A stretch of DNA of 64,000 nt from Lingula anatina (Eukaryota; Animalia; Brachiopoda). The notes beneath the pieces were generated by a model, which did not search any database, was not told where the DNA came from, and was given only the letters and a program-made list of their open reading frames with translations. Location: assembly GCA_051362555.1 (NCBI GenBank), contig CM120640.1, forward strand, positions 70,472,788-70,536,787. Reading direction: 5' to 3'. The translations under genes were made by a program, and so were the position numbers. This document shows, piece by piece, positions 1 to 64,000 of this stretch. Positions within the stretch are counted from its first letter, which is position 1, and every line of letters begins with the position of its first letter.

Positions 1-508
1 CAGCTCCTGGGAGACTGAGAATTCATGTAAGCGCCGACACCTGACAAACCACCCATAAGCAGCCCCATGCCCAAGGACACTGTGCTACCTATAAGAAAAT
101 TATTACATTTGAGACAAGTACAGTGTCAAAATCTCAAAATCGTACAGGCTTAGCATTTTTGGGCTATTCAATATTTTCATACATTTATAATTAAAATTAT
201 TAATGATGTCGATTAACGTTATTGTTATTTGTCTCATTGGTTTAATTCAATCCATATATTTGTCCTCAATCCATGTTCATGGCACGAAGAACGGTGGTAA
301 CAATATTATGAGTGACAAAGTGGATCATTGGACACATTTACTGGCGCTACAATATACCCTTAAAACTCTGTGGCAATGGTTACGTACGCACTACAAACTA
401 CACACTGGAGCTTTGAAAATGCACAACGCTATTACCAGCTTTAATGTAGCCTATAATTCCACCAATCGTCACGAAGGCAGCATAACCGTATCCCACCAAG
501 TCAGCCAT
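1..508 (-). CDS. TMEM14C: TMEM14-family small membrane protein (partial; continues beyond window start)
   Basis: Coding exons 508-436 (MADLVGYGYAAFVTIGGIIGYIKA, donor gtaat) and 88-1 (acceptor ttttcttatag; GSTVSLGMGLLMGGLSGVGAYMNSQSPRS) join in phase. They give the typical TMEM14 GGxxGYxKxGS motif. The paralog suffix is a guess. Confidence 0.88.
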
Positions 509-760
509 CGTGTTGTTGGCTTCCTGTAAAGTTCGTCTTGGCTTCAATGAAAACTTGTACCAAAGGCTGGAACAAACAGTAAATTGGTGATAAAAATAAG
601 TTATTTTATTCAATTATACAAATATTTTTTCCTCACATATATAGAATTTTTATAATTCTGTATTATCAAATGGTCATTTATGCGATATATTATCTAAACT
701 CACCACCTTTGCAAAATATGGATCCTGACCTAATTTTATAGACATGCTCATCACTGATAA
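509..760. promoter_or_regulatory. Very short head-to-head region between the TMEM14 and PPP1R8 start codons (bidirectional promoter / 5' UTRs)
   Basis: Divergent ATGs at 508 (-) and 761 (+), 252 bp apart. A minus-strand acceptor at 524-525 and donor GTGAGT at 698-703 suggest a TMEM14 5'-UTR intron. Confidence 0.6.
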
Positions 761-3700
761 ATGGCGACTGTAAATGCTAATAATTTTGAGGTGCCCACTT
801 GGTAAGCAAATGTTTTCAACCGAGAGGAATAGAGCAATTGATTTAATAGTGCACTATGTTACACTCAGTCATTCCCATTCCGGATTGGAATTATATGCGT
901 TTTTATTAATACAACTCCTAATTTTCAATCTTATTATAATATTAAAAATGACCAAAAAATCAACAGCACAATGCCACAAACAGTGAAACTGTACATTCTT
1001 TCTTTCTCCGATCAGAGCAAATGTTATTAAATATGAAAAAATGTTTAATGTTTTACAGGGCTGGGAAACCCCCTCCTGGACTTCATTTAGATGTCCTCAA
1101 AGAGGGCAAAATGATTCAGGTAAGTGTAGTCAACCATGTCTAAGTTTGCATTCAGTGGATGTGGCTGGTTGCAGTAAGGTATGCCTACCCTCTACCAGGG
1201 TGGCAGATATTATAGGGAAAATGACCAAAAGCCAGAGATATGAAAATGACTGTCTATTTATCTTAAGACATATACCCCTGCAAACATACTTCACTGTTAC
1301 ACAGGGTAACAAATAGTATCCAGCTTTTACTAGTTTATCATGAGAACTGATTTACCATTTATAGGTTGCTCAAACACACCATGCTCATTAGTACCACCAG
1401 CGTGTACGCTGGCGGTACTCATGGTTTTAGTCTCGACCCGTCTCGTACGGCTCCGTAAGCTCCGCCGGCTCCATTGGCTCCGCAGGGTGTCGTGGGATAC
1501 AAGTCACCGTTACCGCTTCTCCTCCTAGACCGCAAGGACCTGTGTCCCCCTCTCTTGGATTTAGGTCACATATAATCTCAACTTGAACCCCCTTGTATTT
1601 TTGTCTCAGTCGGTGCTTTGGCCTGGGCGTGACGCTCGTTGAAACGCACCCTTGTCAAAATTTTGGAAAATTCAATGCTAAATATTTCCCAAACCGAAGG
1701 AATTATCGGAAAAATTACTACAAAAGTCTGACTGAAAGTCATATGTGGAGATTCCAAATATGCCCTGAGATTTGACTTTTGACCTTTATTTCAAGGTCAA
1801 ACGGGCCAAAGTTTTCTAAAAATGGGACTTTTCTGCAAAAAAAATATTTGTTTGTACCAATTTTCAGAAACTACACAGACCTAAGCTCTCATATTATGGT
1901 GAGGGGTTACAATCAGGGACTCCTTTCATCTTTGAGAGTTTGGGGTCAATAGGTGCATTTTCATGGGAGAAGAGGCCATTAGATATGAAACTGAAAACTT
2001 TCTCAAATTCTGGAACCGTAAATGCCAGAGACCTTTTGAATTTTGCAATTTGTAGGACTTGTCAAGCACAATACTGGAGGTGGTGTCCACGTTTTTGTTT
2101 TCGATACGGTTTAGGCGTTGCGCTGTATAAAAAAGTACAACGCAATATTCAGTGGTGAAAATAAAATGTGAATTACTCCAAAATTAGCAGAGATATGCTC
2201 ATAGTTCCTATTGAACTTGAACAGGAAGTCGTATACTGGCAATCTAACTGTGACCTTGAAATTGACCTTTGACCTACTTTTTATTCTGAACTGCACTTTG
2301 CAAATTTTCTGATCTTCATATCTCCAAAACTGGCAAAGATACGACCAGTTACTATTGAACTTGATTAGGAAGTCATATACTTGCAATCTAACTGTGACCC
2401 TGAAATTGACCTTTGACCTAATTTTCACCATTAACTGAACTTTGCAAATTTTCTATCCTTTATATCTCGAAAACTGGCAGAGATACACCCGAAGTTACTG
2501 TTGAACTTGAATAGGAAGTCATATAGTGGCAATCTAACTATGACCTTGAAATTGAGCTTTGACCTACTTTTTATGATGAACTGCACCTTGCATGTTTTCT
2601 GGAATTTATATCTCCAAAATTTGCAAAGAAACTCCCATGGTTACTATTTAACTTGAATAGGAAGTCATATACTGTGACCTTGAAATTGACCTTTGACCTA
2701 CTTTTTCACCAAGAACTGAACTTTGCAAATTTTCTATCCTTTATATCTTGAAAACTGGCAGAGATACACCCAAAGTTACTGTTGAACTTGAATAGGAAGT
2801 CATATACTGGCAATCTAACTATGACCTTGAAATTGAGCTTTGACCTACTTTTTATGATGACCTGCACCTTGCATGTTTTCTGGCATTTATATCTTCAAAA
2901 TTGGCAAAGAAATTCCCATGGTTACTATTGAACTTGAATAGGAAGTCATATACTGTGACCTTAAAATTGACCTTTGACCTACTTTTTCACCAAGAACTGA
3001 ACTTTGCATATTTTCTTGCCCCTCATATCTTCAAAACTAGCAGAGATATGCCCATAGTGTTGCCCAAGGTTTACTCTTTTATCAGCATACTACAGATGCA
3101 ACAATGATAACACATTTCAAGGAAAACCAATAGGTCTATTATGGAGCGCCATTCACGCAAAAAATGCAGACGTCAATTCAACAATCTATCGGCACTATTT
3201 AACAGCCAAAACCTACTTTAACTATCTAAACTTAATTCTACTAAATTAGTTGTGGTCATTTTTTCATCATCAAAATCTAACAATCAATAATAACGATTCA
3301 AAAGTCAGTTACTGCAACTCAACAATCAGTCACCGCAAATCAACAATCAGTTACTGCAACTCAACAATCAGTCACCGCAACTCAACAATCAGTCACCGCA
3401 ACTCAACAATGTATCAATGTATTTTTGCGTGAATGGCGTGAAAGCATGGTGCGCCATTCACGCAAAAAATACAGACGTCAAATCAACAATCTACCGGCAC
3501 TATTTAACCAAAACCTACTTTAACTATCTAAACTTAATTCTACTAAATAAGTTGTGGTCATTTTAATCATTCGTCAAAATCTAACAGTCAATAAACGATT
3601 CAAAAGTCAGTTACCGCAACTCAACAATGCATTTTTTGCGTGAATGGCGCGAATGCATGGTGCGCCATTCACGCAAAAAATGCAGACGTCAACTCAACAA

Positions 3701-6700
3701 TCAGTTGCCGTAACTCAACAATCAGTTGTCGCAAACGGTCATTCGCGGACTTAACACCAGATGGCGCGTGCGCACCGTCAGCGATCTGAAACGTCCTTGA
3801 CCTTTTCCATGTTTTCAATTCCGCATATTATGGGAGTACATGTGGTTCATCGTGTTCGTATTGTCATGATATAGTTAAGTATATAATAGTAGGATTGCGT
3901 TCAATCACATCATACTGAAATTAGATATGGCAATGAACCACATGTAGTTCCTACTCGAATAATATGCGGAATAGCACAGGTCTCAAACTACTGCGCATGC
4001 GCGAAAAGTACGCTGTTTGAAATAAACAAATACATTTATTTTCTCTTCACAAATAGGGTAATTCCTTTCGCATTTATAGTGTTATATGTGGCACCAAGGG
4101 GATTTTCCACCCCTCCCCCACTCTTGATTAATAAAATTATCCATCGGGAGGAATGAAAATTATATTGCAAAATACATTAAAAATTGCAGATAATGCTGTG
4201 AGGATATTCTAGGGAGTCATGCCGATACTCCCCCGTACTTATACTCCCCCGCACCGATACTTCTCCTTAGTAAATTTTTGCATTATGCACGTCAATACGA
4301 CCTCACACCGATAGATCCCCGCATCAATAAATCCCCTCTAGAATTGCCGTTAGGCCTATACGCGCACCGTTACTCCCCCGCAACGATACTCCCCGCATTA
4401 TTACTCCTCCTATGCAATTTCCACGAAACTGAGGGTCTGGGTAACGGAGAGTCATCCATCCATTTAATTATAGGCTACAGGTTAGGGTCAATCGACGTAA
4501 GTGGGTCAAAATCTAGGGCGGGGCTGAATTACCTATATGCAAATTGATGGGAACCGGACTGTCTATCATGGGAGAGTCTGTCACCTTGCATCGATTTTTT
4601 TCACATATAGATTTGAAAAATTGGTCAACGACTCGGAAGCACGGCCTACATTGTATAAGAAATACTTTTTTCAAATGGAAAAACGCTTTGGATATTGGTG
4701 AGATAAGTGAAAAAAAATGGCCACAGGGAGATCCTTGGTGATGTTGTTTTTATGCTATTGCGCAGTGCATACAAATCTTAATTGCTTACAATTGAGCATC
4801 GGTATTATACAAAAGAAGCCGCAAAGTTCCTAAAAAATCTTGGGCGACAACACATTAGTCTCGGTCACAACCGGCCGCACGGGCTCTTACGACCCGTTTG
4901 AGTCCAAATTTTGCGGAGAATCTCACGTGCCACGCAAGTCCTTTATGCGAAATTTCGAGTTCGCACGTATGTAAGCACGTACGGAGGATACTAAACATTT
5001 CCAATAGATTCTACAAATAATCTTTGTTACGCTTTATTCTACAAATAATCTCAAGTTACGCTTGCGGCCTCGCTGTTTAAATAATCTTTAAACAGCGAGG
5101 CCGCAAGCGTAACTTGCTCCCTTCGCAAGGAGTTTGCGAGGAGTTTGCAAGTGAGACTTGCGTGGTCCAAGATGCACGTCGCAAGCAATGAAAGAGAAAG
5201 TGCCCTTTGCGTGTTGAGTACGGCGCACGCCCTCACATCTATGACGAAGTAAGTCGAAAACACGGCAGGACTGCGAGAATAAAAGGTGTGCTCACGACGC
5301 ATGCTCGTGTCTCTACAATTTCGTTGTCCAACAATTTTCAAAAATTTTGAATTTTGCTCAGTTCAGATTCTAATATGCCTCCAAAAGACAAGGGAAAGAA
5401 GTTTAAGAGCAGAAAAGAACGTTGGAGAAAGATAACAGAAAACGAAGCGCTTTAGCACTGCTTTTTTATTATTTAATAATTAAACAAAATCATCGTTGCC
5501 TGAGGAAAAGACATAGCTGCGTCATCTTAGATTAAAACTAACTTTGCCTTAAGTAAATAAATAAAAGGGCGTATAATATAAATACGGTAACTACAGTAGG
5601 AGAACAATATTAATTTTGCACAAACATTTCTCAAATTTACAAGGCATAGCTGTAGGCCTACGGACTGTTAAGCTGCACGCAAAGTCTGAGATCGACTTCG
5701 AGTAAAGCCCTTTATTTTCCCCAATATATTTCGAATAAAATGTGTCAATTATGTGTCCCAAGAGGGTTGTGCAACTTTGAAAAAAATAGCATAATAGAAA
5801 GGGTTTTGAAGCACGATTTGTGTCTACAAAGCCCAGGGAATCTTTGCTTTGGGGAATAGTGTTTTTGCGGAGTATTGGTACGCGGGAGTATCAGTGGGGG
5901 GGTGGGGAGGGGGGGGTTTCGATGCGGGGATGTAAAGAAGCGGGGGAGTATCGGTGCGGGGGAGTATTGGTGCGGTGATGTAAAGAAGCGCGGGAGTATC
6001 GGATGCGGGGACGTATAGGCATTCTAGTCGGTGGCGAACTCGGCCAATATAAAAATTTTAACTTCGTCTTACGATTTTGGAGCGCCTGTTCTAATTTTTG
6101 AAAGCGAGGCAATGGAACCAAACGATACGAATCTCATAAAAATTGATATTTTTTAATAGAGGTTATAGCCGGGCGTACATCAAAAGGCGACTCGTTTATT
6201 ATTGTGATATGTAATAATAATTAATATAAAAGATACGATATAATAGGTTCTTGTCGAATAGCTTTATTGATTTTTTTAAGTATTTGGAGATTAAAAACAC
6301 AATTTAAGCTGAATGGTTTCAAATCGAGGCACCACGTATTTTAATACTGTTAAAACGATGGAAAAGGTCAAGGACGTTTCAGATCGCTGACGGTGCGCGC
6401 GCCATCTGGTGTTAAGTCCGCGAATGACCGTTTGCAGTAACTGATTGTTGAGTTGCTGTAACTGATTGTTGAGTTGCGATAACTGATTGTTGAGTTGCGG
6501 TGACTGATTGTTGAGTTGCGGTAATTGACTTTTGAATCGTTTATTGATTGTTAGATTTTGACGAATGATTAAAATGACCAAAACTAATTTAGTAGAATTA
6601 AGTTTAGATAGTTAAAGTAGGTTTTGGTTGTTAAATAGTGCCGATAGATTGTTGAATTGACTTCTGCATTTTTTGCGTGAATGGCGTTATATAGTCTATT

Positions 6701-9700
6701 GTCTAGAAAATCACAGGAGTGATCAATGTTAGGAAAATACAGGTCAATTCCAAAATCTGCATGATTGGACCATTTTTAGTTTTTGCATTTTTTCATATAT
6801 TTTGAGAACTCTTGTTGATTGCATTTAATAGAGCTTGTTAAGCACAAGACTGGAGGTGGTGTCCCTTTTTTTGGGGGGTTTTCCATACGAATGCGCTTAC
6901 TCCAGCTGGTGGTACAATATCCGGAGGCGGTATCGCCTCTCTGATCCTCTAGTTTTACATATTTGTGAACAGTTGGTGTATTGTTAAAAGCAATTGCAAC
7001 TTATTTTATCAAAGAATGCAATTAAACTGTCAAAAGTTAATTGTACTAATTTATGGCTATTCCATTTCAGAAATTAATGATTGACGAGAAAAAGTGTTAT
7101 TTCTTTGGCCGCAATAAACAGCTGTGTGATTTCTGCATTGACCATGCCTCCTGCTCTCGTGTTCATGCAGCTTTAGTGTGGCACAAACACCTAGGACGAC
7201 CCTTTATCATAGACCTGGGGAGCAGTAAGTATATTTTAACATCATGGTGAACGTCATTTGTAGTTATATTTTTATTAAAATTGTTGTTGTGAGTTTAGCA
7301 TCCTTTATCACCATGTACATAATGTACATCATTACACCACTACACCTGATGTAGCATGTAAGTCATACTGAAACAAGTGAATATCAACGACTATGATTCT
7401 TTTTTGCATTACTGTTTTTTGTCTGATAAAGAAAATTTATGTATGTTCAAAGATTATTTTGATTGTTAATTATATTGAAGAAAATTTAAACTGTTCAGTT
7501 TTTGCACTAACTGAAATGGTCTCTGGATCCAGTAGGACGAAGTCCCAAGTGTTGGGATGAATGCTTTAACAGGTGTGCTTTTACCTGTAAAAATTGAACA
7601 GTTTATATTTTCCTCAATATGAATAACAGTATTCCACAGATCAACTTCCATCAGGATTGATTGGTGTTTGTTTTCCAGCACATGGTACTTTCATAGGTCA
7701 CATCAGGCTTGACCTGAAGAAACCTCAGCAAGTCCCAATAGACAGTGAACTCCACTTTGGTGCCTCCTCGCGGGTCTATATTATCAGAGAGCGTCCTCAG
7801 ATGCCATCTACTTACTCAGATGATAAAGACAAAACAGGAGAAGAGATTGGAGAAGGAGGACTGCTGGGGTTGCCAGAGTCTGAGACTGAGCTAGAGGTGA
7901 TGAGGCAAACATTTAGTATGAAGAATAATGTTAACATTTTAAGAAGAAGGACATCCCCTGCAAAAATTTGTCTCATCTAATGTTCACTTTTCTAGAACAT
8001 ATGGTGTATATTTTTTACAGTTCTAATGTTGTTCTGTAATAAATGTAACAGTTCAAGAGCTGATTTTGGGAAGTCCTTCAGAATGTCCTAGAACAGATTA
8101 GGAACATTTTTCATTAAAAGAGAAAAATATTATGTTCTAGGACAGATTGAGAAGCGTAAGTGAGTGTTAAGTGAGACAAATTTTTGCATGGGATTTCAGC
8201 ATTTTTAGTCAAAGCAACTTTAAAATGGTACACTTACAAAATTTAATAATCTCTCAGTTATATTGTATTGTATCTGATATACTGAGTAACGTTATTGAAA
8301 AAGTACTTTTACTGTTTATTCTTTTATTTTGTAAACAGAATCTAACAGAATTCAACACAGCACATAATAGAAGGATAGCTGCCATAGGAGATATAGCGGA
8401 TGTCCCGATGGTGAACAGGAAGAGGCGGCGGAAATCTGTGGGGTTTAGAGAAGAGGACGAAGTCATTAATCCAGGTGAGTTAAACACATCTTAACATGTT
8501 TAAATTAAATGCTAAAACTAAATAATGATAAATTAAATGTTTCCTGCCAGCTAGGCTTGTCAGTTACATATAGGGACAGAAACCCGATTTATTTTGTTTA
8601 AAGGTATCATATCTGATATTTTCCCACCAAATACATCTTCCTCTCAGGGAAGAAACTTTTTTTTATCTAACACGCAAATCATAGCTCTACCCTTCACTGC
8701 ATTTGGATTTGATGTTTTATACAATTTCTTATTATTATTATTTCATTGTTAAAGACTGATTCTGTCACTTTTAGTTGTTTTTTTTTTCACTTTCGAGGTC
8801 TGCATTGGGACAGATAGTAGCTTTGCAAGAAATGTAAATGCAGAAAATACAAATCTGAGACATATTCATACACATATAGTATACTTTTATAGAAAAAGCT
8901 GAGAATATACTCAATTGCTGCATTTTTATGAAGTTGAAGTGATTAAATTCTGGGCATTTATTTCCCTATCAAAATGGTTAAAATGAAAAAAATCAGTTTG
9001 TTATAGTTTGAACCTTTGAGATTTTTTAGAAGTTTTTTTTTTTACCCTGGGGCTAAAATAAAGTATTTTAGAGTGAGCTCATTACTGTGGGAAAACATCA
9101 GAAATACTTTTCATTAAATTTATTATATTCATGATCATATGGTACCACTATTAGTCCCATTTTGTGTTCACCAAAATTTAACAGTAACTTACAGAATTCT
9201 TGTAAATGTATAATGGTTTTATGCATTTATGATAGATCTATGAAAATGGTATCCATACAATATTTTCAAATTCCTTGCAGAGGACATTGATCCCACAGTG
9301 GGTAGATTTAGGAACATGATCAGCACTATGGTAATCCCATCAAAGGTGAGAACAGAAGGCTGCCTTGATTCACATCAGCACTGATGCAGCACTGCCATAA
9401 TTGATGTTGATGGGAGAGTTGCATCAGAACTTGGTTATTTTGCTGGATATGCAGTTGTTAGGAACTGTTGCAATAATATATACCTCAGTATATACCTCAA
9501 CCACAACATACTACATTCACAATATACCTCACTCACAATTAAACAAGAACAACATGAAATGTAACTGAGCAGTAGTCAAGCTTATTAATGGTTAGGCAAA
9601 ATTGTTATTAATTGAGAAACAAATTTGTCACCTTAAGAACTGCATTACCAAAATAGTTTTAATGCTGTCCAATATTTTAAGATATTTTGATTATAACTTA

Positions 9701-10357
9701 ATATAAAGTCAGTAAGAAATTTTACATTCTGCTTTTCCATTTTATTAATTTACTTATTTATGAACAATTATTATTTATTTATTTATGAACATTTATGAAT
9801 GTGCCCTTTGAGATTTTTGTATATCTTGAAACAAGAGGAACTTGATAACATTTTCATCTTGCCAAGCACCTGTTATAATACATATGTGCATCATTGCACT
9901 GTCATTAGTTTACATCATGAAGGTGAACAGCACATCAAGTCAGGTGTTTTACTGCATACAGGTTTCTGGGGTTTTTAGCTGAGATATAACTTTAACATTG
10001 GTGCATATATATATTTCATTCCAGAAACCAAAGCTAGATGCAGCAGGCAGTGGGAGTTCCATGTTTCCTCAAGTTCGCCAAGGTCAAGGTCATTTTGGAT
10101 CACATTTATACTCAGATCTTCCGTCAGCCACAGACGAGACTGGACTGGTGAGCAGTACATATAGCATTGCCACCAAGCTTGGTCTTCCTGTGCCAAACCT
10201 GGCACCTGACTTAGAGGAAGTGTCCAGCTCCATGCTGCAGATAGCACCTGCTCCTGCTGTGGTCAGTATGGACATTGAACAGAAAGAACCCAAGAAGAAA
10301 AAATATGCCAAGGAAGCTTGGCCTGGGAAAAGACCTACTCCTGCCTTACTGGTGTAA
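761..10357 (+). CDS. PPP1R8: Nuclear inhibitor of protein phosphatase 1 (NIPP1), 7 coding exons
   Basis: Exons 761-801, 1059-1119, 7071-7224, 7679-7896, 8339-8474, 9281-9345, 10025-10357, all GT-AG and phase-compatible. Translation has PTWAGKPPPGLHLDV, an FHA domain (FGRN...DHASCSRVHAAL...STHGTFIG), LTEFNTAHNRRI, PP1-docking KSVGF, EDIDPTVGRFRNM and C-terminal KKKKYAKEAWPGKRPTPALLV, matching recalled NIPP1. Confidence 0.97.
2170..3060. repeat. ~145-bp tandem satellite-like array (about 6 units) inside the HINE
   Basis: Motif gaacttgaataggaagtcatatac...gaccttgaaattgacctttgaccta recurs, with ggaagtc at about 2224, 2367, 2514, 2660, 2795 and 2941. The last four units form a 281-bp dimer. Confidence 0.9.
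4213..6020. mobile_element. TIR element with short subterminal repeats (atactcccccgc / gcgggggagtat), innermost nested insertion
   Basis: Clusters of tactcccccgca at 4225-4400 are inverted at 5867-6012. Direct repeat attctag at 4206-4212 and 6021-6027. No intact transposase ORF. Confidence 0.65.
5052..5116. repeat. Perfect 30-bp inverted repeat with 5-nt loop
   Basis: caagttacgcttgcggcctcgctgtttaaa-taatc-tttaaacagcgaggccgcaagcgtaacttg. Confidence 0.95.
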
Positions 10358-13300
10358 TATCATCTTGGTATTACATGTGGATTTATGTCAACAAGCCTAT
10401 GTCATATTTTCCTGTGTTTTTAGAAGCATTCATTAATGCAGTTGTGCATGAGGTTTAATGTCATTTGTCTTTGTCAAAAAAATTAGATCATTTCATCATT
10501 CCATTGTCAAGTTAATAATATAGAGACTCTGAACAATATCAAGCAATTGAACTTGATTAATGTTAGTTTGCCAGAAAAGTGGGCTGCTTGTGGTTTCTGC
10601 ATTAGAAATCCAGCCCAAGGGCCCTTTGAAAGAGACACTGGGGGCAAGACATGCGTGTTCATCTACACAAGGATAGGTTAAGGGTAGAATATCAAGGTTG
10701 AATACCATTTTGTGTTCAACTATGACTTTCACAGTGGTGCCCTATAAGAAAATTAGGAGGTACATCATTTCTGTGTGCATTTTATTGTTACTTGATGGTT
10801 TTTGACCTTTTATAATGGTCCAGGTACACTGCATACATCTGGTAGTGTGGAAAATAGATGGACTTGGGTAAAGGCTTAGTATATGTCAGGTAGCATGGGG
10901 TTGCCCACCTGTACTAGTCAGGTGAGAGAAGTGATGTCAGGTGAGCAAGAAAACTTTTTACTGAACTCAGAAGCCAGCCAGGGCCGTGCATTTCACAAGG
11001 GGAATTTCAGGAACTGAAGACTTGTGCTCTTTATGATGTGGGAATCTGTTTGTTTGCCTGAACTTTGATGTATTCATGAAATGCAAATGATCATTTGTAT
11101 ATATATATGTAGCATAAGGTTCTGATCATGGAAGATTTCACCACATGTGCCATATACTATGGTAATTTCAGTACAATTTGTCCATCACCAGTGTATGGTG
11201 CAGGATATTGTAAGGAGCACACCATAGCCAGTAACATGGTGACCAGAGGGTCACTTGGGGTGCCAATGTAGAGCTTATGTCAGCAGAGTTATTGAATGAA
11301 AAAACATGCACTTGGTTCACTCCATAGTATATTGCTTTGGAAGAGGAAATTTGTTCCTGGTGCACACAGAGAATAGATTGGAATAAAGTTACAGGTTGAG
11401 TAGAATAACAGTGCATAACAGTTGGTATGGGTATGTTTGTATGTGGTTTTTATAAAAATGGAACGTGCAAAGATACAGATTAGAAAGCAAATGGCCATTA
11501 AATTGCACTGCTTGGCAGAAAGCACTTAATTCACCTGTGAGTTATCCTTCGACAAGGTAATACAGTTGAAAAGAGCACATTTACTACAAAGATAAGGAAA
11601 AGTAACAAGACCTTAATTGGTGTTAAATTAAACTCTTTATTTCGTCCAAACCCAGCTCCTAATTCTGGAAGTAAATATATTTTCGGGTACCTGCCAGTTT
11701 TAATGTTGGCACAAACCCTAGTTTTTATCGCATTTTTGATTGTACGTTTTATTTGAAAGTTCAACATCTTCAAAAAACGAGCGACTGCAATAATCCATTG
11801 CCGACATAGACGGCTATGACTGGCAGCTTATTCCCTAGTCGTGATGTCAAACCTGGGCTGTGTTGTAGACTTCAAACTTAACATTTACCTCAGAGACGAA
11901 ATCAGTCCATAACGGTAGTGTAGTGCTTACTGAAGCGTACTTTTACCATTGCAAAGGTACATCACTGGAAGTAACGCAATTCTGCAATCATATTGCTGAC
12001 TCTTAATTATTTAGTCATCGTTGCAACCTAGGTAACATGAAATTCTGAATTATATATTATACAAAGATCGTTTAGAAATAAAAAAATATGCATTATCTGT
12101 TGTGGATATTTGTTAATTAAAAAGCTTATGTAACATTTAATGTGTTAATCGGAAGAGATGTAATTGATGTACTCGTAGCGTGTCTGTGTGGTGTACCATG
12201 GCTGTGTGTTGAGATCTACCTGAGTAGTCAGGATAAGTGAAGGCAGGAAGGACCTAGTGAGGGGGGGGGGTCGAGTAGTGTGGAGGTCTGGTTTTCCAAT
12301 ATGTCTGTCTGCAGCCAAAACACTATTCGGGAAGCTATTAGACACTTTGAAATGCTCCCCCATTAAACAAATTTGGTGCAAAAGAAGCACTTGTTAACCA
12401 ACCTATTGCAGCGATTATTTTACTTGGCACTGGAAATAGGACTGCATCAGTGCTTTACTTCAATCGTCAATCATTGACACAAAATGTCGTGCTCTGTATT
12501 TCTTATTTCTTTAACTTGAATTATTTTATTTCATCCGTTCTATTTATTTATTTAATTGCGTATATTATTAATGTCGTTGTTAAAGTTAATTTACAAATGC
12601 ATGCAACTGATGCTTTTTGTACGTAAAGTATGAAATTCGTAGTTTTTGCGAAATTCGTAGTTTTAGGCACAGAGAAGCTTAAGGGATCCTTCAGAAGGAT
12701 GCTAAAAATAGCCTGACATTGGCATTTCTTTAAAGATGCACACAAAGTCATTTTTTGTCACAAAAACCAACCAAATGCCAGCATATAGTTTCAAGTAGTA
12801 TAACTAAGAGAATTACCAAAAGGCATTGTTTAATTTTACCCGAAAATGATGTTTGAACGGATTTTTCTGCTGGCATTCTAAGCTGTATGTCAATGGGGCA
12901 GGAAAGTAGGTCACGAAAGTAGGTTAAATTTACAACCAAAAATTTAAAGGAAGGAGCAGTCTAAAGGTCTTTTATGGCTGATCGAGTGATCTATTCAGTT
13001 TATCCCTTGGCATGTCGAATTTATTTGAGTCATATAAGAATCTAGTAAAAGTGGTTTACATGTCTTACTGGGAATCCACGCTCCACCGATGCTCGGTTCG
13101 TATGTACCTTTAAGAATATATCAGTCCGAAATATTTTCAGTGGTACAAGTTTACAGTATCTTTTCTGGGACTTTTGCGCCAATTGGATTTTCTTTTACAA
13201 AAAAAAATAATAATAATAATAAATAAATAAATAAAAAATAATAATAAAATGAATAAAATAATAATTATTATAATAATTCTCCAACTCACGCATGAATGTT

Positions 13301-14969
13301 TTATGTTTTTTAACATTTTCAATTCCCTGATTTAGTGCTAAATGATTCCCAAGTCTCTGAGACCGCCATGTTTTTAACCTCGGAAAGAAATATCGACATC
13401 AGTGGTTTTTTTAAAGGTATTTATCATTTCAGAGGTCTGAATCGAGAAAGATTAGTCCTTTTGCAGGATATTTAAACATGAAAGTACGACTTGGGACGTT
13501 GTCAAACACGCTCACAGTATACTTTTAATAATCTCTACCAAAAGGGATATTTGATATTGGACTGCAAATTATTGTAGGTGCATGCATTTATTGAAAATCT
13601 ATTTCTTAAACTTTTGATTTCGAGCAAAGAAAGCCTAACAAAACTACAGTCCAACGCGCCAAGGCTTGACCAGTGCTTCTTTTATGCTGTATTTGAATAG
13701 AAACTTGTGATTTTTGATGTTGCGAAGTGTTACTTTGTCTGACTTTTGTGACCTTGTCACTTGCCCACAAGTTGTTTTATTTTATTTAAATAGACTCAAG
13801 GACACAATGAAAAGTTCTATATTTAGACCCTCGGGCAAAAGAAAACATGGTTCGTCTTACCCTTTGGGTGTTATTTTCATAAAATAAATTCAATTTAACT
13901 TTGTTTATCAAATCCCCCGTGTGTTGTATTTTAGTTACGGCGTATCTTACATTAATATGCAACATTGAGACAGAGTAAAAAAAAAACACGTCTGATGATG
14001 ACGAATCGATTTCTCCGCGCCTCTCCTTAACTTGCTTACATAAAGCGTGACGTCACGTTTGCTATGCCAACGACGTGCTCCTAGTCTTTATAACACAGTG
14101 AACGCTCAAGTAAAATGTCACTCAAAATAGCCGATTTACAATTCATGCTTAAATTGTATTTCTCAAAGAATTCTGTAACAAGTGTCGGGTGTACAGTCAA
14201 TAGTGAGGACAATTAATGTAGGCCAGATTTAGCAAGAACATTCAGCCGCTATGAATAAATCCTTACTATTTGTATCAACATAAAAGCTTCTATACTGCAA
14301 TTACTTATACAATGCACAATATATGTCTAATATCTGGGACAGAGTTGGCTAAGTCTGCTGCGGGCTACTTGGTGGGTTAAAAATCACTTATAATAAAGTG
14401 CGTTTAAGCTTTTGCCAGCCAGGTGCTTGAAGTAAAACTTTTCCATGTTAGAATTAATACAACTGTTTTCTGTGCGATTTAACATTCATACGTGTCGGGT
14501 CATATTGACTTGACTTTCACAAGCACGAAAATGTGAATAGTAACATAGAAGAAACGATGCGCAAATATTAGAAGTGACTGTGTAAACAGAATGTGTTGAA
14601 TTGGTATAGTGACAATGTATAGCAACATCGGAGTTGGGACGTAAAGTAACAAAATTAGCAAACCATACACAAAGCCAGGAACGGGGGGTGAACAATGGGA
14701 CCCAGGGGGCGGAAAATGAATGTTTGCAAATTTTGCCTTAACAAGCTTAACGAGGTGATGGTGCTGATCAACAAATAATGATTTGACCACAGAGTTCAAA
14801 CCTAACGTGGAGCACAAGAGTGCTGGTCGAAGTTTCAAAATTCTGGATGGCAATATGCTCATGCTGATATCTAGGACGAATAAAACGTTGTACTTCGTCC
14901 AAGTACTGATCATCAGATATTTTCGAACCCTTGTCTACAGTGTGTTTATATTCTTACATGTGTATTTAT

Positions 14970-15400
14970 TTTCCAAAATCCCAATTTGTAAGATAAATTT
15001 AGATTGGGCTAACAATCCTAATTTGCCGAAAGAATGTCAAAGTTTTAATAAAATGTGAAAATATTTAGGAATGTTTTCTCATTTCATCCAGTAATTATAG
15101 ATTCTCATACTAAGTCATTCAAAATGAACAGATAACTACTAAAATCATTACATATTTTCAAACTACTCTAGTGGGTCTATATTTTTACATTTACAATACC
15201 GGTACTTTTTCAGGATCCCAATTTTAAGAGAAATTTAGATAGGGTTACAAATGTAAAATTGCGAAAAGAAAGTCAAAAACTTCTAATAAAAGGTGAATAT
15301 TTTTCAGAATGTTTTCTCATTTCAACCATTTAAACAGAAACTCACTAAATGCCATCCAAGCAATTATGGATTCTCAGACAGCGTTCACCGAAATGAACAG
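14970..15400. repeat. Diverged ~238-bp tandem duplication
   Basis: atcccaattt.taaga.aaatttagat.ggg at ~14978 and ~15216; gaatgttttctcatttca.cca at ~15069 and ~15307. Confidence 0.6.
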
Positions 15401-17750
15401 ACCATTTCTGAAGTGGTAAAAACAACACCTTTAAGTCTTCTTGTAATCTTGACGAAAACGTTTCCCAAAGGTTTCAAAATGACGTTAATTATCAAATGTT
15501 GAACTGCTGAATTGGGGTTGTACACAGGCGAGGTCCTAGAACCACGGAAATTGCAGTAGTTTGTAGGTTTGGATACAACGACTAGACAAAATAAAGCACT
15601 CCGACAAATGCACCGATTTTCGAGAAATAAAGTGCTCATAGCAAAGAGGAAATATATTCAACAAAGATTGGGAACCTACAAAGTTTGAACTAATAAACAA
15701 ATCTTTATTTGTTTTTTACTGTCTTTGGGATACTTTAATAATTCAGCCGACGTGAATATATATTTTTGTCGGCTGAACATATGACGTTTTTACGTTTTTT
15801 TCTATTTGTATATTTGGTTGTGTGTTTAAATATTAATTATTTTCACTTGCAATATAGCATATATAACAGATATAAAACCATCCCTCTAATTGTAAATTTA
15901 TAGATGCATTGCGGTTTCGTTGTAATAGCAGAAGCTGGAAGATTACATAAGTTGTGCTTTAAGCGCGTTCATTGAGGCTACTTTGTTCACGCGGGGTTTA
16001 CTCACAACTTGGTGGCATAAGCAAGCCTCTTAACATCTGTCCAAATCTGGCTATCATACTCGTCTCAAACTTAAGCTACATAAGTACATTAATCACTCCG
16101 GATTCTGGGATCTGGACAAAGAATGTTCCTCGTGGTCGATTGATTAAAGAATTTAAGCCACGTAATGCTAGAATGTCAAGGGAGGGGACTTAATGCAATG
16201 ACATTGGCTAAAGAGTCCTCTATAAAATCCGCCTTTGCTAAATATCCGAAACACCAGTTCACCAGCAGGTGGCAACATGCTTTTTAAAACCAATAATAGC
16301 CCGCATTATTAAGATTTCCTCCTGCCAGCGAGTGCTTTGCTCTCAATATGCTTCATTTTCTATGCTTGTCAAGCAGTTGATCGAAGGCTTAGCTAATTAC
16401 TTCCTTTGAGACACAAGTGACTATTTTGATTTGTACCGACCGCTGCAAGAATAAAAATATTGTTATTATATTCACAAATAACTATCAATTGGGGGGAGGG
16501 AATTCGAATATGGGTATGACCCTTTGAAGACATATTCCTCTTTTATGGCGTTTCTCACTTTTTATCAAAACATTCTCCACTTGAACAAAGATGGCAGTCT
16601 GAGTAGTTCTACTCTTATATTAATTCCACTGCTTTCAAGTCCGATCACAAAGGTTGCAATTCTAAGAATTACAGTGTTTGGAAAGCACTAATTGGCTCTG
16701 AGAAACCTAGGGTGATTTGGGACTTAAAAGTTATCTCAGTTTTTAATATCAAATCAGATTGCGTGTTTTCGTTCCCATTCGTAATAAAAAAAACTACAGT
16801 CATAATGAAAACTACATCCCGAATCAAAGAGATCGTTGATATCGCTAAGAAACTTCTAAATGTTTTCTCTTGAATGTTCAGTAATACGTCAATAAAAGCA
16901 GTCTTCGCGGTATCAAAATCCACTCAAGCTAATTACCATCAGTTGGTTTAAAACGGTCGCCATCGATCTCTGAATGACAACGTGAGCTCAGGCAACGGAC
17001 ACAATACGGCGCGCAGCGCCAGTCCAGGTTGCCGTATTTACCAAGCATGTTCACATTTCTTGTAAAAATGAATCGATGGATAGAGTAGACAGGAACGTTA
17101 AATATGGTATAATTGTATTTAAGGCTGGTGTTCGTGGATTCTATTCTTACATTGATAGCCCGCAGTATTGAAGCAGTATCTAACCTTAACATATTGTAAT
17201 GCATCATTTAAGGCGGTATTGCGTGGATACAGCCCATTTAGAATTAGATATGTACGACTTTCCGTACACAGCAAGTAAAACATACATACACAGGAGTTGA
17301 GCTTCGTATCAGCACATCTATTGATATAGTGATTACCTACTAACGAAACATTAGTGCTGAAGCAGCCCCTTAAATCATATTAAATTACCTTTCGGGGGCT
17401 TCTGATGGCTTAAAATCCTTGCGAAAATATCAACAAACGACATACATCGTAGTTTGTTTTGCATCGCTTACAAAGTACATCATCACATTTACCTTTCAAC
17501 AGGAGCTGCATATATTATCAATATTTAATGACGATCTCACTCTTTGGGTTATCAAATTACAATAAAATCAAAGTTAAATGAGAAAAATGATGGATTGATG
17601 GAAATGATGAATACTTTCTTTATACAGAACAGTCAATTAAAATGCATTGCAATGAAACACTTGTTGGTAATCAGAATAGTGAGTTTTTCAAGGCTTTCAA
17701 CAACAATCACATATCAATATCAATCTAGTCCAAGGCCACATTAGCCGTTA

Positions 17751-18917
17751 TTATACACTACTAGCTAAGTGATCGCCTGGAGAAGTATTCGCGTCATCAG
17801 GAGTATTGCTGGCCGTTAAAGAAAAAAAGTTCTCTACTTGGGTATCATCCTCATTGTGCACCGATACCTCGTGGACTATCACACAGACGTCACTTTTAGG
17901 GTAATGCTGAGAGTCGTCCTCCAGAGGGTCGACACATTTTTCTTTGACTTTAATGACCCCGCCCGGTCTGTGGACATTGTGGGATAAATCAGGAGTCGTG
18001 GGTTTGGAGGCGGTATCACAGTAAAGGCTCCCCACACCTTGTGGTGGGATGAGCCGCGTGTTAAACCCTGGGGGTCTTTTCGACAAATTGGGAGATGTCG
18101 TTTCGCTAGAATTTGAGGAACACTCTTTACAGTATTCGAACAAATCCGCTTGGGAATTTGCACTACCCGCTTTTTTGTTTTTATTTATGTCATCTGGTAA
18201 ACTCCAACTCGACATGGACCTCCCTTCTTCAGATAAGCCACTATTAGATTTACACCGATGTTCAAATGGCGTCAGAGTAAATAATTCCATTGGAATTTGC
18301 TTGAGTGCTTTAGAGATAGTCTCGCTATTTTCTATAGGTTTTTCAGCATTTTTCTCTTTACGCCTCAGACCTATTCTCTCTAAAAAGCTTGGTTTTTCTT
18401 CCTGCGAAGTCTCTAGTGCTGCTTCCTTTATCGCTGTAAGTGGTCTGTTTTGCAGGTCGTTTTCCCCTCGCAGTGTAGCCGAGAGACGGTCTTGCCTGGT
18501 TTTGGTATCACGCGCCACCTCCTCGACCACGGTGGAGTAAAATATGTCTTTGGGGCTTTTCTTTGCCGATGTACTTGATTCTATTTTACTGTTTTTAACT
18601 CTGTCCCATGCCTCACACACTACCACACAGGCGACGATGATTAAAAACGAGCCTATCCCCATTATGACGGAGCCGACGTAGGGCATAGCCACCAGCCAGC
18701 TACGTGACACGTCGTTCGTCCTGTACGTCACCGTGCCGTTAGCCGCGTTGACAGTTTCTGTGGAAAAATAGTCTGCGTAATATCCAACAACACACAAGCC
18801 TCCCCCGCCGGCTGTAACTAGTAATCCAACGAACACAGTCAAGATGGACGGAGATATAAAAGGGATGTCTTTACACCGAATCCTCGGATGAGTATTGTTA
18901 GGTTTTTTGGTCGTCAT
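17751..18917 (-). CDS. TMEM200: TMEM200-like (DUF2371) two-TM membrane protein, single coding exon, 388 aa
   Basis: Long uninterrupted ORF. TM1 (SPSILTVFVGLLVTAGGGGLCVVGYY), a loop with an NGT sequon, TM2 (YVGSVIMGIGSFLIIVACVVVCE, resembling the TMEM200 GPxIMGIGxFxFIxAN...E pattern), then a long S/P/K-rich tail. Confidence 0.8.
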   Translation of the reverse strand: MTTKKPNNTHPRIRCKDIPFISPSILTVFVGLLVTAGGGGLCVVGYYADYFSTETVNAANGTVTYRTNDVSRSWLVAMPYVGSVIMGIGSFLIIVACVVVCEAWDRVKNSKIESSTSAKKSPKDIFYSTVVEEVARDTKTRQDRLSATLRGENDLQNRPLTAIKEAALETSQEEKPSFLERIGLRRKEKNAEKPIENSETISKALKQIPMELFTLTPFEHRCKSNSGLSEEGRSMSSWSLPDDINKNKKAGSANSQADLFEYCKECSSNSSETTSPNLSKRPPGFNTRLIPPQGVGSLYCDTASKPTTPDLSHNVHRPGGVIKVKEKCVDPLEDDSQHYPKSDVCVIVHEVSVHNEDDTQVENFFSLTASNTPDDANTSPGDHLASSV

Positions 18918-21900
18918 TGTGTTGTCCTGACGTTAGGAGGATGTTCAAGTACATGTTCAAAAAATCAGAAAGAAAGTGATTTCCTCTACATTCTTGCCAT
19001 TGTGTTTTCTATATTCGAACATAAGTTCCTCCGTTCTGGTGCTCTGAGTCTAATTCCGTAGAGAATGATAATATCTCGTTTTTATTTCACATGCCCGAAT
19101 GAGTTTCTAGGTATTCCCGTAAGATTCTCTATGCGTGTTGCTGTCAACGTTGTCGTTGTGCATGCTGTTGATATAAACTTCTTAGTACCGACCTCCTGTC
19201 GAGTTCATACAGTAGGCTGAAATCCTCCCCACTCTCTGTGCTCAGTATGACTGGCAATTCGCTCACCTGTAGCTGCGTTATGCAGGTGTGATACCAGTTC
19301 TATTGATATGGAATGGCTAATAACAGATGCTGGTTCACCTTCACGCCGTTTCCACAACGCTATTTATGAAATTGCTTGCGTCTGTACAGGGAACGTGATA
19401 CAATCCACATACGGTTGGGTGTGTATTTCTGTAAATTTCACCTTTCCCCTCAGATTTTAATCGTCCTCTGTCACATTATCAACTGAAATTGAAAAAGAAA
19501 CGATAAGGTTTTATATTAAAAACGACACATTGCTGTCACATGAATAAAGAACGCCATCCACTTACTTTGTTCATACTGCAGCCGCTTTAATGACTTGAGA
19601 TTATGAAAAATGAGCATACTGAGCAGAGAAAACAATGAAATGCTCGTTAGATCATATTTTTTCTCGCCAAGTCACTTGGGCTGATGTTCAACACGACGGC
19701 CCGTCGGTGGTAAAAGAGAAATCGATTTCTTAGAAAACACACTTTTCCGGAAAATAATGACTAACTGAAATATAACATAGAAAGTTTTTAAAACGTAAAT
19801 ACAATAAGGCTTGTCTCAGAATTCACTGACATGTCTGTCCTGCGCTTGCCCGCTGTCTTACTTCCATGTTACGTGTTTACATGTATGATATGTCCTAGTA
19901 GCGGCCAGTTGAACAATTACCGCCGCAAGAATTTGAAGAAAACAAATCCTAAACAATTTTTATTGTTAATTTCAACACCCCATAGTTACAGTGAGCGTAC
20001 TAATAAAGATGACCAGAATTATTAAAATAATGGACCGTGTTTGCTGTTTCCTCCGGCGTGAAATCAAAGCAAACTTGGTCATTTCTTTTTGAAATAAAGT
20101 TCGATGCCCCTTTGTTGCTTTCTTTGATATACTTGTGATGCAACACTATACGTGCCACTGTTAGCACACCTAGAACGTATTATTGTACGGCCGAGACTGA
20201 CCAAAACACCCAACACAACTGACCAAAACACCCGAACAACACAACACACCATAATACCATTTACAAAACTTGGATCAATCCCCAGTTCCGTCAGAAATTA
20301 CACAATCGAATTTCCTTACCACGTTCATGACTCCCCCACGCTTAAGAATGCGGTTTATTTTTACTGGAGTTTTCTTACCCTTAAAACTGTTTCTCTCTGT
20401 CTGTACCGTGTTTGTCCGTGTTCGGGGTCTAGCGTCAATATGACCACACGCTTTGACCTATCTGATTGTCTTATGGCTTGGGTAACTTTGCTTTCAGAAT
20501 AAATATGTCGACTCCAAACATGCAGAAACATAGAAGAAGTGACATCTTTGTTTTCATAGTTAGGCAAAAACAAAACAACCTGGGGCGCTGCAGACGTGAC
20601 ATTCTCAACCAGTGGTCATTTACAAACGTACTTTAATGATATTCGATTAGCTAACACGGAGAAAGCAAGGAACGCACTACCCTACGTACCTAGCCATTTA
20701 GCGTCCCACTGACAATTGGAAGTTGATAAGAGAATTAAGAAAAGTGTAAATCGATTTGACGTATTGTGAGGAAGGGCGTGGTCGGTGCTAATTAATACAG
20801 TTCACGATCTCGCCAGCAAATTTTATCGAACTGCTTTAACAAGCAAATACAAGGCCGGCTGAACAGATCTCTTTCAATCACAAATTACGTTAGAGACGGC
20901 GGAATGAAGCAGAAAACTGCTATCGGGCTTACATAGAATTTCAGTTCATGAAAACCTGTAATTTTCCTAAACAGGTATCAGTTGATTTGTTAAGAGGCAG
21001 GGCTTCCCAGTGCATTACCAGGCGCAAGTACCCCTGTCTACACAATCTTTTCTAATATGTAACCTTTCCTGGATTTTCCAGCCAAATTGAATTTTCCTTA
21101 AAATTAAATAAAGAAAAACAATTTTGTCCTACCCTGCGTGTAGATTCGATGTTTTACATCATTTCTAGCAAAATTACTCTTCTCTATTCTAGCTAAAATT
21201 TAGTTTAGAATTAAAGACCAGTCACCGAGACCACTTTAAAAAAAATCTTTTTCTAAAGATAAGTAGCTTTGCAGAATATGTAGACATAGTAAATATAACT
21301 TTGGGACATTTTTGAACACGGATGGTATCCCTTTAATAGAAAAAGCTGAGCATATCTTTAACGCAGTTGCTGCATTAAAAAAAGATGTAAATGGTTGTTG
21401 ACTTTTTGGGGTTGATAGCACTATCAAAATTCTTTTAAGCACATTCATAAGTTTAGCTCCCAAGATTTTATTAAATTCTATATATTTGACTCTTTGCTAA
21501 AACAAAGCATTTCAAAGTTAGCTCATTGTTGCGTGAAGGCATCAGAAAATATTGTTTAAAACCTTAGTATCCATTTACATGGTAGCGCTAATATCTCCAT
21601 TTTATTTTCACCTGTCATGAATTAGACATAACTATCCATTGAACATCGCAAATTTTTGTAAAAAAACTTTAATCCCTTGATAAAACCTTGTAGATATGGT
21701 CTTATTACCATGGCACGAAGTGTATCGTTTGATCTGACATAATTCGGATTATAACTCGGGTGGAATCAGAAACCATCAGCTTGTGTATTAAAGGTCCTAT
21801 TTCAAACGTTATTTGATGCATGATTTTCTTGTTGTCAATCAAAGGATACCCGTACCTAGTACAAAGTCCTCATAATGCTTTGACTTTTTATAATGTAATT

Positions 21901-22607
21901 TATAATAGAAAAAGAGCTGAAAACAGGGAATCGATAGTTGAACAAGCGTGGAAAATTCGTAAATGGTTTGCAACCATGTTGGTGTAAACCTTCATTAGAA
22001 TGTTGTGCAGAGCTTTGGGTCTCTGTTAGCCTAGCGTGTATGGAGAAAAACGATCAATGCTTGCAAACAGTGTCAGGTGCAGTCAACAACCATACTTGAG
22101 CGGCGGAGTCATGTCTACGACAAACAAATCCGAAACGATCGAGTTTTATATAAAAAAGATCTGACTGCCGAAAGAAAGGCATAAATAAGCAGCTGTGTGC
22201 CAGTCAGTTTTCATCTTGATTTCTTTTTATTTTTCGTGTGTTTAGACTCGAGATATTTGCAACTACAATCAAAATAAAATGACAAATAATTGTCAATGGA
22301 GCTTTTAAACGTGCCATGTTGGAAACATTTTCTATAGATTTGCAATTTGAGTAAAAACCATGACATGCTAGATTTAACATGTGCGCAGCTCTTTATGGCC
22401 AATGATGAGATTAAAACATTGTATACGATACTTTAAGTGTACAGAAAATGGGGCCTTTAAGAGGTTAATATCAAAACGCGTTCAAAAATCCGTATTCAAA
22501 GATTATTTCCTGCCAACGTGTTCCTTGCTGAATATATATAAAAAAGGATTACAGTGGCACGGAATTAATACAAGAAACATATATAAATATATTTATAAAT
22601 ATTTGTC

Positions 22608-22645
22608 ACACACACACACACACACGCACACACACACACACACAC
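22608..22645. repeat. (CA)n microsatellite
   Basis: Direct reading; one interruption. Confidence 0.9.
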
Positions 22646-25600
22646 GGCTAGACCCATCCCCCGATTCTCTCCGTCTTTACAAGCTTTAGTAACAATCACA
22701 TAGTTCTGAACAGTCCAAAAGCAATATAAATATTCCAGCAAATGCTCTCTGGTAATGATACGTTTTTTATATGAATTACACAAATATAAACTTACCCGGT
22801 CACTTCACTGATAAGAAGCCATTTCTGAGTGCCTAATGATTACACTGTGACACGACGACATGAAGAATGCGCGTCCTCAGAGAGACCAATTTCACCACAG
22901 CAGGCTAATTTCCGGGTAAGGTATATAGCAACTGAACTATATAAAACCGATCAGCGTTACACTAACTATGCCTACTTTGATTCAATTCACTAAATATCGA
23001 TTCCATTCCCAGACACAGGTTTAATTTTGTTTTCTTAGTCTCTTTTTCTCCTCTCTTGAATCCCTATATTAATGCTTGTTTCCGCAACGTTATATACAAT
23101 ATTAACTTTACCATCGGCGTGATATTTTGAATACCTAAATAAACAGATAACACATTAAAAAAGGAGAGAGCACAGGTATATAAATAAACTAACTTCAAAA
23201 ATCGTTGCTCCCTCATTCGGTTTCAAATTTGTTGAGTTGTCGTCAGGAAATACCTTAGTTTTTCATTGATCTACGGATGTTAGATTTAATTACCCCCATT
23301 CTATGTTTAATTCAATTTCATTTTATTTTCAATTAAAAGCGCCCCTAGTACCATACATCGGTAAGCCTTTCGTCACCCCTTTTTTTCGCAGAAAAGGAAA
23401 AAAATCCATTACGGTATCTGAAATATGAACGCCACATCTTTCAAGTTGTAATAGCTATACATACCTGTTCTTGTGTAAGAAGATCACACTCCACCGTGTA
23501 CCATAGAACTACTACCAGTATTGTTCACTAGGATGTCGCGCAGAGAAAACTGAATTAATCAATAAGTTGTTGCGCTGGAAACGGCTATTCTAATTATTTT
23601 TCTCTCCCCATGTAAATTAGTTTTAGTAATAATATGATGCACATGTCACGCTCGAAAACATAGTCATCCTTCGTTGACTAGGCGGCCACCAATGTACCAA
23701 CAGATTAATCCGAATATCAAGCATACCACGTAATGAATAGTGGCTTTCTCAAAAGAGCTTTGCGGAATCAGCTAGGTTAAAGCCCTGGGGTAGAATTACT
23801 ACTATTTGCTTCCGTCAACTTAGCAACCGATGGGTGTTACTTTCATCCATCCACTAAAATGGCAGCTAATGTGCCCTTCAGTCAACCTTCCATAAAAGAA
23901 AAGCCAATCGTGTCAACATTTGCTGTTAAACATCGCCAGCAATAGGTGAGCTTTGTTGTCAAAATTACGGTATGTTGAATTTATTCAAGGAGGTCCGAAA
24001 TACAGCTGGTGTTGTATTGTGTATTCGCCAACGCGGGTTTGGCTTCAGAAAACATAAATGCCAACATTCTGTTTTATTGACACAGCCGTCAAGCAGTCAC
24101 AATGGTTCACAAACCCGTTCTATAAGGTACCTGTTGGACTCTGTATAAAATACAGTGAGCCGTTCATTACGTCATGGTTTAATCGCAGAAAGGGCAGAGG
24201 ATCGGGTGTAAAAACGTCAACATTCAATTAACAAACATTGAAATCACACCAAGGAGGACGACGTGTCACTTTCTCAATGACATAATAAAAGTCTGGTGTC
24301 GCACAATAACGGGAAGGCGTAAAAAGCCAGAGCAGGAAAATGGGGAAATCCGCGTGAAACATTATTTGACTGTGAGCCAGCAATAAAAATAACAATGAAA
24401 TTAAATATAGGGTTATCGGATGTAATTGTTACTCAATAAAGCGTATTATTTTTTTAAGGGGGGAAACTCAAACTTACTTATTTGACTATGGATCCATTGA
24501 CTATTTAGGCATTCTTATCAGTAACTTAAATAAGCATTATTTGGTCAAAAACTGGATTAGATAGCGAAATACTTAAAAGGCATACGCGCCACGTGCCGCG
24601 GTGACATGAATGATAATCCGCTGAAAACTCTAGTCCGTTTTCCAATACTTTGTACAGGTGATTATTGTCCCATGTTCAAACCCCAAATCCCCCAGCTAAC
24701 CATAACCTTTACTAATCATATGGAAACCCGTACTTTTATTCCTAAGACGACCATTCCTGTCAGACAAATATTCATGTATATTGACCCACAGGTACACTGG
24801 TCGTCCGAAGTACAGGTAAATAAGAGAAGACCTTATTGGTTGAACTACACCTGGTGTTAAAACGTAATCTTTCATTACATTTTTAAATGATACCTATAAT
24901 TGAAATATACGAAAGTTGAATAAAATTAATATTCAATCTTTCAGTGGGTATGGCCTACCTTTTCTATCATTTTCTGTTGAAACCTCGGAAACTTGTAGCT
25001 GTGGGCGCAGTTCATTCATTGGCTTAGTATTATGAGACGGCACTAGAGGGTGCTGATGACTGCTTATACTGAACATCAGTGAGTCGTGAAACTTACAAGC
25101 TGAAAGCATATTATTTTAAAGAAAACATGTGTTAATGGATTGCAATATAAATACAATTATTTCTCTTCAGTTGTATTACCCGGGGGTGTGTTATTCATCA
25201 ACTACCTTTTTTATTAACTTTCTTTCATCAATGGCAGTAAAAGTTGTTCATTATTTAAAATAATCTGACTTTCTGTCTTCCCTTAAAGTGACCTGATGTG
25301 TTATTATTTTGTATTTTTCCAAATGACAAGATCTATTTTACCGATTTCATGACAAGAACACTCAAACATAAATCAATATGAGTGGCATATTAGAGGTGCT
25401 TTCTGTGCAAACAAATAACTTTATTCAGCTGAATAACCCCAAATGATTTTTAAGTTAAAGGGCACGCATAAATGCAGGTGGGGAAGTTTCCTTGTATTTT
25501 CATTTCTTGACCTCATCCTCGCTCTTGTTTATAGGACGTGGGGTACTATTGATGTTAGAGGGCCCCTAATGGTTTCTCTGAATAGGGAAATACAACATAC

Positions 25601-26439
25601 TCATCGCAACTCTGAAATAGAATTTCGCAAATAGATTTAATGATAATGTTCTCATACGCGCCGCGAATATTGACAAAAATACTTGTAATTTTTTTTCAAG
25701 AAAACCTGTGTGTGCTCAGTGTCTAAAGCCGGGGAAGTGATCGTCACTCTGCCCTGCTCCATCACAAGTCATTGTCGCACTAATCAACAAACAAATTATA
25801 AACATTATGGCTATCTCCATTTATTGTATTCATAATATTTTGATCTGAAACTCTGGCAATGGCAAACCTAGGCCTACAATTACACTCTGTTTGAACCTAT
25901 TCAAGATTCATATTTTTTGGCCGGGATCTCAAAAAAGTATTGTTATTAAGTCTTAAGAAGGAATGGACTTCTTATACTATCTTTGATACGCTCTCTTCAG
26001 TAACATATTGCTGTAGTGACGAATGCATTAGCTGAGAAAATCCCAGTGAACGAGCGAGCAGACGATGACAAAAGGTAACTTTTACCACAAGCTTGGGTCG
26101 CCTTGAAGATGCTATGTATAACGTATTGTTATTGACCAACTTCATATACATTACACGTTCTATTTATTCCACTTGGTATTTTTTATATTTACCTATTTAA
26201 AAAGAAAAACAAATTAATTGAAATTAATTTACCTTTAGTCTACCTTAAAAAATACGTGATCAACATTTTGCAAATTTAGATTTTCAGGACCACAACTTCT
26301 TTCAACCATTACACACATACTGCACAGGCGTCTCTTTATATTCTAAAAACCTGTTATTTTTCCAACACGCAATATGTAAGATCGTCAGGTGCTTTAAGCT
26401 TGGCAAGAAACCACATTGCTCACAGCTGACAGGTAACAA

Positions 26440-26570
26440 CAAATGCACGTGACACTCTGTGCGTGTATTATAGCTCGTCCAATCAGAAGAAAGCTGCTTA
26501 GAAATTTGACCAATCAGATTATAGCATCTTAGTATAGTCCGTGACTGCTTCCGTTGTAAATAAAAACACG
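26440..26570 (+). promoter_or_regulatory. Putative proximal promoter of the F-box gene
   Basis: E-box CACGTGAC at 26446, two CCAATCAG boxes at 26479 and 26510, and forkhead-like GTAAATAA at 26556, all within about 200 bp of the ATG at 26647. Confidence 0.55.
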
Positions 26571-26646
26571 CATAGCCACGCACATACGCAATTTTTCTGT
26601 CAGGACGAATTGAGACCATCAAGTTTTATCCACTGAAAGCGTTAAA

Positions 26647-29600
26647 ATGCCGTTTTTAGGAAAAGACTGGAGATCTCCAGGAGAACAGTGGGTACGAACA
26701 GACAAAGGATGGGAAAGAATGAGAATGTGGAGGCTGAAATTGCTTGAAAATCTAAACGAAAATGTCGTTGCGAGGTAGGGGCCCTTTGTTTTTCAGTACA
26801 CACATCTTTTTCTCTTGTAACAGAGTTTGGTCATATGATTTGCTGCTTCGTATTTTTCTTAAAATCCTGTAACATATGGCAGGAGCAGTGGCGCCTAACT
26901 TTTAATTGGAGGGAGAGCCTGGAAACGGGAACTGAAAGTCGATTTTTTCACAAGGTAAATCTCTGATTGTGAACCTGTGGTAGGTTTATTTCTTGTATCT
27001 CTGTGACTGTGACAGTGTTGAAGCTAATTCACCAGTACTGCACCGGGCACTCCTGCCAACGTGTTTTTACGTTATTTGAAGAAAGATCTAAAAACTATGG
27101 GATTACTTTTACTGTTGGTATCTCAGTGTATTTTGGTACAGAGAAAATGGAATGTTGCCATTTAGATAGATAAATAAATAAATTAAACATATTGTATTGA
27201 TTGGTTGGGGTAGACCTAGGTGCGATAGCTTAGTGACAGAGCACTCACATGGTAAGTAAGCCAGTGCTCAGGTACAAACCCGGTCGAGTTAGGTGTTTTC
27301 CCCAAAAAGATTTCAATATAACATGATATTTTGTATCTCTGTACATTTAGACATGACACTAAATTCAGCAACATCTAGCATCTCACATGACTTATTTTCT
27401 GAGCACGTGTTAAGTGTAAAAGTGTTGATATATGCAACTTGTATTTAAACTGATGTCAGGAACACAAGTTTTTCAGTGAATGTGTGGATACGGTTTTGTG
27501 ATGTGAGATCAATAATGTCTCATGTGGTCTAGATTTAGAAAAGTGACATTTCACAAGTCTGCATTGTACAAACATGGTAAAGGCCAAGTTTTGCTCTTGC
27601 AGGCTTGCTGTCTTGCAATGTCAGCATTGTTGCAAAAGGGGAAACCACAGGAAGATAAAAAAAAATATTGTATTATCTAAATATGTCAAATGTTATGGAT
27701 AACAGTCAAAATGCCAGGACACCTGCAGCTAAAATCTTACTTATATTTTTGCTGATTCTTACATTATTTGTAGAAAAGTGGATGAATGGTATATGATATA
27801 TGTTTTTCATGTACTGAGTTATCAGATAGATCTCCACACTAGAAGGTTCCAAACTGGGTCAGTCCACAAAAAAGTGAAGTAACATTAACATGTAAATCAC
27901 ATAAAAATAACTCCATGTGTCTTATTTCTATTAATGACTCAAATGCACTTGAGTGAAACAGTAACACATGGAATTGCAACTTCTGTTTTCAAGTCCCTGA
28001 ATTCTGTTTTCAGAATCATCAAGCTTGCATTGGAAGACATGGAATCCAGGCACAGTGCATTGGTGACACACAGTCAGCCCCACATTTATGTGGCTAAAAC
28101 TGTGTCCAGAGAGGTGAGTCTTAGGCTTGATGTGGCTAAAACTGTGTCCAGAGAGGTGAGTCTTAGACTTGATGTGGCTAAAACTGTGTCCAGAGAGGTG
28201 AGTCTTAGACTTGATGTGGCTAAAACTGTGTCCAGAGAGGTGAGTCTTAGGCTTGATGTGGCTAAAACTGTGTCCAGAGAGGTGAGTCTTAGGCTTGATG
28301 TGGCTAAAACTGTGTCCAGAGAGGTGAGTCTTAGGCTTGATGTGGCTAAAACTGTGTCCAGAGAGGTGAGTCTTAGGCTTGATGTGGCTAAAACTGTGTC
28401 CAGAGAGGTGAGTCTTAGACTTGATGTGGCTAGAAATGTAACAAAATTATGTGACACCTTTTGTCGGGAGTCGTGTATCTGACAGTTGGTACATGGATTG
28501 TTATTTTTAGAAGAAATTATGGTTTATTTGCTCATAAAATATGACTAGATGTCTGGATGGAGCTTTCTACTAATAAATTCAAGAGATTGACTAGATCCCC
28601 AATGTGTTTATAATGAAATTTAATTTAATTTATTTATTTTATTGTTCAAAATTAAGCTTATAGTGAGAAGAAAATATGATTTCCAAAGTAAGCAAAAACT
28701 GTGTCTTTGTTGGCATAAAACAACTTTACTCTTTTGAATCATCACATTTAAAGACAGTTCATGTCAGTTTTGTCTAGTTTTCACTTTGTCAGTGCCAGGT
28801 GCAGAAGCTATGAATCTTTTATTTTACTCATCTTAGGATGCATTCACACTAGTTTTAATTTTAAAAAATTGACTTACATTCAAGTATCAGATCCCCGCCC
28901 CACCCTGCTCTGTGACCTTGCTAACACCTGAGTGTGCTGATCAATGAACTCACGGATTGGGGGTGGTGGTGGTGGGGGGGGGGGGGGGGGGGAAGGTTAG
29001 GATCTCCCTGTAGAAATTAAGACTAAATCCCTGTTGGTTTAAAACCAGTCTCAACTAGGGTTTGCTGCACTGCAGTAACACAAAGGCACAGTGCCAATAA
29101 GTTAGGGAATATAAACCTTAGCAATTCATTACCTGGTACAAAGGAACTCGAGTATCAGGAGTTAAGTCAACTAAGTTATATTATAAACATGCCTCTCTAC
29201 CTGACTGTACTCAGTGTATGGGCCAGTTTCCAGGATAATTTAGACACAGGAATCAGGGATTGTGGTGGTTACTACTAATGTTACAAACAAGAAAAACATA
29301 ATATTAGTTAGAAAATACACAGTTTTTTTTATTTTAGTCAAGTCCTCATTAATTTAGTTTTCAGTGTTGTGTCCACATCTTATATGACATAATATGTCCC
29401 TGACTGCGGCACCTGTAGCCAGGGTATATAGATAACATATTGAATAACCAACCTGTCACTTCCTGGATGGCATTCTTAGAGAATAAACTAGTTCAGTACT
29501 TCCAAACTGCGTAGATGATTTGGCAGGACAAGAATGCCTTTGTCTTGTGTCTTGGCGTGTTGCCACATTCCCAGGTATACAGTTGTGATGTATCTAAATG

Positions 29601-31474
29601 AGCAGCAGTATCCTTAAAAACCAGCTGTTTCTTGTATCTTCTTTTCACTTTATTTTATTTAGTTTTTTGACACTTTATTTTTTCGATGTAATTTATTGAG
29701 GTAGATCTAGAGAGATCCTTCAGGCTGCTGAAGGATCAGACTTAATAGCAAATGATGCATTGGTTAAGTATACATGTACCTTTAAGTTGATAGCCACCTG
29801 AGAAGATTCTGCAGTCATCACTACAAATATTTCTTAGTGTTCATACAATTTGGATTTAGGATTTAGTAAGGCAATAAAAAAAGGGTAAACATCCCTCAGA
29901 ATCTTGGAAATGCTACTTGTCCAGTAATGGTCTTAATTGGCTGAAGTAACACTGTGTATTGGCCTAAATGTTTATTGTGAGGAGAAGTAGCAGGTTTTAG
30001 CTGACTCATTCCTGGTGAACAGGTATCCCTGTAGATCTCTACAGTAGTCTACAGGTGGAGGTAGTCTGGATTACCCTTTGCTTACTGACTAATTGAGCTG
30101 ACTTACATATCATTATAGATGACTTGAAATAAGGGACCAACAACAAATGCTGTCTAAATTATTATTATTTTTGTAATAATTATTTTTTATTCCTTTTTAG
30201 CATCAGATGCAGATTTCATTAGGTGATGTCCTGACCAAACTTGACTTTGCTGGTGCAGCCAAAAATATCCGTAGATTTAACTATGTTTGCAAGGTAAAAA
30301 GAATGCTACCTGTCTGTTATATATATATATATATATAATTTTATTATACATAAACTCAATAATTGGAATTCGTGGAAACAGAATAAAAAACTTATTTGTT
30401 ACAGTAACTTTAAAATACTTTCAAAAATGCAAAGCAGTGTGGGTAATAACTTTACATGAAGCTTATAAATATTTCAAATAAATTAGAATGTAACATACTT
30501 CCAGAAGTTGAAATATTTGAATGTTGTAACAATTTACTCACACAAGATGTCAACTATTTCTTCACAGCTCTTGGATGTTTTGATCAATGAAAAGTTGCAG
30601 TATCTTGGAGGACAAGCCCAGAAACAGGTCTTCAGCATTCTGGAAGCAGCAACAAACTATGGTCAGTTACATGTGCTTCTTTGATTTCTACTAACAGCCA
30701 GAAATTTTAATGGGGGGTACTTTTTCTGAAAGAACGGACCTTTTGTACCCTCTTAGTTGGCCCTACTTGCTTCAGAACAGAGCTTTCCTGGCCAAAAAGC
30801 AGATATTTTCTCAACATATTCCATGTGGGAGTTTAAATTTTTGACTTTTAGCGGATCATAAGTTTAAAATATATTTAAAGAGTGCATATAGATGACCTAA
30901 AGAAAAACATTATTGCCCCATTTTTGTTGTAGTGGTGACAGCAAAGACTAATACTCAGCTGCTTAAACAACTCCTGGTGAGCGCCCGCCAGGTTCTCATT
31001 GCCGAGGAAAGATACCACTTGGGAAGTCCAACTCTGTGGCAGAATCACATGGAGACAGTTAACAGGGCGAAGAGTCAACTGGCAACTGTGTTAGAACCTG
31101 TACATGTAAGGCAGTTGTACAGTTTTTATTGTTATAATATTAATGCTGAAATTTTACGAGACCAAATGTAAAGCTTTTTTTTTCTTGGAAATAAATATGA
31201 GAGTATGTTTGCTTCAACTCATTGAATATTTTTTTTTTAAAAAGAGAATTTTGTCTTTAGAAATGAATTCTTATTCTACTGAGAATAGGCAGCAGACATT
31301 TCATCATCATCATCATTTAGAGCCTATAGTGTTCCACTGTTGGACAAAGGCCTCAGCATGCTTTTTCCATTGTTTCCTATCCAGAGCTTCAGATTTCCAG
31401 TTTGGCCAAGGTTTCTTCTTCCAAGACTTCCAGTAGTCATCTAATTCATCCTTCCATCAGACATTTAGTGCAAG

Positions 31475-31512
<38 letters not shown>

Positions 31513-32828
31513 GGGGGGGGGCAGAGGGGTATAACAGTATATGTTGTCTTTAAGTTATTGAAATATTTTGTTTAAAAAATGACAATATTGTTTCCTATTC
31601 ACTTGAGAACAGACAGCGGATATTTTGTTTCAGGAGGCAGAAGAAGGCAGCAGAACCCTGGCAGATCTTCCCAATGAGTGTCTGTGGAAGATCCTGGGCA
31701 TGTTGTCAGATCACCTAGACATTGTTAGCACAGGACTGACCAAGAAGAGATTGTACGAGATATCTGCCGAGGAGCTGTTGTGGAGAGAGCTGTGTCTGTA
31801 CCACTTCACTTATGACCAGGTCAACAACCTGCTGGTCAGTGGCCAGAGGAGGAACAACCTGGACTGGAACTGGAAGAAACTGTACCTCAGGCTGGTCAAG
31901 TGAGATTGATACCTACATAGATATATTATTATTATATTATAATTACATTAATTATTCCAGAAATGTTATCATAGACTGCTGTGCATTTTACACATTGAGC
32001 ACAGCATTTTATGGCCATGATAATTTATTTTATGGTTTTGAACATTTTTGTGTTCAAGTTGAAGGATGCACCAACAAAAGGATTTTAAATGTTTTGGCCA
32101 TTGCCCAAAGGCAGTACAGGATAATTGACTTATGACCTTTTATCAAATAGGCTCTTCACTTTCACCTGTGTGTGTTTGAACTTGAAATATGAGGTGTTAT
32201 TGATGAGAACCAAACAGCTTTTTTACCACCTTTTCTACAGTATATTCTGACAGCACAGCAGGTTACAAACACTTAGAAATGAAGTTCCTGTCCAATTTTT
32301 CATCTTCACAATAATTTATCATCTGTAAAGCTGCTGTTATGGCTCTCAGCACTCAAGTCACAGCTGTTGAATGGACCACAGGCAACAGGTTCACGCATGT
32401 ATTTATCATTTCAGACGGCACGGCAAAAAGGAAGTTTATGCAGACATGTTACACCTGTGCGACAACTGCAACTGCGTTTTCTGGAAGGTAAGCAGTTAAA
32501 AAATTTCAAGGAAATGTATTTGTTTTGACCTTTGGAAAAAACTTTTAAAATCTTCCAATATACCTTGATATGTACCTTTTATGATATGACAACTCAGGTT
32601 GGTAATTTATTAAGATAATCTCAAGGATTCACTCTCTTCGCATATTTTCCTTCAAAATGTTTCACTAGTATGTAGTTGACACATTTCCCCTGATTTTACC
32701 CAATCAATTTTTGACAAAATACTGTCGTCTGCTTTCAGGGTCTTGGCCATCCATGTTTATCAAAAGATGGCTGCCACTCGTCTACTGAAGTCTCGCCACA
32801 TAAATTCCTGCAGATTTTTAACCCTTAG
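26647..32828 (+). CDS. FBXO32: F-box only protein 25/32 (atrogin-1/MAFbx family), 8 coding exons
   Basis: Exons 26647-26774 ([24 protein letters not shown]), 28014-28113, 30201-30293 ([18 protein letters not shown]), 30568-30661, 30933-31105, 31634-31899 (F-box [14 protein letters not shown]...[11 protein letters not shown]), 32415-32487 ([17 protein letters not shown]), 32739-32828 (GHPC...[10 protein letters not shown]). All phase-compatible. Probably co-orthologous to vertebrate FBXO25 and FBXO32. Confidence 0.95.
27221..27292 (+). mobile_element. Degenerate tRNA-derived SINE head
   Basis: A-box-like tagcttagtg and B-box-like ggtacaaaccc at tRNA-like spacing; no clean cloverleaf. Confidence 0.35.
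28088..28432 (+). repeat. 42-bp minisatellite x8 spanning the F-box exon 2 / intron 2 junction
   Basis: Unit atgtggctaaaactgtgtccagagag|gtgagtcttagRcttg. GT donors at 28114, 28156, 28198, 28240, 28282, 28324, 28366 and 28408. Confidence 0.97.
31302..31457 (-). mobile_element. 5'-truncated RTE-clade LINE fragment with TSD
   Basis: Minus strand reads [47 protein letters not shown] followed by a (TGA)n tail, the typical RTE ORF end. 9-bp TSD cagacattt at 31293-31301 and 31458-31466. Confidence 0.85.
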
Positions 32829-33700
32829 AAACTTGTTATATGTGAAGTTTTATAAGTTCACATGCAGTGTAAGCAAACCAGATGGGTAAAAAATAATCTT
32901 TGCAGTTTTATGAAGGATGTACAAATTTTCTCAGAAAAGAGAAAAGAAACTGCCGTGTGACAAGAGAAAACAACCTATTCTAGCTTCCAGATTCTTTGTT
33001 CAAAAATTGAAAGATTAGAACCACAAGATGACTGGCTTCCTCAACCTGTCTGTGGTTTATTTATAACTTGTTATAAATTCTCAAGGATGAAAAATCTCAT
33101 AATATTGCCAGATAAACCCTGAAGTTGTCAATGCTTTAAACGCAGCTCTGCAGGGGGCCCAGATTGATGGTTACATGACCACAGATGTTGGGATGTTGTC
33201 TGGTGTCAAGATGCAAGGAATGTACAGTGGATGTTGTGTACACAGTTTTGAAGACATTTGAACCTTGCAAACCACTTTTGAAATGCACATATTGTCATTT
33301 AAAAGAATACTTATTTCTTTCTGTAGTGCACTAGCTGCATTCCATTGGATACTCATATCACTCATAGCAAAATATTCAGTTCAGCAAGTTTGTTACCTTG
33401 ACAATGTATATTTTGACTGAAATCTTATTGATAGATGCCATTTTGTATTTAAAAGGTAAATGTGTGTTGTGATAAAGCTGTTTGGCAAAGGGTGTTGTGC
33501 TATTTGTTTGTACAGTGTAGTTATATCAAAGGATGTAAATCTCATTCAATACTTGGAAAAAGCTTTTGTGGTGCTAAAACATTATGTAAAAACTACTTTC
33601 TTGAATGTACTACATATTTAGTTATATCTCTCTCAACTTATTAAGATTTTGAATGAAGTGCTGTATAATCCAACCCACCAGAATGAGTTGTGCCAAAGTT

Positions 33701-33733
<33 letters not shown>

Positions 33734-35599
33734 TTTTTGTGATGTGTTGGAAATCTTGAAAGTTAATGTGAATTAGTTTTCACATGTTAGTCTAATAAGG
33801 ACAGATTGACAATTGAAGACTAACAACTTTTATATTCACTAGTTTATATTCAGAGGCCAGGGTTCTCCAGTAGATTGGTTTTGATTGCAGCCTGGACTTG
33901 ACTTAACCATATTTATTAATCACTGTCCAATTGTAGTCTTTGGTTCATTGTTTAAAACCATCTCTCACCTTAGTTTATGGGTTTCTCCCAAAGTTTTTCT
34001 AGTTTTTTCTAGTGGTCCCCAGTGGCAGTACTGTTTCAATACCAAAAAATCTGTATGTCAAGGATGTAATTTGGTGTTATGGTGGATAATGGAGTCGTTT
34101 CAGTTTCTGTATATAATATTGAATACAAACTTCGCTTTCTTTCAAGCAGATCACTGGATATTTATTTGTTGGATGCATCAGTATTATACACCATCTTGTT
34201 GCACAATTTCTTTTACTGCAAGTTTTATATTTATTTTACAAACAATTATATTGCTGTGGTGCTGTGTGGAGGTTAAGATTGAGATTGGTGTTGTGAAAAA
34301 TGATACAGTAGATTGTTTTATTATTTTTTCTATAAATTATATCATATCTTTATTATGTCACATGTAAAAAATATGTATAGCCATCAAAAATGCATGCTGA
34401 AATGCAAACCCTACATTGGTCAACATCATGGCCATTCAGAATAGATGATCTGAGTACTAACTGACCCCCGGGGAGACCATCATGGAATTACCAGCATTTG
34501 CTTTTGAAGTGGGGTCGGCCATATTCTGTCAGTGTATCAGTTAGTACTGGGATTATCTAGTCTGAATGGTCCCATTATTTGACTTTTATGCAGTTAATTA
34601 TAATAAAAAATATATACTACTTATGCAAAAGATAAAGAGCATCGGAAATCTTCCCAAAATATTTCTCAGTATATTCTATATTCTTGTATACATGTTTAAA
34701 ATAAATTGTATACACAATATGTATATTTACATATAAAATGGGTCCATGGTTTAAGATTGATTTTGTGATGTCCAGTTGACAATTTGATACGGGATGGTGA
34801 AAACCATGGACAATATTTATATATGCTGTTATAATTCCAGTTCAGAAAAATGAAGCCCATAATATGAAGCAGAATATATAGTTTCTTTATTAACACAAAG
34901 TGTGTCACAGCTCAAAGCGAAGTTTTTTTCTTCCATATTCAAATGTGTCAAGGCAACATCAATCATTGCTTCATAGGTTTACATCAGTTTTAAAAGGTCT
35001 AAGATTAGGTGGGCAAAATTGTTAATGATAAAATTCCAGACAGATGCAAAGAATTGAGTATATTACTTAGGTTTATTCCATTCACATATAAATATATAAA
35101 TATATAATAAGGTTCAATAAATAATAAAGATGTTCTAAACGCATTCAGTGTCATGTCATTTTTTTACCCACAAAAATGAGCACAACCCAATCGATTGAAA
35201 TTGTAAGTGATCAAAATGATCCGATTTTTTCTTCGAACTAAACTAATGAACTAGAGAAACATCTATTTTCTTACAACTGAACTATTGAAACATTACTGAG
35301 ACATCAATATTGGCACTTGTATCATTGTATTACCAGTTGCACAAAACTTAACTCATAAAATCAATTAGCGTCTCCTTAGTAATTTTTGACAAAACATCCC
35401 AGTAATGCACAAACATGCTGTGGTAGAATTCCTGGTTTTCAATACAATCACAAGCCAGGCTGTCTCAACTGGCACAATGAATACTACTTTAATACTTCCA
35501 GTGGTGACTGAGATAATTTCTACCCCCTCCTGCTACAGGTCTTCCCTTATAAATAAGTTGCCTCTAGCCTACATTCATTCCACCCACATGTCCCTATCA

Positions 35600-35788
35600 A
35601 CCCTGTGCCACACTGAGCTTACAACCACCCCCTGAGGTATCCTGAGTAACCTACCACACCCTGGGTATCCAAACCTTACCTCTGTGCCACAATGGGCTAA
35701 CAACCACCCCCCGAGGTATCCTGAGTAACCTACCACACCCTGGTAAAAAATCTTACCCCTGTGCCACACAGGGTTTGCAACCACACCA
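35600..35788. repeat. ~79-bp tandem repeat (about 2.4 copies) between the convergent 3' ends of the F-box gene and TRIT1
   Basis: ctgtgccaca at ~35603, ~35682 and ~35759; gaggtatcctgagtaacctaccacaccctgg occurs twice. Confidence 0.85.
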
Positions 35789-36733
35789 GTTCTTTTCTTA
35801 GACATTTTTCCTGTAAAGCACTGAAAAGAGGTGCTCATGCCATATTTTATAAATCTTACACAGTCATATTTTATTAATTAATGATCTTCTCTTTAAAGTG
35901 GGGTTATCCCTTTGACCAAAGTGTCACCAGAACAGCTGTGGACCATTCTGTCACCACTTTTCCTGACCCCAGTTTCTAACCCCACTCTCTGGGGTCTCCT
36001 GTTATTAGGATGGTTACAAGCTGTCATCTGCCCTCAGTGTGGCCATGGAAACTTTTCCCTGTCAGCAGAGGTCACCAGCGCTGAGATAAGGCTCCAGAGA
36101 CTGCCATGTGGCTGAAAGCTCCTTTCTCCTGGGTCTAGTGTCAGATCTAAAATGTTATAAACAAATTTGTGACCTGCATGTAGCAATAATAGCATTTTGC
36201 AACACATATGAAATGATGTTATATAAAGCAAAACTTTTTAAAAAATTTTATCAACATAATAAAGAGACACAAAATCCAATTTCAGCTATAGAAAATAATT
36301 ACGATTAATTTTGAATTCTGTCCTCAAATTACCGTCCCTCAGCATTCATAAATATTTGAGATGAGCAGCTGCAATGTTCATAAACATATAAGCTATTTAT
36401 GGCAATCAAGATTCTTAAAGTAGATTTCTGGAGACAAGCATGTACTTTGATGTGAATCATAAAACCCATATCCAGTTTTAGAAAACTGTTAACATCTTTC
36501 AATATCATATCACATTTTCGGTCAACTTCTGCCTGATAAATGTGCTCTAATATTCAAATGTACTAAAACATGCAGGGCTGGTCATGCCTAAGTCAACTTA
36601 TACTAAACATAATCATAGTTTATGTTACACAATAAAATCTTACCTAACAAAGATGTTCTGCTCCAGTTGGTCTCTCTGACATGACGCATTCCAAATCGTC
36701 ATCAATATCTCCTTCCTCCAAACTGCCTCTATT

Positions 36734-37140
36734 TCAGGTACTGAAATTATCCAGAGTACACCAATCATGACAACTAATCGGCTACCAACCCAAAATTAAA
36801 CTGATTATGATCATAAATATGAAAGTTCTTACAAATTTTAAATGTACTCATTGTTTACATTCATTTTATTAACCCACCTAGCACTGTCGTCTGCCACTGC
36901 CCCAATAGGACCACCTGCTGCTTCTGTGTGCTTTTTCTTCTCATAGGACTGCATTAGCTGAAGGAGTTCCCTTTGTCGTTTCCTCTTTTTGTATACTCTT
37001 TTTAGGTGCTTTCTGCTTTTAAGGTGACCTGAAGTAAATAATTTTAAACTTGATTATGATTTTTTTGTATAAATATATATATAGTTTTTTTTCCTATTCA
37101 TGACAAAGTAATCATTTTATTCATTTCAAAGTCAAAATTT

Positions 37141-37201
<61 letters not shown>

Positions 37202-40200
37202 AGGCATTTGGGACTGAACAATCTAAATTACTCAAATGTAATTTAAACAAACATAAACTGTGTTTGAACAAGCTTTTAAGGCTTGCTCTATCAACTTACA
37301 TCCAATCCCATCAATCATGTTCTTGGTCAATCAATTTATCAGCCACAGATATAAATCAATCATTCAAATTTATCAATCAGGCAATTTACAGCTACAAATA
37401 GAACTTATTCTGCTAATCTTGTTTTTACTCAACAAGCTGATGAACAGCAATCTATGGTACTGTAATGAGTAACATGGGAAGTAATGGCGTACAGAGGGCC
37501 TCCGTCCTCATTTTGTATCTAATTCAATGTTTTCACTCTGGCAGACGCCTCATGTTAATCTGTCTGTACTAGCAAGTGGACCTAATTAAATTCTCGCCAC
37601 TAACAAGGTAATCCACGGCAACCTGGGGCGGACAAACACATGTCTGGAGTTAACTATCTTGTCCCAACACATCAATGGCTCATCCTCCCTCATCAGAAAT
37701 GCTAAATGTGCACCAGAATAAACACCACTTTGTTACCAGCCAGGGTCGCAGACGGGGCATACAGACCAAGATGGTGACATAACTAACCACAGCATAAAAA
37801 CTGAACAAGCTACCTGCAGCAATTTACACAATGTCATTATACAGGCATGAGACTAGGTTTCAAAAAAACCCTCTAAACATTTATTATGGGACCCAGCATC
37901 TAACCTTGATGAATCTCAGGAACCATCCAAATTGAATTGAAAAACGCGAAATTCCACTTTTCTGCAGAAAAAGCTCATGTCTGATTATACCTTCCCAATT
38001 GCTCTGTGTTAGCAGAAGCTGTCCGTCACAAATGTCACAGATCTTGTGGACGACGGGATTTGACTGCTTCACCTCCTTCTGGGCTGGAGAAATGAGCGGC
38101 ACGTCACCCTGGAAAAAAAAATAAAAAAAATAATAAATAATCATATACATGCAACAGTAAACAGTGTTACTATCTAATGGAAATTTGTACAGCAAGGTTA
38201 GTAAACTCAGTGTTGGGTAATATTAATGAAAAATTTTCATTGTGAGAACATTGATACTAAAATATCCTTAAAATGTTTTTTTATTAACAGGCCATTTTTA
38301 ACTCTAACCATTATCCAACACTGAAACCCTAATTATGCTTAAGACAAACTAATACCTGTGACTCCTGCAATTCAAGCTTATGGATAGGGCAGATTATCTC
38401 AAAATATATTTTTATAATTTAAATATAACATTTACTATCTAACTCCATACTTTCATGATAGTCTCCAGTATATGGCAGGCAGGTTCCAGTACAGCATAGT
38501 CCCACTCTTCTGGCTTAGTGGCATCCACTGTATACACTGCTGGAACATCCTGACCTGGCCCTGAAAACACCAGCTTCACTTAGACAGGCCTTTCAGAATA
38601 AGAAGATCCCAGGACCTTCTGATCCATGGATCAAATATGGCGCTCAATACATGAAAAAAGAGCCGACTAATACGCTGATGATCTCCCTGCCTCCACACAC
38701 GCCGTCCTTGCAGGCATCTAGGAGTTAAACTTTGGAGCCATGATTTAATCCGTTTAATGGTGCCTGTGGAGGCAGAGAGACCATCAGCAGATAAGTCGCT
38801 TTTCTTTCATATAGGGTCTGCCATATTAGATCCTAGGATCTTCTGTTCTGAATTAAATGGGCTCATAGAGACAGTTCACATGGGCATTGACTCCTGTACT
38901 TCAATAACATGTAAATTACTGTAACTGTGGTAAATTGAATGTTAATTTTTATATTACGCCTTCAAAATATCGTGAAATACTCCTAGGAAAAATTACAACC
39001 CAAGTATGATCTACATCAAATTTTCGAAAAATTATATTTTTGTTATTTTTCAAAAACACTATTTAAACACTACTTATCTCTTCAGAATATGGAATTAGGT
39101 GCATTTTTTATGCTCTCTGTATGAATCATTAAACTGCTATTCACAGCTGTTCAAATCTTAAAGTTTTACTTTCAGTGATTCATTTGTTGTCATTTTATGG
39201 ACATGTAAGGAATTTTTAGAATAAAAAATTACATCAAGCTATAACCTAACCTTCTCCTACTAAAAAAGTCTTTTCCTCCATATTTTCCTTTGTATCAAAA
39301 TTTGAAATATAGAAATATAGATCTAATACAACTAGGATCCCTGGAGGAGCAGGATAAAAAAAAGAAACTCTTCTTTTTTTTCTGCTATGATCTGAGTATC
39401 TGGCAGTTCCAGCATATTATCATCTGTACCAACTTCCAGATGGGAATAGAAAGAATCCCCCTTTGTGTCCATACTCTCTGTTTAAACCAACAAATAACTT
39501 AGACCATTTATTTTTCATGTTTGGCTTATCTCTGCACCATTTCAGTTTTGCTGCCAACTTTTCCCTCGATGTCATCTGTTCCGCGGATTAAAGGTGACAA
39601 TACAATAGGATGTGGAGGAATCATGAAAAGCAAAATTCTAAACAAACAACATCTGATGAACAAACAGCATGACTTCATGCCCTCGGAGAAAAAAATAAGA
39701 TGACATTGTTTTCTTGCTTATGCTTGTATTTCTCAGCTATCAGTAAACACAGAAGTGTTACAACACACATAGTTGCAATAAAGAGGGACCCCAATGTCCC
39801 TATAAATAGATAAGCTCTCTTTTTCAGGCCATGAAATTTGAATCTTACGGAGAACAAAGAGCCCAACAAACCAGTTGTTACATTCAGTACTGGTAACCAG
39901 AGCCGTAATAACTGCTCTCAACGCTGGTAAGGGAAATGGGAAGACTTACTTCTTAAAAGCCGGTTTTTGATCCAAGTAATCTGTCTCCTGGCATACCTTC
40001 TTGTCACGAGCTTCAGCGCATCAATACCTGAAATTGTATTAAAATTATCTTCATACACAAATACATGACTTAGATGATTTATTTACCACAATATATGCAC
40101 AGAAAAACTGAATTTATAAGTTTAATGTGACAATAATTCAATCAACAGTCAAGATTTTTTCAAAGAACAGATCCCTTCTCTATAGTTGTTAACATTCATG

Positions 40201-43200
40201 TCCTATTTGGATTATTTTTCCTACAAGTTGTCACATCCCATTCTATTCTCTACAATTTTTCCTACATAGTTCGGTGGGAGTGCATCTTCATTACCCTATA
40301 GTTGTCACTTCCACTGAACTCCTACCCTCTTTCAGACAGTTTTCCTGTTCAAAAAACAGCTAATTTTCCCCAATCCCCCCCCCAATTCCAATGCTGCTTA
40401 TTCTCCATCATTTCTACAGTGTCCATGGATTCCACCTCCCAGAGAGTAGCATTCAAGTCATCAGGTATGTATTCACAGACTTAAAAAGAATGCCTGACAT
40501 TTGTTCTGTTTGTCCTTGCTGTGCTGGTTATGTCAGTAATGTAGTTATGATGATGGTTATAAAGCCAGATCTGCACCCTGTGTTAAACCTGTCATATCAG
40601 GGTGTCAACTGTTCATTATGATCTCCCGGGGAGAAGTAACATGACTATGGTTTTAATACGGTTGCCTTAGTGCATGTGTCCTAACTGAGTACAGGATGAG
40701 ACTACCCTTTAGTGAAAAAATTGGAAAATATGGCATGGGGTCCAGGGGTTCACCTAGGCCATTGGTATTTTTGGCTCCCAAAAGTCGGAAATCCGCCAAT
40801 TATCGAAAAAATCTCATCCCTGTGAATAACATTTAATAAAATTATTATCTTGTTTTGAATATTTGATTTTTTTTCATAGAAGATTTCCATCAGCTGTGCT
40901 ATGATGCAAGAAAAAAAAGCAATAATTTTTCTTCAATCATCAGGTTATATTAATATTAAAAATGTTGTACACACTAAGGAAGATGATGTTGACAGACATC
41001 CAGAATACTGAAGATAATTTTATTTTACTGCAATACATAATATAATTAACATTTAGGAAAAACTAATGGAAAGTGACCTATAATGCCCAATAAAAAAAAA
41101 AAAAGATATCAGCATAACCTTGGAACATGACACTTTTTCATAATAACACAATCGTAACATGCTATATTCAATACCTAAAATTACTAGCAGTGCCCTCAAT
41201 TTCATGCATTCTACAGGCAATATGCTTTTAGGTAAACCTCACATATTTGGACATCTTAGGAGGCATGATGCAATTACTCATATTCCTGATGACAACAAAT
41301 ATGTCTATCTGCCACCCGTTCCCCATACACTATACTTCACCAGATGACTACGTGACCTTATACTTCATGTAGTCGTCTCCTCTACGCTGGAAAACTAATG
41401 CTTAGCTTCTTATTACTCTTACTCCATATCAAGTAACACTGCACAGCCATTTTTTTTTCATTACAAAAGACATAATCCCTAATAAGGACTTGGGGAGCAC
41501 AATTCTGGCTATGGTCTCCAGTGGAAAACAAAGAGAATTTGTTGTAATATGTCTTGTGATGAGGGGACCAGCTGGAGTCCAACCATATGTCACGAGCGAG
41601 CAAGTCGGGGGAGGTTACAAAACACACCGCCATCACAAAACCACACAAAAACATACACACTTCAAACTCAGCACCGCGTCCTACCAATAAATCCAAGATT
41701 AAACACGACAAAGCTTTCTGGGGAGATATCAAATGGTAATGGCTTTTTCAGCTATTCCATAAAAGGTCATACAAAGTCTGTTGTTTCTCGTGATTAAAGT
41801 TCAAGGATCAAATTTATTATTTATTGATAGAACTTTATGTATTCCTAAATATTATATATATATGTACCTCATTCTATCACCAGCTGCTTCATAAGCTACA
41901 GAAGAAAACATCAATATCAGCTAATATACATATAATTTCACAAAATGCTTTGTCTGAGTATGCAGCGAAAATCTGACACTTTTTTTTTACATGGACCCGT
42001 GACCTAAAATATTTAAAGAACTTTGTTCATGTTAATATAAAAACAAACCAGCCACTTCCTGCAAATCTGACATATCTTGACATTGATGATTTCCCCCAAA
42101 AAGTGCTTCCAATTACTAACTTTTATTCAGCAATATTCTTAGAACAGGGGGTGACAATAATCTTGGAGTGAGAAGGGAGGGGGCCGGGGGAGGGGAGGGG
42201 TTATTAATGCCCACTTTTTTAACCCCCAAGACACTGCCATTTCTCAACAACCCCAGTACAGCTCTATGCCCAGCTTTACACTACTCTACAGTCCCAGATG
42301 ATGTCCACCTCAAAGGGTCAAAAGGTCAAAAAAAGTGACCAAGTCATTGACAGTATCAGTACCTCACACTGGATCAACTACTTCAGCTTATCTATTAGAG
42401 CTTTTGAAGGAATTCAATACCTGATACCCAGCCATTTTACTGAAGGATTTACCCTTTTCATTTCCTGTCCAATTTGAAAAGAAGAAACTGTAAAACAGGT
42501 CAAATTACTGCCACTGACCAACATAATGACCACTGGCTGCAGTGAGTAATGACCTTCAAGAATTGAAAGAATTTGGGTTACTTGTGTCATTGCCCCCTAT
42601 GATTGGGCCTCCTTACATGCTAGAGCATGGGCTCTCCAGAACAGAGGTTAAAAATATACTTCCTCAAACGTGCCTCAGCATTTTGTCTTTGAAATTAAAC
42701 TAAGACAATAACCTTTCTAGAGATTTTGTAACACTTTGTAAAATGTAGCAGTGCATTTTCAGCAACAAAGACATGAGCTTGGTGTTTGTAGGTTTTCTTG
42801 GAAAAATGAGGGGTTTGGCTCAGAGAAGAGTTTCATTTTTTCAGTATTTAAGAACAGAAGTCAGAGGCTGGTAGAATTCCTGGCTTGGGTTTAAACTGGC
42901 AGAACTAGAACTGTTGCAGAATATTTATGTTGTAGCAACAGCCGGAACTTAACTCTTGCACCTAGGCTTTTGAGTGTATGGGAGAGATGGATACAATGGC
43001 ACTTCTGTGGTAGTTTCAATCAAGATTTAGTAGTTAAAAGATTACTCTCTTGCCATCCCAGATTACACACGTTATGTGTGTTTAAGTTGAGCTTTTGTTG
43101 ATATTGGTCAAAGTTTACCTGGGTTGCGTCACTGTGTCCACCTCACTCCCAGTCACTGTGAGCCAGTTCCCATGGGACTGTGTTGGTCATTCAAACACTA

Positions 43201-46200
43201 AGTAACAATATAAGTTATTCAACCCACATACTTATCTCCAAGGACAAGAATCTAAAGCTTAGATCACTTCCCAGTGAGGCTGCCAGCCAAGAGGGTCAAC
43301 GACTTTTCAATAGGTGATTATTCAACACAGCAAGCACAGAGAAGGGGGTGCAGCGGTTTAGTGATAGAGGATAATATGTGTGGGTGATTGGGGTGGGATT
43401 AAATAATAATTAAAATAATTAAAATATCAATAAACTTTTAAAGTTTGCTTTGAATCACAGCAATTTAAATATTGCAGCAATAAATAGTTTCATTTTCTTG
43501 ACCCAGGAAGTATACCTTCTTTCAAAAGTGTTTCTCCCATTTGACTTTGTCGTTCTTGTTCAGGCAGGATCAAATAGTTATGAAATTCTTTGAATCCAAT
43601 ACTTTGAAAGATGCCATGTGTGTAGTCTGCTTCCCTGAAAAACAAAAAGTAAACTAGCAAACAAACCACTCTTTTATGTTTATAGTTTATTTTTTCATGG
43701 TTTATTTCTTTCAATAAAAAAGAATTCTTTGCAGTTCTCTAACATAAAAAAATTGCACCCAACCTGGCCTGTGGGTAGGCAAGTTATACAACATGTAATT
43801 AGGAGCTTATAGCAATGGATTACTTGCATAACAACTTTAGATGTTAGAACCTGTGGGCTTAAGGAACTGAACTTGGGAGTGAACAAACTAGGTACACAGA
43901 CTATAGCCACCTTCAAATTGTCTACAAAGAAAACAAGCATGATGCATGCTAAAGCAGACTAATCCCTGCCTGACCCGGGTGATTGATAAAATTCTTATCA
44001 GAGACCCTATACAGTACCCAGAGAGATCAAAAGAGAATACTTCACCCTAACCAAAATAAAGCCCAATATTCTCACTTGTGGCTAATAATAATATTGACTT
44101 ACAATCACAAGGTAATGTAGGGTTGCCACAGGCTCAACAACTCAGTTTGTACAAATATTGGAAAATGAAGTTGCACTTGGTGGAATTTCAGAACATGAGC
44201 AAGGATAGAGAGCCAGACGGACTACGAGATGTTAATCAAAATATCAATGACTGGACATCATATACACTGTATGATGCAAACGCTCAGCAAGGAGGCAGCG
44301 TTGCAACTTGTGCTAACTGTCAAATTACAGCACCTGCTGGGAAGGTTTAAAAAACATATTTGAAATATTTGAAGCATTCAAAACTCCTCAGGGAAAACCT
44401 CCCAATTTAATTTTCACTTTCTTTCCTTTTCCTTTTTTTTTTTAATTTGTGTTTCAACATGATCGCATTTTTACTTTCACTACTTTAACATACACACAAT
44501 ACACCCCCATAATATCACAAAAAAATAATAAAAAATTGCCCCACTTCCTTATTGCAACTTTCAATTTATCCTATAGTATAATCCTTCTTGTTGCTTCCTT
44601 CATATTTACTTCTGTGTCCAAAATCCAGATAAGTTTCCCTTTCACTACCAGAATTGCATAAATATGTTTCTACTTAAAGTTTATTTTCACTCAGTGCTCC
44701 AAATATTCATAACTTTTGAATCAGAAAAATCATATTGTGTTGACTTCTTATAATATGTCTAGAAAATCAATACTGTAACCTAAAGTATTCAAGTTGCAAA
44801 AATTAAGAATTAAGCAGAAAAGACTCAGAATATCAGTCTATGTGTGATCTTACTTGTGTTCCTCCAATCTCTGCTGGTTGTAGCGGCTGTGAAAGTCCAA
44901 CAGTTCCGCCACCAACCCCCTCTCTAACATGGAGTCCACACGCTTGTCAAGACGCTCATCAAGCACTGTAAAGACATAATATTACACTTTATCTAATACT
45001 GCAGAACTCTTACCGAGGAGAACCTTATCATTATTATTATTATTATTATTCTGCCATAGAGTCATATCTGATGTTGTTTTAACCACACAGTAATATGAGA
45101 GCTACATATGGTCCGTCTTCTGACACTGTACCCAGAATATAACCCACCTGTCTGCTGACACTGCACCTAGAATATAACCCACCTGTCTGCTGACACTGCA
45201 CTTAAAATATAACCCACCTGTCTGCTGACACTGCACCTAGAATATAACCCACCTGTCTGCTGACACTGCACCTAGAATATAACCCACCTGTCTGCTGACA
45301 CTGCGCCCAGAATATAACCCACCTGTCTGCTGACACTGTACCCAGAATATAACCCACCTGTCTGCTGACACTGTACCCAGAATATAACCCAAATGTCTGC
45401 TGACACTGTACCCAGAATATAACCCACCTGTCTGCTGACATTGAACCCAGAAGATACAGTTGTGCTGATATCTCAGAGGGCCACTAACATCCTCGTCCTC
45501 TTGATGCTGTTCTGCCAAGATCTCACTCATGGTCACACCATACTGGAAATGCACCTCCAGACCTCTACAGAATAAGGGGGGATATATCTAAACTAAAATG
45601 TGGTGACATTGGGCTTATTTACTTCGATTGTTCTAACTAGTCAACAGTACCCCCTTCCTGAAAATAAATTTAACTTATCTATGCTTTATATCAGAAACTA
45701 CATTCCTGCCATAAATGTTCTCATTCTATTTTTGTTTCATGTTACATTACTTAGTATATTTTCATATCTTAAATAGGACAACCCTTCAGTGGGTAGGAGG
45801 CTATGTATTTCTTGATATTTTGACTTCTTCTTTGCTAAGTGCAGTTACAATTTGCCTCCTAAATCCAGTTTTAGTTATGAGATTATTCAACAGGTGGCAG
45901 CACAAATAGGGCATTCTTATTATAATAACCCTGATTACACTATCATCAACTCAACAGACACCATCCATTAATCATCACTTTAAAACAATTGAAACTGAGC
46001 CTGATTATCAGTTACTGGGCCATCTCCAATAACATCAACAAAACAAAGTTTACAATGTTGATCAACTTGTCCAAAGAGATAATGTTTGGCAACACTAAGT
46101 CTGCTTTCAGGAAGACAAGGATATCTTTTGATAATTTAATGTTGACAAGGTGACTATTTCAATAAAACCCATCAAAGAAAAGTTCAAATTAAATTTCAAC

Positions 46201-47092
46201 GGTATCGTATTTTAATGTCTCACACTTGAACTTTCCCTCTTTATCACTAACTCTGCTGTAACAATTCCATTCATAACCCCACACATCAGTCTGTGTAAGC
46301 TGACATGACCCGTGGCCCATTGATAACTATATGTAAACCCCACATATCACCACTGTGTTAACAACCCAGTATCAAGGTGTCCTAGATCTTCAGCCAAAAT
46401 ATTCATTCTTGGAAGTCAAAGAGTTATCAAGTTCACTGCTCCATTTTTACTATCTTAGATGCCATTCTATTGGACACCATCTGACTATTTGGATAGATCC
46501 ATGTCTGCAGGGACTCTCGCTGAATGCAATCAGAATACAGAAAAGTTGGTGATTATGAGTACGTTGGAAATGAAGTGGTGTGTCATTTGGTTAAGTTGAT
46601 TGCACTCAGCTAGAGTCCTCACAGAGTAGGATCAATCTACAAAGACCCATGGTGTCTATGGGAATTGGACCCAAAAGGTGATCATAAACATCTAACTGCA
46701 AATTTTATGATATTTCCTTTGCAAACAGAGTAGTGTTTCACACAGTGTTTGTGGGCAAGCATTGGCACCTTCCTCTTACCTTATAACTACAGAACATGGG
46801 ATTCTATCTGTGTTCAGGTTAGCAGATTTTCACCTTTAACTTTTCAGACACTTAACACTTTGATTTTGTGTTTCTTTTCAAAATACAAAGTGTCACATAT
46901 AATCACCTACCTTATAATCTTTCTTTTGTTGTTGGGGTGTAAGGTCTTGGCATAGCTGGGATCCACCGACATAAGTTTGGCATATAGCTCTCTACTGTCT
47001 AAATCATCAAAATTCTCTCTTAGTTCCAGCAACTCATCACTTGATGTCACCACTGCAGCTTCTTCCCCTTTTTCATCTGATGATACACATTT
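36734..47092 (-). CDS. TRIT1: tRNA dimethylallyltransferase (isopentenyltransferase), central and C-terminal exons; 5' exons not found in the window
   Basis: Exons 47092-46911 ([19 protein letters not shown]), 45564-45428, 44965-44854 ([17 protein letters not shown]), 43634-43516 ([11 protein letters not shown]), 40027-39950 ([17 protein letters not shown]), 38560-38451, 38108-37991 and 37028-36878 (zinc finger CDICD...[10 protein letters not shown]). All phase-compatible. The terminal exon and stop (36740-36734) are uncertain. Confidence 0.93.
37150..37200. repeat. Poly(A) tract of about 50 nt in a TRIT1 intron
   Basis: Direct reading. Long poly-T runs also occur at ~31478-31507 and ~33702-33732. 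Confidence 0.9.
38587..38862. mobile_element. Palindromic MITE-like element in a TRIT1 intron
   Basis: ttcagaataagaagatccca.ga pairs with tcctaggatcttctgttctgaa, and inner gctgatgatctccctgcctccaca pairs with tgtggaggcagagagaccatcagc. Confidence 0.7.
45115..45454 (-). repeat. 35-bp minisatellite x9 spanning a TRIT1 exon/intron junction
   Basis: Minus-strand unit ttctgggtacagtgtcagcagacag|gtgggttata. Junction copies at 45427, 45392 (GT destroyed), 45357, 45322, 45287, 45252, 45217, 45182 and 45147. Confidence 0.97.
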
Positions 47093-50000
47093 CTGCAACA
47101 TACAAAATGATAGAAGGGTCAAAATAGATCATTTCAGCAAAGAGCAACAGGATAATAAAGTAGATAATTTAATAATAAGTAAACAATTTTATATTAAGTA
47201 AAGGAAAGAAAAGACACCAAATACTACTTAGGAATACTTCATAATCAAAACGACATCTGTTACCATTTCAAAATTAATTATTCTGCATTTATATCAAAAT
47301 CCATGCATTTTACACAGTTACAGAATTCAAGAGGTTGATCAACAGGTTTATTTTAGAACAAGACACTCACAGATATGCATCTTAAATGAGAATAACACAA
47401 GATTCTTCTTCATAACTCAATGCTAGTATAAAGAGCACCATTTAAAAGAATGCCAAAACACTCATAAAGTTAACCAGGCGTCACCTTTCCCACGACAGCA
47501 TATTTATTTATACAACTCTGCAATAATTTTATGAGCCAGTGTACTTGATAAAAATGTGGTCTCTTCCTTGAGGCAGTTTGCCTGTGTTGACACTTGTGCT
47601 TTAATGCACCCTCAGAAAACCATGTTTATTCATCACACAGTGGCCTAACATCCACTCCCTAAGTTATCACATACTCTCTCTGACACTTTAAATGACAGAG
47701 CAAGGACTGAACAATGTCTGGAGTGACAAGGAGACAGAAGGTGTCAGTTCAGAGGTGGTAACCTGTGCTCACAGCCAGACATTTCTTCATGATCACTATC
47801 TCTGTCACAGCTCATAATGGAGGAATTTAATGACTTGCTGATGATTTAATAATTCAAACAAGGTTCCAGTCACTTAATTATGCAGCAACATACATTGCCA
47901 TATGTTGCTGTCTGAAAAAAGTAGATGCAAATGTCTTTTTGCTGGTACTCATGTACCAATGTCAACTCCAACTAATGGGTATTTCCACCTCTGTTATCTT
48001 TGTGCTGGCTTTGGGGGGGGGGGGGGGGGGGCACTGCTTCATTGTAGGCCTATCAATATACCCGATCAGTGATCCCAAAGCGTTACCAAATCAACAGATA
48101 AAACACTTAGTTAAGAAAAGCATTCTATGAACCATTACCCCCTTCACCCCTCATTAAATCTCCACATTATTGAACTGCTAATTGTACTTTGCTATAAGTA
48201 CTCCATTTTCTGTCTTTGCTTGGTGGTCATATTGGACAAAGGCTGATAGGAAAAAAACCCTGCCCAGACCAGAAACCATCTCAAATTGCCTGCTGATGGC
48301 CAGGTGAAAACCAGGTACACAGAGAGACCCGGTCACATCATTGTCCTCCTGACAAGATAATTTAACTGGCCCAGTCACTTAAGTTAAAGATCTCCTATAA
48401 ACTTTAGTGCAATGAAGCCAGGACCCCAGGGAGAGAGACTTCATACTGGAACCCTGCAGGCAATACACGGGCATTTCTCCACTGAATGTCTTCTCAGGAG
48501 ATAAAAGGATCACTCAAGTATTAAAACACCCTTTCATTTTATTTTCTTTCTTGGTGAAAGGAAAGGGCATAAATAATCGTTGCCCTTCAAATTATCTTCC
48601 GACTTCTGGACACATTGGTCTCAATACTGTGTTCTTCAAGGAGACAAAAAGCACCATAAAACTTACAATTTACAAATCATACATAACAAAGGAATATGTT
48701 TTTATTGCTTGCACTTCCTGTACTTAAGGATTTTTTGTGTATCAAAAAAAAAAAAAAAAAAGGCATTCATGATTACATAAGTCCTTTTTGTAGATATTAA
48801 CTTAACTTTAGTGTTTCTCAATGAAAACAGTAACATTTAAAACATTAATTTAAAATAAATAATCATGTTCTACCTTCACTCTTAAATCAACAATCACTTG
48901 CCTGACATAGTACCCCAATCTATAAAAGCAAACAAGTTTTAAACTAACATCATCCCTCTCTCCTGCAGACCTCATCCAGGTAGGTTTATCCTCCGTACCT
49001 AGTGCCCTCCGTAACTCTAAATAATCTCAGGTAACATAAGGACAACAACCCCACCTCCTCAGGTCATATTTCCACAGTACCGCCGTGCCTGATACACAGA
49101 TCTTAATCAATACTTCAATTGATCACACCCCAAAAAATCCAAATAAACCCCGATTGCTTTCTCCCAATTGCACATGAACATGACAGCAACTCGTTACCAG
49201 ACGCTTGCAACTATTAAAATTATCTAATCATGAAACCAATCAACATTCTGTGTACTAAAACTACCTTAGTGTGAGCAGACAAAGATCTTTTAAACCAGGT
49301 GCACTGTGATAATAAATAACTGCAGAGTCATCAAACTCTCCATCCAAAAAGTACTTGGCGTGTTGTCAAAAGTTAAAGCTGGTACTTTGACATGCTCTTT
49401 GATATTAACCAATTTGTGTCATCTACCAGTGACCATGCATGTACACATTTTTTTCAAAAAAAAAAAAAAAAAAAAAAAAGAGAGCAGGATTATTAAACTT
49501 ATACAAGCCTCATGTTATACTTTCACAACATGCAATCTTCACATTTTAACAACTCATAAATTTGTCATACAAGCTTCACACACTGGCAGGATGGCTGTAA
49601 ATTTTTTTGTGTCAACCCACAATATGTTTTATCTTTAAACTTAAACTGAAAACTGCTGATTATAAACATGTTGCTTCCAGGCAATGTACATGAAGGCTCT
49701 CCCTTTCACCTGAGCCTAATGTGTCTTTAGAACCATAATTTTGATATAAAAGCAATAATAAGAATCTTCAAGTTCTGACCACCCATGTCTGATATCACAG
49801 ATAGATACAAGTCCAAAATGAAGATGCTGAGAAGTAAGGTGAAACACAGGGTCACAAGCAAAGTTTGAACAGGCATGCAAACACAAACTATAAAAAACAG
49901 GTTACAATAATTTATAAAAAAAGGGGGTTGCAAGATTATACATAAGCTTCATGCCTTCTTTTTCTCTCTTTTTCTTTTAAATACTAGAAAAGCAGTCAAG

Positions 50001-53000
50001 CTGAACTATTTTACGACCTGCTGCGTGTCCACATCACTTTGTGTTCAGGAGCCAATATCTCTATCATAATCTCATACAGGCTATGGTTACATAATTGAAT
50101 AAATGAAGAGAAAGGTTAATGACCGCTACACCACGTTGAACACCATGTGATTTTTAAATTCCATATTTCTATAATCCAGTCAACCAGGATGACTGGACCT
50201 ACATGATTCCACATATAAACCAGATTTCTAAACACATAGAGCCCCAAGAAGACTTTTTTCCCCACTTGCTGAGCACATTTTAACTTAACCAATTGTTTTC
50301 AATTTTTACCTCAATTAATATTTAACACAAGGTAAAATTTCACTTCCCAGGGTTAATAAAAGAGGATAAGGGTGGGGGTGGGGGGGGGGGGGGGGGGTGA
50401 GGGGCATTCAGCCAGTCTACATTAATCTTTGTTAACACCACTATCAATCATGACTGCAAGTTCCGCAATCAAACTGCACCTAATCTGTAGTTTGAAAGCC
50501 AGTAGCGGCTGATTATTTGAAGTTTACAGGAAATCCAATGAAATGGACCTGTCAAATTTTATCAGGACATGAACTGGGGAAGGGTTCCAGTCATACTCAA
50601 AGGGACTCACGGAGAGCAAATTGAGACTTTATTTTCCTAAACCTAGGTTGGCTCACAAGCCCTAGCTTTGTTGTGTGTAATCTTTATCAACAGCATACCG
50701 CTGTAACCTATCAAGTTTTATCAGAGATTTGACAATTTCCTTTCGGAGGATACAGTTATCACTTTGTCTTCCCCTCCCATGTTAGCAGCCCTTTTCCTAC
50801 TACCATGTCACTGAAGTCAGTTGGTGAATGAATTTCCTTTCATTAAAAGGTGCAGCGTAGTGAATGAATATGACCTAACATAGTATAAGCCAACGATAAT
50901 ACATGTGCCCTAATGTCACCCTTTCGCTGCAGGCATTGTGCAAGAAAATCAAGCGGTAATGTATGGACAACACGCCCATACAATGATGTATTCTTTTCTC
51001 TGCTTGTTTCAAATGGCGGCAATATATTTACTAGCACTGAAAGACACTTCAACAGCCACAGGATAAACAGATAAATGAAATGATACCCGTAAGAAAATAT
51101 TAGTTTGATAAAATTTCAGTGCAGTAACAGATTACATGTAAAGTGCACTGGCTATTGAAGGCCAGTGAATGAAGCTAATTTTAATATTCAGAAAGTTAGT
51201 ACATATGAATTAATGCACCATGGGGAATAAGTGGGCACATTCTTTAGGCTGACCTAGGACAACATTTGGGATGTCAACAGGTTAAACCATCCCCGGGAAA
51301 GAATATTTTTATAGGGTGAAGCCGTCTAGCCTATCACGGGCAGCCAATTCAGGCCACATGTAACAAACCTACACATATTTCCCCTCATTGAAAATCTGTC
51401 TCTCATTTCTATTGTCAATATCCCAGTATTTATCAAATAAACTGCACTGGCAGATCTTAGGTGTGTGCTGAGATTACTGAGCATTGTTTCCCATCTGTAA
51501 CTGCACCAAGCAGCCAGTCAGGCAATCAGACGCCATGACGTAAACCTGTTTAACGCAAACTTGTTCAACAAGGTGTAATAAGTAACTGTGTGGTTAATAA
51601 GCTCAGGCTTTCATCCCAGCCTTCATGTAAAGTTACAATTTACTGTACAACAAACAGCTCAAGGAATCAAAAAGCAGCAACAACTTTTGACGTGTGAATC
51701 CATTATTCCAGTAACGGCAGGGGAGCACAATAAAGTCCCCTACTCTATTAACTAGCGTAATTGCCCTCTATTGCCTCATGCACAGAGCGGGTGGGCTCAA
51801 GGCCTTATTGAATATTGACTATTTATTTTATAAATCCTAAATAAACAATGGGAATGGCCGTTGATAAGTTGGAAGCATTTAACTGTAATAATGTTTTCCT
51901 GCTTTTATGCCTGCCTCCGCAGTGAAGTTGCTGGGGACAGTTTCTATCTTCAACCTCATACCAGGTCAACCTCACTCCCTTCTGTCCCTCAATTACCCCC
52001 CCCCCCCCCCCCCCCCGGCCGCCTTCCCTCATTTCACAGCCTAAGAAACATATTAGAGAGATTGATATTTGTCAGCATTTTCCTGTTTCTTTGTCTCCTG
52101 TGACCTGTTGTACAAAGTTACAAGAAGCACATTCTTTTCTAACCACAAGTCTTTATTAAGTCCAAGGTGTGGGAGATGCAATACACAATGCCTGAGAAAC
52201 TAAAACCCTGGTAAAGGAAGTGGTGACGTACCTTAGATTAATAGAGCTCTTAAATGTCACCAAGATAATAGAAAACATTATATGTAAATGTCAGCAAGAA
52301 TGCAAGAACAGTTATCCAGAAATGAAGTCTTCAACTTATTTCAGCCACATCTACCTCAGCTATGACAATTGACAGCACATCCACGTCTTAAGGCACAAAA
52401 ATTAACTGGGGTATGAAACATTTTTACATTTTATCATAAAATGAAAACTTATATGTGTTTCTGCTCTGCTTAAACTCCTGCTAAATAAGATGTATGCACA
52501 CTGCTCTCAAAAGTTTTAAAAAAAAAATCTAGTTTAATACACTAAGTTAGGAATAAATAATGTAACACTGATGAAACCAAGGGGCTCCACACAGAATCAC
52601 TGGTGCTTTCTTCTATGTACTCTAGCTAGCTCTTTCAATTCAAATAAAACATCCTGATTCTCTACGAGTATGAATGTACCTTTTTCTTATTATAACAAGC
52701 GTCAGATATTGTCACTAGATACCAAACCAGTTAGTGGTAAGAGGCAGGAAGGAGAGAAGGAGAGAGGGTGGAGATCAGGGCATTGACATGAAAGTGTGTC
52801 AAATTAACTTGTGCTCAATATTCTGGCACAGGAATGAAGGAATTTCTTCACTGAAGAGAGTTATCTGGACACCATCGCACACTGGTGGTTAAATAACAAA
52901 ATTTGGAATTTTTTTTTATTGATGTATGTACACCTTCACAAAATAGGTACAACTAACAAACATGGACATAGACAGCTAATAACACTGTACACAAATGTAT

Positions 53001-54009
53001 GACAAGTTTTATTATTATTTTTTTTTTTTTCGAGATTTTTTCCTTCTACAAAACAACCAATCTTTCTGTCCCATTACATGTACTTACACATACCCGCCAG
53101 AACAGGCTGAATATTAATATCATCAAAAGTTAAAGGATTATGCTAGGCCACAAAATGTGCTAATTTCCCACAGAATTAACTTATCACACCACAGGTTATA
53201 AAGCCATATGACATTGCATAATACAAGTATTTATTTTCTGAGTTCAATCCTGATACCATGATTATGGGGTCAGCTTAATGTGATAGAGGTGCTGTTATTG
53301 TGGTGTTTACTCTAGTAATTGGTCATTTACTGTTAAATACCATCACAATACTTCTAGCAGACAGATTTCTATGGACAATCACAGGTCACAGCCTCCATAA
53401 ACATTGAACTAGTACCAATAAAGACCAGTTTAAAATAATATGATTATGTACATAAACCTTAAATTAAGCAGTCTTACAAAATTGCTCTGTGTATGAGTAT
53501 CAAGCTTCAAAATTCCTGATATGATTGGCAAGTCCCACGTTAAACTGTTATGTATACACATGCATCTTCAACCCCCGCACTAGTGTTGTGTCTATAGTTT
53601 ATTTCTCCAGCCATATCAGTTAAATCAACTGCCATCTCTGTCACGTCTACATATAGGAGGGATGTTGCCTGCCCAAACAAACCACAGGTTGCTAATATGG
53701 CACTAATCTGTTTAATAAAAACACGTTAAAATCACAACAAAAGGTTTCATAAAAATAATCAATTCGGGTATCTTTGTGATCTACATAATGGGGAAGGTGT
53801 TCTCAGGAAAGGTCTTGGTGTCACTTAGGGCACAACTGCTCTCTCACCAGAATCTAAAAATAAAACCAGAAATTGATTTCCTAAAGAAAAAAAAAGGATC
53901 AATACATCATGTAGAGTGATGTACACTGGGAAGCAAAGGCATGAAATGCATACCCGACATCCTGTTATATATACATGGTCCTGCCACCAGAGGATCTATA
54001 GATATGACA

Positions 54010-54240
54010 GGGAGGATGTGGGATGAAGTGCGGAAAGATGTGGGATATAGTGTGGGACAATGCGGGATATTGTCTAGGATGTAATGGGATAAAGTGTGGA
54101 ACAATATGGGATAAATTTTGGATTAATGTGGAATGTAGTATGGGTCAGAGTGGGATAGTGTGGGACAATGTGGGATATTGTGGGGTGTAATGTGGGGCAA
54201 TGTAAAACAACATGGGATAAAGTATAGGACAATGTGTATG
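54010..54240. repeat. Degenerate low-complexity repeat (tgtgggat / atgtggg motifs)
   Basis: Repeated variants of aatgtgggata; explains the H/P/I-rich spurious ORFs. Confidence 0.7.
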
Positions 54241-56679
54241 TGTATAAGGACAGTCAGTAGCATGTAGCAGTAGTAAGGGCCTGTATCATGAGATGGTGAA
54301 AGCTTTTGAACTGTTAGAACTGGCAAGCCAAATCTGTTCAATTTCCTTAGCTATACTGACCAAGACAATCACAAGTTTTCCTGGGAGCTAGATTAAAAAC
54401 TAAAAAAAGAAAATTCAGTCATCTTGTACGCAGGCTTAAATGCACTGTGTAAAGGTCCACAGAGTACATCTGTCACTGGTCAACTTTGTCATGGCCTTTT
54501 ATTTCAAATCTACTTTTAGACAAAATGAAAATAGATGGCTATTTGATATTGCACAAGTGAAAAAAATATCTTATCTGCAGTGAAAAAGTGTTTTCTTTTC
54601 TACATCTTAACAACATCTAGCTGACATGATTTTAATGAATAGAAACCTTTTCTTTCGAAAAAAAACTTTATTACTACGCCAACAATCTTCTAAAGCCATT
54701 GTGTGTGTGTGATGCTAATACCAGTTCTGTTAGAGACTGGACAAGAACCAGAGGGCAGTAGGTGGTCTGAGAGGTCATGTACCGTGGTCAAAGCGTGAGC
54801 TGGGTCAGTGACACCAGGGTGTGTTGGGCTGGCGTCCCCGTCCCAGGCGTAGCCACAGTTAGAGTACATTACAGGTGACTAACCACAATCAGCTGATGCT
54901 AGGGTAATGAGGTGCACAGGCTCAGGGCACGGCCGCCGTCGCCGAAAGCACGCCAATTCTTTACTAAAGAAAACTTCGGAAAAACTTGTCAATGGGGTGT
55001 TGAAAGGCCTGTTATGTGTGTCGGCCTACATAACTTGCCGTAATGGACAATGGGCCGGCCAAAAAGCATCAAATATCACCTACAATCACCATGCCAAAAA
55101 GGTCAGTCGGAACATTATGATTTTCATGAATGGGCTGAAAGCAACCCGTCAGATAAATATTATTGGAATGCGTCAACAAAGAATCGAGTCAGATATTTTT
55201 ATTCTCTACTTCTCATTCATGAAGTTTGTCTGAGTCTAGATTTAATGGAGGGCCGTTTTTCTATTTTTCTATAGGTATGCCTAGACCCCCACGGCAGAAC
55301 CTGATACAACAGTTATTTGCCCATACAATTTCTTCAATAACTATTTACTTTTCCGGTCGATCCCTCTCTTTGACCAAGGATAATGTTATTAAGTCCACCA
55401 GATTGGGGGAACGGCTGAGATTAAAACTGAAATGAGCTTAGTTAGTTGTACTGTATCACCTCTGTGTTGACCAGTGCTGGGAAATTGACCAAAATTTTAA
55501 TTTTTCATAAACAATCCACAGCAGAGGAGAAATGAAATCAAAGCAATCAGTGAATCAGTAGCAAGCCATCAAGTCCACAGCAAGGGGGCAGCACTGGAGT
55601 CAAAAGTCTGGTGTAGGATAAAATCTGGATAAACTGAAAAGTCACATATTTTGTAGGCAATAGACAGCTGATCTACGATCTACGCAAATTCCAGCAATTT
55701 TCCCTAAACTTGGTATTTACCTGCACCTGTTTCTAGGGAAGTTTTCACCAAGATTCTAGAGATTTTTATTGACATTGAAATTTCATTTTACACTTATCCA
55801 AACTATCTCTCCACCTGTTGGTGGGCTGTGAGCTTCTAGTCTGCGCTGTTTTCAAACAAACACGTCCAATCTAAATATTGACCCAGAACATAAGCCTCCC
55901 AAAAATGGACCGTCTGAAAGTGAATCTCTGCTAGTTATCCATACATGACTCAAGATTGTCTTTTCAATCATCTGTGTGTTCACCTGTATTTTACCAAGCC
56001 ATCACAGCTACTTACGCTGTCAGCTGTAATAAATACATGCTTCCACCTCCAGACAGTAGTGCACCTTAATTCAACATGATTATAAATCAAATTGACTTAT
56101 TTATGATTCTGCTCTGAGCACATATTTTATCAGGACTTGATGTCGAAGTACAAAATGCGTGTGAAATGCTCTTTGTCTCAGGTAGTCTCCACGTGCAAGC
56201 CCAAGTCTGCTCCCCATTCTCAGACAACAGAATAATGTTGTCAGTTGATTTCTCCATAGGCACAGTAGCACTTGTAATACAGTCTCTTACGCCCCTCCAA
56301 ATGGATTTTATCATAAAAGCCTGGCTATCAAATGCCTCGTTAAACTGGATAGAGCACAATGGCCAAGGTAGTAAATATTTTTTTCTAGAGGATGAAGTAG
56401 TCAAAGTGAGCTAAAAGGCATACATTCAGTTTCAGCTTGCAGATTTACCAGTAATAGCCAACTGAATGCAAAATTGCTTGCTCAATTGAAACAATAGTTC
56501 TTCCAAGAAGCAGAATCAGGTCTGGCCAAGAAAAGCAATAGAATGAAAGAAAATGATCAGAAAAGTGTGTGTGCACCAGGGTTTACATGACTGCACAGCT
56601 GACGAGCTGTTCACACATCTCAAAGCATACTGAAGCTAGCTGGAGTAGTACAGACAACACTGGAAGTAGCACTCTTATG

Positions 56680-57301
56680 GGGTGCGCTTCGCTATGCCGA
56701 AGGTTCGCTATGCCGAAGGTTCGCTGTGCCGAGGGTTCGCTATGCCGAAGGTTCGTTATGCCGAGGGTTCGCTGAGCCGAAGGTTCGCTATACCGAGGGT
56801 TCGCTATGCCGATTGTTTTTAAAAAGATGTTAATTTTACACACACCCAATAACTACAACAAGTTCGCCAAAAATAATTAGAGAATGTTTTCTTGTCAGTA
56901 ATTTCCTAAATGTGGGTGACGCCCATAGTGCCAAAAATAATTAATATATTAACTTACAGAACTGATTATTTAAAGCGATTTAAGATGTTTATGTCCATAA
57001 GGATAAACCTTCAATGCGCAGTTTTAACAAATCCAAATGGTACGGATGGAAGAAGAGAACTTTTAAAACTCGTTTATTTTCAAAAAAGGCCACTGCTCGC
57101 CACGTTACATAACAAGCACAATGGGTGATGGGTAGCCGACTTTTTCGGCGCAGCGAACCCTCGGCACAGCGAACCATCGGCATAGCGAACCTTTGATTTT
57201 GGGGCTCCGGAAAAACTTAGCCGATTTTAGACCAATTTTCCGGTTTTGTCGGCACAGTGAACCCTCGGCACAGCGAACCTTCGGCACAGCGCACTGTCCC
57301 C
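56680..57301. mobile_element. ~620-bp MITE with 17-bp subterminal tandem repeats and 8-bp TSD
   Basis: Left (ggttcgctatgccgaa/g)n, right inverted (tcggcacagcgaacc)n, GGG...CCC termini. Exact TSD ctcttatg at 56672-56679 and 57302-57309. Confidence 0.9.
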
Positions 57302-57365
57302 CTCTTATGTTGCAGATAGGTTTACTGGTCAATGGCCATTCAGGTCAAGACACCATTCAGACACT

Positions 57366-57586
57366 TAGGGTCTATTCCCATAGATTTTAGATCGATCTAT
57401 CCCCGCGGGGAGTCTCACTAGATTACTTTCAGATAATCCGACTTAAATGTCCGTCCCGCCTACTACAAGCTGTAAGGGGGTAATTAACTTTCATGTCCGC
57501 CCGGCTGACAGCTATTTAGCGTGAACCCCCAGGGAGTTAGGTCGATCTAAAGTAGATCGATCTAATCTCTGGAAATGGGGTCTTAA
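57366..57586. mobile_element. Small MITE, possibly PIF/Harbinger-like (TTA/TAA flanks)
   Basis: ttagggtctattcccatagattttagatcgatcta is imperfectly inverted at tagatcgatctaatctctggaaatggggtcttaa. Confidence 0.6.
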
Positions 57587-60500
57587 ATGTCCAAGTGCTG
57601 ATCCCTAATTATAACTAGTGGAATATGTGTGTGGTACAAGTGTAATGTGTGGTGTTTGTTTTCCAGAATGTAGATTTTCAGTGACTGGGTCTGTGCAGTT
57701 TCATATGGAACAGTAAGGAACAAAGCCAGCATTATTACCTCAAGCTTTACAAATGTGAAAACATAGTTTAGTAAAGAACAAAGCCATCATGGAAATACTG
57801 GTATCAGCGTGGTGGTTTAATATACCAGCATCTACCAGAGTGGTATTCTCTCCACATTATACATCTCACACTACCTGTTTCTAATTTCACAAATTATCAA
57901 AATTAAAGGGATAACAACTGTTCATTTTGGCAAAAAAATGAATTTTCCTGAGGTAAAGGATAATTCCCCATACTGAGCAATGGTTAATGAATCCATTCCC
58001 ACATTCAAAGTTAGTCCCTGTTTTTTTTTTTGTTTGTTTTTTTTCTAAAAGGTTTGGTTTTTCGTAATTTTCTATGGAGGTCACGTGATGTGATGACAAG
58101 CACAAATTACAGAATAATTGGGTTAACCAACATTTTGGTGGTAATATAGAATTTGTTATATTTCTATGAGTTGTTTACAATGTATTTATTGTGAAATATG
58201 GATATCATACGAACAGTTGTTATCCCTTTAATCTCTGGAGTGATATAATTTCGACACTAACATCCCAAAGAGACAAATAAAAGATGTTTCAATTTACCAT
58301 ATGGCCCAGGTAGTTTCAAGTTTCAAGTTACTTAGAAAGTCACCAATATCCTGGTTGTTTTTTCACAGAAACATCCTTCATACAGCACTGCACACTTGTT
58401 TACACTGTTAACAAATGTTGAGGAAAAGGTTTGTTAAGGAAATATAATAATTCAATGTTAGGAAAAAATGGTCAACATCAATCTTAGCAGGACATGTGAA
58501 GCCTACGCATGACAACAACGTTACCTGTTTTCTTGTGAATGAAAAATAATCTCAAAGAACCCATCCTTATTTTCTATTCACTATTTGCATTAATCCTATA
58601 ATATGAAAGAGGAAAACGTATATAATATTACATCTGTTACAATGTTTGTCATACAGGCTGTTTTATTTCTACAAGAAACATCAAAACCCCTTGTCTGGAG
58701 TAAGTTTAATATAATGTATTAAAATTAAAACACATGCCTGCTCTCTTCAATATTGCTGACTCACACGCCAAAAGCAGGTGTTACAAGCATATTGTTTTAA
58801 AATTATCCAAGAAAGATAACACATCCCAGCAAGCCATCAGTGTACAGCAACTGACATCTATGTAGGTCAAAATGCTCACATAGAATTGTATCAGTGCTGT
58901 TCTTGATGCAGAGCCAGATATAGCTGTTAGTGGTTACATCCTGTTAAACATTAAAAATGCAATGAATGTAATGTCAATCATGTATTTCCTCTTTTCTTGT
59001 TAACTATAAGAATAGTGCTATTTGGGAAAATATCCACTTATCAGTCAAGGAATAAGCAGATCTGATATTGTGCAGGGATCAATCATGAATTTATCAGATG
59101 CAACAGCCTGTAAAAGGAAATCCTGATATAAATACATAATATGCTGGTTAACAGGACAAAGGCAACTGTGGACCTAGTGGGTCAGCCTGAATACAGCTCT
59201 CTACATCCTCTCTAGATCCTGTTCTGTTCCAGGCCTCTATACATCTACATGGCCATTTACTGCCTTAAAAATATGTATTCTGGAGCCTGTGTGGAATCTG
59301 GAGAAGCAGTGCTCCCCAGCCCTCCACCTGTCTGGAAGGTGTCACCTTACTGTAACCTCACTGGTATTCTAGCCTCTACAGGATGGCTGACTGACCTATG
59401 CCCAGGATATATATATATAGTAGTAGATCTGGCCATATGTTCATGATCAGGCCAATGAGCTCCTAATTCCAGAAATACAAATATATCTCACCACTGACAA
59501 AAAATCCCAGGCAGAAAAGAAAATCGGATATTAAAAGTTTTCCTTGTTTCTATTTCCCCTTGAATATTCTCAAGATTAAATGCACCCTTTTTCTCTTGGT
59601 GTCTTAAATTATATAAGACTATCGTCCTGGCTGATTTTAGGGAATTATTCTATTTGTAAGATAAAGAGAATTTTATTTTAGGTATCAGATAGCTAAGTAT
59701 GTAATTACTCCAGTTATCAAGTAATGTGCCACACAATGTGGTCATCCACCACGTGCTGCTCACACTGCATTGGTGACAAATTTTTATCAACAGACATTTC
59801 AAAGTCATTTAAGTCAAAAGCTTTGAATTTTTTTCACGTATGAAAAAAAAAGAAGACAAAAAGAAACCCCTTGCACACATGATTTTGCTATGTTCAACCC
59901 TTCCTAGTTTCCTCATACGTCAAAACATGAAAAACACACACACAAACACACACACACACACACAAAAAAAAAACAAAAAAACTGGTTACTTAACAGTTGT
60001 TGGTTCAAACAACCATAATTTGTACTCAATTTTTTGTTCGTTATTTTTAACGATAACAGTGGAATTAAACATAAATATTCTTTCCTTGTCCTCTGCAACA
60101 TGAATATTTTCATTTCATTAATCTTAAATAATATAGATATCTGCCGCACCCCTCCCCTCTCCCGCCACCAGATCATGATATGGGGATTAATTCACCAGCT
60201 TATTACACAGACTAAGAAGGTAAAACAGCACGAGAGCTTACGCTATATAAATACATAGTAACAAGTTACTGTATCAAGATCTAAACAGCAGGCCCGCCTG
60301 GCCTTATCACACCAAGCAGCCAGCAAGCCAGATAGCGCTGTGTCTTGTAATTCATCAGCAGGGCATGAGTACAAAGTTTATGTGTACCCTGGGCCAGTCT
60401 GACACACCTTCATGGGAGATGAACAGGTGGGGTGTAATCTCCCTGCTCATGCCCTGCGCCTCCCCATGTCCCTAGATGTTTGGACCTGGAAATTCTATAC

Positions 60501-62949
60501 ACTGACCTGTGGCCTAAACATGGGAGTCATACTGCTCTCACAAGCAATGGCTTTTCAAATGTTCACAAATATAAGAGGTTTAACAGTGTATTTTCTTCAA
60601 TTAGCTGTTTAGAAAAGAAATCTTCCTGGGTTAAGTCACAGATCACTTTGTATAGAACAAACTAATAAACTATTCAATAATGAGTAATCATCACCTGTAT
60701 CCAATTCTTTATAAGACTCTCATTTGAACTATTTCCCTGTTTAATTTTTTTTAACTGGGAGGGGGGAGGGGTGGAGGGGTGGAGGGGCGATTACAGAAGC
60801 TTGACATCTACAACAAATATTTTGTCTGTAAATCAATTTGAAATGACTCACATCTTAAAATACACTTTTACTTTCACCACTGAACCCTGCATTGTTCCCT
60901 GTTGACATTAGGTCTAAACTTCATCTCCTGTCAAGTCACTTATTGTAGGGCCCATTTCCAATGAAACTATCATTCTTTGTAGACTGATCCTACTCTGTGG
61001 GGACTCCTGCTGAATGCAATCAGATTAACAAATTAAATGCCTTCTCTTGTTTCTAACATACTCATATAATCACCAGCTTTTCTGTATTCTACTCTAGGAG
61101 AAGGTCTGTAAATGATTTAATCTGTTAATAGTTGGGATTGATCTACTTAGAACAATAACTTCATTGGGAATGGGCCCTTGGTCTAAAATCCCTCTCCCAT
61201 CCAGTGCCTTATTAAAGACTTGTGGTCTTGATCAGCTCTACAAAACACTACAATACAATACAGCATCCAGTCCTCATTTAGAGCTATAAAACTGACCACA
61301 GACCACTTTGGCTGTCCACTACTGCTACCAGTGTGGTTAACAAAGACCAGACACTTTTCTATTTCTACCTCACCACAGATATGTGTGAAACTGGGCTATT
61401 ACTGTTGTCAGACAGAGAGAGACTTCAGAGATCAATAACATATCACAGCAATCATACTAAACTGTCTGAAATAGAATCCAAGACTGCCTTGGAGCAAGGG
61501 ATTTTATGCTGGTGTTCAACAAACTCAGCCGATCTCCTCAACCTGCCAGCTGTCTTTATGTATAAACTATACACATAACAATTTCATATTCTTTCTTAAT
61601 GAAGGTAAATTCATCAATTAGGTTATTTGGTATACACATCTTTCATAGTCTGATGAAGTATTTTTCTTGTCTACCAGTCAAATACGTAATTGGACATTAG
61701 GACAAATCAACTATTTAATCTTGGACATGTGTTTGATTGGACCAGATAATATTTAACAGTTATATAATCAAAGAAGACAAATATACCATTCAGGTGATAA
61801 ATTAAGACATCTTTGATGTTCAGATAAACAAAAACATTTTCACTAATGGTCCAACACACAGCAGGAGCACAATGTCACACAAACTAAATCACCCCCAGCA
61901 ATCGTGATTATAACATTTAAATTACAGACATTTCATTGCTAGGACCAGGCCCAGCACCCAGTGGTTGACTCAGGGCTAGTGTCTTCACACAGGACAATAT
62001 ACCAAGGTATGTAATCTCCTGGCCTGTCCATCACTCACTAAGATAACCATCTCAAAGGGTGCAGTCCACTCTTGACCAATAAAACATAAATGATAACAAA
62101 TAAGTACCAGGTAGTTAACTGTGACTGGCCTTCAGTACAGGGCCGTCTCACCCATATCTTATACATTCCATCAGGGCGGAGATCTGCTTTAACCTGTACG
62201 TTACAACTAGACGACCGAGTTCAAAATCACGGGTTTGCAGGCCGAGTGCCCGAAGGTCAACTTAACTGACCAGCTGGCTGCCCCGCATTGTTGAACCTGG
62301 ATTGATCACTGAAAAATAGTTTTTTAAATATCAGGTTATGGTTACAGGGACCATGTGCCCCTAACACTAAATGTTGTAAATACTGAAAAGGTTAGCATAA
62401 AGTACAATCACGTCGTTTCAACATAGAAATTGAATGTGATCATAAATATGCAGCAAAAGTTTCTGAGCTTCATAAATAAAATCTCATAAGCCTGGTCAAT
62501 AATTCTACTTCCTGATTCTAGCTCCAGTGCCCCCCCCCCCCCCTCCCCCTTACTATAACTCCACACCTACAGGAAGTGTCATAATACAACAACTATACCA
62601 GCATTACACCTAGTACTCACTGTGGGAGCGTGTAGGTGTAAACCAGTACTAAACGTATCAAATTCTCGAATTCCAAGCTTCAATTTTAGCAAACTGGTTT
62701 TTTTAAAAAAAAGGCAAAACCTAGACAATATTGTTGAAAAAATGTCAGTGGTGTCTATTACTATACAAAAGATATTATGTCTGCATAACAGGCAAGACCT
62801 TCTTTTTCATATGCAGATATCTGTTTGAGGTTCGCTGTGAGAGGCAAGAGTCTGACTAGTGACGTCACCAAGGCCCTTTGCTGTTACAAGCCACTTATTG
62901 GACACTAGTGCCCCTGACAGTTTGAACTAAAATGCAGGTATGATTTCCT

Positions 62950-63224
62950 GGGACAGCCCTATATTCCGAAAACTAAAGAAGCCTCTATCAGTCGAATTCA
63001 ATTCTAAAGGCCTGCTATTCCAAAGGTATGAGGGTCTGCCATTCAGAAGGTCCTCTATTCCAAAATAGTTTATTGATGCTATGGCTTAAACTAATTTTGT
63101 AAGTTGTATCAGGGCACTGACCTCCATGTCAAAGAATTATCCATGTAAAATTTGCTATCTTTGTGTACCTTCTGATTAGTGGACGTTTGGAATAGCAGAC
63201 CATCGAAATAAGGAAGCGCAGACA
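62950..63224. mobile_element. Degenerate MITE architecturally related to the 56680 element, opposite orientation
   Basis: Ends gggacag... and ...gaagcgca mirror the asymmetric ends of the 56680 element. Subrepeats ctgctattccaaagg / tttggaatagcagacc; tgatttc near both flanks. Confidence 0.5.
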
Positions 63225-64000
63225 TTGATTTCAGAGACGAAACATAGGATGCCCCCCTTTTTTTCCATAATAGCCAAGTAAAGCAGAAAACAGTTGGCAG
63301 TGGCCTGGATTACAGAGGAAATACACTGGGGGAGAGGAGGGGATAGTAACAAGCACCTGCTTCCTAATGTTAGGTCTTTAACCTTGTTTGATAAAAAATA
63401 TCTATGCAGAAGCCTGGAATCTGCTCTCAGATTTCCTTGGTTTTCAGGCCCTGATCAGATGGTGGGGAGCGCCAGTACTGCTACCTGACCAGGTAAGTAG
63501 CCAAGATGCCTTAACCTACCATCATCATTAGCCACATTATCTGCCACTGAAGTATTCCCCAGAGTGGGAAGAATGCTCTCCTCTTTCATCAATATCTTCA
63601 CCATCTGAGAGACTTACTACATCTACTTGCTTGCAGGGTGCACTGGGAACTACAACATCCTCACTACTAGAACATGCTACACACTAGAGTCTAACGCCAC
63701 CCTATCCAATATGATAAAACTTTGGTATAAGGAACATCTCCACTCCTTTTGATTTCAGAGTTTAGCCCTATTTAAACACCTTCATAAAACAGGACTTTGA
63801 AAATATTTGGGTAAAACTAACAATATACTCAACCATAAGTCAACATTGAGGTTACAAGTCTGCTGCTAAGATCAAACAAAGACAGTATTCTATTACTGAG
63901 GAGCTGAGATCAATACAGGACTTTTTGATCTTTGCCAGTCCTGATAATGCCAGTAGAGCAGTATATGTCACAGACAGACATGTTTGCCACTACATGCTAA

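Follow-up and report, generated by a model that had tools for sequence, protein, structure and literature searches.

Some minisatellites lie across an exon-intron boundary with their first monomer, and Borensztajn et al. 2006 (PMC1557585) define these as a kind of their own. According to this paper, F7 (37 bp), LMNB2 (100 bp), and PDGF (81 bp) splice from the authentic donor alone, and CBS and 6-16 employ two pseudo-sites in addition, those of 6-16 being the next two. The choice of the first site in F7 was tested there with 50 constructs. The 37-bp VNTR in intron 7 of human F7 combines a boundary-spanning first monomer with an identical donor repeated 5 to 9 times, of which the most upstream alone is used. 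The 31-bp VNTR in intron 13 of human CBS, c.1444_1467+7(16_21), comprises 24 exonic and 7 intronic nt, to judge from its name in PMC2630376. Human 6-16 (IFI6) intron 2, the 100-bp repeat of LMNB2, and the 81-bp repeat in PDGF intron 4 share this build (PMC1557585).

The array described here lies across the exon 2/intron 2 boundary of an FBXO25/32 gene of the brachiopod Lingula anatina, within the window, i.e., the whole 64-kb stretch of DNA that was analysed. It belongs to the F7/CBS/LMNB2 type, with which it shares four features, namely tandem units, a boundary-spanning position, intact donors, and a dominant first donor. The F7 unit has 4 exonic and 33 intronic nt and shifts the frame, whereas the Lingula unit has 26 and 16 nt, keeps the frame, and leaks at about 1%; copy-number alleles have been shown for F7, whereas unit sequence variants are known from reads for Lingula. 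The CBS repeat is nearest in build, since its unit is mostly exonic and repeats the donor and leak to later donors is known, but its 31-nt unit shifts the frame, it is present in 16 to 21 copies, and its population alleles have been typed. The 81-bp PDGF unit is, like the 42-nt unit of Lingula, a multiple of 3; 6-16, LMNB2, and PDGF differ from the Lingula array in longer units or more copies and are mammalian. Nothing on the Lingula array or on an invertebrate donor-spanning case was found in a literature search outside which most subscription journals lay, and the accessible portions of PMC10078293 and PMC12783039 hold nothing on donor-spanning units. Overall, the array is very probably a minisatellite whose first unit lies across the exon 2/intron 2 boundary, whose first donor is chosen in about 99 of 100 cases, and which probably arose near-neutrally, by slippage or unequal crossing-over. 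It adds one more case, from an invertebrate and with counted reads, in which the first among identical donors wins, and it extends the F7 rule beyond mammals.

With respect to the host gene, the model of eight exons spliced at the first donor (Table 1) encodes 338 residues, of which 336 are identical to L. anatina F-box only protein 25 (XP_013410633.1, the sole member of its cluster) and 2 differ. The protein contains an F-box-like domain (PF12937; 33.7 bits against a Pfam cut-off of 24.3) and has 106 homologues at an E value of 0.001 or better among 1693 candidates, with full-length homology that includes a conserved N-terminal motif in the alignment. This identity, the domain, and the homologues bear out the atrogin/FBXO25-32 label of the first-pass annotation, a model-made reading of the letters, and its placement of the exon 2 end is confirmed by RNA joints from 28113 to exon 3. 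An additional upstream exon ends at 27251 with the donor ATG|GTAAGT; RNA run X12, with 12 reads there, has none from exon 1. The terminal ATG of this exon opens a different reading frame that ends within exon 2, and the next in-frame ATG is located at 28039; a transcript of this kind would yield a protein that lacks the conserved N-terminal 51 residues.

Table 1. Features of the FBXO25/32 locus of L. anatina, in positions of the window.
Feature	Position	Strand	Basis
Exon 1, coding part	26647..26774	+	joint to exon 2 in 2/3 RNA runs
Other upstream exon, 3' end (donor 27252)	27239..27251	+	spliced to exon 2 in X12, 4 reads
Exon 2, 100 nt, last codon Glu76	28014..28113	+	RNA joints
Eight 42-nt units, exon 2/intron 2	28088..28423	+	tandem-repeat search, letter comparison
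Authentic intron 2 5' splice site, GAG|GTGAGT, GT at 28114	28111..28119	+	~99% of junction reads
Seven identical downstream pseudo-donors, GT at 28156, 28198, 28240, 28282, 28324, 28366, 28408	28153..28413	+	together ~1% of junction reads
Partial ninth unit, 9 nt exact, 14/16 nt match to unit 1	28424..28439	+	tandem-repeat search, shuffle test
Exon 3	30201..30293	+	RNA reads confirm both ends
Exon 4	30568..30661	+	start: RNA loose-end letters; rest: gene model
Exon 5	30933..31105	+	gene model matching annotated protein
Exon 6, encodes F-box (PF12937)	31634..31899	+	gene model, Pfam
Exon 7	32415..32487	+	gene model
Exon 8, coding part to stop	32739..32828	+	gene model

The units of the array match at 98% (TRF score 669). 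Each consists of 26 nt from the end of exon 2 and 16 nt from the beginning of intron 2 and carries the same donor; in this description, including its coordinates, the annotation was accurate. None of the unit's 12-mers occurs elsewhere within the 64-kb window. The array is followed by a partial ninth unit, which begins with ATGTGGCTA at 28424-28432 and whose resemblance to unit 1 was reached by 1 of 2000 shuffles; the annotation had stopped at the 9 nt, which are indeed exact, but the match extends further, to 28439. In the assembly, the array is open and stop-free in the exon 2 frame, as had been claimed, so that one unit corresponds to a 14-residue peptide repeat. Because two open frames run through the array on the opposite strand, too, the open frame is nothing special. 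A single site varies between the units of the assembly, in the order G A A G G G G A, and both resulting codons (AGG and AGA) encode arginine. The statement that variation between units is purely synonymous is correct for the assembly, but the reads tell otherwise. The exchange G>A at 28102 in unit 1 (Val73Met) was found in 53 of 57 reads of X15, 40 of 49 of X18, and 0 of 8 of X12, and residue 73 is Met in the annotated protein and Val in the window. A unit with a GTAAGT donor, absent from the assembly, was present in 4 reads of X17, perhaps from few molecules, and an in-frame stop in a unit (TCC>TAA) is weakly indicated by 2 reads of X16 with opposite mate direction, perhaps from one molecule.

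Donor choice was read from six RNA runs among the nine listed raw-read runs of the same species (three studies; tissues and stages not given), 6-26% of each of which was read. The mapping targets were 26600-28190, with about 2.4 units (X12, X15, and X18), and 28366-30300, with about 1.6 units, one of them a full unit ahead of the last donor (four runs from two studies, X15 being used again). With the former, 6, 48, and 37 reads of X12, X15, and X18, respectively, joined 28113 to exon 3, and no loose end was listed in these runs at the second donor (end at 28155) at a listing threshold of 3 reads. With the latter, 45, 108, 14, and 22 reads of the four runs, i.e., 189 reads, joined the first donor to exon 3. 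The longest 5' side of the exon 3 joint measured 24+2 = 26 nt in every run, which equals the exonic part of one unit, and 46, 106, 14, and 24 reads (190) carried the unique exon 2 letters directly before that unit. The assignment to the first donor is confirmed by 28102 G>A, which distinguishes unit 1 from the inner ones; this marker was present in 47, 108, and 14 reads of X15, X16, and X17, in agreement with 45, 108, and 14 joint reads. Two reads of X16, perhaps mates of one molecule, pass a donor and the next unit before they join exon 3; to judge from the marker count, these reads may begin in an inner unit, i.e., use the third donor or a later one, and the second donor is also possible.

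The first donor thus accounts for 189 of 191 junction reads and later donors for 2 (1.0%; 95% interval, 0.1 to 3.7%, which treats reads as independent, whereas mates are not), or for 2 of 234 if X12 and X18 are included with their 43 first-donor reads. Reads from later donors were confined to one of the six RNA runs, and an allele with one unit in the sequenced animals would dilute this estimate of the leak. The remaining array reads stand at 4- to 9-fold the mean intron 2 depth (counts of 2 to 8), as expected of unspliced RNA with several units piled on about 1.5. The annotation had proposed that donor choice yields isoforms with 0 to 7 extra repeats. The two reads uphold the possible use of a later donor, but no ladder of any size emerges from the data. 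Reads with extra units joined to exon 3, by which it was to be recognized, amount to 2 of 191, a result close to the exclusive use of the donor at 28114 that had been named as speaking against it; for a coding VNTR or ladder, the repeats would be expected in a sizeable share of the mature mRNA, and this share is likewise 2 of 191. A new intron inside the array (AG|GT and CTTAG in each unit) is not among the joints listed for the mapping targets, which hold part of the array, and its in-frame product would count among the same two reads.

As the donors are identical over 26 nt upstream and 16 nt downstream and are set apart solely by their position and by the sequence farther upstream, the choice between them presumably rests on position. 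The spliceosome would commit to the first strong donor behind the exon 2 acceptor, either by exon definition or in a 5'-to-3' manner in which the first site wins; the first donor delimits an exon of 100 nt, and the others delimit exons of 142 to 394 nt. The array provides a natural in-frame test case, in which the silence of the later donors cannot be put down to the decay of faulty transcripts. Decay as a process that hides a ladder is unexpected for the assembly allele, which is in frame and stop-free, and could act on a stop-bearing allele. Masking of later donors by RNA structure was rejected as well; the repeat folds no better than shuffled sequences (z 0.59), and all eight donors have similar, low unpaired probabilities.

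A different mechanism, in which an element in the unit actively silences the later donors and position is not the sole cause, is improbable but deserves consideration; the array would still be non-adaptive. Each intronic 16-mer contains TAGG or TAGA, 26 to 35 nt upstream of every later donor and absent at the first, a motif that we take to resemble an hnRNP A1 site. Silencers between competing donors favor the upstream donor. In F7, however, deletion, addition, and mutation of monomers left the choice of the first site unchanged, according to PMC1557585. Silencing would alter the mechanism and not the verdict, and it can act together with first-site choice.

Far less probable is a regulated ladder, in which some tissue, stage, or stress turns on the later donors and FBXO25/32 acquires 1 to 7 extra 14-residue repeats with a function of their own. 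Under this reading, an unsampled state would raise the use of later donors, the range of repeat numbers would be set by the copy number of the allele, and the two reads of X16 that join extra units to exon 3 would represent the resting level; if true, an in-frame splice ladder would have been caught while arising, and it is only if the leak is regulated that the array would matter more. The unit's open frame in the assembly, those two reads, and the upstream-exon switching of FBXO25/32 between samples that is shown by X12 are in line with it. So is the structure model, in which the junction falls into a loop and a short helix with a middling mean pLDDT of 63 for residues 71 to 80; an insertion at this place need not be fatal, and a longer protein might still fold. 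A Foldseek search of the model against the PDB gave no match at an E value of 0.001 or better, and Pfam matches in the repeat read-through (RimP_N and others) were discarded as artefacts of the repeated peptide, with 0 to 1 passing stretches.

Against a regulated ladder stands, apart from the use of later donors at about 1% over six runs from three studies and the weakly indicated in-frame stop, the ease with which its supposed hallmarks arise. Of all possible units of 20 to 80 nt that span this donor, 742 of 2304 (32%) are in frame and stop-free, and the same count over the seven donors of the gene gives 2402 of 16128 (15%). Single changes in the unit are synonymous in 32 of 126 cases (transitions, 14 of 42), and one synonymous variable site is therefore expected by chance in about 1 in 4 to 1 in 3 cases. 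Since the in-frame, stop-free, and synonymous features all lie within chance, selection is not needed to explain the keeping of the frame. A control is provided by the same window, where an array of the same build with 35-nt units (25 exonic and 10 intronic nt) shifts the frame, which argues likewise that frame-keeping in the 42-nt array needs no selection. It is located 17 kb away in a tRNA dimethylallyltransferase gene (45113-45452, minus strand) and comprises eight intact CAG|GTGGGT donors (45427 and 45357 to 45147); in one further unit the donor is dead, and the last unit is decayed. In the annotated protein, P0107, the first donor is joined to the next exon. These findings are a warning that chance often gives rise to in-frame, stop-free, and synonymous-only donor arrays, which do not in themselves point to an isoform ladder.

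The protein family also speaks against functional repeats. The FBXO25/FBXO32 (atrogin-1) family differs from the Lingula array in having neither a repeat nor an insertion at the exon 2/3 junction, as no insertion separates residues 76 and 77 in any of the 106 homologues and none of them contains the six residues with which the repeat peptide begins, and the annotated protein of 338 amino acids is the product of the first donor. Glu76 is invariant in 35 aligned sequences chosen from the 106 homologues and present in 90 of all 106. The segment from residue 76 to 91 has 16 residues in 104 of 104 scored homologues, compared with a range of 10 to 141 for the segment from 23 to 63; on the other hand, short insertions occur in the segment from 64 to 76 in 12 of 104. 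Judging from these alignments, the insertion point at the exon 2/3 junction does not appear to be where the family varies. The few transcripts that would result from the leak would carry additional 14-residue repeats within a segment that is conserved, and noise is a likelier explanation of them than function.

A near-neutral minisatellite would have originated when a 42-nt stretch was duplicated and then grew by slippage or unequal crossing-over, while a single substitution spread into three of the units. For the array end, the annotation had suggested slippage seeded by microhomology; such slippage, on a short repeat that was already there, is plausible, and a decayed ninth unit explains this end equally well.

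Tandem copies were also recovered from other samples. In the mapping to 26600-28190, reads that loop back within the array, i.e., two units followed by the repeat start, were found in all three RNA runs (2, 4, and 2 reads in X12, X15, and X18) with at least 50 nt on both sides, and in the mapping to 28366-30300 they were found in three of four runs (X15, X16, and X17). In the DNA run X2, a contig with a depth of 286 covers the repeat alone (approximate limits 28088-28159, derived from binned depth), next to flanking contigs with depths of 106 to 138; the ratio of about 2 to 3 is no copy number, and no read spans the array. The sampled animals carry tandem copies and hence later donors, and because independent runs share them, the array is no assembly artefact. 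The notion of an artefact, which the annotation had itself named, or of an array private to the sequenced individual can practically be dismissed, as the rough X2 depth ratio, which hints at fewer units in X2, is opposed by two unit variants in non-random order, by the loop-back reads of X12, X15, X16, X17, and X18, and by the high-depth X2 contig, so that it is largely refuted as to the presence of tandem copies.

Minisatellites are frequent in the 64-kb window. A satellite-like array with periods of 135, 146, and 281 extends from 2176 to 3048, and arrays with units of 21 nt and 16 nt are found at 3298-3410, at 6432-6535 (the inverse of 3298-3410), and at 56688-57291. A 79-nt repeat of 2.2 copies on the minus strand (35601-35768) contains a donor-like G|GTAAG once more, behind a putative short exon.

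Follow-up and report, generated by a model that had tools for sequence, protein, structure and literature searches.

Two minisatellites spanning 5' splice sites in the FBXO25 and TRIT1 genes of the brachiopod Lingula anatina

Results

Genes and introns of the window

The window is the whole stretch of 64,000 nucleotides of Lingula anatina DNA that was analysed, and the features discussed below are listed in Table 1. Two minisatellites, here named arrays 1 and 2, lie in the FBXO25 and TRIT1 genes, respectively. The former gene matched the Lingula F-box only protein 25 (P0003) and the latter matched tRNA dimethylallyltransferase (P0004 and P0005), with several residues differing between the window and these database proteins, so that the window probably represents a different haplotype or assembly of Lingula anatina.

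Table 1. Features of the window, with positions counted from its first nucleotide
Feature	Position	Strand	Evidence or remark
Intronless frame	17754-18914	-	100% identical to a Lingula anatina database protein
FBXO25 (atrogin-like F-box) coding span	26647..32825	+	8 exons, 7 introns; 7/7 introns seen as RNA joints
FBXO25 coding exon 2, 100 nt	28014..28113	+	tblastn of database proteins; RNA joints 26774-28014 and 28113-30201
Array 1, 42-bp minisatellite	28088..28439	+	8.4 copies, 98% alike (TRF)
FBXO25 intron 2, 2087 nt	28114..30200	+	array 1 fills its first 326 nt
TRIT1 (tRNA dimethylallyltransferase) coding exons in the window	36734..48975	-	aa 1-121 of the long isoform lie outside the window
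TRIT1 intron, 462 nt	44966..45427	-	~313 nt of the intron are array 2
Array 2, 35-bp minisatellite	45115..45456	-	9.8 copies, 94% alike (TRF)
TRIT1 coding exon, 137 nt	45428..45564	-	tblastn of database proteins; RNA joint 45428-44965

In total, 24 introns were mapped. Besides the seven of FBXO25, these comprise ten in TRIT1, four of them seen in RNA and the remainder placed by protein match and GT-AG ends, together with six in an FHA-containing gene that we take to be PPP1R8 (Pfam gave only FHA) and one in TMEM14, the last seven being placed by eye from translations. When 45 chosen open frames were compared with Pfam, five were named (pieces of F-box, IPPT, DUF2371, FHA and TMEM14), so that genes may remain unmapped and 24 donors may be an undercount; the genome mean is ~34 donors per 64 kb.

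Anatomy of the two arrays

Among the 57 rows obtained with TRF, arrays 1 and 2 were the two most homogeneous multi-copy arrays of period 20-80 in the window. Both are head-to-tail repeats with units inside the ~10-160 bp range of donor-spanning minisatellites, each unit was confined to its own locus within the window, and protein mapping plus RNA joints placed a real exon-intron boundary within the terminal unit of both. An earlier first-pass annotation had singled out these arrays as the most homogeneous minisatellites, straddling 5' splice sites and extending into the intron, and both points were borne out, the first by the TRF identities and the second by the exon ends found with tblastn and by the RNA joints. 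With regard to its figure of eight to nine copies, array 1 has eight identical donors and array 2 nine donor positions, the second of which is destroyed, and its description of the arrays as unrelated in sequence was nearly right, although their donors share 11/13 bases at -7..+6.

The unit of array 1 consists of the 26 nt at the end of FBXO25 exon 2 plus the first 16 nt of intron 2, the donor of exon 2 being that of the first copy. All donors of this array (8/8) are intact and identical (GAG/GTGAGT), with a donor score of 10.6 vs a median of 8.6. Read-through of the array would keep the frame without any stop, adding 14 aa per unit, and a 197-aa open frame spans the array. The copies differ in an ordered way, at one two-state site. 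The array ends in a partial unit in which 9 bases exactly match the exon at the start of the unit. This 9-base direct repeat is a possible seed of the first duplication, or alternatively may be a decayed unit; it is not exceptional, given that among the unamplified donors one has 9 bases and another has 8.

The unit of array 2 consists of the last 25 nt of the TRIT1 exon plus the first 10 nt of the intron, with a 29 + 6 split being nearly as good, and again the donor of the exon (CAG/GTGGGT) is that of the first copy. Of its nine donor positions eight are intact. Use of the later donors would produce a frameshift or a stop in all cases but one, the exception adding 35 residues in frame. The inner copies carry stop-creating changes and, as judged by eye, variants cluster in them, whereas the exon copy differs from all the intron copies at fixed sites, which by eye are synonymous positions. 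Because of the stop-creating and donor-destroying changes and of the clustering of variants in inner copies, array 2 has the look of repeat DNA free of selection next to an exon under constraint, in neutral-looking decay under turnover.

A 79-bp repeat at 35601-35768, where words resembling donors follow an acceptor-like site on the TRIT1 strand, was considered as a third donor array, but it was not counted because its RNA depth in the two deepest runs matched that of the 3' UTR and none of the best 15 of the 39 RNA joints lay there. In the two deepest runs, the depth of the bin 35271-35937 compared with the adjoining 3' UTR was 9.3 vs 9.0 and 15.6 vs 15.6, and it was lower in runs X12 and X13.

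Donor use at the arrays

RNA from four of nine available runs, belonging to three studies, was aligned over positions 26600-46590. The joint between exons 2 and 3 of FBXO25 (28113-30201) was detected in 80 reads (6, 1, 45 and 28) and the TRIT1 joint (45428-44965) in 25 reads (7, 5, 5 and 8), both with the first donor and in 4/4 runs, these RNAs coming from other individuals that may lack the arrays. No array-internal donor was used among the best 15 of the 39 RNA joints, with the same proviso about the individuals. As the weakest of these 15 joints had 19 reads, a minor donor with up to ~20 reads, about a fifth of the FBXO25 joins, could escape.

The database proteins gave the same picture: repeat units were absent from P0003-P0005, and both array-bearing introns separate exons that are joined normally in them. 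Regarding read depth, the bin that contains exon 2 together with array 1 showed no excess in the deepest run, X15 (58 vs 75 and 69 at the neighbouring exons), and the exon 2 bin was somewhat deeper than its neighbours in run X18 (57 vs 46 and 42). Neither a new intron nor an elongated exon was seen at either array.

Chance, geometry and composition

A boundary self-match screen of the window detected duplication at 2/24 donors and 0/24 acceptors, and the other 22 donors had no faint or two-copy duplication (0/22 with a score >9, the 95th percentile of the background being 10). Under random placement, 0.05-0.31 donor-spanning arrays were expected against the two observed, in a window that was chosen for this very pattern. 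With the same choice of window, the probability of at least two arrays on donors was 0.001 when five arrays were considered, 0.0016 with seven, 0.0105 with 14 and 0.036 with 24, the five-array class being that of period 20-80 and at least four copies, with 2/5 on donors for 0.05 expected. When either boundary was allowed, the corresponding probability, also under random placement in the chosen window, was 0.004-0.12. GC matching raised the expectation only ~1.1-fold (from 0.0152 to 0.0171 and from 0.0126 to 0.0141), so GC bias was dropped as a cause of the donor excess. The window has, in consequence of these counts, a donor excess over uniform placement, with n=2 and the window selected, and enrichment is not established by it. 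The non-random placement proposed in the first-pass annotation stands in that restricted sense, within the window (P=0.001-0.036), but not as evidence of a general enrichment, for which two cases in a selected window are insufficient.

On a genomic scale, with the 425 Mb, 34,105 genes and 6.6 introns per gene given for Lingula in the available text of PMC4595640, chance would produce the pattern in ~7-70 of the ~6,640 windows of the genome, or in ~250 of them under the either-boundary class. At the array density of the window, the null predicts ~340-480 donor arrays genome-wide, that is ~0.2% of donors. The 95% interval for 2/24 donors is 1-27%, vs this ~0.2% null, although window selection voids the interval as a genome estimate.

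The nearly identical geometry that had been claimed for the two arrays (26+16 vs 25+10 nt) is real but weak evidence, since the exon parts would agree to within 1 nt by chance with a probability of ~0.09, and to within 3 nt with one of 0.20. The bases shared by the two array donors at -7..+6 rank at the top of the 276 pairs formed by the 24 donors, over a span chosen post hoc, and with wider spans the pair ranked 17, 12 and 2 of 276. Both donors have G at +3, as do 7/24 donors of the window. No unusual hairpin was found in the array units (z from -1.7 to +0.9), leaving hairpins unsupported as a cause, and the GC content and skew of both array-donor regions fall inside the range of the other 22.

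Discussion

The cores of classic minisatellites have been likened to donor sequences. Repeats that reiterate an actual donor have been published for amphioxus and human genes. In amphioxus, such 'mirage' minisatellites occur in Adh3, the globin genes BflGb6 and BflGb9, troponin C and PGBD5 (PMC3087553, PMC3902484, in their available text); PMC3087553 describes them as normally spliced, regards their origin as unclear and suggests that introns could be gained from them, points that PMC3902484 repeats. For human genes, the text available of PMC1557585 lists donor-spanning minisatellites in F7, IFI6 (6-16), CBS, LMNB2 and PDGF. In intron 7 of F7, a 37-bp VNTR reiterates the donor 5-9 times and splicing is confined to the most upstream one (PMC1557585). 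As in the Lingula arrays, which are close in unit length (35 and 42 bp), the first F7 unit lies over the exon-intron boundary, and the F7 donor hexamer is identical to that of array 2 in TRIT1, whereas the F7 unit has 4 exon and 33 intron nt compared to 25-26 exon and 10-16 intron nt in Lingula.

Anatomy and first-donor use are alike in F7, LMNB2 and PDGF (PMC1557585), in the amphioxus mirages (PMC3087553) and in Lingula, as far as the parts available of both papers describe them. In contrast, nearby copies are also used in IFI6 and CBS, whereas none was among the best 15 of the 39 Lingula joints, and the amphioxus mirages affect both boundaries, whereas in Lingula, of the phylum Brachiopoda, only donors are affected (2/24, against 0/24 acceptors). 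Human repeats at exon-intron boundaries are reported to alter splicing (PMC2812944), and intron gain and exon elongation via internal tandem repeats appear in the accessible text of PMC2812944, PMC4974935 and PMC3265369; such repeats can supply new splice patterns, whereas neither an additional intron nor a lengthened exon was seen at the Lingula arrays. In the literature covered, mostly outside subscription journals and supplements, neither a genome-wide test of minisatellites on donors nor a report of donor-spanning arrays in Lingula was found, and the available parts of PMC10078293, PMC12783039 and PMC2206037 hold nothing on such arrays. The Lingula pair extends the known pattern of donor-spanning minisatellites to a brachiopod. 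The genome-wide or new mechanism envisaged in the first-pass annotation is not supported, considering that the pattern was already published, that 22/24 donors are untouched and that the shared geometry is not significant.

Our preferred explanation is that these are probably two mirage-type minisatellites produced by ordinary local duplications, which are tolerated since the first donor wins. According to it, a piece of 35-42 bp over the exon end and its donor, of demonstrably local origin in each gene, would have been duplicated in place. The first duplication presumably arose through slippage or repair at microhomology, for which the short direct repeat may have served as a seed in array 1, and later growth and homogenisation would have come from unequal exchange or ordinary slippage. 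Both arrays have probably survived because the first donor is the one spliced and the copies leave with the intron, where the preference for the upstream donor would follow, by analogy, the rule shown for human F7. Survival bias may also have contributed, as an array on a donor would be spliced out, whereas one on an acceptor or inside an exon would more often alter the mRNA. Such a bias would explain an excess of donors over acceptors, but not an excess of donors over plain intron, so that this remainder is either a product of window selection or a real birth bias. In this way, machinery targeting donors is unneeded, and some modest bias of mutation towards donors would be compatible with the data.

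A stronger version of that bias, in which donors act as hot spots where tandem duplications are born, in Lingula as in other marine invertebrates, with the copies tolerated, appears doubtful to us. It could operate through a slippage-prone G-rich donor, or else through a lesion coupled to transcription or splicing, such as a polymerase pause, an R-loop or a nucleosome edge where the exon ends at its 3' side, routes that we hold equally tentative. The in-window excess (P=0.001-0.036; 2/24 donors vs 0/24 acceptors), the G-rich GTG type of both donors with their 11/13 common bases, the TRIT1 donor hexamer being the one printed for F7 in the available text of PMC1557585, and the suspicion of a general phenomenon voiced by the amphioxus authors in that of PMC3087553 all speak for it. 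Nevertheless, the window was selected and the null alone yields ~7-70 matching windows out of ~6,640 in Lingula, or ~250 with either boundary; in addition, the other 22 donors include no faint or two-copy cases, the hairpin scores are not unusual, and the GC and skew of the two array donors lie inside the range of the other 22. A fixed footprint is also missing from the published cases, with units of 10-160 bp, only 4 exon nt in F7 and acceptor cases in amphioxus (PMC3087553, PMC1557585, in their available parts). A corollary, to which we give slightly less credence still, is that from one to several percent of the donors of Lingula or marine invertebrates carry arrays, especially those of the G-rich GTG type, hidden by the first-donor rule.

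It is very unlikely that selection keeps the arrays, whether to regulate splicing or to provide longer isoforms; in that case, FBXO25 could gain 14 residues from each unit of array 1, and the out-of-frame TRIT1 donors could feed decay. Array 1 is indeed in frame and stop-free, with eight strong identical donors (10.6 vs the median of 8.6), and there are human precedents in IFI6 and CBS, which splice at one or two downstream copies (PMC1557585, available text), and in boundary repeats that can create alternative splicing (PMC2812944, available text). However, the best 15 of the 39 joints include no internal donor and the database proteins no unit, array 2 has a 35-bp period that shifts the frame for most donors and is decaying, and a period divisible by 3 is expected by chance 1/3 of the time. 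The absence of internal donors among those best 15 joints also argues against the selection for U1-binding arrays and the current exon extension suggested in the first-pass annotation; its further idea that such arrays provide raw material for intron gain is already in print for the mirages, but no new intron was seen here. Even less probable is that assembly inflated or created the arrays, given the ordered differences between copies (the two-state site of array 1 and the blocks of inner and outer variants in array 2) and the distinct exon copy of array 2 at fixed sites, an unlikely product of mis-assembly.

As two single cases, the arrays carry little weight alone, beyond a caution to annotators regarding false in-frame exon extensions. 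The readings are nevertheless far apart in what they predict, from ~340-480 donor arrays in the genome under the null to thousands if 2/24 were typical. If enrichment at donors held genome-wide, it would tie the sites at which tandem duplications are born to transcription or splicing, and would allow the old model in which introns are gained and exons extended by tandem duplication to be measured directly. If donors were in fact hot spots, spare donors and in-frame exon extensions would be silently stored in the genome in large numbers.

The 3' and 5' ends of TRIT1

In the 3' UTR of TRIT1, the tRNA dimethylallyltransferase gene on the (-) strand, a 79-bp repeat is present in 2-3 copies (35601-35768). 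Its transcribed strand carries donor-like words, and an acceptor-like site precedes it at ~35811. The RNA depth over this repeat suggests that splicing there is not frequent. The segment 36147-36643 (-) appears to be an intron within the same 3' UTR, located ~90 nt past the stop codon and represented by only 2 + 2 reads among the RNA joints listed; such an intron could elicit nonsense-mediated decay.

At the other end of the gene (47093-64000, -), residues 1-121 of the long TRIT1 isoform are absent from the window, which implies an intron of >16 kb. A shorter isoform has an alternative first exon (48975-48874, -).

Repeats and other features

The coordinates of the remaining features are collected in the table. 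Numerous loose-ended RNA reads and opposite-strand joints were detected at the four short dispersed repeats, one of which sits in the 3' UTR of the F-box gene FBXO25. Intron 2 of the PPP1R8-like gene (1120-7070, 5951 nt) holds a nested inverted-repeat element, and the nested repeats of this intron look like foldback/MITE insertions. The two 16-bp arrays resemble the subterminal repeats that a small inverted-repeat element would carry.

Table. Additional features of the window
Feature	Position	Strand	Remarks
Intronless gene, 388 aa	17754-18914	(-)	DUF2371 (TMEM200-like) domain
Short dispersed repeats	34430-34525, 37860-37930, 38607-38705, 46493-46557		Loose-ended RNA reads, opposite-strand joints
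Two 16-bp arrays	56688-56812, 57136-57294		Mutually opposite orientations
PPP1R8-like intron 2, inverted-repeat element, outer arms	~3140-3818, 6350-6693		21-bp subterminal repeats
Same element, inner arms	4222-4394, 5916-6010
PPP1R8-like intron 2, perfect 30-bp hairpin	5052-5116
PPP1R8-like intron 2, 281-bp satellite	2180-3048

A residue difference in FBXO25 exon 2

At 28088-28113, Val is encoded by the FBXO25 exon of the window and by all copies (8/8) of array 1, the 42-bp minisatellite derived from the end of exon 2 and the start of intron 2, where the database FBXO25 protein has Met. This Met/Val difference could serve as a marker for any possible homogenisation between the exon copy and array 1 in other haplotypes.

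What the first reader, a model, noticed from the sequence alone, without database searches (positions are those of the whole stretch)
45115..45454. Second, independent splice-donor minisatellite in TRIT1, with frame-cycling 35-bp units
Seen: 25 nt of exon end plus 10 nt of intron are repeated 9 times. Eight copies keep CAG|GTGGGT, while the copy next to the real donor has lost it (CATTTGGGT). Since 35 is not a multiple of 3, only every third donor restores frame. The fourth (45322) would add 35 aa (GGLYSG...IFWVQCQQT) without a stop; the seventh lies past a TAG at 45237. The true exon differs from the commonest copy at synonymous sites (GTT CAA vs GTA CAG). Inference: most alternative donors would give frameshifted NMD substrates, so the array could tune TRIT1 dosage, and loss of the nearest competitor may reflect selection.
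Basis: partly seen in the sequence, partly recalled or inferred. Interest (0 to 1): 0.7.

Follow-up and report, generated by a model that had tools for sequence, protein, structure and literature searches.

The report
Splice-donor repeat in brachiopod TRIT1 intron
In a lamp-shell gene for a tRNA-modifying enzyme, the end of one exon and its splice signal are copied about ten times into the next intron, but the RNA reads examined join only at the first, true signal, so this is likely a tolerated oddity of a kind known from lancelet and human genes, with a hint that the copy next to the true signal has likely been weakened separately in two alleles.

Summary
The array is real: 35-bp units, 9.8 copies, spanning a TRIT1 donor in Lingula. 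All 4 DNA runs laid hold it. Graph modelling gives 4.8-5.8 copies in two other samples, so it is a VNTR.

In 4 RNA runs, 24 of 24 junction reads join at the first donor (95% bound on other donors 12-22%); 2 reads lie inside the array, unjoined. These animals lack the window's haplotype, and NMD was not blocked. The in-frame +35 aa product would hit a segment of fixed length in 138 of 144 homologs.

It is a new member of a known kind: amphioxus 'mirages' and the human F7 and CBS junction VNTRs. The scan found this kind before on other DNA (119 notes, at least 30 genomes).

One twist: the nearest pseudo-donor is dead here (CAT|TT) and, by modelling, weakened in a second allele lineage (CAA|GT), echoing a published title on CBS's second repeat. 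Chance estimate 0.02-0.12; array-edge drift explains it too. Dosage tuning is unsupported.

The parts
45428..45564 (-). TRIT1 coding exon upstream of the array (137 nt, ...[10 protein letters not shown])
   Evidence: tblastn of RefSeq P0001/P0002; RNA loose ends at both limits
45115..45456 (-). 35-bp minisatellite, 9.8 copies; fills 313 of the 462 nt of intron 45427-44966
   Evidence: pieces present in 4 of 4 DNA runs
45418..45452 (-). Unit 1: last 25 exon nt plus the real donor CAG|GTGGGT (first intron base 45427)
   Evidence: 24 of 24 junction reads
45383..45417 (-). Unit 2: nearest copy, donor destroyed by GG>TT at 45393-45392 (CAT|TTGGGT)
   Evidence: sequence; site not covered by any listed contig
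45138..45382 (-). Units 3-9: seven intact pseudo-donors at 45357, 45322 (in frame, +35 aa), 45287, 45252, 45217 (in frame, past a stop), 45182, 45147
   Evidence: no junction read from any of them
45237..45239 (-). TAG in the exon's reading frame (unit 7)
45112..45137 (-). Terminal partial copy without donor; differs from the exon copy at 4 of 25 sites; likely source of the 5' half of all internal units
   Evidence: sequence shown; ancestry inferred; its end is shared by X3 and X4
44854..44965 (-). Next TRIT1 exon ([11 protein letters not shown]...), IPPT domain
   Evidence: Pfam PF01715 E 7.9e-05
28088..28439 (+). Comparison only: 42-bp in-frame donor array in FBXO25, all 7 pseudo-donors intact

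Best explanation
This is a 35-bp minisatellite, likely variable in copy number, that repeats the end of a TRIT1 exon and its splice donor into the next intron; the spliced reads seen use only the first donor, so the extra donors are likely silent bystanders. Steps: (1) inferred: an old short duplication placed a copy of the exon end just behind the donor, and that copy drifted (4 of 25 sites); (2) inferred from the pattern of diagnostic sites: slippage or unequal exchange between the two copies, in the shared TGTCAG stretch, produced hybrid 35-bp units that then changed in number (9.8 here; modelled 5.8 and 4.8 in two other samples); (3) shown at low depth: the first donor is used; (4) inferred from F7 experiments: the first donor wins because of its position, not its sequence; (5) predicted: any leak would give frameshifted NMD substrates or a 35-aa insert in the enzyme core, i.e. 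waste rather than regulation.
For: 24 of 24 junction reads at 45428 in 4 RNA runs from 3 studies; zero depth behind the donor in 3 of 4 runs. Both RefSeq isoforms join QT|VL. W-to-R spacing across the junction is 15 in 138 of 144 covered homologs and gap-free against 3 PDB enzymes shown. Array present in 4 of 4 DNA runs; X1 contig depths are 3.15, 1.97, 3.23 and 3.11 times the flank against 3.06, 2.14, 3.0 and 3.0 expected. Allele models reproduce 7 of 7 listed X3 pieces and 5 of 5 X4 pieces plus the flank end. No RNA structure to mask donors (z +2.72), which fits positional choice. F7 pseudo-sites are functional but unused (PMC1557585); mirages do not disturb splicing (PMC3087553, PMC3902484). 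The FBXO25 RefSeq protein also uses the first donor.
Against: Only 24 reads, perhaps 12 molecules, from 6-25% of each run; leaks up to 12-22% are not excluded. Poly(A) or unspecified libraries without NMD block hide frameshifted products. The RNA animals do not carry the window's haplotype (34 of 34 reads differ at 45542). Two X16 reads inside the array could be pre-mRNA or an extended exon. The nearest pseudo-donor is damaged in both readable allele lineages, which strict neutrality does not predict. In human CBS and 6-16 the nearest pseudo-sites are used (PMC1557585 introduction).
Confidence: 0.68

Rival explanations
1. Pruned competitor: when intact, the pseudo-donor 35 nt behind the real one takes a share of splicing and gives frameshifted mRNA, so weak purifying selection has favoured alleles in which that one copy is damaged. 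Farther copies are ignored.
For: Window allele: CAT|TT in unit 2. X3/X4 allele: C>T (+ strand) at the -1 position of a donor; all 6 fully matching models put this CAA|GT unit directly behind the real donor. The two units are of different types, so the events are likely separate. Each carries only the donor change; other private changes lie in units 5 and 8. Pairing energy falls from -10.9 to -3.5 and -4.4 kcal/mol. The in-frame FBXO25 array keeps its nearest donor (n=1). Published title: a substitution in the second CBS repeat prevents multiple alternate splicing (seen only in a reference list).
Against: Only one independent test (X3 and X4 share 9 listed SNPs). Chance estimate 0.02-0.12, depending on assumptions. 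Boundary units escape homogenisation in mirages (PMC3087553), so private mutations are expected there. CAA|GTGGGT scores like the gene's genuine donor CAA|GTAAGA (-4.5), so it is not shown to be dead. The CAT|TT site is not read-verified. F7 keeps all pseudo-sites intact with a 37-bp unit. X2's first unit could not be read.
Confidence: 0.25
2. Dosage rheostat: array length and donor content set the share of TRIT1 pre-mRNA sent to NMD, and this is maintained because it tunes tRNA i6A modification.
For: 6 of 7 pseudo-donors would give premature stops. Alleles differ in length. A title links the CBS VNTR to reduced activity (reference list only).
Against: 0 of 24 junction reads at pseudo-donors, including in-frame ones that NMD would spare. 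Damage to the nearest donor points to removal of leak, not use of it. Unit types differ freely between alleles. Two of 15 mapped donors in the window carry such arrays, in unrelated genes.
Confidence: 0.05
3. Assembly artefact: the array, or its dead second unit, was produced by the assembler.
For: No contig spans the array, and none listed covers 45392-45393.
Against: Array pieces in 4 of 4 DNA runs and in 2 RNA reads; X1 depths match the window's multiplicities; all three single-copy variants drop out alike, as expected of contig simplification.
Confidence: 0.02

Closest known systems
Human CBS intron 13 31-bp VNTR, c.1444_1467+7(16_21) (PMC2630376 passages; PMC1557585 introduction and reference titles)
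   Same: 24 exon + 7 intron nt per unit against 25 + 10 here; unit length not a multiple of 3; variable copy number; housekeeping enzyme; by the title of Yang et al. 2000, a substitution in the second repeat limits alternative splicing.
   Different: 16-21 copies, and two pseudo-sites are reported as used; here about 5-10 copies and none seen used in 24 reads. Unrelated sequence and gene. Here two different second-unit changes in two allele lineages.
Human F7 intron 7 37-bp VNTR (PMC1557585: abstract, introduction, first results section, discussion)
   Same: First unit spans the donor; 5-9 copies; frame-shifting unit; same intronic hexamer GTGGGT; only the most upstream donor used.
   Different: Only 4 exonic nt per unit; all pseudo-sites identical and intact; mechanism tested by minigenes in mammalian cells, untested in Lingula.
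Amphioxus 'mirage' minisatellites: Adh3, globins BflGb6/BflGb9, troponin C, PGBD5 (PMC3087553 and PMC3902484, passages)
   Same: Marine invertebrate; tandem copies of an exon-intron boundary; haplotypes differ in copy number; boundary units less homogenised; normal splicing reported; several per genome.
   Different: Different phylum (brachiopod); donor side only; somatic instability, reported for Adh3, was not testable here.

Membership tests
Junction-spanning minisatellite (mirage / F7-CBS type) | Head-to-tail tandem array of 10-160 bp units | tested here: met
   35 bp x 9.8, 94% matches
Junction-spanning minisatellite (mirage / F7-CBS type) | First unit spans a genuine exon-intron boundary | tested here: met
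   24 reads splice at 45428; RefSeq proteins
Junction-spanning minisatellite (mirage / F7-CBS type) | Splice signal reiterated in many but not all copies | tested here: met
   7 of 8 internal units intact
Junction-spanning minisatellite (mirage / F7-CBS type) | Copy number varies between alleles | tested here: met
   9.8 in window/X1 against modelled 5.8 (X3) and 4.8 (X4); indirect, from contig graphs; loop counts set by depth
Junction-spanning minisatellite (mirage / F7-CBS type) | Mature mRNA uses mainly the authentic site | tested here: met
   24 of 24; low depth, no NMD block, other haplotypes
Junction-spanning minisatellite (mirage / F7-CBS type) | Pseudo-sites functional when the first is removed (shown for F7) | not testable with these tools
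   needs a minigene
Regulated unproductive splicing (AS-NMD switch) | Alternative junction seen in RNA | tested here: inconclusive
   0 of 24; bound 12-22%; NMD would hide most products
Regulated unproductive splicing (AS-NMD switch) | Conserved poison element | tested here: not met
   unit number, type and order differ between alleles of one species; other species not examined
TRIT1 / MiaA tRNA dimethylallyltransferase (host gene) | IPPT domain and orthology | tested here: met
   PF01715 on two exons; RefSeq name, 93% over the exon; PDB 3eph E 3.6e-55 for P0002

The most novel reading that the evidence does not exclude
A 'second-repeat rule': in frame-shifting donor minisatellites only the nearest copy competes with the real donor, and selection disables that one copy again and again. 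Lingula TRIT1 would show it twice independently within one species (CAT|TT and CAA|GT), converging on human CBS, while the in-frame FBXO25 array 17 kb away keeps its nearest donor. With 2 of 15 mapped donors carrying arrays, Lingula would offer a genome-wide natural test of how far 5' splice-site competition reaches.
Probability: 0.2. Interest if true: 0.5.

Novelty: new member of a known kind. Interest (0 to 1): 0.25.

Why it matters
As it stands, it is one more junction-spanning VNTR, in a phylum where my searches found none described. It matters modestly as a natural test of 5' splice-site choice outside mammals: identical donors at 35-nt steps, alleles of different length, and a damaged nearest copy. 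If the nearest-copy pattern held across many arrays and depended on frame, it would show weak selection on splicing noise and give the distance over which donors compete. Such arrays can also mislead gene prediction.

Tried and rejected
No whole genome is held, so the genome-wide frequency of such arrays was not measured. The run search listed no RNA holder; this is no evidence either way, and raw-read runs of the same species label were laid instead. No contig covers the dead site; X2 has no contig over the exon; X1 and X3 have none over the downstream flank: holes prove nothing. X1 may be the sample the window came from, so it is not independent support. RNA structure as a mask of pseudo-donors: rejected, the region folds worse than all 100 shuffles. 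Common origin of the TRIT1 and FBXO25 arrays: rejected (score tied third of 105 pairs, although 119 of 5000 shuffles reach it). Synonymous differences as a sign of selection on the exon: rejected (chimera model). One row (G-type internal GT) was sliced off by one base and is not used; one donor was set 2 nt off, without effect on the count. PMC10078293 (passages) holds nothing on donor-spanning arrays. Lievers 2001 and Turri 1995 are not held; Yang 2000 was not requested; all three are cited by title only. Paper searches. Earlier-note look-ups by place and for a nearest-copy effect returned nothing. No structure was predicted.

Full report
Observation. TRF finds a 35-bp array at 45115-45456, 9.8 copies, 94% matches. 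On the minus strand each unit is 25 exon nt plus 10 intron nt. Unit 1 holds the real donor, unit 2 reads CAT|TTGGGT, units 3-9 keep CAG|GTGGGT, and a tenth partial unit has no donor. Of the 7 intact pseudo-donors, 45322 gives an open +35 aa insert; the other 6 give a premature stop in the next exon or at 45239-45237. GTA CAG is in 3 of 8 internal units; 4 of 8 are of a type that puts a stop in the exon frame.

Host gene. The exon's only hit among 3 candidates is Lingula anatina tRNA dimethylallyltransferase, 93% identical. Both RefSeq isoforms in its cluster join [10 protein letters not shown] to VLDERLDK, i.e. the first donor. Two exons hit Pfam IPPT. I aligned 149 unnamed homologs to P0002; 5 do not cover the junction. 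Of the 144 that do, 138 have the same W-to-R spacing of 15, 3 are one longer, 1 is shorter and 2 have inserts of 12 and 16 residues. A 35-aa insert would therefore fall in a segment of nearly fixed length in the catalytic core; that it would be inactive is inference.

RNA. The run search listed 21 runs, 9 of them raw RNA; I laid 4 of these 9, from 3 studies, on 45388-45687. Of 64 reads laid, 24 (7, 5, 4, 8) end at 45428 and run on into the next exon. No loose end is listed at a pseudo-donor (listing needs 3 reads), and depth over 45388-45427 is zero in 3 of 4 runs. In X16, 2 reads lie wholly within repeat units and do not run on into other sequence; they show that array reads are caught by this short reference and that this animal has the array, and they may be pre-mRNA or an extended exon. 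With 24 reads the 95% bound on other donors is 12%; with 12 molecules, if mates overlap, 22%. Limits: no NMD block; 6-25% of each run read; sensitivity for pseudo-donor joins on a two-unit reference not measured; all 34 reads at 45542 differ from the window, so its 9.8-copy allele was not tested. No difference is listed at 45444 or 45441, so the exon reads GTT CAA in these samples.

DNA. I laid 4 of the 10 holders. All four contain array pieces, and their flank contigs, where listed, break inside the array's edge units. X1 matches the window at 390 of 390 flank bases; its four array contigs have 3.15, 1.97, 3.23 and 3.11 times the flank depth, against 3.06, 2.14, 3.0 and 3.0 from the window's own 31-mers. 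All three single-copy variant paths (units 2, 5, 8) are missing from its list, so the dead site is not read-verified, and an allele lacking unit 2 would fit these depths as well. X3 and X4 share another haplotype (9 listed flank SNPs and a 2-nt gap) and a C>T on the + strand at a donor's -1 position, giving CAA|GTGGGT.

Allele models. I enumerated 6646 single-allele models from 7 unit types, each required to contain the CAA|GT unit. Three reproduce all 7 listed X3 pieces and the flank end at 45398, and predict one more 34-nt piece (one X3 record was not shown); three reproduce all 5 X4 pieces. All six put the CAA|GT unit directly behind the real donor. The depth-best models have 5.8 and 4.8 copies. 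Caveats: the letters of two variant units are inferred; flank depth is 1.6 to 2 times or more the single-path depth, so a second allele may be hidden; X3 and X4 count as one lineage; X2's first unit is unreadable.

Origin (inference). The exon copy and the terminal copy differ at unit positions 9, 12, 19 and 24. Units 2-4 match the terminal copy at 9 and 12 and the exon copy at 19 and 24, which is what one exchange in the shared TGTCAG stretch would give; units 5-9 derive from that type. The modelled X3/X4 unit that matches the terminal copy through position 19 fits a second exchange further on. The GTT CAA / GTA CAG difference thus reflects drift of the intronic copy and says nothing about selection.

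Nearest donor. It is damaged in 2 of 2 readable lineages by different changes on different unit types. Crude pairing energy against the complement of the consensus donor falls from -10.9 to -3.5 and -4.4 kcal/mol, but the gene's genuine donor CAA|GTAAGA scores -4.5, so CAA|GTGGGT is weakened, not shown dead. The window allele generated the hypothesis, so only the second lineage tests it: 0.02-0.12 by chance for 1-2 private changes over 4 units. The 42-bp in-frame array in FBXO25 keeps all 7 pseudo-donors, and its RefSeq protein uses the first. Against selection: mirage boundaries are excluded from homogenisation (PMC3087553, passages), and F7 tolerates intact neighbours. The pre-mRNA is less structured than shuffles (z +2.72), so masking is unlikely.

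Known systems. PMC1557585 (abstract, introduction, first results section, discussion, reference passages) describes the F7 37-bp VNTR, whose pseudo-sites are functional but unused, and lists 6-16 and CBS (nearest pseudo-sites used), LMNB2 and PDGF (only the authentic one used). PMC2630376 (passages) gives the CBS unit as 24 exon + 7 intron nt. The title of Yang et al. 2000, seen only in that reference list, says a substitution in the second CBS repeat prevents multiple alternate splicing. PMC3087553 and PMC3902484 (passages) describe amphioxus mirages that vary between haplotypes and do not disturb splicing; I was led to them by earlier scan notes (119 notes in at least 30 genomes, unchecked). 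A search for Lingula with TRIT1 gave 0 papers; Lingula anatina with tandem repeat and intron gave 22, of which the 20 listed titles are on other topics. I opened no supplements; the library lacks most subscription journals.

Verdict. A real, likely polymorphic junction-spanning minisatellite; a new member of a known kind; most likely tolerated because the first donor wins (0.68). Pruning of the nearest competitor is a live but thin add-on (0.25). Adaptive dosage tuning is unlikely (0.05). Interest 0.25.

Noticed in passing
window 28088-28439 (+): 42-bp x 8.4 array repeating the FBXO25 exon end and donor GAG|GTGAGT; each unit reads [14 protein letters not shown] in frame without a stop; ends in a partial copy without donor, as in TRIT1; RefSeq P0003 uses the first donor. 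No reads laid.
   Followed up: partly
TRIT1 and FBXO25 introns: 2 of 15 mapped donors in these two genes carry a donor array, a high density if typical of the genome; not testable without the assembly.
   Followed up: partly
window above 47091 (-): Residues 1-122 of the long RefSeq isoform (P-loop region) have no match in the window, so these exons lie beyond 64000 or are missing. The short isoform starts at an exon at 48975-48874 and lacks the P-loop.
   Followed up: partly
window 45608-45687: 8 reads in RNA run X12 lie in the upstream intron, in the gene's sense, and run over the end of the stretch: possibly an intronic transcript end or a retained segment.
   Followed up: no
window 45428-45564: The exon is very polymorphic: 8 variant rows in 137 nt. 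The window encodes VHFQYG where RefSeq has VHSQHG; the Tyr codon is in none of 34 RNA reads but matches DNA run X1.
   Followed up: partly
window 45138-45277, units 6-9: Units 6, 7 and 9 contain TTATATTCTAG|GTGCAG and unit 8 TTATATTTTAAG|TGCAG; the former is acceptor-like and could define 20-nt or 55-nt microexons. No read shows this.
   Followed up: no
window 2176-3048, 35601-35768, 56688-57291: Other tandem arrays (periods 135-281, 79 and 16 bp), not checked against exon boundaries.
   Followed up: no
window 401-613 (-) and 7050-10354 (+): Reading frames that look like TMEM14 and PPP1R8/NIPP1 exons; names recalled, from no call.
   Followed up: no
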